Shown piece by piece: positions 1 through 46,853 of a stretch of 46,853 nucleotides of DNA. Every line of letters begins with the position of its first letter. Within the stretch, counting starts at the first letter, position 1. Source of the stretch: Chiloscyllium plagiosum. Taxonomy: Eukaryota. The translations under genes and the position numbers were made by a program. The DNA is taken from contig NC_057719.1 of the NCBI RefSeq assembly GCF_004010195.1, positions 20,857,753 through 20,904,605 on the forward strand, given 5' to 3'. The notes beneath the pieces are model-generated. The model worked only from the letters and a program-made list of their open reading frames with translations. It did not search any database and was not told the origin of the DNA.

Positions 1-22
1 AAAACGGAGTTTGAACATTAAT

Positions 23-122
23 TGAACAGATTTCCTGAAGAAGGGCTTATGCCCAAAACATCGATTCTCCTGCTCCTTGGATGCTACCTGACCTGCTGCA
101 CTTTTCCAGCAACACATTTTTC
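23..122 (+). mobile_element. Short PLE terminal (pLTR) insertion with decayed hammerhead motif
   Basis: Same terminal sequence as the PLE ends at 21.0 and 22.1 kb. CTGAAGA-AGGGCTTATGCCC-aAAA at 35-58. 15-bp TSD AGTTTGAA(C/T)ATTAAT at 8-22 and 123-137. Confidence 0.85.
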
Positions 123-164
123 AGTTTGAATATTAATGACTTATATTGGGCTGTGAACAAAGTA

Positions 165-355
165 TAAAGGTAACGTGGCCACAGTCCTAACAGACTTTCA
201 TCAAGAGATAGACGACTGGTCATGGTTCATCCTGGGGGTCATCATACCTCACTGCAAGGGGAGTGATTGAGAAGGAGAGTCCATCATGGTAACCTCAGCC
301 AGTGCAGGAATTGAACCCACACTATTGGCATCACTCAGCTTTGCAAACCAGCCCT
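165..355 (-). mobile_element. tRNA-derived SINE fragment
   Basis: Minus-strand B-box GGGTTCAATTCC (plus strand GGAATTGAACCC, 307-318) in a tRNA-like head. Boundaries approximate. Confidence 0.55.
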
Positions 356-1299
356 GGTTTCACTGTTGATTAGGAACTCACCACTGCCTCACGAGAATCT
401 TACCACAGCACTTGTGGAAATCATAAAAGTGAAATGAGATAATCTTGACAACAAGATGGACATGGTTTCAGTAGTTGCCCTGTTCTGCCACACGTTTCGA
501 GGACTACAGAGATTGGGCTGGAGAGTGGGAGTAGAATGGTAACAGACACAAAGGGTTGAGAGGCCTCCTTCTTCACTGCAAAATTCTATGATTGTATCTA
601 ACCAGAGCCCACACCACTCAGACCCCTAAAAGATTCCATCATCTGCCCTTAACTGCTATTTCTTAATATTATCTCCTCTATTGCATTCTTTTGTTGTGTT
701 TTATGCCTACATCCATGAGTTTGGCTTCAAGATTAATTGGTCAAGGAGAAAGCAATATCAAGAATTGTTTCCAGTTTTAGGCTTCTTTATAATACTGTTT
801 ATTACATACAAAGTTGTATGTATTACAGTACATGATAACATGACATATACAATTTACTGTTGCATTATGGAAAGGCTATTCCATAAACTCTATATGTAAA
901 CATGTAATACTAGCCGGTCTACTCTAACGTGCTTCTCTACACTTGTTTGTCTCTCCTTTGCTTTCTCTCCCGCAACTCTGCCTACATTGTACTTCTCCTC
1001 ACAGAGCAGTGGAGAGCTGCTCTGTGACATCATCACATGTTTATCCCAAGGTCCGAGACGGCTTAAATAACATTTGTTAATCCTTGTTTCAATCTCTTGG
1101 TGTTAATACAGCGACTAATATACCCCTCAAGATTTGTAGAGTCTAAATTTGCACTTCTTATAATTACATTGGTGAAGAAATCTCAAATCTCAGCACTTGT
1201 ATCTTTTACAAACATATGGGCGTACAAAATAGGAACAGAAGTAGACCATACCTAAAAACTTCAGTTTGTGGTAATGTTAAGCAGATTGACTGCTAGAAC

Positions 1300-1665
1300 A
1301 TTATTGATTTGATTTGCTATTGTCACGTGTACTGAGGTACAGTAAAAGTTTTGTTTTGCATGCAGTACAAGCAGATTATAACATACAAAGGTCATAGGGT
1401 GATTGAACAGAGTGAGGAATACAAATTTACAAAGAAGATGCACAAAAAGCAAGATCAATATTAGATTTGAAATTTGAGAGCTCCATTCAGAAGTCTAATA
1501 ACAGTGGGGAAGAAGCTGTTCTTGAACCTGTTGGTCCATGTATTTATGTCTTTTGCCTGATGGACGAGGTTGGAACAGATCATAACCAGGTTAGGAGGGG
1601 TCATTGATGATGTTGGCTGCCTTTCTGAGGCAGTGAGAAATGTAGATGGAGTCAATGGATGGTTG
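1300..1665 (-). mobile_element. Rex1/Babar-type LINE 3' fragment
   Basis: ORF ends TNRFKNSFFPTVIRLLN; (AATCA)n-like tail; homologous to 25205-25850 and 7560-7900. Confidence 0.75.
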
Positions 1666-1829
1666 ATTATACTGGCAGTCAAGGAAGGTGTCCCACTTTC
1701 TTCCCATCAGAAACTTTAGGTCATCCAAAGTTGTGCTGTCAATGTTTTAACTTGTCCCATGTCCCATCCCCCAACAGCTCTGACCTACGTTAGCACCCCA
1801 TCAAACAATCCTTGTTTACAAATCTTTTA

Positions 1830-2125
1830 ATCTCATCCCTATCTTCATAAAATATTCTAGCCTCCAAGTTATCTGCATGCCTCTAATTCTGGCCACCAAG
1901 GCTGTGTCTACAGTTGCTGAGGTCTGGAATTTTTTCACTAAGCACTTTCTGTCTCATTTTCCTTCTTTATGGCACTCCTTAAAAGCTAAAATTTTAACCA
2001 AATATTTTGTCATCTGACCTAAAGTCTTACACAAGCATAAGAATTTGCTTCATAATGCTCCTGTGAAATTTGAGGCAATTTATTATGTCAAAGGCACAAT
2101 TTAAATGTAAGTTTTTATTGTTATT
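1830..2125 (+). mobile_element. Old L2-like LINE 3' end
   Basis: Degenerate tail ...CTCCTGTGAA...AAAGGCACAATTTAAATGTAAGTT..TTGTT resembling vertebrate L2 3' ends. Confidence 0.5.
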
Positions 2126-2984
2126 AACTGAACTACTAGGTTGCTTCAGTGCTAATCAAGCTCAGAGAATAGAGATCCCAAAAATAATTGATAAGTAACA
2201 CTTGTTCTGTTCTCTGAAAACCTATGGCCCATAGTCAATGTATTTACTATTGTCAACACTTACAACATCTTGGGTATGGGGTTGCTGATCAAGCAGAAAG
2301 TCTTCAGCAAAAATGGCACACCTGCCACTACCTATGAGTTTCTCCTATTCACTCTAATTGAAGCTTTGAATCTTCCTAAACAGCTGATCCTGACAAATGC
2401 CTGCAATTATAATGAGCACTTGGTATAATCTGGATAATGTTCTGCTTAACGCTCTTGAGGAAAAGAGCTGATTTTGCAGACACTTTTAATTCCTCAGAGC
2501 TCCAGTATATTCATTTAGCCAAGATTAACTACTGAACTGAGAAGTGACAAACTCTCAAACAGGATTGATGGCCTATAGGCTATTTTACATGAGCATGCGG
2601 GACCTCATACCTTATGAATAACATTGATGTAAATGAATTTTGCAGTTGTTTCTTAAGAACACTACATAGCTTATAGCTCACAACACTACATCAATCACAA
2701 AACTTTCACAAGTCTATGAAAGTGATGAAAACTCTTGCCTTGATAAAATAAAATCCACCTATTTGATGCGGAAGTATCAGCATTTGTTGTGTATGTTAAG
2801 ATAACTTTGGAGGATGCAACTTGCTGGAGTTAGGCTTAACACTTAGAATACTGCAGAATCTACAGGATAAAATTTAGTTATTCAGTTCAAGTGGTTTTGA
2901 TGGTGTCTAACCTTCCTCACACCTTGGTAACATTTTCACAGCCTTGTCCCATTTTCCTTGAAGCACAGATTAAGCTTCCCTTGA

Positions 2985-3400
2985 AACATCTTAATGCCAG
3001 CTGCACCATGTGGCTGCTAAGTTCTTATCCTCATAAGGCAACCTGCTGTTCTAGTGTTTCATTGTCGTAAACGTCCTTTGAACCACCTTTAACAAATTAT
3101 ATTCTTCAGAGACCAGACTACGGATAGTATTTAAAATGTGATCTCACTGATGCGCTGCAGAACTGAAGCATAGCATCCTTCGTTTAATGTTTAATTTGTG
3201 AATAATAACATTGCATTTGTCTTTTTAATTTTTTTTTGCTGTGTCTGGATTTTGAGATTTGTGCACAAGAACATTGAGATCACTCTGCAACTTAAAATCA
3301 TGTTGTCATTCTCCTTTTCAGCAATGACCTGCTTTTTTATTCTTCATTCCAAAATGAACAAATTCATGTTTTCCCACATTATACTCCATTTACCAGATCT
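2985..3400 (-). mobile_element. Highly decayed CR1 RT/3' fragment
   Basis: Patchy similarity to the minus-strand CR1 copies at 9085-9995 and 35626-36778. Confidence 0.45.
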
Positions 3401-3648
3401 TTGCTAATCAGAGCCACAAGAAAGTTTGAGTAGTCTCATCCCACAAGCAGAGTCGTTCTAAGATGAGAAAGTCATCAATAAAAGGTACATTTAGTTGGGA
3501 ATTCGGGAGAACTTCTCTAACCAGAGACAGTTGGAATGCAGGCTTGCTACATGTAAAGTGATTTGGAGATGCCGGTGTTGGAGTGGGGTGTACAAAGTTA
3601 AAAATCACACAACACCACGTTATAATCCAACAGGTTTAATTGGAAGCA

Positions 3649-3683
3649 CACTAGCTTTCGGAGCGACGCTCCTTCATCAGGTG
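3649..3683 (-). ncRNA. Minimal type-I hammerhead ribozyme (intact core)
   Basis: Minus strand reads CAC-CTGATGA-A-GGAGC GTC GCTCC-GAAA-GC-TA-GTG. The plus-strand partner at about 6605-6640 has mutated core bases. Confidence 0.8.
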
Positions 3684-4091
3684 ATAGTGGAGGACTCGAT
3701 CGTAACACAGAATTTATAGCAAAAATTTGCAGTGTGATATAACTGAAATTATACATTGAAAAATTGATTTGTCTGTTAAGCCTTTCATCTATTAGAATAC
3801 AGTGATAGTTTCACTTCTTCCATGTGTAAATCACAAAACCTTTTTTTACAAGTTGCATTCTTGGGTTAGCTGTAAACAATGGTGATAGCTAGACAATATG
3901 TTGAAGGTGTTAGTCCCCTGTGTTCTCTGTCTGTGACCTGATGTTTGCATTGATTCTAATCTAAAAAGTGACATAACAGAGTTTTACATAAATTCATGCA
4001 GTTTTTGAGCTCAGAGTTCTACATGAATGTATGCAGTTTTTGAGCAAAGTGCAATGTAACTCTGCAAGTACAAATTCACCCCACAAAATAT

Positions 4092-4352
4092 ATGTGTGCA
4101 TGTGGGTCTTTGTCTGTCTGTGTGTGTGTGTCTGTCTGGGGTGGGGGTTGTGAGTGTGAGAAAATGTGTGTGAGTGTGCGTGTGTGTAGTGAGTGCAGAG
4201 TATCTTAAGTCTGTGAGGGGGTGCATGTGTGAGTGTGGGAGTGCGTGTGTCTATAAGGGTGTGTGTGGGTGTCTGTGTGCGCGTCTGTGTATACCTGTGT
4301 CCGTGTGTATGTGAGAGTGTGTGTGTGTGTAGGAATATCTGTGTGTGTGTCT
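4092..4352. repeat. Degenerate (GT)n/(CA)n microsatellite in the PLE 3' UTR
   Basis: Direct inspection. Confidence 0.9.
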
Positions 4353-4830
4353 AGTGCAATGGTGATCACCTGTAATGTGACATGAACCCAAGGTCCCGGT
4401 TGAGGCCCTCCCTATGGGTCCCGAACTTAGCTATCAGCCTCTGCTCGGCCACTTTCCTCTGCTGCCTGTGCCGAAGTCCAACTTGGAGGATGGTCACCCG
4501 AAGGTCTGAGGCTGAATGTCCTTGCCCACTGAAATTTCCCCAACTGGGAGAGAACCCTCCTGTCTGTTGATTGTTGTGCGGTGCCCATTCATCCGTTGTC
4601 GTAGTCTTTGCTCGGTTTCCCCAATGTACTATGCCTCCGGGCATCCTTGCCAGCAATGTATAAGATAGACAACGTTGGCTGAGTCACATGAGTACCTGTC
4701 ATGTACAAGGTGGGAGGTGTTCCCATGCATAATAGTGGTATCTATGTCCACAATCTGACACGTCTTGCAGCGTCCACCATGACAGGGTTGTATGGAGTTG
4801 TCCTGAGAGCCGGGCAGTTGGCTACGAACA

Positions 4831-6075
4831 ATGTTCAGCACCCACGGACTAGTTGAACCGGGAACATTCCTCGCCACAATGGACGTTTCCGCACTCTACA
4901 CCAGCATTCCCCACAAGGATGGCATCGCGGCAACAGCCTCAGTACTCAACACCAACAACTGCCAGTCTCCAAACACCATCCTACAACTCATCCGCTTTAT
5001 CCTCGATCATAACGTCTTCACCTTTGACAACCAATTCTTCATCCAGACATACAGAACAGCTATGGGGACCAAAGTTGCACCCCAATAGGCCAACATTTTT
5101 ATGCACAGGTTTCAAACAAGATTTCTTCTCTATGCAGGATCTCCAAGCAACATTGTACACCAGGTACATTGATGACATTTTCTTCCTCTGGACCCATGGC
5201 GAGGAGTCACTGATAAAATTACACAGTGACATCAACAAGTTTCATCCTACCATCAAACTCACCATGGACTACTCTCGACTGTCTGTCTCATTCTTGGACA
5301 CGTGCATTTCCATCAAGGATGGACACCTCAGCACCACACTCTACCGCAAACCCACAGACAACCTCACAATGCTACACTTCTCCAGCTTCCACCCAAAACA
5401 TATTAAAACAGCCATTCCCTATGAACAAGCCCTATGCATACACCGGATCTGCTCAGATGAGGAGGAACGTGACGGACACCTGGAAGTACTCAAGGATGCC
5501 TTCACAAGAACGGGGTACGAAGCTCAACTCATTGACCGCTAGTTCCGACGTGCCACGGCAAGGAACCGTAATGACCTCCTCAGGAGACAGACACGTGCTG
5601 CAACTGACAGGGTACCCTTCGTTGTTCAGTATTTCCCAGGAGCTGAAAAACTACGCCATGTTCTTCATGACCTGCAACACATTCTCAATGAGGATGAGCA
5701 CCTCACCAAGACTTTCCCCACACCTCCACTACTTGTCTTTAAACAACCTCCAAACCTCAAGTAGATCATTGTTCGTAGCAAACTGCCCGGCTCTCAGGAC
5801 AACTCCATACAACCCTGTCACGGTGGACGCTGCAAGACGTGTTAGATTGTGGACATAGATACCACTATTATGCATGGGAACACCTCCCACTTTGTACATG
5901 GCAGGTACTCATGTGACTCAGCCAACGTTGTCTATCTTATACGTTGCTGGCAAGGATGCCAGGAGGCATGGTACATTGGGGAAACCGAGCAAAGGCTACG
6001 ACAACGGATGAATGGGCACCGCACAACAATCAACAGACAGGAGGGTTCCCTCCCAGTTGGGGAACACTTCAGTGG
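4831..6075 (+). pseudogene. PLE reverse transcriptase + Cys-rich linker + GIY-YIG endonuclease (disrupted)
   Basis: MDVSALYTSIPH, TAMGTKVAP, YTRYIDDIFFLW, LYRKPTD, PCHGGRCKTC, NVVYLIRC...WYIGETEQRLRQRMNGH. Stops at about 5086, 5540 and 5762 and a frameshift near 5110. Confidence 0.93.
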
Positions 6076-7559
6076 NNNNNNNNNNNNNNNNNNNNNNNNN
6101 NNNNNNNNNNNNNNNNNNNNNNNNNNNNNNNNNNNNNNNNNNNNNNNNNNNNNNNNNNNNNNNNNNNNNNNNNNNNNNNNNNNNNNNNTGCACACATATA
6201 TTTTGTGGGGTGAATTTGTACTTGCAGAGTTACATTACACTTTGCTCAAAAACTGCATACATTCATGTAGAACTCTGAACTCAAAAACTGCATGAATTTA
6301 TGTAAAACTCTGTTATGTCACTTTTTAGATTAGAATCAATGTAAACATCAGGTCACAGACAGAGAACACAGGGGACTAACACCTTCAATCTATTGTCTAG
6401 CCATCACCATTGTTAACAGCTAACCCGAGAATGCAACTTTTAAAAAAAGGTTTTGTGATTTACACATGAAAGAAGTGAAACTATCACTGTATTTTAACAG
6501 ATGAAAGGCTTAACAGACAATCAATTTTTCAATGTATAATTTCAGTTATATCACACTGCAAATTTTTGCTATAAATTCTGTGTTATGATCGAGCCCTCCA
6601 CTACCACCTAATGAAGGAGCGTTGCTCCAAAAGCTAGTATGCTTCCAATTAAACCTGTTGGACTATAACGTGGTGTTGTGTGATTTTTAACTACATGTAA
6701 AGTGGCTGAGATCTTCAGCATAAATGCATTTACAGGGAACCAGATAAACGTTGTTCGATAATGCTCCTGTAAATCACCTTGGAAAGTTTTATTATATTGA
6801 AGATACTAAATGAATCACAGAACTATTACAGCACAAAAGGAAGTCATTCAGCCCATCATACTCTCACGAGAAAGTCAAATCAATTTTTTAACCACTATTC
6901 ATTCGAATCCACTGTTTATTTAATGGCAGGCTTTGAATCTAGTTCTTCAGAGAAATATCTGGGTCACCAGGTTACAAGCCCAGCAACAGTACCACTTCTC
7001 CATCATGCTTGCATTGAGTATAACCATAAACATAACATGAGGTGAGTGGTGTGGCCTGTTTCTGTCCTCTACATCCCATGTAACCTTGTGTGATGACTCA
7101 CTGGTACCTTATAGAGTTCAATGATGTTCCACTTACAACCCTTTTATTCTCTATCAAGAACAATGAATGGAACAAAGTAAGAGTTTGCTTATTATATCAC
7201 TGTCATCCTCAGAGCATAGTGGGTAGGAGAAACTAAGCAGCTATTTGTTCTGCTGTTCAAGAGCAAGTGAGTGCTCAAGAAAAGTGTCTAGGGATACAGT
7301 ATATAGCATGAATCCTACTGTACATCAGGGCTCATTACCTTCTGGTAGAACAAGCAGACAGTTATAGTGATCATTAGGGATTCAGGTTGAAGTGATTGCA
7401 CTTTCAGGACTGAAAGCATCGATAAAAACTCATTAATGCCTGGACTGAAGGATTGTTATCAGAGAGGAAACTAAGGTCTGTGGTTAAGAATTGCTGCTGA
7501 AATTGGGAAAAAACAAGTTGGAACCTTTGAGTCCCAGAGACATAAATAGATCATTTTGG

Positions 7560-7900
7560 TTTCATTTTTTGATTTTGTTTTGATTTGACTTATTATTGTC
7601 ATGTCTATCAAGATACGGGGAAAAGTACTGCATTAAGTGCCAGCCAGACAAATCATACCTTACATAAGTACATCAGGCTAAGAGAACACAATGCAGAATA
7701 TAATGTTACAGCTAGAGAAAAAGTGCAGAGAAAGTTCAGCTCTAATATATGAGAGGTCCCTTCATAAGTCTGATAACAGCAGGGAGGATCTGTTCTTAAA
7801 TCTGTTGGTATGTACTTTCAAACTTCTGGCAATGGAAGAGTGTGGAAGAGACTATTACTGAGGTGGGAGGGGTTTTTGATTATGTTGGCTGCTTTCCCAA
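7560..7900 (-). mobile_element. Rex1/Babar-type LINE 3' fragment (decayed)
   Basis: Aligns by eye with 1300-1665 and 25205-25560 (GAGAGGTCC.TTCA.AAGTCTGAT.ACAG...). Confidence 0.7.
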
Positions 7901-8184
7901 GCATTTCAATTCAATATTTATACAGGCAACAAGTTTGAAATTTGATGATGAAACTAAGGTAGATGGTTTGGAAACAAGTGAGCAGGTCCATCAAAAACAT
8001 TCAAGAGTACAAGAGCAGTTAACAAATGGGCAGACAGCTTATATTGAAATTTGATATAAAATCCCAAAACAATAAAAAATTATATGCATTCAGTCGGAAG
8101 TGAGAAAAATATATAGGGCTACAGAACAGAGGCCTAGGAAATCAAACACCTAATCATTTAAATGATCATTAGAAAATAAAACCA

Positions 8185-8730
8185 AAAGACATAAGAGCAA
8201 ACGTTTGACATTTGACGCATTGAGTTTGCTCAGTCATCAATGAGATCATGGCTGATGCGATAATGCTGAACTCCATTTTGTCACTTTTTCCTTACCACCC
8301 TTGATTGCTTTACTAATTAAAAATCATTGTGAACTGGGGTGAACAAAGTCAGAAGTCACACGACACCAAGTTATAGTCCAACAAGGTTTATTTGAAACCA
8401 CAAGCTTTTGGAGCACTGCTCCTTCGTCAGGACTACAACCTGATGTTTTGTGACTTCTGACTTTATCTCAGCCTTGAATATAGTGAGCGATCCAATCTTA
8501 ACAGCCCTCTGTGGTAAAGAAGTCCATAGATGCACTATCCTCTAAGAGAAGAAATTCCTCCTCATTGTCGTCCTAACTGAGTGATCTCTGACTTTGAGAT
8601 TGTGCCCTCTGGTCCTAGACTGTCCCACAAGGAGAAACCAACTTTTCACACATCAGGTAATCTGTCAAGGCCCCTGAGAATCTCACTTGTTTAAATAAGG
8701 TTCTGCCTTGTTCTTATAAACTCCAGATAA
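8185..8730 (-). mobile_element. Old CR1 3' end; appears to continue at about 10020-10255 after younger insertions
   Basis: CR1 3' motifs (GAAGAAATTCCTCCTCAT, CCCTCTGGTCCTAGAC) on the minus strand. Confidence 0.65.
8326..8464 (-). mobile_element. Mini fold-back PLE derivative related to the 3561-6690 terminus
   Basis: 35-bp inverted arms 8345-8379 and 8430-8464 (5 mismatches) enclose minus-strand CTGACGA-AGGAGCAGTGCTCC-aAAA-GCTT. Confidence 0.8.
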
Positions 8731-8734
8731 TACA

Positions 8735-9067
8735 GAATCATAGAAACCCTTCAGTGTGGAAGCAGGCCATTCAGACCATTGAGTCTACACTTATCCCACC
8801 CAGACTCACCCTACCTTGTTCCCTTACATTTCTCATGACTAATCTACCCAGCCTGCACATCCCTAGACACTATGGACAAATTTGAATGGTCAATTGACCT
8901 ACCTTGTACAACTATGGACTGTGGAAGAAAACTGGAGCACTCAAATGAAACCCCCACACAGACATGGGGTAAATATGCAAACTCCAAGCAAATTACCCAA
9001 TGGTTGAATTGAACCGGGATCCAGGGTGCTGTGAGCCAACAATACTAACCACTGAGCCACCATGCCG
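8735..9067 (-). mobile_element. HE1-like V-SINE (older copy)
   Basis: tRNA head, V-domain-like centre and CR1-like tail; homologous to 45262-45574. Confidence 0.8.
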
Positions 9068-9084
9068 ATTCTAGCAAGGCAATT

Positions 9085-9995
9085 CATAGAGTCATAGAGT
9101 CATATAGCATGGAAACGGACACTTTGGTCCAACAAGTCCATGCCAAACATAATCCCAAACAAAACTAGTCTACCTTCCTGTGCTGGGCCCATATCTCTCC
9201 AAACACTTATTATTCATGGAATTATTTAATGTCTTTTAAACATTGTGACTGTACCTGTATCCACCACTTCCTCTGGAAGTTCATTCCACACACGAACCAT
9301 TCTCTCTGTAAAAAAAAATGCCTGTCATGTCTTTTTAAAATCTTTCTCCTCTCACCTTAAAAATATGCTTCCTAGTTTTGAAATCCCCCCCTAGGGAAAC
9401 GACACATGCTGTTTGCCTTATCTATACCCCTCTTGATTTCACAAATCTCTATAGGTTCACCTCTCAACCTCCTACTCTGCAGTGAAAAACGTTCGAGCCT
9501 ATCCAGCCTCTCCTTACAATTCAAACTCGCCATTCCTGGCCACATCCTGACAAATCTCTTCTGAACCCTCTCCAGCTTAATAATATCCTTCATATAACAA
9601 GAAGATCAGAACTGGGCACAGTACTCCAGAGAGGCCACGCTAATGTCCTGTACAATCTGAACGTAAGATCCCAACTTTCATATTCAAAGGTCTGAGCAAT
9701 GAAGCCAAGCATGGTAACCACCCTATCTACATGTGTTGCAAACGTCAATGAATTATGTACCTGAGCCTCTAGATCTCTGTTTTACAACACTACCCAAGGT
9801 CCCACTTTTAAGTGTATAAGTCTTTACAAAAATTAAATACCCCCCATTTATTCAAATTAAACTCTATTGTCTCTCTTCAGCCCATTAACTCAATTGATCA
9901 AGATCGCTTTGTAATCTTGGATAACCTTCTTCACTATCCACTATATCACCAACTTGGTACCATCTACAAACTTACTAACCATGCTTTAAGTTTAA
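9085..9995 (-). mobile_element. CR1 (HER1-like) LINE 3' fragment
   Basis: ORF KDIIKLERVQKRFVRM...RRLRGE; (CTATGACT)n tail at about 9085-9105. Confidence 0.9.
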
Positions 9996-10399
9996 CATTT
10001 TATTAACATCCTTCAATATCCAGGATCAACCTAATGAAGCTTCTCTGGTCTGCCTCCATTGTCAGGAAGCCTTTCCCTTCAATAAGGGGGTCAAAGTTGT
10101 TCACATTATTCTAGGTCTGTCTGATTTAGTGATCTCTGTGGCTTTAGCAAGATCTTCCTACTTTTATACTCCATTCCCATTGATATGAAGGTCAACATTC
10201 CATTTTCCTTCCCTGTTACCTGCTTAACTTGGATGCTAAGTTTTTATGATTCAGGTCAGTAAAGCTAATATACGAGCCAATACATTTTAAACATTTGAAC
10301 TGTGTATTTGATGTTGTGTGCTTTATTGTGGGACTTGAATTCAGGTCGCCAGAGCTTTACTTGGGTGTCTGCATTCATTATGTAGTGATAATGTCACTT

Positions 10400-10710
10400 G
10401 GTCAGTGGATGTGGAGAAGATGTTTCCATCAAAAGCAGAGACTAGGACTTGAGGGGTACAGCCTTAGAGTGAAGGAACAACCCTTCAGAACTGAGATGAG
10501 GAGGAACACCTTCAGCCTGAGGGGGTTTAATTTGTGGAACATATTGCCAAGTCATTGAGTGTATTTAAGACAGAGATAAATAGCTTCTTGATTAATATTC
10601 GAATCAAGGTTGAGGGGAGAAGGTAGGATTAGATTGAAAAACATATCAGCCACGATCGAATGGTGAAGCGCACTCGACGAGCCCAATTCTGCTCCTCCGT
10701 CTTATCGAAT
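10400..10710 (+). mobile_element. CR1 3' end
   Basis: GYSLRVKEQPFRTEMRRNTFSLRGFNLWNILP, the CR1 C-terminus. Confidence 0.8.
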
Positions 10711-10889
10711 AATAGTCTAATGAGAGTAGTAGGTAATGAGGTCTCTTTTAATTATACTCTGTCTCAGGGCTCACAGGTACAGCCATAAAACATTCCCTTG
10801 AGGGGTGGCTGCTCAACATTCATTATCTGACAGCTGTCGACACACTGCCTTTAAACAGTTGAAGAAATCTTCAGAGAGGATGTATATTA

Positions 10890-11190
10890 TTTTTTAATTC
10901 ATTTACAGGAATTGGGTGATGCTGGGTGTGTCAGCATTTATTGCTTAACTCTAATTACCCAGAGCAGAGATAAGAGTTAATAACATTGCTGTGGGTTTGG
11001 CTTCACGTGGAGGCCAGACTGCGTAAGGACAGCAGATTTCCTTTTCTGAGGGACGTTATTGAACCAGATGGACTTATCCGATAATCTGCCATGGTTTCAT
11101 CATTAGTTTGCCAATTTCAGATTTTTAAAAATTGAATCCAGATACCTGCCATGATGAGATTCAAACCTGGGTTTCCAAAATATTGCATAA
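10890..11190 (-). mobile_element. tRNA-derived SINE with L2/CR1-like tail
   Basis: Shares the AGCATTTATTGC... tail and the GAACCAGATGG core with copies at 23820-24090 and 27400-27940. Confidence 0.65.
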
Positions 11191-12041
11191 CGTTGCAGAA
11201 CATATGATGATGCAGCCTCCCACATATATCAGCAGTCTGCAGCACATCCCCAGATGATAGCCGCACTTGAAGAGATTGCCCCCACCATCCCTAATCAGTC
11301 AGGGCTTCTGGGGGTAATGCATTAATCTCTCACCTTCAGGAAGATCATGAAGAAGAGTGGGCTTCAGATACCATTGACGTTACGGCCAAGATGTTGTTCC
11401 AATGCTTGAGAACTTTCGATGTTACCTCCATATACATTTGTGCAACATGTTGCTATGCTAGGTCAGCATTTATTCTCTCTTTATCTCTCTCGCTCTTTCA
11501 TCCTCATCAAGAGGCATCAGGTGCAGGCTAGAAATCTGATAAGAGATTCTTATCATCTTCCATCGAAGGCCCACCAAACCACATGCCAATCAGGCAATGG
11601 CAAGGACAACCGTCGAATCTGCCCTGGGCATCAAGGGGAAAAATCCTACCCAGCAAGATGAGCTGGCCAATCAAATGCTGCCTGAGCAACATCAGAAAGC
11701 AGACAATGGTTGCTTCTCAAAGACCCCTCCGCCCCTAGAATCACAGATGACCCAGAATTCTGGTAAGCATTTAGTGAGTAAGGGTTCTCACAGTGGGGTC
11801 ATAAGGAGTCGGCTCAGGAAAATTAGGGGTTAGGTTTTAGTGAACACACCCCTGCGCAGCGTTCAGTCCCTCTGATCAGGCACTGGCTGCCTTTGATCAA
11901 GGGACAAGGAGAGACAAGCTGCCTGCAGGGTGCCACAGCCACTGTTAACATGGCAACAGGTCAATTTGCAGTCTAGCTATTCTCAGCAGTGACAGACTAA
12001 GGTGCTTTTTTCACTGAGACTCCAGTTTATTTTTATCATTG

Positions 12042-12215
12042 GATAAAAGCAAATTACTGCGGATGCTGGAATCTGAAACCAAAAGAGAAAATGCTGGAAA
12101 ATCTCAGCAGGTCTGGCAGCATCTGTAAAGAGAGAAAAGAGCTGACGTTTCAAGTCTAACTGACCCTTTGTTAAAGCTTTGATCTGCTGAGATTTTCCAG
12201 GATTTTCTCTTTTGG
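12042..12215 (-). mobile_element. Fold-back PLE mini-element, same family as 31458-31680, with the right arm internally deleted
   Basis: Near-identical to 31458-31585. Imperfect TSD TTATTTTT(A)TCATTG at 12027-12041 and 12216-12229. Confidence 0.88.
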
Positions 12216-14526
12216 TTATTTTTTCATTGCTCCCCTATACCATCTCTGCACTCAAAGGGGGGGGCGGGCACCCCATGTTTGTATGTGTGTAACACAATAA
12301 AAAGAATCATTGTGTTAAAACTTTAATCTATATCTTCCACTACCAGGAAAGCATCCATATGGATAGTGAATCTTGAACAAGCAAAGCCTGATAAAGGCAA
12401 TGCTTACATGAAAAAAAGTGAAGAGGGAGTAAGGAGAGAAGGAGGGGACAAAATCAAAATTGAGTTGGAAGAGACTAAGGTCCTTAAGTTGTCATTAGCT
12501 GGCTCCTTAAGGATCTCCATTAACAACCACTTAAAGATCTCAAGTGGTGACTGGGTGCGAAGGTGGCTGGATTACATATTCCCCAAATAAATACCCATCC
12601 TGCTTCCAAATTCGCCACGAATTGGAGAAGGTTTTGCCTTGTGTGGGAACTTAGAAACATCATAGAGTATCCAACAGTGACTATCTGACAAATGGTTCAC
12701 ACTATCTTAGCAGTCCATGTATAAAATCACAAATAAGTATCAAAGAACATTGTATACAGTTCTACACCAGTCTAATGCCACAGTATCCCATGTCATCAAG
12801 TATATAAAAGCAGAATGAAGAGACCATATCTTACAGCCATAATTGTGGCTGCAAGCAAAATAAAACACGAGCAATATCGTTGCTGAAATCTGCCTCAATT
12901 GCATGTGGTGCAGTTGCATCATTCATCACAGAATAGGTAAACCTGTAAATCCCTGTTAGGTTTCCAAATGAAAGAGGCTATAATATATTTTATCTCACTC
13001 AGATTACCTCAATCGTAGTTCAGGAATGTCAAAATCCTATCTTCTCAACGTACCTCACCATAACCGCTGCAGGCAGTAAAAAACAAATCAGTATACAAAC
13101 CAAGTTTGAAGGCTGCAAAGACATTTTTATGGCTGTGCAAATAAAGCTGGCAGCTGGTTTCTTCAGGGTTACGATTTTCATTTTCAGGGAGATTTACTTC
13201 AAATTGCTCTAACGTCACATTGCAGCTGAGGTATTAAGACGATTCCTTCGTGCAAATGAAATTAAATCCCTTTCACATCAAATTGCTGCTAACATTCTGA
13301 AGTGTCATTGGTAGAAAATACATAATGCTTGTGTCTCTGCAGAACTTGACTCCCTCCATTTTCTTGAGCATTGGTGGTTCACTCCAAGCCTCTTCATAGG
13401 ATCAGCGGTGGAGCATAAAGGATGTGAAGATTTTACACTATTCATTCCAAAAGGTGAATGGAGTGTGCAAGATTTGGAAATCTGAAAGATTTAAAGTACT
13501 GCCATGTCGTAGGTCTAATATTGGTATGTTTACTTGAACCTCCTGCTTTTCTGGCTTCATGGGTCACACTTCCTGTGTAACTGTTGACTTTGCTGGAATT
13601 TGGCCTCATGGAATAGATGACAATGTATCTTACTCACTCCCCACACACCTTTTACTCTCACCCCTGGATTGCCCTCACAAATTATCTACTTTATGAATAA
13701 CTCGCAAGCACTGTTATTGCACTTAAAAATTGGTGAATACCTCTTAGAAGTCTTCAAGTTAACAAACAGACTTTTCAAACAAGCTGTAGAAATAGAGTCA
13801 ACCATTTGTAAATTGATTAAGCAATTGCACACCATCCAAGCACGGATAAAACTCCCCAAGTAAATTAACTGTCCAAGGACTGCTGTGTTTGTAGATTCTG
13901 AGGTGAAAGCATAAAATGACAAAACATTTCCACATTTTTATTGTATCAGGCACTGTTTCAATAGAATGAAATGTACACTATTCTTTATCCATTCAATTAA
14001 CCTCTTTAAATTTTCAGAATACTTTTGTATATTTACAATGTTATATTTTTCATTTGAGAGCTTATCAAGTGGCAGAAGTAAAAATCCGGCATGTACATTG
14101 ACTCAAAAATTCTAATTAGCGTCAGAGCTATCAGAACTATCATGGCAAAACTGACGCTCTAACCCACCCATGTTTTTATAGGGGTAACCTTCTGATGCTG
14201 ACCCTCCATCATAGAAAGCCAGATAGTCTTGAACACAAAACAGGTAAAGTGAGTCCAATCTATTTACCTGACCCTAGCTCCATTTTGACAGAGCGGTGAG
14301 GAGAGAAGGTGAGGTGAAGCGAGGGCCGCCGGGAAGGTGAGGGCTTAATTTATATTTGGGCAGTGTCTAAACCCGACATGCTACACGTGTAGTATCTCCC
14401 TCCTGCCCCCCTCCTCTATCGGAAAAAAAAAGACTCTGTAAGGTAAGTCTTTTTTTTTCTTTATCTTTTTTTCATGTATTTAATGTATTGTTGGTTTTAA
14501 TTAGTTCATATAAAGCTAAGTTTACA

Positions 14527-15453
14527 ATGGCAGGGGACCTCAGACCCCTGGCATGTGACTCTTGCTTGATGTGGGAGCTTAGGAATGTGTCTGACGTTCC
14601 TGACTCTTACACTTGCAAGAAGTGTGTCCAGCTGCAGCTTCTGTTTGACCGCATGATGGCTCTGGAGCTGAGGATGGACTCACTGTGGAGCATCCGCGAT
14701 GCTGAGGGGGTCATGGATAGCACATTTAGTGAACTGGTCACACCGCAGGTTCGAATTGCTGAGGGAGACAGTGAATGGGCGACCAAAAGGCAGAGAAAGA
14801 GTAGGAAGGCAGTGCAGGTGTCCGCTGCGGTCAATTCCCTCCAAAACAGGTATACCGTTTTGGATATTGTTGGGGGAGATGGCTCACCAGGGGAGGGCAG
14901 CAGTTCTCAAGATCATGGCACCATGGCAGGCACTGCTGTTCAGAAGAGACATAGTCATAGGGGATTCTATTGTAAGGGGAGTAGATAGGCGGTTCTGTGG
15001 CTGAAAACATGACTTTCGGATGGTACGTTGCCTCCCAGGTGCTCAGGTCAGGGATGTCATCGATCAGCTGCAGAGCATTCTAAAAGGGGAGGGTGAACAG
15101 CCAGTTGTCTTGGTGCACAGTGGCACCAATGATGTAAGTAAAAAACGAGATGAGATCCTGAAAGAAGAATTCAGGGACCTAGGAGAGAAGTTCAAGAGGA
15201 CGACCTCAAAGGTAGTGATCTCAGGATTACTACCAGTGCCACGTGATAGCCAGCATAGAAATGAAAAAATAGGCAGGATGAACATGTGGCTTGATGAATG
15301 ATGTAGGAGGGAGGGTTCAGATTTGTTAGACATTGGGACCGGTTCTGGGGAAGGTGGGACTATTACAAAATGGACGGTCTACATCTGAACCAGACTGGAA
15401 CCAATGTCCTTGGGGGAGTTTTTGCTACTGCTGTTGGGGAGGTTTTAAACTAA
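14527..15453 (+). pseudogene. CR1 ORF1: zinc finger/leucine zipper + SGNH (GDSL) esterase, frameshifted
   Basis: CDSCLMWE...YTCKKC, IVIGDSIVRG, CLPGAQVRDV, VHSGTND, DGLHLN; ends GEVLN-stop. Confidence 0.88.
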
Positions 15454-16014
15454 TGTGGCAGGGGGCTGGAAACCAGAAGAGAAAGCAAGTAGGTAGTGAG
15501 GTGAAGACTGGAGACTGCAAGAATCATGAAGATAGCATTAATAAAGGGAAGAGTAGGCAGAGAGCAGATGAGCTCAAAAGAAATGGTGGCCTGAAATGCA
15601 TCTACTTTAATGCAAGGAGTATAGTGTGGAAGGCAGATGAACTTAGGGCTTGGATTGGTGCCTGGGAGTATGACGTTATTGCAATCACAGAGACTTGGTT
15701 GAAGGAAGGGCATAATGATTGGCAGCTAAATGTTCCAAAATATAAATGCTTCAGACAGGACAGGGTTGGAAGTAAAAGGGGGGGGGAGGTGTGGAGTTGC
15801 AGTGCTGGTCAGGGATGATATCGCGACTGTGCTAAAGGAGGACACTATGAAGGTCTTGGGTAGCGAGGCATTATGGGTGGAGCTGAGAAATAAGAAGGGT
15901 GCAGTTACATTGTTGGGGCTGTATTACAGACCTCTCAACAGTGAGCATGAGGTAGAAGAACAAATAGGTAAACAGGTTGCTGTGGTTCTGTTCGCCGAGC
16001 TGGAAGTTTTTGTT

Positions 16015-16054
16015 GCAAACGTTTCGTCCCTTGTCTAGGTGACATCCTCAGTGC
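16015..16054 (-). ncRNA. Minimal type-I hammerhead ribozyme (inverted copy, intact core)
   Basis: Minus strand GCA-CTGAGGA-T-GTCACCT AGAC AAGGGAC-GAAA-CG-TT-TGC. Confidence 0.78.
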
Positions 16055-16461
16055 TTGGGAGCATGAGCAAAACTAATGTAGTGTACAAAATCCCATGCAA
16101 GGACTGCACAAAACACTATGTAGGACAAACAGGAAGACAGCTAACGATCCGCATCCATGAACATCAACTAGCCACGAGACGCCACGACCAGCTATCCTTA
16201 GTAGCCACACATGCAGACGACAAGCAACATGAATTTGACTGGTACAACACTACCATTATAGGGCAAGTGAAACAAAGAACAGCCAGGGAATTCCTAGAAG
16301 AATGTCACTCATCCACAACTCCATCAACAAACACATTGACCTGGACCCAATATACCGGCCACTACCGCGGACAGCTGAAACTGACAACCGGAAGCGGCAG
16401 GGACAGGCCACTATAAATGCCGGAGGAAACACCACAGAAGCGCTTCACAGGAGGCTCCCAA

Positions 16462-16501
16462 GCACTGAGGATGTCACCTAGACAGGGGACGAAACGTTTG
16501 C
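16462..16501 (+). ncRNA. Minimal type-I hammerhead ribozyme (intact core)
   Basis: GCA-CTGAGGA-T-GTCACCT AGAC AGGGGAC-GAAA-CG-TT-TGC. Confidence 0.82.
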
Positions 16502-17267
16502 AACAAAATTTTCCAGCTCGGCGAACAGAACCACAGAAACGAGCACCCGAGCTACAAATCTTCTCACAAACTTTGAAGGTAAACAGATTATGGAAAGATG
16601 TAGAGGAAATAGGGTAGTGGTGATGGGAGATTTTAGTTTTCCCAATGTTGACTGGGATACACTTGACGTCAGTGGTCTGGATGGGGTAGAATTTGTACAA
16701 AGCATCCAGGAGAATTTTCTAGAGCAGTATGTCAATAGTCCGATAAGGGAAGGGGCCATATTGGACCTGGTACTGGGGAATGAGCCAGGTCAGGTGATAG
16801 AAGTTGCGGTGGGGATTTCTTTGGGAACAGTGACCATAATTCTGTACGTTTTAGAATACTCGTAGATAAAGTGGAGAGTGGTCCTAACGGAAGCGTACTA
16901 AACTGGGCCATGGCCAATTATATGAAAATTAGGCAGGAGCTGAGAAATGTGGATTGTATAGAGCTATTTGAAGGGAAGTCCACATTTGATATGTGGGAGG
17001 CTTTCAAAGATAGGTTAAAGATAGTGCAGGATAGGCATGTTCCGTTGAAGGCAAAGGATAGGAATAGCAAGATTTGCGAACCGTGGATGACAGGAGAAAT
17101 TGTACAACTAGCCAAGGGGAAAAGGGAAGCGTACATAAGGTCGAGGCAGCTAAGAACAGAACGGGCCCTTGAGGAATATCGGAAGAGTAGGACAAGTCTT
17201 AAATGAGGAATCAAGTGTGCTAAAAGAGGTCATGAAATAGATTTAGTGAGTAGAATTAAGGAGAATT

Positions 17268-17563
17268 CCAAAGCATTTTATTCTTATATAAGAAGCAAGC
17301 GGGTAATTAGAGAAAGGATTGGTCCACTAAAGGATAATGAAGGAAGGCCGTGTGTCAAACCTGAGAGAATGGTTGAGATTCTGAATGGTTAGTTTGCATC
17401 AGTGTTCACTGAGGAGAGGAACACCAAAGCATTTTATTCTTATATAAGAAGCAAGCGGGTAATTAGAGAAAGGATAATGAAGGAAGGCTGTGTGTCAAAC
17501 CTGAGAGAATGGTTGAGATTCTGAATGGTTACTTTGCATCAGTGTTCACTGAGGAGAGGAACA
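17268..17563 (+). repeat. Tandem duplication inside CR1 ORF2 (156 bp + 140 bp)
   Basis: 17268-17423 is repeated at 17424-17563; copy 2 lacks 16 bp between two AAAGGAT repeats. Confidence 0.95.
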
Positions 17564-19394
17564 TGATGAATCTTGAGATTAAAGATAGAAGTTTGATTAG
17601 TCTGGATGACGTTGACATAAGCAGGGAAGATGTGTTGGGTAGACTAGAGGTTATTAAGGTGGACAAATCTCCAGGACCGGATGGGATCTATCCCAGGTTG
17701 CTGAGGGAGGTGAGAGAGGAAATAGCTGGGGCCCTGACAGATATCTTTGTGGCATTCTTAAATACAGGTGAGGTACCGGAGGACTGGAAGGTTGCTCATG
17801 TTGTCCCCCTGTACAAGAAAGGTCGTAGGGATAATTTGGGTAAATACAGACCAGCGAGCCTGATGCTGGTGGTGGGAAAGTTGCTGGAGAGGGTACTGAG
17901 GGATAGAATCTATTTATATCTAGAAAGGAATGGGCTTATCAGTGATAGGCAACATGGTTTTGTGTGGGGGAGATTGTGCCTTACCAACGTAATAGAGTTC
18001 TTTGAGAAAGTGACCAAGTTAATAGATGAAGGAAGGGCTGTTGATGTCATATACATGGTCTTTAGTAAGGTGTTTGATAAATTTTCCCATGGTAGACAAA
18101 TGGAGAAAGTGAAGTCACATGGTGTGCAGGGTGTTCTAGCTAGGTGGATAAAGAACTGGTTGAGCAATAGGAGATAGAGAGTAGTAGTTGAAGGGAGTTT
18201 CTCAAAATGGAGAAAGGTGACCAGTGATGTTCCACAGGGGTCAGTGCTGAGACCACTGTTGTTTGTGATATACACAAATAATCTGGAAGAGGGCACTGTT
18301 GGTATGATCAGCAAGTTTGCAGATGACATGAAGATGGTGGAGTAGCAGGAAGCATAAGGGACTGTCAGAGAATACAGGAGGATATAGACAGACTGGAGAG
18401 TTGGGCGGAAAAGTGGCAGATGGTTTTCAATCCAGACAAATGTGAGGTGATGCATTTAGGCAAGACTAATTCTAGAGCGAATTATACAATGAACGGAAGA
18501 GCCTTGGGAAAAGTTGATGGGCAGAGAGATCTGGAAGTGCAGGTCCATTGTACCCTGCAGGTTGCTGCACAGGTGGATAGAGTGGTCAAGAAGGCATATA
18601 GTATGCTTGCCTTCATTGGACAGGGTATTGAGTATAAGAGCTGGCAAGTCATGTTAAAATTGGACAAGGCATTGGTTCGGCCACATTTAGAATACTGTGT
18701 ACAGTTCTGGTCGCCACATTACCAAAAGGATGTGGACCCTTTGGAGAGGTTGCAGAGAAGGTTTATGAGGATGTTGCCTGGTATGGAAGGTGCTAGCTAT
18801 GAAGAGAGGTTGAGTAGGTTAGGTTTGTTTTCATTAGAAAAAAGGAGATTGAGGGGACCCTGACTGAGGTTTACAAAATCATGAAGGGTATAGACAGGGT
18901 GGATCGAGATAAGCTTTTTCCCAGGGTGAAGGATTCAATGACGAGAGGTCACACTTTCAAGGTGAGAGGTGGAAAGTTTAAGGGGGATACACGCGGCAAG
19001 TACTTTACACAGACGGTGGTGGGCATCTGGAACGCGTTGCCAGCAGAGGTGGTAGAGGCAGGCATGGTGGATTCATTTAACTTGCGTCTGGACAGATGCA
19101 TGAGTAGGTGGGGAGCAGAGGGATACAGATGCTTAGGAATTGGGCAACAGGTTTAGACAGTAGATTTGGATCAGCTCAGGCTTGAAGGGCTGAAGGGCCT
19201 GTTCCTGGACTGTACATTTTCTTTGTTCTTTGTTCTCTTTGTTCTTTGATAACCGAAGAGCTGAGAATGCTCCTTGAGGGCAGTAGTGGACACAGCATGG
19301 TGCTTTTATGATGTTTTTGTTTAATAATTCTAGGTGCAAATCATTTCTTTTTTGTTAAACATTCCAAGTTATTTTGTGATTTTTAGCAAATGAA

Positions 19395-19750
19395 TGTGTG
19401 TGTGGGTAGGAGTTAAATGGGTAAGCTGATGAGTGTGTTGTAAACGGGTGAAGGAGTAGGGTGACAGGTTCTAGGTGGGTAGGTTGATCATATGGTAGAG
19501 CTGCAGGTTCATGGCTTGGTAAGTCAGTAGGGTGATGGGTTGTTGAGATGGCAGGTTGATTGTTTGGAAGTTGAGTATGATGGCAAGTTGGTGGTAGGTA
19601 GACAGGTAGAGTGGTAGATGGATAGAATGGCAGGTAGATAAGGTGGCAGCTGGGTAAAGGGGGTGTAGAGTGGTCATGGGCAAGAGATAGTGTGATTTGA
19701 ACAGGAATTGAGTCTAGAGAGGAGTGATGAGGCTGGGTAAGGAGTGGAGA
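19395..19750. repeat. G/T-rich low-complexity tract (GGTA/GGGT-like units)
   Basis: Direct inspection; explains the Pro/His/Thr-rich spurious ORFs. Confidence 0.7.
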
Positions 19751-19757
19751 ATCAATA

Positions 19758-20977
19758 TAAATAACAGGGTTGTTGTGATGGGTGATCTTAACTTCCCCTA
19801 TATTGATTGGGACTCGGACTTCCTGAGTAACAGTGGCATGGATGGGGAGAATTTGCTTGCTGTGTCCAGAACATTTTTTGAAACAATAAGCAAATAATCC
19901 AACCAGGGAAGGGGTCATACCAGACCTGATATTAGCAAATGAGCTTGGGCAGATAATTGAAGTTTCAGTCAGGGAACATTTCGGGAATAGTGACCATAAT
20001 TCTGCAAGTGTTAAGAGTAGTTCGAGATAAAAGTAGTTCTTGGGTGGAAGTACTAAATTGGATGAAGGCTAACTATGACAATATTAGAATTATAGAATCA
20101 TCATAGAATCCCTACAGTGTGGAAGCAAGCCATTTGGTCCATCGGGTCCACACTGACCCTCAAAAGAGCATCCCACCCAGATCCAGTCCCTACCTTATCC
20201 CTGTAGTCCTGCACCTACAATGGCAAATCCACCTAACCTACATTTCCCTGGACACTACGGGTAATTTAGCATGGCCAATCCACCTAACCAGATAGGCAGA
20301 AACTGGGGAATGTAGACTGCTACACTTTGAGGATAAATCCACATATGTCATGTGGGAATCTTTTAAAGGCCAGTTTATTTCAGTTCAAGACCAGCATGTT
20401 CCAATGAAAAACACGGATAAGGATGGAAAGATTAGGGAACCTTGGATGACAAGAGAAGTTGAGAGCTTAGTCAAAAAGGAAAAGGAGCCATACATAAGAC
20501 TTAGGAAACTGAAGAAAACAGAGCCCTTGAAGAATACAAAGATAGTAGGAAAGAACACAAATAAGGAATGAGGAGGGCTAAAAGGCAGCCACAAAATGTC
20601 TTTAGCAAACAGGGTTAAGGAAAATCACAAGGCATTTTATACATGCATGAGGAGCAAGAGGGGAGCTAGAGAAATAGTGGTTCCACTCATGGGCAAAGGG
20701 GAACATTTATATATGGAGTAGGAGGAGGTTGGTGAGGTCTTTAACAAATACTTGGCGTTGATATTCATAAAGGAGAAGGACATGGTTGATGGTGAGTCTC
20801 AGAAACGTATCTTGATATTCTGGGGCATTGGGTGTTTTAAAAAATACTAAAATGAACACATGCCCAGGATCTGATGGGTTCTAACCTAGAATGTTGAGTG
20901 AGGCAGGTGAAGAAATTATTGTGGCCTTGTACAAAATCTTTAACCACAAGAGAGGTCCCAGAGATTGGAGAATACCA
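19758..20977 (+). mobile_element. Older CR1 ORF2 fragment, interrupted by a SINE; probably continues at 22858-23695
   Basis: Collinear with about 16610-17790 (MWESFK...HVPMK...IREPWMT, PGSDGF.PRML...DWRI). Confidence 0.85.
20088..20290 (-). mobile_element. HE1-like SINE, 3' half
   Basis: Matches 8735-8900 and 45270-45410. Confidence 0.8.
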
Positions 20978-21070
20978 GGAGAAAGTGAGGTTTGCAGATG
21001 CTGGAGATCAGAGCTGAAAAATGTGTTGCTGGAAAAGCGCAGCAGGTCAGGCAGCATCCAAGGAGCAGGA

Positions 21071-21108
21071 GAATCAACGTTTCGGGCATAAGCCCTTCTT
21101 CAGGAATG
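21071..21108 (-). ncRNA. Minimal hammerhead motif (intact core, weak stem I)
   Basis: Minus strand CTGAAGA-A-GGGC TTAT GCCC-GAAA-CG-TT. Confidence 0.72.
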
Positions 21109-21987
21109 AGGAGGGTGTGCCAAGCAGGCTAAGATAAAAGGTAGGGAGGAAGGACTTGAGGGAGGGGCGTTGGGAATACGATAGGTGGAAGGAGGTTAAG
21201 GTGAGGGTGATGGGCAGGAGAGAGGGTGGGGGCGGAGAGGTCGGGAAGAAGATTGCAGGTCAAGAAGGCGGTGCTGAGTCTGAGGGTTGGGACTGAGANN
21301 NNNNNNNNNNNNNNNNNNNNNNNNNNNNNNNNNNNNNNNNNNNNNNNNNNNNNNNNNNNNNNNNNNNNNNNNNNNNNNNNNNNNNNNNNNNNNNNNNNNN
21401 NNNNNNNNNNNNNNNNNNNNNNNNTTGCAGGGGAAGGTGTTGGGAGTGGAGGTTGGGTTGGTGGGGGGTGTGGACCTGACGAGGGAGTCGCGGAGGGAGT
21501 GGTCTTTCCAGAACGCTGATAGGGCACGGGAGGGAAATATATCCTTGGCGGTGGGGTCTGTTTGGAGGTGGTGGAAATAATGAAGGATGATACGATGTAT
21601 CTGGAGGTTGGTGGGGTGATAGGTGAGGTCCTGGTGGTGATTGGAGGGGCTGGGTTCAAAGGCGGAGGAGCAGGAAGTGGAGGAGATGCAGTGGAGAGCA
21701 TCGTCAACCACGTCTGAGGGGAAATTGTGGTCTTTGAAGAAGGAGGCCATCTGGGTTGTTCGGTATTGGAATTGGTCCTCCTGGGAGCAGATGCGGCAGA
21801 GGCGAAGCAATTGGGAAGATGGGATGGCATTTTTACAGGGGGCAAGGTGGGAGGAGGTGTAATCTAGGTAGCTGTGGGAGTCGGTCGGTTTATAGTGAAT
21901 GTCTGTGTTGAGTCGGTCACCCCAGATAGAAATGGAGAGGTCTAGGAAGGGGTGAGAGGAGTCTGAGATGGTCCAGGTAAATTTGAG

Positions 21988-22197
21988 ATGAAAATGTGTT
22001 GCTGGAAAAGCGCAGCAGGTCAGGCAGCATCTAGGGAACAGGAGAATCGACGTTTCAGGCATTAGCCCTTCTTCAGGAATCGGCTAATGCCCGAAACGTC
22101 GATTCTCCTGTTCCCTAGATGCTGCCTGACCTGCTGCGCTTTTCCAGCAACACATTTTCATCTCTGATCTCATGCATCTGCAGACCTCACTTTCTCC
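21988..22197. mobile_element. Fold-back PLE mini-element nested in the RT of a closely related PLE
   Basis: Exact 16-bp TSD TCCAGGTAAATTTGAG (21972-21987, 22198-22213); about 80-bp inverted arms; 36-bp tail 22162-22197; minus-strand hammerhead at 22044-22081. Confidence 0.93.
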
Positions 22198-22444
22198 TCC
22201 AGGTAAATTTGAGGTCAGAGTGGAAGGTGTTAGTAAAGTGGATGAACTGTTCAACCTCCTCGTGGTAGCACGAGGTAGAGCCGATACAGTCATCGATATA
22301 GCGGAGGAAAAGGTGAAGGATGGTGCCAGTGTAGCTGCGGAAGATGGACAGTTCATCCACTTTACTAACACCTTCCACCCCGACCTCAAATTTACCTGGA
22401 TCGTCTCAGACTCCTCCCTCAGGTTACACCTGAACCTCCTACAT

Positions 22445-22855
22445 TTCACTGGAATGTAGGAGGTTCAGGTGTAACCTTATAGAGGTTTAGGTTTATAAAA
22501 TCATGAGAGGCATTGATAAGGTGAATAGCAAAGGTCTTCAGTCAAGGGAGGACGAGTTCAAAACTAGACTGTATATTTTTAAGGTGAGTGGAGAAAGATT
22601 TAAAAGGGATCTGAGGGGTAACGTTTTCACGTAGTGGGTGGTTCATGTACGGAATAAACTTCCAGTGGTAGTGATAGATGCAAGTACGGTTACAATATTT
22701 AGAAGACATTTTAACAGGTACACGAATAGGAAAGGTTAAAAAGAATATCAGCCAAACACAGATAAATGAGGCTAGTTTGGAAATTTGGTCAGCATGGATG
22801 AGTTGGACAGAAGGGTCTGTTTCTGTACTGTGTGACTCTATGAAGCCTATGATTC
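22445..22855 (+). mobile_element. CR1 3' end
   Basis: FSLECRRFRCNLIEV..KIMRGIDKV and a GACTCTATG tail. Confidence 0.85.
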
Positions 22856-22857
22856 TA

Positions 22858-23695
22858 GGCCTGTCAGAGAATGCAGCAGGATATAGAAAGGCTGGAGATT
22901 CGGACAGAGAAATTTTGACAGATGGAGTTTAATCCGGACAAATGCATAGTGATGGATTTTGGAAGATCTAAAGCAGGAGAGAAGCACACAGCAAATGACA
23001 GAATCCTTAGTAGCACGAACATGTAGAGAGATCTAACAACACAGGGCTACACTTCCCTGAAAGTGGCAACACAAGAGGATAATTGCACCAAGAAAGCATG
23101 TTATATAATTGCTTTCATCAGTTGGGGTTTAGCGTATGAAAATTAACAAGTCATGTTGCACATGTACCAAACTTTAGTTCAGCCATTCTGAACATTGTGT
23201 ACAGCTCTAGACATCACACCAGAAGAAGGATGTGGAGAGTTTGGAGAGAGTACAGAAATAGTTTACCAGGATGTTGCTTTGGTGGGGATTAGGTATGAAG
23301 AGAAATCGAACAAACTTGATTTGTTTTCACTTAAATGTTGAAGGATGTGGGACGACCTGACAGAAGTTTACAAAGTTATGAGAGGCATGGAAAGAATGGA
23401 TAGATGGAATCTTTTTCCCAAGGTAGAAATGTCAATTACTCAGGGAGTGGGTTTACGGTAAAAGGGAATACATTTAGAGGAGATGAGAGAAACAATTTTT
23501 TTCACACTGAGGGTGGTAAGTGCCTAGAATGTGCTGTCAGAGGAGATGGTGGAGGCATTTAAAATAATAATATTTAAGAGACAGATATATGAATAGGTTG
23601 GGAATAGAGAGATGTGGACAAAAGGCATCATGGGTTGGCACAGTCTGGGTGGGTCAAAAGGCTTGTTCCTGTGCTGTACAGTTCTTTATTCTTGA
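22858..23695 (+). mobile_element. Older CR1 RT to 3' end fragment
   Basis: Collinear with 18360-19220. Confidence 0.85.
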
Positions 23696-23819
23696 CTACA
23701 TTTGCCAATCTGATATTTCCAATCTATATAAAGGCCAAAGTCACCTAATTTATTGTATTTTTTACATGCCCTCATTACCTCCTGTTTTATTTTCTGCTCG
23801 ACACAATCAATTTTTAAAA

Positions 23820-24090
23820 ATATTCTCATTCATGAGATGAGGGTGTGCCTGGCTTGGCCAACATTTATTGCCCATTCTTCTCTGAAGGACATTAGTAAAT
23901 CTGATGGTTTTTTCCTGACAATTGAAATTGGATTTATGGTCATCATTCGGCTCTAAATTCTAGATTTTTATTGAATTCAAATTTCACTATCTACCATTGC
24001 GGGACTTGAATCTGGGTCCCCAGCACATTAACTGGGTCTCTAGATTAACATTCCAGCGGTAATATAACTAGGTTATCACTTCCCCTTATA
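23820..24090 (-). mobile_element. tRNA-derived SINE with L2/CR1-like tail
   Basis: Same family as 10890-11190; B-box-like GGGACTTGAATC at 24001. Confidence 0.65.
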
Positions 24091-25204
24091 TCAGCTATGA
24101 CTGAATGGCTAGCAGCCTAATTCTGCTCCTTCATCTTATAGTTGTTTAATGCTGTTAGAGTTACTCCTGGAAAATCTCCTTGTTATTTCTTACCTGCACC
24201 CATATGGACTCTTCATCTTCCAAGAACATTTCCTGAAGCTGAATCCTTTGTTGGTCAGTAAATCAATTTTTATGAAATAGCGATAATTTCCAATATTTAC
24301 TCAGTACCATTCTCCCACAGATACTAACAATGGTCAGGTAATGAAGTCACAGCATTTTTATGAAAATCCAATATGAAGGATAATAGACTAAGAGGAAAGT
24401 ATTACAGCTGAGAAGATAGGGTCAAAAAGTAGCAATTAATTTCATTGCAAGAAGCTTAGGAACCTCCAGAGTTGTGAAAAATATTGAGAGTAGTAAATAT
24501 TTTAAAAATAGTTTCAGTAGAGATTCCTTCTAGAAATCCTATTGCCAAAACAAAAGGGACATTGGAATATTTTCCTCATGCATAGTGATGAGATCAGGAA
24601 ATGTTTAATAGAAATGGCTATTGAGACAAAAACTATCACATAGCTAACATGCAAATGGAATAAGCATCTGAGAAGAAAGAATATGAAGGGAAAGGTTAGG
24701 GCATAATTATCTCCAGGTGAAGTAATAGCAGCAGCGTACATAGGAAAGGCCAAATTACTTCCTTGTGTGCTATAAAATCTAATGATCTTTTCTTTCTTTG
24801 TTCTGGGGTTTGTCAGCTTTTATAAGTTACATATGCTGTAACTGATATGGACACCAATGAAATAGCTTAAAGATGGCTGTCAGTTTGTTTAACCTATTTA
24901 AGTCAGACAAAGAACATCTCCACCTTAAGTGACTACTTGAAGCCTCCATTTCAAGGTTCCGATGACAGGAAGCATTAATGTTGGTTCCCTCTCATACACT
25001 TTCCTCCAATAATACATCTCTTCAAATTGGAGGTATCGTTTCAAGATAGACCACGCATGCTTGGCTTCAAATTCAATAGATTTGACTTGGATGTTATTTC
25101 CTGATAGAGAACCTGAAGTAAGAGGCTGAGGTGGAACTCTCCAGTTCTTCCTAACAATAGAGCACCAGAAGATTTAAACCTCAGGCCTTGCCTGTTCAAT
25201 TGGT

Positions 25205-25850
25205 GTGATCTGATCTAATTTGATTTATTATTGCCATTTGTACCGACGTACAATGAAAAGTTTTGTTTTGCGTATAGTGCGGGCACATCATACCATACAT
25301 AGTGTATTGAATAATAGAACAGAGTGAAGAATACAATGTTACAGCTGTAGAAAAGCTGTACAAAGAGCGAGATCAACATTTAAATTCAAAATTTAAGAGG
25401 TCCATTTCAGAAGTCTGATCACAGTAGGAAAGAAGCTGTTCTTGAATCTGTTGGTTTGTGTGTTTAAGCTTTTGTATCTTCTGCCCGATGAAAGAGATTG
25501 GAAGAGACGATAACCGGGGTGAGAGTAGTCTTCGATGATGTTGGCTGCCTTCCCAATGAAGCAAGAAGTGTTGATGGAGTAAATAGATGGAAAGTTGCAG
25601 TGGCTTGTGTTTACAACTCTCTGTAGTTTCTTACAGTCTGAGGCACTACATTTACCGTTCCAAGCCGTGATGCATCCACATGGAATGCTTTCTATGGTGC
25701 ATCTATAAAAATTGGTAAGAATCTTTATAAACATGCTGAATTTCCTTAGCCTCCTGAGGAACTCGAGGCATTGTTGTACTTTCTTGACTGTAGCATCAAC
25801 ATGAGTGGACCAGAATAGATTGTTGGTGATTATCACTCTGAAGAACCTAG
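25205..25850 (-). mobile_element. Rex1/Babar-type LINE 3' fragment
   Basis: ORF ...KKVQQCLEFLRRLRKF...NFYRCTIESI...AWNGKC...TNRFKNSFFPTVIRLL. Confidence 0.88.
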
Positions 25851-27399
25851 ATCCATGCCTAGGCCCATTCATCTCACTGTTAAACTCAGCAAGAAGTATT
25901 CATTAGTTGGTGGACTGAAGCTGAATTTCATGTGACAAGATATCAGGAGTCTGAAGGGAAAATGAGGGCAAATGAGGCAAGCTTCCCAAATGGAGTTAGT
26001 CAGATTAACCCATAAGAAAAATAAAAGGAAAATATGAACAGCCTTCAAACAAACCTCTCCCCTGGTCTTTGAGCCTTTTCAAATTCTGATGAAAGGTTAA
26101 CAGTTCTGAAACACTGGTCAAGATTGTTCCCAGGCTGACAGAGGTAGGTTCTTGGGTGGGAACGGCCAGAAATTGAACTTCAATCAGATATCATATATCT
26201 TTCGCTGTATCCATAAGGAGAGTGGAAAGCCTGTTACGAAGTTGTGATTGAAAAGATCTTTAAGAGCTGTTATCACCTGAAGTCTGGATGTCCCAGTCAC
26301 AGAAACTGCTTTCCAAGCTGTCAGCAGGGGTCACCAAGGGGTTGACACCGCAGGAAGAGATTCTACATTAACACTGGCAAATAGGGAAGGCTTGGATCAG
26401 TTACACTGCAGAGCTCCAGCCACGGCCTATGAGTCTGTTGATAAAAGTACTTCTCCTCTCAGAGTATTCTGATAGATAATTGCCAACAGCTTAGAAAGAG
26501 CTTAAACTAACACTTGACTGTTCTTTAGCTTCATTTCTCTTCTGTGAACCTGTACCACTGCTTGAGACTTTCTGCTTTTATTGCAGAGTTCCTTCCTCCA
26601 TAGTAGTTTGTTTCCTTTCTGCCTATCTGTTTAACCTTTCTTATATTAACCAACGTTACAACTGTTAACTTAGTGTTCACATATCAATGAGAAAAAAAAA
26701 CCCAAATATTTAAATTTGCATGAAAACTCATTGCTTCAATGTGTGTCAAATTGATGATATTGGATTGTTAAAAAAAATTTGAATACATAGCTGTGGCAGG
26801 GAGGAAGCAAGAGAGAGAAAAAGAGAGGCAATTTCAGAGAATATAAATGCATTTTAAATCCAATCCACCACATGGGGTATTTCTGAAAATGTTGTGCTAT
26901 TAGGCTCTTTGCATACTAATATGTTCTTATAAAAGGCTGATGCTTGGCAAACATTTTAATGACTTTTTTTTAAATACATTGAAATTAAAGTAGGCTTCTG
27001 TAATTATAATAGCAATGAAATTCACAATTTAAGGTATTGGATTTGTATTTTCAGGAAAATCCTTCCTGTTGTCCTCGCACCAGAGTTTATCATCAGGAGG
27101 GTTCAGTGATCTGAGCATGCATTCTCACAGCCACGGTAAACCTAGTGTGCTCTATAAAGAGACACATTTTGTGGAAATAATTGGGACCATTGGCTGAGCA
27201 TTACAATCTGTAGACGTTAGTGTCACTGTACTTTGTAATATCACTCCACTCCCAAAGACTGGCAAGTTTAAATCTACCTTTCAAGATACATCTCAGTTTC
27301 CCTTTCAGAGGTATTTTTGGAGGTTATGAAGAACAAAAGAATTGATTTCAAAGAAAGGGAAAGTTATCACTAGTCCCTCAGGATTGAGGATATCCTTTC

Positions 27400-27940
27400 A
27401 TTGTTATTTATTCACAAGATGCAGGCTTCACTGGTTGGGCCAACATTTATTGCTCATCCCGAATTACTACTGTGAAGGTGGATTTGAGATGCCATTTGAA
27501 GCTGCTGAAGGCTAAGCATTTCGATATGTCTCTGTGGCTTGCTAAATTGTTTCAGAGACTAATTAAGAGTCAACCACAGTGCAGTGGGTCTGGAGTCACA
27601 CGTAGATCGGAAGAGGTACGTGAACCAGCTGGGTTTTTACGACCAAAGCACAGCAGGTAAGGCAGCATCCGAGGAGCAGGAAATTTGATAGTTCGGGCAA
27701 AGGCCCTTCATTCTTGATGAAAGGCTTCCTGATGAAGGGCTTATGCCTGAAACATCGACTCTCCTGCTCCTCTAATCTTGACTCTAATCTCCAGCACCTG
27801 CAGGACCCACTTTCGCCTGGATTTTTACGACTATTGAGTTAGTATTTAATTCCAGACATGTAAAAAAAAATCAAAATTTCTCTATGGTTAGATTTGAATC
27901 CAGGTCCCCAGAGAATTACCTGGGTCTCCGATTGCCAAAG
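27400..27940 (-). mobile_element. tRNA-derived SINE with L2/CR1-like tail, interrupted by a PLE mini-element
   Basis: Same family as 23820-24090. Confidence 0.65.
27644..27816. mobile_element. Fold-back PLE mini-element with hammerhead motif
   Basis: 15-bp TSD CTGG(G/A)TTTTTACGAC at 27629-27643 and 27817-27831. Plus strand CTGATGA-AGGGCTTATGCCT-GAAA-CA-TC from 27729. Confidence 0.85.
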
Positions 27941-28747
27941 CAATGACTAGCATGAGATATTAGTTCTGTCCTTCCGTCTACGATTTCATTCAATATTAGC
28001 AAACAGCATGGAAAGTTTATACCATATTATTATGAATATTAATATGACATGAACACATGCTGTATACCCAGCCACTGCATAGGAAGTCCAATATTTTCAA
28101 AAATGAAAACTTGGACACATGGAACAGCCATGGCTGAGGTGATTAACATGTTGGATAACCAATGGCAGGAATCTGCAGTAGAGGCAGTTGAGGGAAGGAC
28201 ATCGGGCGACATTTCCTGAAATACGTCCAGCTGAGTGGACAACTTTATGCCATGGATTGTTTGGAAGACATCTTTAAAATAGGAGCCAAAATGGTCATGA
28301 CAACACATTTGGAGACATCAAGGGGGTGGCAGCTGAGGATATAAGCATGCACCAGATCGGTTTCTATCGGAAGATGAACTAACATCTTTCCAGATTTTCT
28401 TCCCAGGCCCGGTTTACGCTTGGCAACATAGGGAAATGCTGATAACCCAGGACGCTGGAACAATATTTTAAGGAATTGTCAGGACGTTGGGCCGTGTAAT
28501 GAGAAATCAATATTATCCTGGAAAAGAAAGCAGGAGATCTCATCACCTTACTACTGTACTCGCCACAGTGTATTTATTCTCACACAGAAAGACAACAATG
28601 ATCAACCTTATGAAAAGTCTTAATTAGGACAAAGGAAAGATCCTTCTTTTAGATTTAGCTTTATGTGTTAGGGTAATAATAATTGTTCTAAGCTTGTTAT
28701 TTGGTCAGTACTTAAAACCATCAGGAGATGCAATGTAGAAGAAAATT

Positions 28748-28852
28748 GTAAGACCCTTCCTCAAACGGGTCATTCGAACTGAAACATTAACTCTGATTTC
28801 TCTCCACAGATGCTGCCAGACCTGCTGAGCTTTTTCAGCAATACCTGTCTGC
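28748..28852 (+). mobile_element. PLE terminal mini-insertion
   Basis: Same terminus as 40601-40700. 13-bp TSD GTAGAAGAAA(A/G)TT at 28735-28747 and 28853-28865. Confidence 0.78.
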
Positions 28853-30064
28853 GTAGAAGAAAGTTTCTTTGGTAACTCCAGCTTTAGGGGGTAAGGATTT
28901 GATTTGATCTCTGGGCTAGGGACATTTGCCTTTATAATCTTACTGAGAGAGGAAAGCAGAGGAAGATGTACAACATTAACAGCACATGAGTGGGCAAAAT
29001 CTCTACCCATGTTGAGCATATAATATAGTAACTAGTTAACATTTGGAACGTCTATGTTACATTTTTGTAATATAATTGTGAGGGCTGGTTTCTCAATCAA
29101 AAGCCTTCTTCCCTTCTCGCTCCTACAAAATATCCCGTCCACTGACACTCAGCTCGAAACCTTCTCCTTCGGCTTTGATTAGGAAAAACACATTTAACCA
29201 TAAGACTATTGTGATGAAGCAAAATAACAAGCAAATGCAGTGTGATTTTAAAAGCCATCTTGATTTTTAATCAGACTTTCCTCAGCTTGAAAGAGAAGCA
29301 TATCCCCTTGAGATCCCCCCTTCTAAATTAGGCAGAGATGTAAGGAAGCATTCATGAGCTGTTACGCATCTGTTATTTCTGCTGATGTTCGAGATTTAAT
29401 CCAAATGATAATGGCTAATAAAATAAATACATTTTTATGCTGGCAACTTGCTCATAAAACAAGACAGAGATCTGTGAACATGTTTTGCAGTCAGTGTGCT
29501 AATTCTGTTTTTATTAGGAATAATTGATGTTGCCTTTATCTTACTTTTTAATCAACTTAAATCCAAGTTTGGAAAGAAATGAGCTTTTTCACTAGGGAGG
29601 ATCTCGCCCATAAAGTTCAGTGACTAGCCCTAGAGCTATTTCAAGTTATTTCGTGCCTTTTTTTGTTGCTTTTTTTAATTAAAATTAATTGACACTGCCG
29701 CTATCTGAGATTCTGTTAGACAAAACCCAACTTCAAATGGATATAAACTTGTGCTCTAGGGAGCTCAATGATAGCAATCTATAAATTCCTTTCTTGCCTT
29801 ATCTCCCTTCCATCCAATTTTAAATTAAAATTGATGTTGTCATTATCTTATACCTTCATCTGGTAACCCCTTGAGGAAAAAAAAAATCACACCCTCTGCG
29901 AAATCTGAATCTCATGAACTGCTCATGTAATTTCATACCAATCCATTGGTATAGTTGCTCAGAAAAAGAGAAGAATATAAAGGAAATAAGCAGAGTAATG
30001 TTTTGCAACTTTCAAAGGCTAAGAAATTCAAGTTGACTACTTCAACCCTGTTTTGTATCACCCA

Positions 30065-30830
30065 AACAATAACGAAAGAAAATAATATTTACATTTTTCA
30101 AAGCCTCAGAGACTTTATGGTCGATTAAATACCTTACCAATGTAGGAAACATGGCTGCCCACTTACACATAGCATGATCTAATTAATGGCAAAGTAATAG
30201 TTTATTTTAGCAGTTTAGTAAGTAATAAATATTAGTCAGCACATTGCGGTAATAACCCTATTTGTCTTCAAAATAGTGACATGAGATCTTTCACATGTAC
30301 CAGATGGCAGATAGGATTTGAGTTTAACATTTCATCCAAGCTACTCCATTATTACACACTGTAGTAGCAGTGTTTACCTATCAACTGTAGTGCAGCAACT
30401 CACTAAAGCTCCTCCAACAGTAACTTTCAAGACTGTGACCTCTACTGCCTAAAAGGGCAAAGGCAGCAGAAGCACTGGAACAACAAAACCAGCAGTTTCC
30501 TACTCAAGGAACTCATATCCTGATGTGGAACTCTACCACTGTTCCTTCACTGTCACTGGATCAAAATCCCGTACTCACTTCCTTACACCACTATAGTTAT
30601 ACCTGCAGCACTTCAAGGAAGGAGTTCACTTCATCTTCTCCAGGGCAATTAGAGATGGGCAGTAAATCCTGGCCTAGCCAGCGATACTTGCATGTTATGA
30701 ATGCATTAAAAAAAAAGTAGCCCTTCTGTTGTGTTGCAGTGGGATTGCAGCCTCTTCCTTTTATTCCAGGAGTGGAACTTTATCCTACAAACTTTAGATT
30801 CAGAAGCAAGAGCACTACCAAGTGAACCAC
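30065..30830 (-). mobile_element. DeuSINE-like (SacSINE1-like) element split by an L2-like 3' fragment
   Basis: Deu-domain-like CTTCAAAATAGTGACATGAGATCTTTCACAT...TTTAACATTTCATCC at about 30265-30340 and a tRNA-like head at about 30770-30830. Recognised from memory of the family; decayed. Confidence 0.55.
30365..30718 (+). mobile_element. L2/CR1-like LINE 3' end with A tail
   Basis: GGGCAATTAGAGATGGGCAGTAAATCCTGGCC...ATGAATGCATTAAAAAAAAA; same family as 43985-45660 (minus). Confidence 0.7.
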
Positions 30831-31457
30831 TTCATTATAAATTTGAAAACGTTCTAGTGACTTCCTCTCTCACCATGGCCTGGATAGCATCTATCTCCAT
30901 GGGAAAGACAAATATAATGTATTCATTTAATATTTTAGCCATATACCATGCCTCCACGTGTAAGACAGCTATTTGGCTCTTACTTGATCTCCTTCCTCTT
31001 TTGACCACTCTTTTACTTTTATATGCCTAAAGGAGACTTTAGGTTTCCCCCATTATATTGGCTGCCCGTCTTCTCATAATTCCTCTTTGTTTTCTGTAAT
31101 AAGCTTTTTCACCTCATCTCTGAATCTTCTGAATCCCTTTTGGTTCATGCTCGCCTGTTCTAACTCATTAGATGTACACCATGCTATCCAGGCCATGGTG
31201 AGAGAGGAAGAAACTCTTTCAACGAATATTTTCAAATTTATAATGAAGTATCTTTCGTGGTACAAGTGATGGAAAACAGAAACTAATGATCCGTGGATAC
31301 TGTTTAGGTTGGAGGAAGGCTTGTAGTGGAGCACTCCAGCACTTTAATGAACCAGATCTTGGTTTTGCAGGAGATAATTTCATAATTTGAGGATGATACA
31401 AAACTTGGAATTTTTTTAAACATTGAGGAGGACAATGCAGAACTTCCAAAGAACATA

Positions 31458-31680
31458 TTACTGCGGATGCTGGAATCTGAAACCGAAAGAAAAAATGTTG
31501 GAAAATCTCAGCAGGTCTGGCAGCATCTGTAAGGAGAGAAAAGAACTGACGTTTTGATTCTAACTGATCCTTTGTCAAAGCTTTGACAAAGGGTGGGTTA
31601 GACTCGAAATGTCAGCTCTTTTCTTTCCTTACAGATGCTGCCAGACCTGCTGAGATTTTCCAGCATTTTCTCTTTTGGTT
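31458..31680. mobile_element. Spacer-less fold-back PLE mini-element (100-bp arms)
   Basis: Arms 31481-31580 and 31581-31680 (11 mismatches by hand count). 14-bp TSD TTCCAAAGAACATA at 31444-31457 and 31679-31692. Confidence 0.93.
31577..31619 (+). ncRNA. Variant hammerhead motif with U3-A8 core
   Basis: AGCT-TTGACAA-A-GGGT..GTTAGACTC-GAAA-TG-TC-AGCT. Confidence 0.65.
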
Positions 31681-31893
31681 CCAAAGAACATAGGTGGAGT
31701 GAGGAGATAGACGACAAATGAATTTCAATGCGGAGAAGTTTGAGGTGATGGATTTTGACAGGAAGAACATGGACAGACAATATAAAATTAGGTTGCAATT
31801 CTAAATTGGGTGCAGGGGCATACTTTTAAAGGTGGCAGCACAGGTGAAGAGACCATACTATATCCTGAGTCTTATTAATAGCAACAGAGAGTT

Positions 31894-34800
31894 CAAGATA
31901 GCAGTGTGGCAGCAGCTCACACAGCCTCTCCAGACCAAGAGCCACTAAATTTCAGGAAACAGGAAGCAGACACTGTTACAAGCTACAAAAACTGCTCCAG
32001 TACAAGAACCAGCTGAAAACGTACCTGGATGGAGAGCTACAGTAGGAGCTAAGTGATCTTGGCTTGTTTCAGGGACCAGGCCTCCAAACCTCGGCCTCGC
32101 CTGATGTCGGTGATCAGATGTTGAGATGTCAGAAGCAATGAGCGAGGAGGCGGAAGTGCGGTAAGCATGGAGGAGTTCTCGGCTTGCTGCAGAGACCAGG
32201 CCCCAATCCTCAGCCTGCCTGATGCCGGCATCTGGGTGTAGAGTCATTAGAAGTGGTGTGTGAGGGGAAGGAAGCAGGATAAGCTGGCAGTAAAATCAAA
32301 CCCTAGCTGACCAGCTCTCCCATCCATTCTGCTCTCCAATGTCTGCTCCCTGGACAACAAACTGGACTGCATCCGACTGTGGCAGGCACTTCAGTGTGAG
32401 TTCAGAGATTGCTGCGGTATTGTTTTCATGGAAACATGGTTCAGCGACAGAGTTCCAGACACCGCATCCAGATAGACGGGCTTGACTTGTTTTGCACTGA
32501 CAGAAATGCAGCTCTGTGCAGTAAGGCTTGGGGTGGGGTCTGTGTCTACATCAACACAACATAGTGCAAAGACTCCATGTTAATCTCCAGTTACTACTCG
32601 TCACCGTTGGAGTTTGTGACTGTTAGCTGCAGGCCATTTTACTTGACATGGGAATTCATCGCTGTCCTTATAGTTGGGGTGTATATTCCTCTCAGTGCTA
32701 ATGTGAACTGTATGGGGCCATTAGCGGCCTGTAGAATACACATCCTGACGATCTGTTTATTGTTGCTTGAGGTGTCAACCATGCAAATCTTAAGACTATG
32801 CTCCCTAAATTCCATTAGCATGCGGGCTTTGCAACAAGAGACGAGAACGCACTGGATCTGGTTTATACAAACATCCCCAACACAGATAGGGCAGAACCCC
32901 AGTCCCACCTCAGCTCCTCAGACCACATCTCTATAATGCTACTCCCAGCATACAGCCCGCTCGTCAGACGGGTCAAACCACTTCTGAAGCAGGTGAAAAC
33001 CTGGCCGGCAGGAGCCATTTCTGCTCTTCGAGATTGTTTTGAGCACACAGACTGGCACGTGTTCAGGGCGGCGGTAACCAATGGCGATTCTATCAACTTA
33101 GAGGAGTATGCGGCGTGTGTCACATTAGCAAGTGTATTGATAACATTACTGTATCCAAGAGCATCATTTTTCATCCCAATCAGAAGTCGTGGATGATCAT
33201 AAAGGTATGTGCGCTGCTGAGGACCCGGGATTCCGCCTTCAGAGCAGATGACAAGGCAGTCCTAACAGCAGCGAGAGCCAACCTGATCCAGGCCATCAAA
33301 GAGGCAAAGTGTGAATATGCACAGAGAATACACAGCCACCTTCAGGACAGCAGCAATACATGGACCATGTGGAAGTGCATCCAGGCCATCACCAACCACA
33401 GAACAGCATCGCCTGCTTGTGCTGGTGATGTATCCCTCCCGGATGAGTTGAACAGTTTTTATGCATGGCTTGAGGCACAAAATGATGTGGCAGTGAAGAA
33501 ATCCACATTTTCCCCCCCCCACCCCATTCCCAATGACTGGGTTCTGTGTCTTACCATGGCCAACATGAGGAAAACCCCATGCAGAGTCAACCCACATAAA
33601 GCTGCTGGGCCAGATAACATCCCTGACAGAGTTCTCAGAGGATGCTCTGAAGTACTAGCAGATGTTCTCACAGACATTTTCAACATCTCCCTGAGCTCCT
33701 CCATAGTTCCAAATACTTCAAGGCTGCTACCATCGTCCCCATGCCGAAGAGGTCTTCAGTGGCCTGCCTCAACGACTACCACCCTGTTGCGCTAACACCA
33801 ATCAGCATGAAGTGCTCATGAGGAGCCTCATCATGAGGCATATTAAAACCTGGTGCTCCCCTCACTGGACACTCTGCAGTTCACATATTGACTCAACAGA
33901 TGATGCCATTTCCCCCACCCTCCATCTGGCCCCCATTTGGAGAAGAAGGACACCTTAGTCAGACTACTGTTCATAGACTTAAGTTCTGTATTTAACACTA
34001 TCATTCCTCAGCACCTGATTGGAAAGCTGAGTCTGCTGGGCCTAAATACTTCCCTTTGTAACTGGATCCTGGACTTCCTGACTGGGAGACCTCAGTCAGT
34101 TCTGATTGGGAACAGCATCAACAACACCATCACACTGAGCACAGGGTGCCCCCAGGGCTGTGTGCTCAGTCCACTGCTGCTCACCCTGCTGACATACCAC
34201 TGTGCAGTAATGCACGGGTCGAATCACATCATCAAGTTCGCTGTTGATACGACTGTAGTGGGTCTCATCAGCATGAACGACAAGTCAGCATACAGAGAAG
34301 TAATGCAATGGCTAATGGACTGGTGCAGAGCCAACAACCCTTCGTTGAACGTGGACAAGATGAAAGAGATGGTTGTTGAGTTTAGGAGGGCACGGAGCGA
34401 CCATTCTCCACTGGACATCGATGGCTCCCCTGTGGGGATCGTGAAGAGCACCAAATTTCTTGGCGTTCACCTGGTGGAGAATCTCACCTGGACCCTCAAC
34501 ACCAGCTCCAGAGCCAAGAAAGCCCAGCAGCATCTCTACATTCTGCATAGGTTGAGGAAAGCCCACATCCCATCCCCCACCCTCATCACATTCTGCAGAG
34601 GGTTCATTGAGACTACCATGAGCTGCTGCATCACTGCCTGTTTCAGGAATTGCACCGTCTCAGACTGTAAGACCCTAAAACAGATAGTGGAGACAGCTGA
34701 GAAGATCATCGGGGTCTCTCTTCCCTCATTACAGACATTTACTCCACACACTGCATCTGAAAGGCTAAGAGCGTTGTGGAAGACCCCACACACCCTTCAC

Positions 34801-35126
34801 TCAAACTCTTCTCCCTCCTGACATCTGTCTCTCACGGCCAGACTGTGCTACAATCTCTTCCCCCAAGCCATTAGGCTCCTTAACATCTGAAATTCTTTGC
34901 ACAACTTTGAATTGCTGCTAGAAAAATGTCTACTATTTATCATTCTTCTATTACATTATAACTTGTGTGTTTTGCACTTCTTATGCACTTTATGCTGTGT
35001 ACGATTGTGTAGTTTGTGCTGTCCATGTAGCACCCTCGCTACCGGAGGAATGCTGTCTCATTTTTACTGTATCAGTTGTATATGGAAGAAATGACAAATA
35101 AAAGATACTCTATGCTCTATTCTCTA
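31894..35126 (+). mobile_element. Near-full-length Rex1/Babar LINE (APE + RT, many disruptions), inserted in a CR1
   Basis: [97 protein letters not shown]; (CTCTA)n-like tail. Confidence 0.92.
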
Positions 35127-35620
35127 AGAGCAAGATGGAGATGCTGAATAAGACACTTGCTAGACCACAGTCAGTTCTACATGGCACACATTGAATGTGA
35201 TGGAGAGAGTCCAGATGAGGTTTAAAAGAATGGTTCCAAGAATGAGAAACTTCAGTTATAATGATAGATTGGACCAATTGGGATTGTTCTCCTTTGAGAG
35301 ACGAAAGCTCAGAAAAGGCCTGATATAATTTTTCAAAATCACAAACAACTTGAGTATAGTAAATAAGTAGAAATTGTTCTTGTTCGTAAAATGATCAAGA
35401 ACAAGACAGATTGAAAGTGATTTGCAAAAGAAGCAACTGTGGCAGGTGTAAAGCTTTTCACAGAACAAGTAGTTCAGGTTTGGTATGCACTGCCTGGAAG
35501 TGTGGTGAAGGCAGGTTCAATTCAGGCATTCAAGACACTATTGAGTATAAAGAGAAACAAGGGCATGGAGAAATGGCAAGAGATTGTCACGATGATATGA
35601 TGCTCATTTGGAGAGCTAGG
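35127..35620 (+). mobile_element. Old CR1 3' part (continuation of the host of the Rex1/Babar insertion)
   Basis: Decayed ERVQ.RF.RMVP...LGLFSFERRKLR motifs. Confidence 0.75.
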
Positions 35621-35625
35621 ATTGA

Positions 35626-36778
35626 CATAGAGTCATAGAAATGTTCAGCACAGAAAAGATCCTTTGGTCCAACTCGTGACCATATGCTGACCAGATATCC
35701 TAACCCAATCTAGTCCCATTTGCTGGCACTTGGCCAATATCCCTCTAAACCCTTCCTATTCATATACCCATCTAGATGCCTTTTAAATGTTGCAATTGTA
35801 CCAGCCACCACCACTTCCTCTGGCAGATCAGTCCATACACACACCACCCTCTGTGTGTAAAAGTTGCCTCTTCACCCTAAACTTAGGCCCTCTAGTTCTG
35901 GACTTCCCCATCCCAGGGAAAAGACTTTGTCTATTTATCCTATGCATGCCTCTCATGATTTTATAAACCTCTATACGGTCACCCTATAGCCTCCGACGCT
36001 CCAGGGAAAACAGCCCCAGCCTGTTCAGCCTCTCTCTTCAACCCTGGCAACATCCTTGTAAATCTTTTCTGAACTCTTTCGAGTTTCACCACATCCTTCC
36101 GATAGGAAGGAGACCTGAATTGCATGCAATATTCCAAAAGTGGCCTAACCAATGTGCTGTACAGTCACAACATGACCTCCCAACTCCTATACTCAACGCT
36201 CTGACCAATAAAGAAAAGCATACCAAACATCTTCTTCACTATCCTACCTACTTGTGACTCTACTTTCAAGGAGCTATGAACCTGCATTCTGAGGTCTCTT
36301 TGCTCTGCAACACTCCCCAGGAACTTATCATTAAGTGTGTAGGTCCTGCTCTGATTTGCTTTCCCAAAATGCAGCACCTCACATTTATCTAAACTAAACT
36401 CCATCTGCTACTCCTCATCCCATTGGCCCATCTGGTCAAGATCCTGTTGTAGTCTGACATAACCTTTTTCGCTGTCCACTACACCTCCAATTTTGATGTC
36501 ATCTGCAAATTTACTAACTATACTTCCCATGTTCACATCCAAATCATTTATATAAATTATGAAAAGCAGTGAGCTCAGTACTGACCCTTGTGGCACTCCA
36601 CTGGTCACAGGCCTCCAGTCTGAGAAGCAACCCTCCACCACCACCCTCTGTCTTCTACCTTCAAGCCAGTTCTATATCTAAATGGCTAGTTCTCCCTGCA
36701 TTTTATGAGATCTAACCTTGCTAACCAGTTTCCCATGAGGAACCTTGTCGAAAGTCTTACTGAAGTCCACATAGATGT
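35626..36778 (-). mobile_element. CR1 RT to 3' end fragment
   Basis: VTSGVPQGSVL...IYINDLD...SKFADD; MEFSLDKCEVLHFG. Confidence 0.92.
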
Positions 36779-38174
36779 GGAACCATCGTATCTATTGCAG
36801 AATACTAAATATTTTCAACTATGTTTTCTTGAAATGCAAATACACCTACCTAGATTATACATTTTAGCAATTTATACTAGCCAGACATAATGAGCCAAAT
36901 GGCCTCCTTTTGTGATGTAACACCTCGGTGTTTCTGTTGAATGTTCCCATATAATCTTTTGACACCCAGTTGACAGACTATTTTGACAAGTGAATTAAAT
37001 CTGGGGAAAATATCTTGCAAGCATTGAATGAAGCAAATGGTGATGCGTGTGTGCAATATGCGTATCTGCCATGCTGATACACATTATCCAGCATCTGTTT
37101 TCTCTCTGCTATATGTTATCTGGCTGGTATAAATTGCTAAAATTTATAATCCAGGTAAGTGTATTCACTTTTCAAGAAAGCACAGTTGAGAATATTTAGT
37201 ATTCTGGAATCAATGCGATGGTTCTCCATGAAAAATTGCTTTAGGTTTTCAATTTGTTCTCAGTGCAAACATTTACTTTGCAAGTATTTGCCTAAGTGGA
37301 ATCATCTGTAATATTGAAGGTGGTATAGTCATCTGGTTAGAATTCACTTAACTCTGGCCATTCTACTCCAGTCCCTGTACCTTCCTGTATTTCTGCAGAA
37401 CTCATAATCCAGCCACTCAACAAAAAGAGCTGCAAATGCGATTACTTAAAGGAGAACTGGCCCCTCATAAATTTTAACTTCATTCACAAACAAAGTCAGT
37501 CATGCAGCACTGTAAATCATATGTGTTGAAGATAAAAAAAAGGTATGTAAAATAGGACTCTCTCACTGAGTAGTTGGAGCCAGACTGGTTTATTTCCACC
37601 TTAGAACCATAAGCTAACATAACAGAAAAAAAAATCCCTGTAGATTATTTACCTCACAAACCACTCGCTGACTGTACCCAACTATCTGGTATCAACTACT
37701 AAGATGTCAATAAGATCTTTCAAGGAGGAATGCTAATGTATTGCGAACAATTTGATTACTATGGCTATGAACACAGAACAAGAAGACATGTTGTTTTAAA
37801 TTGACAAGCACGGGAGGAAAAATTCCAACAATTCCACATCCTGTTCAGGCAAACACACAAACTAAGTTAATGAATAGGTTAAACATATTATGAATAAAAT
37901 TTGTTAGTTAATTTTGTTTCAATTAAATTATTAAGAAAACAGGGTCACTTCCCTCTCTCTACAGCTCAACAGCACATACAGCTTGTACGCCTACTTTGCG
38001 AAAAAAAAGCTTTCAAGGTGTTGGCATAAGTAGCAAACAGGGGAAATATAATCTTTTTGGTCCGTGTTTGATTGAAAATTGGGTGAGGGATTATTGAGGT
38101 ACAGGCATAGACTGAGATAATCAAGTATACTACAGATTGTGAGAGCTCCTGTGCTTTGCATAAACATGCAACTG

Positions 38175-38645
38175 AGTCATAGAGCACAGAAACAGATCCT
38201 TCGGTCTGAACAGTCCATGCTGATCATGTTCCCAAACTAAACTAGTCCCACCTGCCTGCTCCTGGCCTATATACCTCCAAACAGTCTTATTCATGTACTT
38301 ATCCAAATGTCTTTTAAATATTTTAAAAATCGTACCTGCATCCACCACTTCCTCTGGAAGCTCATTCCACATATGATCCACTCTCTGTGAAAAACAGTTG
38401 CCCCTCATATCGTTTTTGAATCTTTTTCCTCTTACCTTAAAGATATGACCCTTAGTTTTGAACTCCCTCACCTTATGGAAAAGACCCTTGCTATTCACCT
38501 TAGCTATACTCTGCAAGATTTTATAAACTTCGATAAGGTCACCCCTCAACCTCTTACGCTCCAGTGAAAAAAATGTCAGCCTATCCAGTAATTGAAACCC
38601 TCCATTTCTGACAACATACTGGTAAATCTCTTCTGAACCCTTTCC
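38175..38645 (-). mobile_element. CR1 3' end
   Basis: FSLERKRLRGDLIEVYKI...WNELPEEVVDAG. Confidence 0.9.
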
Positions 38646-39296
38646 CTGATGATGTGAAGAGCTGCCAGTATTCAATGCCGGATCAATGCAGATGTATAGA
38701 TAGCTGAGAGTCTCAATTGATTACTTTTAAGGATCAGATGAAGAAAATCTTGTGGATTTTTCTCTAAGAGTGTGGCAGAGCCAGGGTAAGTTTCTGACCT
38801 TTTCTCCTCGAATTAATGTCTTGAAGGTCTCATTCTTTTGTTTTCTTATGTCCTTGAGCTGGCAGACTGATATCTTTCTGATTTCCCCTCTCTTCTTTTT
38901 ACTGAACCACTGATATTCCAGCTAGAATTAGAAATATTGAAAACCTAAAAGTGATTTGTCTTTACTTCCCCTGAGTTATGATTCCTTTTAAGTTGCTGTA
39001 GCAATGAAAAAGCCAAAAAACCACCTTTTTATCGAAATATCATTACAACTACTATAAATAGAATTTTGGTTACCTGGGATTGGGTTAATGGTTTGGATTA
39101 TAACCAATGGGTTAATTAATGGCTTGCATGTTGAAATAGATGTCATTTGTTTAACTTATCAAGTTTTTAAAATCCACAGAATAGCACAATAGTTTTATTG
39201 AGAAGTTCTACAAGCTTAACTAAATATGTTAAACAGAACTTGGAAATGTGAACACAATAGCACATGAGCCAAGTGTTTGCACATGAACCAAGAGAC

Positions 39297-39461
39297 CTGT
39301 CTTGCGGTAGGACTTCATCCTTTTGGTCTTAGTTACATGTTCAGGGTCATTCTTCTCATGCTCTGCAAGGAAACATCTCTCAGCAGTGTCTCCCCGTACA
39401 GTTTGTGCACAGGGGTGGTGGTTAGAGCAGCAAACACCAGTACCGGGGTGGTGTGGCTGCA
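39297..39461 (-). CDS. Candidate internal host-gene exon (165 nt, phase 1-1), product unidentified
   Basis: Non-repetitive, GC-richer island. Acceptor TTTTAACAG|TG, weak donor ACAG|GTCTCT, open frame QPHHPGTGVCC...KTKRMKSYRKT. Confidence 0.35.
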
Positions 39462-39854
39462 CTGTTAAAACTGCAGAGTCAATGGAAAACTCATACATTT
39501 GGCTTCACCTGAAGGTTTTTTTTTAATTGAAAGCCAGAATAGGGTACTTAATTGGATGATTAGCAATGATAATATTGAATGACACAGCAAAGTCGAAGGG
39601 CCGAATGGCATACTCCTGCTCCTATTTTCTCACTTTGTTTTTGAAAGCTTGTATTTCATTGTTGGCTCCTCAACAGGGCAGGTCAGAGTTCTTGTCAAAC
39701 TGATTTTGCAAAAGGGTCTATCATAACTAATAGGAAATTTATTGACACAGATGGAGTTTATTTAGATAAATGTGAGGTGTTGCATTTTTGGAAAGGCAAA
39801 CCAAGGCAGGACTTATACAGTTAATGGTAGAGCCCTGGCAAGTGTGAGTGAACA

Positions 39855-40055
39855 CTCCAAAAATGTGCAAGTTAGGCGGATTGACCATGCTACATTTCCC
39901 TGTAGGGCTCAGGGATGTGCAGGTTAGGTACATTAGCAATGAGAAATTTGAGGTGAGAGAATTGGCCTGGATGGGATGCTCCTCAGAGGGTCAGTGTGGA
40001 CTTGTTGGGCTGACTGGCCTGCTTCTACACTGTAGGGATTCTGTGGATTCTATGG
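39855..40055 (+). mobile_element. HE1-like SINE, 3' half
   Basis: Reverse complement of the 20088-20290 and 45270-45420 sequence. Confidence 0.78.
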
Positions 40056-40138
40056 AACAAAGAGGCCTAGTAGTGTACGTGTTAAGTCCTTGAAAGTGGA
40101 GTCACAGGTAGATGGTGATGAAGACGGTTTTTGTCATG

Positions 40139-40735
40139 GCAGCATCTATGAAGAGAAATCAGAGTTAATGTTTCAGGTCTGGTGACCCTTCCTCAGAACT
40201 GATAGTAGCTAGGAAAAAGCCCAGATATTATACAGAAGATAGGGTGAGTGGAGGGGGTAAGGAGTAAAGGATATGTGGGGATGGAGCCCAAAGAGAGAAA
40301 GTATTAGGTGGATTGACAAAAGGGTGGATAGAGACCTGGCAAAGAAAGTGAATTACTGTTAATGGAGAACGTTAGTGGCTAACAATGGGTTGTGTTTAAT
40401 AGCATACTGTGATAACAAGGCCTGGTATGTGGGGGTGGGGGCTCGGACATGGGAGAGCTAAAGTTATTGAACTCAATAATGAATCCAGAGAGCTGCAGAG
40501 TTCCCTAGCAGAAAATGAGATGTTGTTCTTCCACTTTATGCTGAGCTTCACTGGAGATAGAGATGTTGGCCGGGGAACAGGGTGGTGTGTTGAAGTGGCA
40601 TCAGTTCTGAGGAAGGGTCACTGGACCTGAAACGTTGACTCTGATTTCGCTTCACAGATTTTGCCAGACCTGCTGAGTTTTTCCAGCAATTTCTGTTTTT
40701 GTTTCTGGTTTACAGCATCCGCAATTCTTTTGTTT
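40139..40735. mobile_element. PLE 3' end (minus, GIY-YIG C-terminus + UTR) with an inverted terminal copy (plus)
   Basis: Minus strand EAQHKVEEQHLIF..GTLQLSG..IEFNNF; inverted arms 40139-40202 and 40601-40667. Confidence 0.85.
40603..40640 (+). ncRNA. Minimal type-I hammerhead ribozyme (intact core)
   Basis: AGTT-CTGAGGA-A-GGGTC ACTG GACCT-GAAA-CG-TT-GACT; minus-strand partner at 40163-40200. Confidence 0.78.
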
Positions 40736-42061
40736 TTTTAACAAGGCTTCTGTTATGTTGGGGCTGTACAGAACATTGGCCACTTTTAGAATACTGTATA
40801 CAGTTCTGGTCACCTTGCTGTTAAACTTGAGAGGGGGCAGAACAGGGTGTTGCCAGTACAGGAAGGTTTGAGTCGTAGGGAAAGGCTGAATAGACTGGCA
40901 CTTTTATCCTTGGAGCGTTGGTGGCTGAGGTATGACCTACAGAGGTTTATAAAATCATGAGAGGGGTGGATAAGGTGAATAGCCAAAGTCTTCCCCTGAG
41001 GGTGGGCTGTCCACAACCAAAGGGCATAGGTTTAAGGTGAAAGGAGAAAGACTTAAAATGGACCTAAGGGGCAATGTTTTCACACAGAAGGTGGTGCATG
41101 TATGGAACAAGCTGCGAAAGGAAGTTGTGGAGGCTGGTACAATTACAGCATTCAAAAGGCATTAGGCTGAATAGAAAGGGTTTAGAGGGATATGGGCCAA
41201 ATACTGGCAAATAGGACCAGGTCAGATTGGGATGTCTGGTTGATGTGGACGAGTTGGACTGAAGGGTCCGTTTCCATGCTGTATGCTTCTATGGTTCTAA
41301 GATGCTTAAAGGTGTTTACTCAGAAATTGTGAGCCCGACAAATTTAATAATTAGCCTAATGCCTTATTGGTTAATCTCATTGGTTAGCAAATATGCTTAG
41401 GCCCCTTTTTTTATATACAAAAGGTAAGAGTAACACATTTTAATTTTTATCCTGAACACCACGGCAATGCTTTTGACAATCAGAATGACTCACCAACAAA
41501 TCAGTACCCTTTTCTTCCGCAGTGTGATTTATTGTGAACGTTTGAAATTTGCAATTCCTGATATTGTCTTGATGAATGTAAAATGAAACGTTTCAGCAAC
41601 GAGTCACTCTTTTAATATATAACATTAAAACTGAAATTATGAATCACATTAATAAATTTATATTTATATAATATAATGGGAATTGGCTTTATACAAGTTC
41701 CATACAAAAAATAAATCATTCTCACAAACCGTCAAACACCAAAGGTTCCTTTTTGACACATTCCAACAAAATTTCTTGATGTACTGAAATTAATTTGAAC
41801 GTTGAGCAACTTAGGAGAGTACTAAAGCAGCTTTTCCCAAGGCAGTTATTAATCTGCAGAATGCCTTGGACGAATTCTATCCTTCCATTAAATTCACGAT
41901 GGAGGAATTGAAACAGAACAGATAAGTTGTATTTTAGCATACATTTACACCAGAAATGTATTTGATTGACTGTTGGCTTCACTCCAAAGTTGAAATTGTG
42001 TTGTGTAAATCAAATGGCTGCATTTGCTGACACCAGCACATGCTCACTATGCACACACAAT

Positions 42062-42575
42062 GCATACATTTGTGTGTAGGCATTTAAATGGGTTCAGGTT
42101 TAAATGAGGTGTGGTTGTGAATGCTGGAATGGGTGTATAAAGGGGGGATGGGCGTGTGTGTGTGTGTCGGGGGTGGGCTGCTGTGAGGCATGGATGTGGA
42201 TGTGGGTATATGTTGGTTTGTGTGTGGATAGTCAGTGCGAGTGAGAAGGTGGGTGTGTGAGGAGATGGGTGTGTGTGTGTACTTGTGTTTGGAGGNNNNN
42301 NNNNNNNNNNNNNNNNNNNNNNNNNNNNNNNNNNNNNNNNNNNNNNNNNNNNNNNNNNNNNNNNNNNNNNNNNNNNNNNNNNGTGTGTGTCTGTCTGTGT
42401 GTGTGGTGGCTGTGTATATGGAATTGTAAGCGTGTGTGTGGTGGGTGTTATGTGTGGAGTTGTGGTGGGTGTTGTGTGTGGAGTTGGGTGTGTGTATGGT
42501 GGATGTGGTTGTTGTGTGTGGAGTTGGGTGTGTGTGTGTGTGTGTGTGGTGGGTGTGATGGGCGTTGTGTATGTG
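42062..42575. repeat. Degenerate (GT)n-rich tract containing an assembly gap
   Basis: Direct inspection. Confidence 0.9.
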
Positions 42576-43581
42576 CACGCGCCAGGCGGAACATGAGGGG
42601 ATGTGAGGGACCAGATGGAAATGGAGGGTTGGGGTGACTGGATGAGAGAAGGGACAGGGGCAGAGATAGATTCGCCACTCTCTTTCCCCATATCCCTGAG
42701 TCCTCAACTCTACCCTCATACTCTATTCCCTCCCCCACTATTGAACCCCATTTCAATACTGTATCTCTTCCCTGCACATTCTCAGTGCAACCTCTGTGTA
42801 TGGCAACATGGAAATGTGACATGATGACATGGAAGGTTGGGAACTGTTTGTGGGATTTCCGAATTAGCAGACACTGCCAAATGAAATAGTGACGAGAACT
42901 TCAGTGCAAAGTAGAGGAGTCTCCCTGCACTCCATTCCAGGATTAGGTGAGGTTCCAATTCCAGATTCAGACTGCATTCCTACTCTGGGTCTAGTGTCAT
43001 TGTGGGGTGAAGTTACTTGCAGCACCACAATTTCTGGAATGTACATTTATCCTCAATCTCTCTTGTGCTCAGCTAAAATTACATTTTGTAACTTGACTCT
43101 TATCAAGTGAAATTATTTTAAAGAAAAACATTCCAGCCTATAAAATTATAAATTGTAACGCAATGAATTCTCTGTGTAAGTGGTTTAAGAATCAAAATTG
43201 TAACATTGATACATTAAGGAAAAATGTGCATGAGCTAACAGTCAAGCTCTTGGAAGAATGACATATATAATACTGATTGAGGCAACTAAAATATTATAAT
43301 TGAAAATGATGATAAATGACTCTATTACTGGCCTTGCTGCAGGAATGAGAGGAAATATGTGAATTGTATTAAAATGTAATTCCTCTGTTCATGATATTGC
43401 ATGACTGAGGAGGATAAGTTGGGAGAAACTGCAAGTGGGTGGATTGTCATACCTCGAGCAGAAGACATTCACTGACAGTGAATGGGGGAAGCCGAGGGTA
43501 GCCTGCTAGGTCTTCAGCAGAAATGTTAACAGCCATCTGTTTTTATACATGTAACTCATATATTAACGGTATTCATCCCTT

Positions 43582-43665
43582 AGGCAAAAGTGAGGACTGC
43601 AGATGCTGGAAACCAGAGTTTAGATCAGAGTGGTGCTGGAAAAGCGCAGCAGGTCAGACAACAAG
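43582..43665 (-). mobile_element. 84-bp PLE extreme 3' terminus insertion
   Basis: Matches the 20978-21055 type terminus. 14-bp TSD GGT(A/G)TTCATCCCTT at 43568-43581 and 43666-43679. Confidence 0.82.
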
Positions 43666-44084
43666 GGTGTTCATCCCTTGTTCTATTCTTTGTTGTTTTC
43701 CTGGCACATACCAAATTGTTTCATTTTGAACTGGTTATAGTTTTTGTTATTTATGTGCAATTTACTGATAAAGTGCAGGTATGTAACTGAGGAAAACTGG
43801 CTTGAATTTTTCTTCCATTTTCACGGCTCCTCTGACTGTTGCTGACATACTGAAAGTGTTATATGAAATCAAAAAGAAAAAAATTCTTGTTAGGAGTGAT
43901 TAAAGATAACTTCAGGGAAATGTAGCTGAGGTGTGGGTGTTTGTGTGCGGCAAGTGGGGTTCAAGGCAAGAGAATTTTTTAAAAATCATTCATGGAATGT
44001 GGGCTGGGCCAACATTTATTACCTATTCCCCGATACCCTTGATAAGGTGGTGGTGAAACTGCCCCTTTGAATCTCTGCACCCCA

Positions 44085-44488
44085 AGTGAGGCTGAGGAGT
44101 GACCTGAAAGAGGTTTATAAAATCATGAAGGGCATGGACATGATAAATAGACAAAGTCTTTTCCCTGGGGTGGGGGAGTCCAGAACTAGAGGGTATAGGT
44201 TTAGGATGAGAGGGGAAAGATATAAAAGGGACCGAAGGGGCAACCTTTACACACAGAGGATGGTACGTGTATGGAATGAGTTGCCAGAGAAAGTGGTGGA
44301 GGCTGGTACAATTACAACATTTAAAAGGCATCTGGATGGGTATATGAATAGGAAGCGTTCAGGGAAATATGGGCCAAGTGTTGGCAAATGAGACTAGATT
44401 AGGTTGGGATATCTGGTCGGCATGGATGGGTTGGATGGAAGAGTCTGTTTCTGGGCATCCATCTCGATGACTGTATGACTCTATGTTC
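44085..44488 (+). mobile_element. CR1 3' end
   Basis: RLRSDLKEVYKIMKG...WNELPEKVVEAG; GACTCTATG tail. Confidence 0.92.
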
Positions 44489-45261
44489 TGTAGGTAGATC
44501 TACAATGCCATTAGAGAAAGAATTCCAGAATTTTAACCCAGTGATACTGAAGGAACTGGGATATATTTCCAAGTCAGGATAGTGTTTGGCTTGGACGGGA
44601 GCTAGCAGTTGGCCGGGTTCCCATGTATCTGCTGCTTTTGCCCGTAGAGATGGTGGTGGCTATGGGTTTGTAAGGTGCCGTTTAAGAGGCTTTGGAGAAT
44701 TTCTCCAGTCCATTTTGCAGATGATACACACTGCTGTTATTGAGCATCAGGGGTAAAGCAGGTGAATATTTGAAGGTGTGGTGAAAATTAAGCTTTGACA
44801 AAACCCTACCCTGAGAAAAGCCTGTAGGGATGTTCTAAAGCTAAGATGACTGACAACCAATCACCATTTTACTTTGTGCCAAGTATAATGCAACCAGCTG
44901 AGAGTGTTTCTTGCTGGTTCCCATTAACTCCATTTTGTAAGGGCTCCTTGATGTAATACTGTCAAACATGGCCTTGATGTCAAGGGCAACCACTTTCACC
45001 TCATGCCTGGAATTCAGCTTTTTTGTCCATGTTTGAACTATAGCTGCAATAAAATGCCCTGGCAGAATTCAAACTAAGCATCAGTGATCAGGTTTGTTAG
45101 CACTGTTGAAGACACCTTCCATCATTTTACTATGATCAAGGGTGGACTCATGGGGCGATAATTGGCAGGGTTGGATTTGTCCTGGCTGTTGTGTACAGAA
45201 CGTGCTTAGGCAACTTTCCAGTTTGACGTAAAGATGCCAATGTTGGTTTTTTTTATTAAAT

Positions 45262-45574
45262 TAGTTTACTTACAGTGTGAAAACAGGCCCTTCGGCCCAA
45301 CAAGTCCACACTGACCCTCCGAAGAGCAACCCACCCAGACCCATTCACCTACATTTACCCCTACACCTAACTCTACGGGTAACTTAGCACGGCCAATTCA
45401 CCTAACTTGCACATTTTTGGACTGTGGGAGGAAACCGGAGCACCCGGAGGAAACCCACGCAGACACGGGGAGAATGTGCAAACTCCACACAGACAGTCAC
45501 CTGAGGTGGGAATTGAACCCGGGTCTCCGGCGCTGTGAGGCAGCAGTGCTAACCACTGTGCCACCGTGCCGCCC
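45262..45574 (-). mobile_element. Full-length, young HE1-like V-SINE
   Basis: A box TGGCACAGTGG, B box GGTTCAATTCC, V-domain TGTGTGGAGTTTGCACATTCTCCCCGTGTCTGCGTGGGTTTCCTCCGGGTGCTCCGG; CpGs retained. Confidence 0.9.
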
Positions 45575-45744
45575 ACATTGGAACAGCTTGGTTGGCCGTT
45601 CCAGAGCACACTTCAGAACTATTTTTTTGTTTCATTTTAGCAGCCCTGCAGCAGTATATGGGGATGTAGTCCTTGGAGCAGCATGAGGGGAAATGTTTCC
45701 TGGAACAGTGTGGGGAGAAATGAGTCCTGGAGATCCGCTAGAGG

Positions 45745-46125
45745 AAATAGACCTTTTGGTCCAACTCGTCCATGTTGACCAAGTTTCCCAAGCTATTATC
45801 TATGTTTGGCCTATATCCCTCCAAACCATTTCTGTTGTTGTACTTATCCAAATATCTTTTAAATGTTATAACTGAACCTGCATCCACCGCTTCCTCTGAC
45901 AGTTCACATCATCTGTGTAAAGAGGTTATCCCTTAAATCTCTTTTCAATCTTTCTCCTCTCACCTTAAGAAATGCCCCCAAGTTTTGAAATCCCCCACCC
46001 AAAAGAAAATACTTTTGCTATTCACCTTATTTACACACCTTATAAATTTAGAACCTCTGTAAGGTCACTCCTCAACCCTCTGCACTCCAGAAAAATAAGT
46101 CCCAGCCAATCCAGCCTATCTTTAA
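45745..46125 (-). mobile_element. CR1 3' end (decayed)
   Basis: Collinear with 9100-9510 and 38190-38590. Confidence 0.8.
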
Positions 46126-46284
46126 GAAGTGCTGCAATAATGTGACATTAATAGTGCTGGGAATATTTCAATAAGTGTGATGTTCCTTTTTCATATTAAT
46201 TGGATATTAATGTCTGTGATGTGCAGCTAACAGACATGTCTTCAATAAATATTTATGTGAGTTTCACTGAATGGTCGTTTGATA

Positions 46285-46346
46285 CACATGAGAAGCAGAA
46301 ATTGCTAGAAAAACTCACAGATCCGACAGCAACTGTAGGAAGAAAG
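46285..46346 (-). mobile_element. Decayed PLE terminal fragment
   Basis: CAGAAATTGCTAGAAAAACTCACAG resembles the reverse complement of 40670-40697. Confidence 0.55.
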
Positions 46347-46853
46347 CATAGCGTCATAGAGATGTACAGCACAAAAACAGACCCATCGGCCCAACTTGTC
46401 CATGTTGATCAGATATCCCAACTCAATCTAGTCCCACCTGCCAGCACCCGGCCCATATTCCTACAAACCCTTCCTATTCATATACCCAACCAAATGCCTT
46501 TTAAATGTTGCAATTGTACCAGCCTCCACCACTTCCTCTGGCAGCTCATTCCATACACGTACCACCCTCTGCGTGAAAAAGTCGCCCCTTAGGTCCCTTT
46601 TATATCTTTCCCCTCTCACCCTAAACCTATTCCCTCGAGTTCTGGACTCCTCCATCCCAGGGAAAAGACCTTGTCTATTTACCCTATCCATACCCCTCAT
46701 GCTTTTATGGACCTCAATAAGGTCACCCCTCAGCCTCCAACACTGCAGGGAAAACAGCCCCAGCCTGTTCAGCCTCTCCCTGTAGCTCTGATCCTCCAAC
46801 CCTGGCAACATCCTTGTAAATCTTTTCTGAACCCTTTCAAGTTTCACAACATC
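46347..46853 (-). mobile_element. CR1 3' end running off the window
   Basis: KLERVQKRFTRMLPGLE...RLRGDLIEV...WNELPEEVVEAG. Confidence 0.93.

What the first reader, a model, noticed from the sequence alone, without database searches (positions are those of the whole stretch)
31540..31620. Natural U3-A8 compensatory variant of the hammerhead catalytic core
Seen: where the other well-preserved PLE ends in the window read CTGANGA, this family reads TTGACAA (plus 31583-31589 and the minus arm) or TTAACAA (minus strand near 12170). It is followed by A-GGGTC AGTTA GACTC-GAAA-CG-TC (consensus of the three arms) with stem I AGCT/AGCT. Positions 3 and 8 are both changed in all three arms. Known: C3-G8 is a tertiary Watson-Crick pair and U3-A8 variants can retain activity. 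Inference: the covariation argues that self-cleavage was under selection in this family, and that CUGANGA-based searches would miss it.
Basis: partly seen in the sequence, partly recalled or inferred. Interest (0 to 1): 0.72.

Follow-up and report, generated by a model that had tools for sequence, protein, structure and literature searches.

The report
Known hammerhead variant in Penelope retrotransposon
The swapped core base pair is real and is the norm for a jumping-gene family with thousands of copies in this genome, but the same swap is already published for such elements, this copy is decayed, and cutting by this family's ribozyme is likely yet untested.

Summary
All three arms read U3/A8, and this is the family norm: 1,224 exact matches to a core-free anchor, 100 of 100 listed with A8; in an unbiased sample T3 47/50, A8 49/50. 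It is not CpG decay of copies (C7 50/50). The family is the pseudo-LTR of an autonomous Neptune-type Penelope-like element (3.2-kb unit, RT plus GIY-YIG). The variant is known: Cervera and de la Pena 2014 report about 1,300 U3-A8 minimal hammerheads in Schistosoma Penelope-like elements, and Perreault 2011 found natural U3-A8 cores. The scan has also noted it in other genomes. The three arms are not independent; they show one double change on one lineage. Compensation is likely (no single-mutant subfamily expanded; the rest of the core is intact), but cleavage is not shown. 93 of 100 copies keep sequence 5' of the cut site and 60 start at stem I, about 30 nt below a TATA box; a canonical family behaves the same. 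No U6 chimera at this family's cut site was found (low power). The flagged locus is a head-to-head hairpin with damaged arms. New member of a known kind; low interest.

The parts
31444..31457 (+). Left target-site duplication (14 bp)
   Evidence: identical 14-mer at 31444 and 31679
31458..31582 (-). Long arm: pLTR from stem I (AGCT) through the hammerhead into the tail; G12>A and stem II damage
   Evidence: (I12, D18)
31572..31578 (-). Core U3-U4-G5-A6-C7-A8-A9 of the minus arm
31579..31582 (.). AGCT: shared palindrome centre, 5' strand of stem I of both arms, inferred transcript start
   Evidence: 33 of 100 copies begin exactly here; start site is inferred, not measured
31583..31589 (+). Core U3-U4-G5-A6-C7-A8-A9 of the plus arm (the finding)
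31590..31605 (+). Bulged A plus stem II (family GGGTC/AGTTA/GACTC; this copy has C10.5>G and a changed loop base)
31606..31613 (+). G12-A13-A14-A15.1, palindromic stem III (family ACGT, here ATGT), C17; predicted cut after 31613
   Evidence: cut position from hammerhead numbering, not measured
31614..31682 (+). 3' strand of stem I (AGCT) and the rest of the short arm
31679..31692 (+). Right target-site duplication (overlaps the arm end)
12045..12178 (-). Second insertion of the same family, long arm; core TTAACAA at 12174..12168 (G5>A)
   Evidence: (D18, 91%)
12175..12215 (+). Short inverted arm of the second insertion with the hammerhead deleted

Best explanation
This is a decayed copy of the front end of an autonomous Neptune-type Penelope-like retrotransposon whose minimal hammerhead has U3-A8 fixed in place of C3-G8, likely a compensatory swap that keeps a weak, conditional ribozyme. 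Shown: the family state, the parent element, the copy structure. Inferred: transcription starts at the AGCT about 30 nt below a TATA box, so the ribozyme sits in the first 40 nt of the RNA; reverse transcription starts about 100-140 nt downstream, runs through the uncut ribozyme to the RNA 5' end and often switches template, giving short and head-to-head insertions such as this one. Inferred history: a C7-G8 CpG in a master element mutated to C7-A8, and C3>U restored the tertiary pair. Cutting would need a second RNA (palindromic ACGU stem III) or the element's protein, as published for other Penelope-like elements. The flagged locus itself would not cut: a read-through transcript folds into one long hairpin and both arms are mutated.
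For: Fixation: 100/100 listed A8 of 1,224; T3 47/50, A8 49/50. Single-change states are rare: U3-G8 7 hits; C3-A8 72 hits, of which 15 of the 20 viewed lack an intact AGCT before the core, mostly junctions with the inverted arm; the C3 arms held share no diagnostic sites except one duplicated insertion. All other core positions match the hammerhead consensus. Parent: L288 is a 3,236-bp pLTR-ORF-pLTR unit with U3-A8 at both ends, RVT_1 E 1.4e-7 above cut-off and a weak GIY-YIG match, E 0.039, below cut-off, with a CxxxxCxxC linker. An older sister family with the same stems I and II reads CTGA(T/C)GA. U3-A8 cuts the predicted gap to a core-sequestering misfold from 5.1 to 1.5 kcal/mol (monomer) and 14.4 to 6.5 (dimer) (secondary structure only). 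Literature: U3-A8 active in vitro as cited by Perreault 2011; anole Poseidon hammerhead is protein-assisted and uncleaved RNA is the main template. U6 is joined to the cut site of canonical families at four loci here.
Against: One double change on one lineage, so no statistical covariation. Only 1 of 100 copies begins at the cut site and 1 palindrome is centred there. No U6 chimera at this family's cut site (low power). Even with U3-A8 the misfold is the predicted minimum. RNA reads show no end pile-up (124 reads, 88% running into other sequence, so uninformative). The single C3-G8 copy with this family's loop and 3'UTR (L087) belongs to four copies sharing one breakpoint, three of them A8, so it does not prove the ancestral state; the other (L086) is a chimera with another family.
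Confidence: 0.65

Rival explanations
1. The ribozyme is vestigial in this family: A8 arose by CpG deamination in a master, U3 drifted in, and the element spread without cleavage.
For: 93 of 100 copies keep sequence 5' of the cut site; catalytic mutants do not impair insertion in vitro (Frangieh 2024); Naiads lack canonical hammerheads and still proliferate (Craig 2021); no U6 chimera for this family.
Against: The canonical CTGAAGA family shows the same pattern, 0 of 72 at the cut site, yet U6 chimeras record cutting in canonical families. The two changed core positions are exactly the tertiary pair and the other core positions are intact. No single-change subfamily expanded.
Confidence: 0.2
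2. The double change was tolerated or favoured for reasons other than catalysis: both changes are synonymous (Leu, Thr) in the frame that runs on into the element's ORF, and they create a small CTTTG-A-CAAAG inverted repeat near the RNA 5' end that could aid template switching.
For: The frame is open from the core into the ORF in L049 and L288; several inverted junctions use the small repeat (class -42).
Against: Inverted arms are equally common in the canonical family (42 of 100 against 31 of 75). No start codon lies before the core and no translation or splicing evidence was seen. An open frame of 34 codons can arise by chance.
Confidence: 0.12
3. The variant is an artefact of mutation after insertion (CpG decay of CTGACGA in each copy).
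For: G8 would sit in a CpG when position 7 is C.
Against: C7 is 50 of 50 while the two real CpGs of the motif have decayed in 18-26% of copies; only 2 exact C3-G8 hits carry this family's loop.
Confidence: 0.02

Closest known systems
U3-A8 minimal hammerheads of Cercyon Penelope-like elements in Schistosoma mansoni (Cervera and de la Pena 2014, PMC4209133; parts 1-2 of 4 read, 2 of 3 supplementary files searched)
   Same: Type I minimal hammerhead in a pLTR, U3-A8 in place of C3-G8, short stem I, bulged base before stem II, G10.1-C11.1, palindromic 15.2-16.2, over a thousand dispersed copies, pairs on opposite strands.
   Different: Here a Neptune-type element in a 3.56-Gb vertebrate genome (shark by earlier scan notes and my recall; not tested). 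One homogeneous family, stem II of 5 bp. Probably an independent origin (inferred, no tree built).
Natural U3-A8 hammerheads (Perreault et al. 2011, PMC3088659; passages read)
   Same: Same covariation of the core pair, reported in several natural examples.
   Different: The passages read do not place those examples in Penelope-like elements.
Poseidon PAc of Anolis carolinensis (Frangieh et al. 2024, PMC11167929; parts 1-2 of 4 read)
   Same: Hammerhead in the pLTR, internal initiation giving two 3' ends (tail), unprocessed RNA as main template, no RNA-seq ends at the cut site.
   Different: PAc has C3-G8 and belongs to the Penelope/Poseidon clade; its cleavage was assayed, this one was not.
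Neptune clade EN+ PLEs (as described in Craig et al. 2021, PMC8557442; passages read)
   Same: RT, CX2-5CxxC linker, C-terminal GIY-YIG, partial tandems and inverted 5'-truncated copies, tail.
   Different: Clade placement rests on the linker motif only; Nematis shares it and no tree was made.

Membership tests
PLE minimal hammerhead (min-HHR) | Core boxes CUGANGA/GAAA or the published U3-A8 variant, with U16.1-H17 | tested here: met
   Family majority UUGACAA, GAAA, UC in 50 copies; variant
PLE minimal hammerhead (min-HHR) | Bulged base between 9 and 10.1, G10.1-C11.1, palindromic 15.2-16.2, short stem I | tested here: met
   A bulge, G-C, ACGT, 4-bp AGCT/AGCT
PLE minimal hammerhead (min-HHR) | Located in the pLTRs of a Penelope-like element | tested here: met
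   Both ends of the 3,236-bp unit L288
PLE minimal hammerhead (min-HHR) | Self-cleavage (dimer or protein-assisted) | not testable with these tools
   Indirect genomic and RNA tests gave no positive sign for this family
Compensatory covariation | Several independent paired changes across lineages | tested here: inconclusive
   One double change; a probe of CCGAAACGT-type families gave 48 scattered U3-A8 hits and no second family
EN+ Penelope-like element | Single ORF with RT and C-terminal GIY-YIG | tested here: met
   RVT_1 above cut-off; GIY-YIG E 0.039 below cut-off but motif visible; the ORF is broken in the copies read
Neptune clade | CX2-5CxxC linker between RT and EN; phylogenetic placement | tested here: inconclusive
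   Linker present; no RT tree built
Non-LTR retrozyme | Non-coding head-to-tail tandem repeats of the ribozyme unit | tested here: not met
   Copies are dispersed single, inverted or partial-tandem pieces of a coding element

The most novel reading that the evidence does not exclude
An independently evolved vertebrate U3-A8 hammerhead placed at the very start of the element's transcript acts as a decapping switch: uncut capped RNA is translated and copied, while dimer- or protein-triggered cutting removes the first 35 nt and retires the RNA. The U3-A8 swap was selected because it restores the tertiary pair and also loosens an inhibitory helix between the core and CGUCAG while staying silent in the ORF frame.
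Probability: 0.15. Interest if true: 0.55.

Novelty: new member of a known kind. Interest (0 to 1): 0.25.

Why it matters
As a variant it adds little: U3-A8 cores are published in nature and in Penelope-like elements. Its use is practical. It is a large, homogeneous vertebrate family that descriptors built on CUGANGA skip, and it offers a clean natural pair (U3-A8 family against a C3-G8 sister with the same stems) to ask what Penelope hammerheads do, a function that Craig et al. 2021 call unclear. I found no paper on this family: searches for Penelope + shark + hammerhead ribozyme, for U3-A8 and for related spellings returned only the papers named; subscription papers, Repbase and Dfam were not searchable, and one supplementary file of Cervera 2014 and the supplements of the 2026 bioRxiv preprint on retrozymes could not be seen.

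Tried and rejected
Rfam scan of the window: no hammerhead family matched at E up to 5, only hairpin look-alikes. L087 as a relic of a C3-G8 ancestor: rejected as proof, it is one of four copies with one shared breakpoint, three with A8. L086: chimera with another family. A C3-A8 intermediate subfamily: not found. A cap-derived G before AGCT: G 11, C 12, A 3, T 2 at 28 non-palindromic junctions, no clear signal. RNA: no RNA holder on record; one raw-read run gave 124 reads with no end pile-up or splice joint, the other none. Contigs of four other organisms cover the motif from the same AGCT start, but the difference table omits sites near ends, so I draw no firm conclusion on positions 3 and 8 there. 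U6 chimeras at this family's cut site: none among about 40 of 126 U6 candidates and none by three patterns; one search was too loose to use. Pfam scan of three first fragments found nothing. Przybilski and Hammann 2007 and Lunse et al. 2017 were not held; they are known to me only as citations.

Full report
Observation. The sequence is as described. The plus strand reads AGCT-TTGACAA at 31579-31589, the minus strand the same from 31582, and a second insertion reads TTAACAA at 12174..12168. Six other Penelope ends in the window read CTGANGA. The two arms at 31.5 kb form one palindrome with no spacer inside one 14-bp target-site duplication. A read-through RNA folds into a single hairpin of -161 kcal/mol, z -21, and all three arms carry damaging changes: C10.5>G and C15.2>T, G12>A, G5>A. 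Rfam has no hammerhead match here.

Is U3-A8 the family state? Yes. A pattern that leaves positions 3, 5, 7 and 8 free has 1,224 exact matches and none in the control; all 100 listed have A8. I then took 100 copies chosen only by a 35-nt anchor downstream of the cut site (2,600 exact matches, first 100 listed). Of the 54 that reach the start of stem I, 4 with indels were dropped; of the other 50, 45 read TTGACAA, T3 is 47/50 and A8 49/50. C7 is 50/50 while the two real CpGs have decayed in 18-26%, so A8 was in the template and is not decay after insertion. Genome-wide counts of the other states with a loop-free pattern: U3-G8 7, C3-G8 8, of which 2 have this family's loop, C3-A8 72. Of 20 C3-A8 loci viewed, 15 lack an intact AGCT before the core, mostly junctions with the inverted arm. 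Among 232 arms held (not an unbiased set) the C3 arms share no diagnostic sites apart from one duplicated insertion. A probe of the larger CCGAAACGT-type families gave 48 scattered U3-A8 hits and no second family.

What carries it. Loci with sequence upstream show a 3'UTR and a TATAAATA box about 30 nt before the AGCT, and RT and GIY-YIG fragments. L288 holds a full unit of 3,236 bp with U3-A8 in both pLTRs. Its broken ORF matches RVT_1 (E 1.4e-7, above cut-off) and weakly GIY-YIG (E 0.039, below cut-off) and has the Cys linker that Craig et al. 2021 give for Neptune and Nematis. Copies fully alignable over the window compared differ from the majority by 2-8% outside CpGs. An older sister family keeps the same stems I and II with CTGA(T/C)GA, which makes C3-G8 the likely ancestor. 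The one same-family C3-G8 copy with its 3'UTR, L087, cannot prove this: it is one of four copies with a shared breakpoint, three of them A8.

How copies are made. In the unbiased 100, 60 begin at -41 to -46 from the anchor, 33 exactly at the A of AGCT; 13 run on into the 3'UTR, 20 begin inside the ribozyme, 6 downstream of the cut and 1 at the cut (both arms of a palindrome were counted separately). One palindrome in the genome is centred exactly on the cut-site AGCT. The canonical CTGAAGA family (20,963 exact anchor matches) behaves alike: 0 of 72 at the cut, peak at stem I (3 of 75 dropped for N). Inverted arms are as common in both, 42 of 100 and 31 of 75. So templates were mostly uncut RNA that probably started at AGCT (inferred). 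This agrees with Frangieh et al. 2024, who found uncleaved RNA to be the main substrate and the ribozyme protein-assisted, and with earlier scan notes on this genome. It neither shows nor excludes cleavage, since cut RNA may simply not be copied.

Does this ribozyme cut? Not shown. For the U3-A8 family I found none, but about 40 of 126 U6 candidates were read and the family is small beside the canonical ones, so the test has little power. RNA reads were uninformative. Folding of a real near-majority copy gives stems I and II but with U4-G5-A6 paired to the cut-site region; the gap to the open core is 1.5 kcal/mol for U3-C7-A8 and 5.1 for C3-C7-G8, and 6.5 against 14.4 for the dimer. This is secondary structure only, but it gives a second reason why the swap could be favoured.

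Reading. The most likely account is a compensatory swap in the master element that kept a weak, conditional ribozyme (0.65): exactly the paired positions changed, the rest of the core is intact, and neither single change expanded. A vestigial ribozyme (0.2) and a non-catalytic reason (0.12; both changes are synonymous in the ORF frame) remain open.

Comparison with what is known. Cervera and de la Pena 2014 describe this variant in Cercyon elements of Schistosoma mansoni, built a descriptor for it and retrieved about 1,300 hits; their minimal hammerheads cut weakly and only as multimers or with a mimicked stem III. Perreault et al. 2011 report natural U3-A8 and cite earlier in vitro activity. 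Earlier scan notes list the same variant in several other genomes (unchecked). I found no paper on this family. Verdict: a real feature, a new member of a known kind, interest 0.25.

Noticed in passing
L049:969-1140; L288:1400-1570: Both U3-A8 changes are synonymous (Leu, Thr) in the frame that stays open from the core into the element's ORF; the first ATG in that frame lies about 170 nt downstream.
   Followed up: partly
L082, L331, L349, L352 (older sister family): The core holds an ATG at positions 6-8; a GT in stem II and a pyrimidine tract-AG before the tail would, if spliced, put it in frame with the IPASAVIC stretch shared with the U3-A8 family. No splicing evidence.
   Followed up: partly
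L413:1093-1199, L414:1126-1236, L455, L470: U6 snRNA 3' end joined to the predicted hammerhead cut site of canonical Penelope families (lead from earlier notes, confirmed by sequence).
   Followed up: partly
L289, L293, L295-L297, L301-L304: Many insertions are a 5' pLTR plus a 3'-truncated ORF joined directly to a second unit that starts at AGCT, suggesting template jumps after reaching the RNA 5' end.
   Followed up: partly
window 31340-31860: The flagged insertion sits inside a decayed LINE-type RT fragment (DDTKLG and QMNFNAEK motifs on either side; CR1-like by recall).
   Followed up: no
window 3596-6692: Another Penelope-like element with RT and GIY-YIG fragments and nested inverted arms 95% alike; it carries a different CTGATGA hammerhead on the minus strand.
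   Followed up: no
window 21018-22164: Canonical CTGAAGA family element with a partial ORF on the minus strand and a 83-nt hairpin at 21985-22164.
   Followed up: no
L087, L354, L355, L359: Four copies share one 5' breakpoint and private changes including C3 and a broken TATA box; probably one insertion multiplied by duplication.
   Followed up: partly

Follow-up and report, generated by a model that had tools for sequence, protein, structure and literature searches.

A spacer-less palindrome in the genome of Chiloscyllium plagiosum, most likely two Penelope-like element end-pieces joined head to head at the self-complementary stem of their hammerheads

RESULTS

Anatomy and insertion site of the palindrome

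The analysis covered a stretch of 46,853 nucleotides from Chiloscyllium plagiosum (contig NC_057719.1), hereafter the window. At 31458-31680 it contains a palindromic insertion, copy 1, whose arms (31478-31580 and 31581-31683) are 103 nt each, 88% complementary, and meet with 0 nt between them at the axis 31580/31581, in the sequence CAAAG|CTTTG. The RNA fold of 31440-31700 has an energy of -163.6 kcal/mol (z -19.7), which was equalled by 0 of 200 shuffles. These values agree with the original prediction of spacer-less inverted arms. Its description as a palindrome of two 100-bp arms held for the missing spacer but not for the symmetry: the left arm (31481-31580, - strand) has an extension of 23 nt without a mirror (31458-31480, - strand), and the right arm (31581-31680, + strand) ends without it. 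This extension, the 3' extreme of the putative Penelope-like element (PLE) terminus, is called the tail below. A coding role was rejected, as five of the six frames across copy 1 have stops and the open one is short.

Copy 1 is enclosed by a target duplication, TTCCAAAGAACATA, with its left copy at 31444-31457, within a decayed CR1-type RT fragment, and its right copy at 31679-31692, where it is overlapped by the final two T of the right arm. The two copies are identical at 14/14 positions (chance about 7e-7 over 121 offset pairs). The flanks were placed by pairwise alignment, since a five-way MAFFT alignment with CR1 paralogs misplaced the left flank, and they match consecutive parts of one CR1-type paralog (18299-18376, then 18379-18469). 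The 14-mer is thus single in the paralog and a true target duplication at copy 1. The predicted 14-bp duplication, and with it insertion by retrotransposition with duplication of the target, was therefore confirmed. Copy 1 itself is old and inert, and its layout and hammerhead variant are both of published kinds.

Hammerhead motifs and the turn of the palindrome

A strict descriptor of the minimal hammerhead matched six sites in the window, against none in any of 10 shuffles. One match is a minimal type I motif in the right arm of copy 1 (31579-31617, + strand), with an AGCT/AGCT stem I, a U3-A8 core, an extra A before a short stem II, GAAA, and no stem III; its predicted cut lies after 31613. 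It is the one hammerhead site out of three that passed the descriptor in family A, the terminus family of copy 1 and of a second copy (copy 2) described below. Each of the other two is one core base off: the left-arm site of copy 1 (31582-31544, - strand) has G12>A at 31555, and the left-arm site of copy 2 has G5>A at 12172, where the intact core letter makes up 85,998 of 89,718 (96% C) of the aligned-contig depth (X1). An outward hammerhead had been expected in each arm; the motifs are there, but the core is whole in one of the three sites and the right one of copy 2 has been deleted. No hammerhead was matched here by Rfam at E up to 5. The 14 Rfam matches were all under the gathering score, and those at copies 1 and 2 were to miRNA-hairpin models.

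The axis sits within the upstream strand of stem I, 2 nt before core base 3. The centre of copy 1 is AAAGCTTT (31577-31584), and its AGCT (31579-31582) is the stem I 5' strand common to the hammerheads of both arms, in accordance with the proposed turn at the self-complementary AGCT of the ribozyme. A turn at the ribozyme cut site, that is, at the downstream AGCT, was ruled out because the whole motif is kept in both copies. In a transcript running through the unit, arm would pair with arm to form a 100-bp hairpin, and the hammerhead would therefore be unable to fold. It was also observed that the U3-A8 core makes a CTTTG-N-CAAAG interrupted palindrome at 31569-31592, which places three adjacent symmetry centres at the turn.

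The arms as putative PLE termini

Each arm is, as judged from sequence likeness, a 3' terminus of a PLE. Over 125 nt, the terminus of family A shares 78% identity with that of its closest relative, family C (40613-40736, in the insertion 40137-40736), and the partner arm of family C continues into sequence with C-terminal matches to 8 of 31 homologues (best E 2e-8). These homologues are of the RT + GIY-YIG type, and P0026 has both RVT_1 and GIY-YIG. It is because family A resembles a terminus that is itself joined to a GIY-YIG-type C-terminus that its arms can be assigned to PLEs, and the proposal of hammerhead-bearing PLE termini stood up well on these grounds.

Other families in the window also have PLE coding sequence beside their termini. 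Those of family B adjoin an RT-thumb/linker frame whose homologues in elasmobranchs reach 75% identity; for the frame 21427-21984 the best named homologues are from the bamboo shark, the whale shark, and rays (31 matches among 260 candidates). Another terminus lies beside a GIY-YIG domain at 16039-16413 (atlas score 0.95, family on 28% of the cluster). The cysteine linker CX2-5CxxC was found in family E and in the family B homologues P0002 and P0026; the window holds no linker stretch of family A or C. According to the available text of PMC8557442, this linker between RT and EN marks the Neptune and Nematis clades. Pfam gave no family for any of the four PLE-like frames, and both LINE frames matched RVT_1. 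An autonomous coding body for family A was absent from the window.

A second copy of family A

Copy 2 (12042-12217) consists of a tailed arm (12042-12176) and a tail-less arm (12177-12217). Its axis, AAAG|CTTT at 12176/12177, equals the turn of copy 1 to the base, as the prediction of a second copy with the same turn sequence had it, and the outer end of the short, tail-less arm is the identical base in both copies. The unmirrored tail is 34-35 nt long (23 nt in copy 1). The target duplication (12027-12041 and 12216-12229) matches at 14/15 positions with one indel. The right arm has lost 59 nt, including its hammerhead, by a deletion between short GA(C) matches.

In contig alignments the left junction of copy 2 was also found in organisms B and C, and a search of their contigs for an empty site found none. 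Copy 2 itself is older than the split of organism A from B and C. Exact-pattern scans of metagenome, genome, and viral contigs for more copies gave 0 matches.

Contigs and reads over copy 2

Contigs and reads of four of the 24 listed runs were aligned to 11900-12330 at 85% likeness. There were about 25,000 contigs of family A and related families in each of the organisms A, B, and C. Family A-specific depth, which is not a copy number, reached 89,718 at 12172 in organism A against 3.3-6 on single-copy contigs, 7,445 against 11.3 in B, and 23,070 against 25.1 in C; the ratios, to be read with the same limit, are about 15,000-27,000, about 660, and about 920. As a side observation, the U3-A8 family seems far more abundant in organism A than in its two relatives when judged by summed contig depth, which gives no copy number.

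G at 12179, which a non-mirrored continuation would have there, made up 1.6% of depth in organism A, 11% in B, and 31% in C, with the limit that continuations that do not match tend to be clipped. Its presence as a minority letter in A, B, and C alike is a hint of continuations that are not mirrored. In organism A, 15 contigs stop at 12176 and then run into mixed sequence that is not the mirror. Of the 15 joints listed, out of 23, four switch strand and have one side at 12168-12178, and three opposite-strand joints tie 12168-12178 to 12114-12119, near the deletion of copy 2. None of these 15 of 23 joints is a symmetric one at 12176/12177; contigs may be limited at hairpins, or perfect pairs may be fewer than the depth suggests. 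Among the variants listed for 12153-12180 in organism A, none is near 50%. Organism C has a contig (record 16) that covers 12093-12219 within a different flank, with 11 other letters and 7 gaps. One polyA single-cell RNA run, of which about 2 in 100 were read, gave 480 reads of family A and related families on both strands, two of them at 99% or more, a result that speaks of presence only; the reads did not pile up at shared starts or ends.

Divergence between arms

The left and right arms of copy 1 differ at 12 of 103 sites, CpG-type changes among them. Over these 103 nt the three full arms of family A form a star, with 7 private changes in the left arm of copy 1, 5 in its right arm, and 3 in copy 2, the last three being minority letters in the reads. 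Within the 37 nt covered by four family A arms there are 0 left- or right-specific sites, a weak test with two copies only. In family B, the arms of the palindrome at 21988-22197 have four variants in common that are absent from the pieces at 21017-21107 and 31-121. The pattern fits arms that were identical at birth and has little power against a homogeneous family of units.

Insertions of five terminus families

BLAST with the terminus of each family (A to E) yielded 13 insertions in the window, in a search that favours short pieces. In nine of them one arm ends between 11 nt before and 9 nt after core base 3 of the hammerhead. In a separate count of nine junctions, seven fell in a 21-nt window (binomial p < 1e-8); this figure is biased by how the pieces were found, and no conclusion is drawn from it.

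Both family A copies belong to these nine. Family B contributes two palindromes whose centres are unlike each other, one with a tail-less and a tailed arm (21988-22197; 16-bp duplication), which lies in a longer family B element, and an older one with an irregular centre (27644-27816; 15-bp duplication with one mismatch). It also has a solo arm, tail-less and unmirrored (32-124, + strand), that starts 3 nt before the core and has its own 15-bp duplication with one mismatch. Another unmirrored piece, at 8335-8431, has no clear duplication. The family C pair at 40137-40736 joins a long arm that runs into the GIY-YIG-type C-terminus to a short tailed arm that begins 7 nt before the core, so that the tail-less arm is the longer one. 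A family C stub (28752-28848) has a mirrored piece of about 15 nt at the hammerhead and a 13-bp duplication with one mismatch. The ninth is an inverted pair of family D (15976-16579; duplication of 11-13 bp), whose short arm, without a tail, ends 11 nt ahead of the core and whose long tailed arm bears GIY-YIG; the join drops into the middle of the ORF.

The other four end elsewhere. An inverted insertion of family E with two long arms (3561-6692; junction in the ORF at 4836/4837, 14-bp duplication, one-sided tail) and the host element that begins at 20975 both invert in the ORF, and the pieces at 43587-43663 and 46293-46336 stop before the motif. Target duplications range from 11 to 16 bp across the insertions; none was found for 40137-40736 or for the host element at 20975. 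In each of the six inverted pairs that have a duplication, the tail is on one arm and missing from the other; were this left to a coin toss for every pair, it would come about 1 time in 64. The features of EN+ PLE insertions found here are a pLTR-homologous terminus, a minimal hammerhead, an inverted copy with a one-sided tail, and a duplication of variable length.

Since the end point is common to mirrored, unmirrored, and long-armed insertions, the turn point is probably a property of the template and not of a palindromic family. Of the two origins first proposed, recurrent fold-back thus fits better than a fixed family, as sister families end alike whether mirrored or not. The solo tail-less arm with its own duplication (32-124) indicates that the inner end can be an RT start site.

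Two further observations concern these insertions. The host element at 20975-22420 is a family B PLE with an RT-thumb, inverted in the RT region (about 22354), and the family B palindrome that it hosts has the 16-bp duplication given above. In the insertions at 21988-22197 and 28752-28848, of different families, the antisense arm reaches stem I, and the sense arm takes up again at stem II (+8/+9) without the core; this stem II restart is a second recurring junction type, seen in two families.

DISCUSSION

A palindrome probably built anew at each insertion

The 220-base palindrome is most likely two PLE end-pieces that lie head to head in one insertion and are joined at the self-complementary stem of the hammerhead. 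On this reading, copy 1 would be the most reduced example of an inverted arrangement that is known from PLEs. We give a probability of about 70% to the reading that it is an inverted-pLTR-plus-tail insertion, dead on arrival and built anew at each landing, in which the mirror would be rebuilt every time, probably by two cDNAs that stop at a fixed place and join.

In the mechanism that we propose, a PLE RT/GIY-YIG protein would cut the target strands about 14 nt apart, a distance suggested by the duplication, and each free 3' end would prime reverse transcription of an uncleaved PLE RNA. Priming at an outer start site would give the tailed arm and at an inner start site the tail-less arm. Both cDNAs would stop just upstream of the hammerhead core, probably where the template reaches its 5' end or at a strong stop, for which a transcript start or a splice point is plausible. 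The last bases copied would be the self-complementary AGCT, through which the two cDNA ends may anneal before fill-in. From flank to flank, the product would run through the antisense arm and then the sense arm, with the 3' terminus of each on the outside, between the target duplications. An uncleaved template and the retention of the whole hammerhead fit each other.

The two cDNAs probably annealed through AGCT rather than arising by snap-back; within the reading of a structure built anew we favour the former roughly 2:1. The self-dimer has an energy of -3.8 kcal/mol for the 4-mer AGCT and -7.8 kcal/mol for the 8-mer, and the sole intramolecular hairpin of the cDNA end, CTTT-GTC-AAAG, has -0.4 to -0.5 kcal/mol, is centred 5-6 nt from the axis, and was used by neither copy. 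With no loop at AG|CT, a weak off-centre hairpin and a strong self-dimer point to the annealing of two cDNA ends. Annealing at stem I is the element of this account that most deserves a test.

The same energies bear on snap-back, in which a single cDNA would fold back near stem I, copy itself, and halt with 23-35 nt still to go before its start, which would become the unmirrored tail. Snap-back priming at AGCT was one of the original proposals; the turn is indeed at AGCT, but a literal snap-back has no loop at AG|CT, and the hairpin that is available would shift the axis by 5-6 nt. Self-priming is the published reading of junction palindromes in the available text of PMC3846280, it explains the matching arms within a copy, and it accounts for exactly one tail in 6/6 pairs better than two cDNAs do. 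The two-cDNA model does not yet explain the asymmetry of the tails, given that the strands showed no difference in start site in vitro. However, two pairs would need an extra template switch under snap-back, 40137-40736 with its longer tail-less arm and 15976-16579 with its join into the middle of the ORF, and the solo tail-less arm at 32-124 has a duplication of its own. We regard snap-back as a somewhat unlikely origin.

The base-exact centre and tail-less end in both family A copies tell against construction anew at each insertion and are equally predicted by a propagating unit. In that case the whole palindrome would be a non-autonomous family, and a PLE protein would copy in trans an RNA that forms a hairpin and has a 3' tail left single-stranded. 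The very high depth of family A in organism A with G at 12179 at 1.6%, the record 16 contig of organism C in its different flank, and the three opposite-strand joints near the deletion of copy 2 would also suit such a unit. Yet the four arms lack arm-specific sites in their 37 common nt and divergence is star-like elsewhere, the variants listed for organism A hold none near 50%, sister families reach the same end point as solo or long-armed pieces, and centres vary between copies. Moreover, no promoter is evident and the ribozyme would be buried by the hairpin. A propagating palindrome is in our judgement unlikely.

That copy 1 is a DNA-transposon MITE, a later inverted duplication, or an assembly fold-back artefact, the last two unrelated to PLE insertion, is highly improbable: it is short and non-coding with inverted arms and a target duplication, but its ends are not the mirror-image termini of a MITE (the tail of 23-35 nt is one-sided), duplications vary (11-16 bp overall, 14-15 bp in family A), the arms have homologues among termini that adjoin PLE coding sequence, and, against an artefact, the arms have diverged at the 12 sites reported above, CpG-type changes included, and one duplication encloses both.

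Relation to known elements

The nearest counterparts that have been described are the inverted-pLTR-plus-tail insertions of EN+ PLEs. In the portions available of the papers concerned, PMC3846280 describes inverted pLTRs, a one-sided tail, and junction palindromes, and inverted pLTRs with a one-sided tail and target duplication appear also in PMC8557442 and PMC8969392. Our insertions are like those EN+ examples (PMC3846280, PMC8557442, PMC2377424) in the head-to-head terminus, the one-sided tail of 30-40 nt, the duplication, the junction palindrome, and heavy 5' truncation. They differ in that both family A copies are reduced to the module from hammerhead to tail with nothing between, and in duplications of 11-16 bp compared with 8-10 bp in the rotifer examples. 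Here the junction is pinned to hammerhead stem I, whereas such a link was not found stated in the available text of those three papers.

The hammerhead agrees with the minimal hammerheads of metazoan PLEs in the accessible part of PMC4209133, among them the U3-A8 form of Schistosoma Cercyon: it is of type I, with a short helix I, an extra base 9/10.1, G10.1-C11.1, a palindromic 15.2-16.2, and U3-A8 covariation. The same source describes dual hammerhead motifs 100-700 bp apart on opposite strands, in contrast to the two motifs here, which overlap and have one stem I strand in common. Its main text does not name sharks. For a splice point or transcript start as the place where copying stops, there is the case of D. 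virilis, in which an intron ends at helix I (PMC4209133), and the available text of PMC2377424 treats the start site and intron.

The available text of PMC11167929, on Poseidon PAc from Anolis in vitro, reports that both target strands were cut and extended, that hammerhead cleavage was not needed, that two RT start sites bound the tail, and that the strands did not differ in start site. Poseidon PAc belongs to the Penelope/Poseidon clade and has its hammerhead at the ORF start, whereas the families nearest copy 1 carry the cysteine linker of Neptune/Nematis. As far as that text goes, inverted products are not modelled.

A retrozyme-like unit had also been suggested. Metazoan non-LTR retrozymes (available parts of PMC7229834 and 10.64898/2026.07.22.740005) are likewise short, non-coding, dependent on a PLE protein, and equipped with type I hammerheads; they are direct tandem repeats, also in the sections seen of PMC6765202, with canonical hammerheads and circular RNA, in contrast to copy 1, an inverted pair with minimal hammerheads that would be buried in a hairpin. 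The suggestion fails, since the arms are inverted and the window has neither tandem direct hammerheads nor a tandem unit of family A.

Neither family A of this shark nor the pinning of junctions to stem I was the subject of any paper found in the literature covered; sources beyond this scope, namely supplements, subscription papers, Repbase, and Dfam, may hold it. The available text of PMC8557442 and PMC11167929 treats the origin of tandem and inverted PLE insertions and the role of weak hammerheads as open. For the question of PLE insertion, a genome with very many stubs and with junctions at stem I amounts to a large natural data set, and from the zero-loop centre follows a sharp prediction that separates two annealed cDNAs from snap-back. 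If stem I does act as a cohesive end, the poorly active PLE hammerhead would have a structural role, the unexplained inverted insertions would be accounted for, and the self-complementary stem I would make the seal exact in family A. The many hairpins could supply double-stranded RNA in introns. We consider doubtful the broader proposition that PLE integration would routinely consist of two converging cDNAs, with uncleaved stem I as both stop point and cohesive end, and would have left thousands of spacer-less palindromes in one shark lineage, possibly up to a self-moving unit.

Other features of the window

The window is repeat-rich animal DNA. A near-perfect hairpin with arms of about 30 bp, a loop of a few bases, and no hammerhead lies at 22413-22485, in the interval that separates a CR1-type 3' piece from the end of a PLE fragment. 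At 36775-37229, inverted AT-rich arms of 111 bp (86%) stand 233 nt apart; they have no hammerhead match and look like an old MITE. There is a LINE RT fragment at 33043-34821 with matches to RVT_1 and ALKBH8_N, and further CR1-type pieces occur at 17467-19156, together with many 3' fragments. A direct tandem duplication of about 150 nt (88%) was seen in a CR1-type fragment at 17268-17563. Assembly gaps (N runs) occur at 6076-6188, at 21299-21425, and near 42300, two of them in PLE bodies at simple-repeat tracts.
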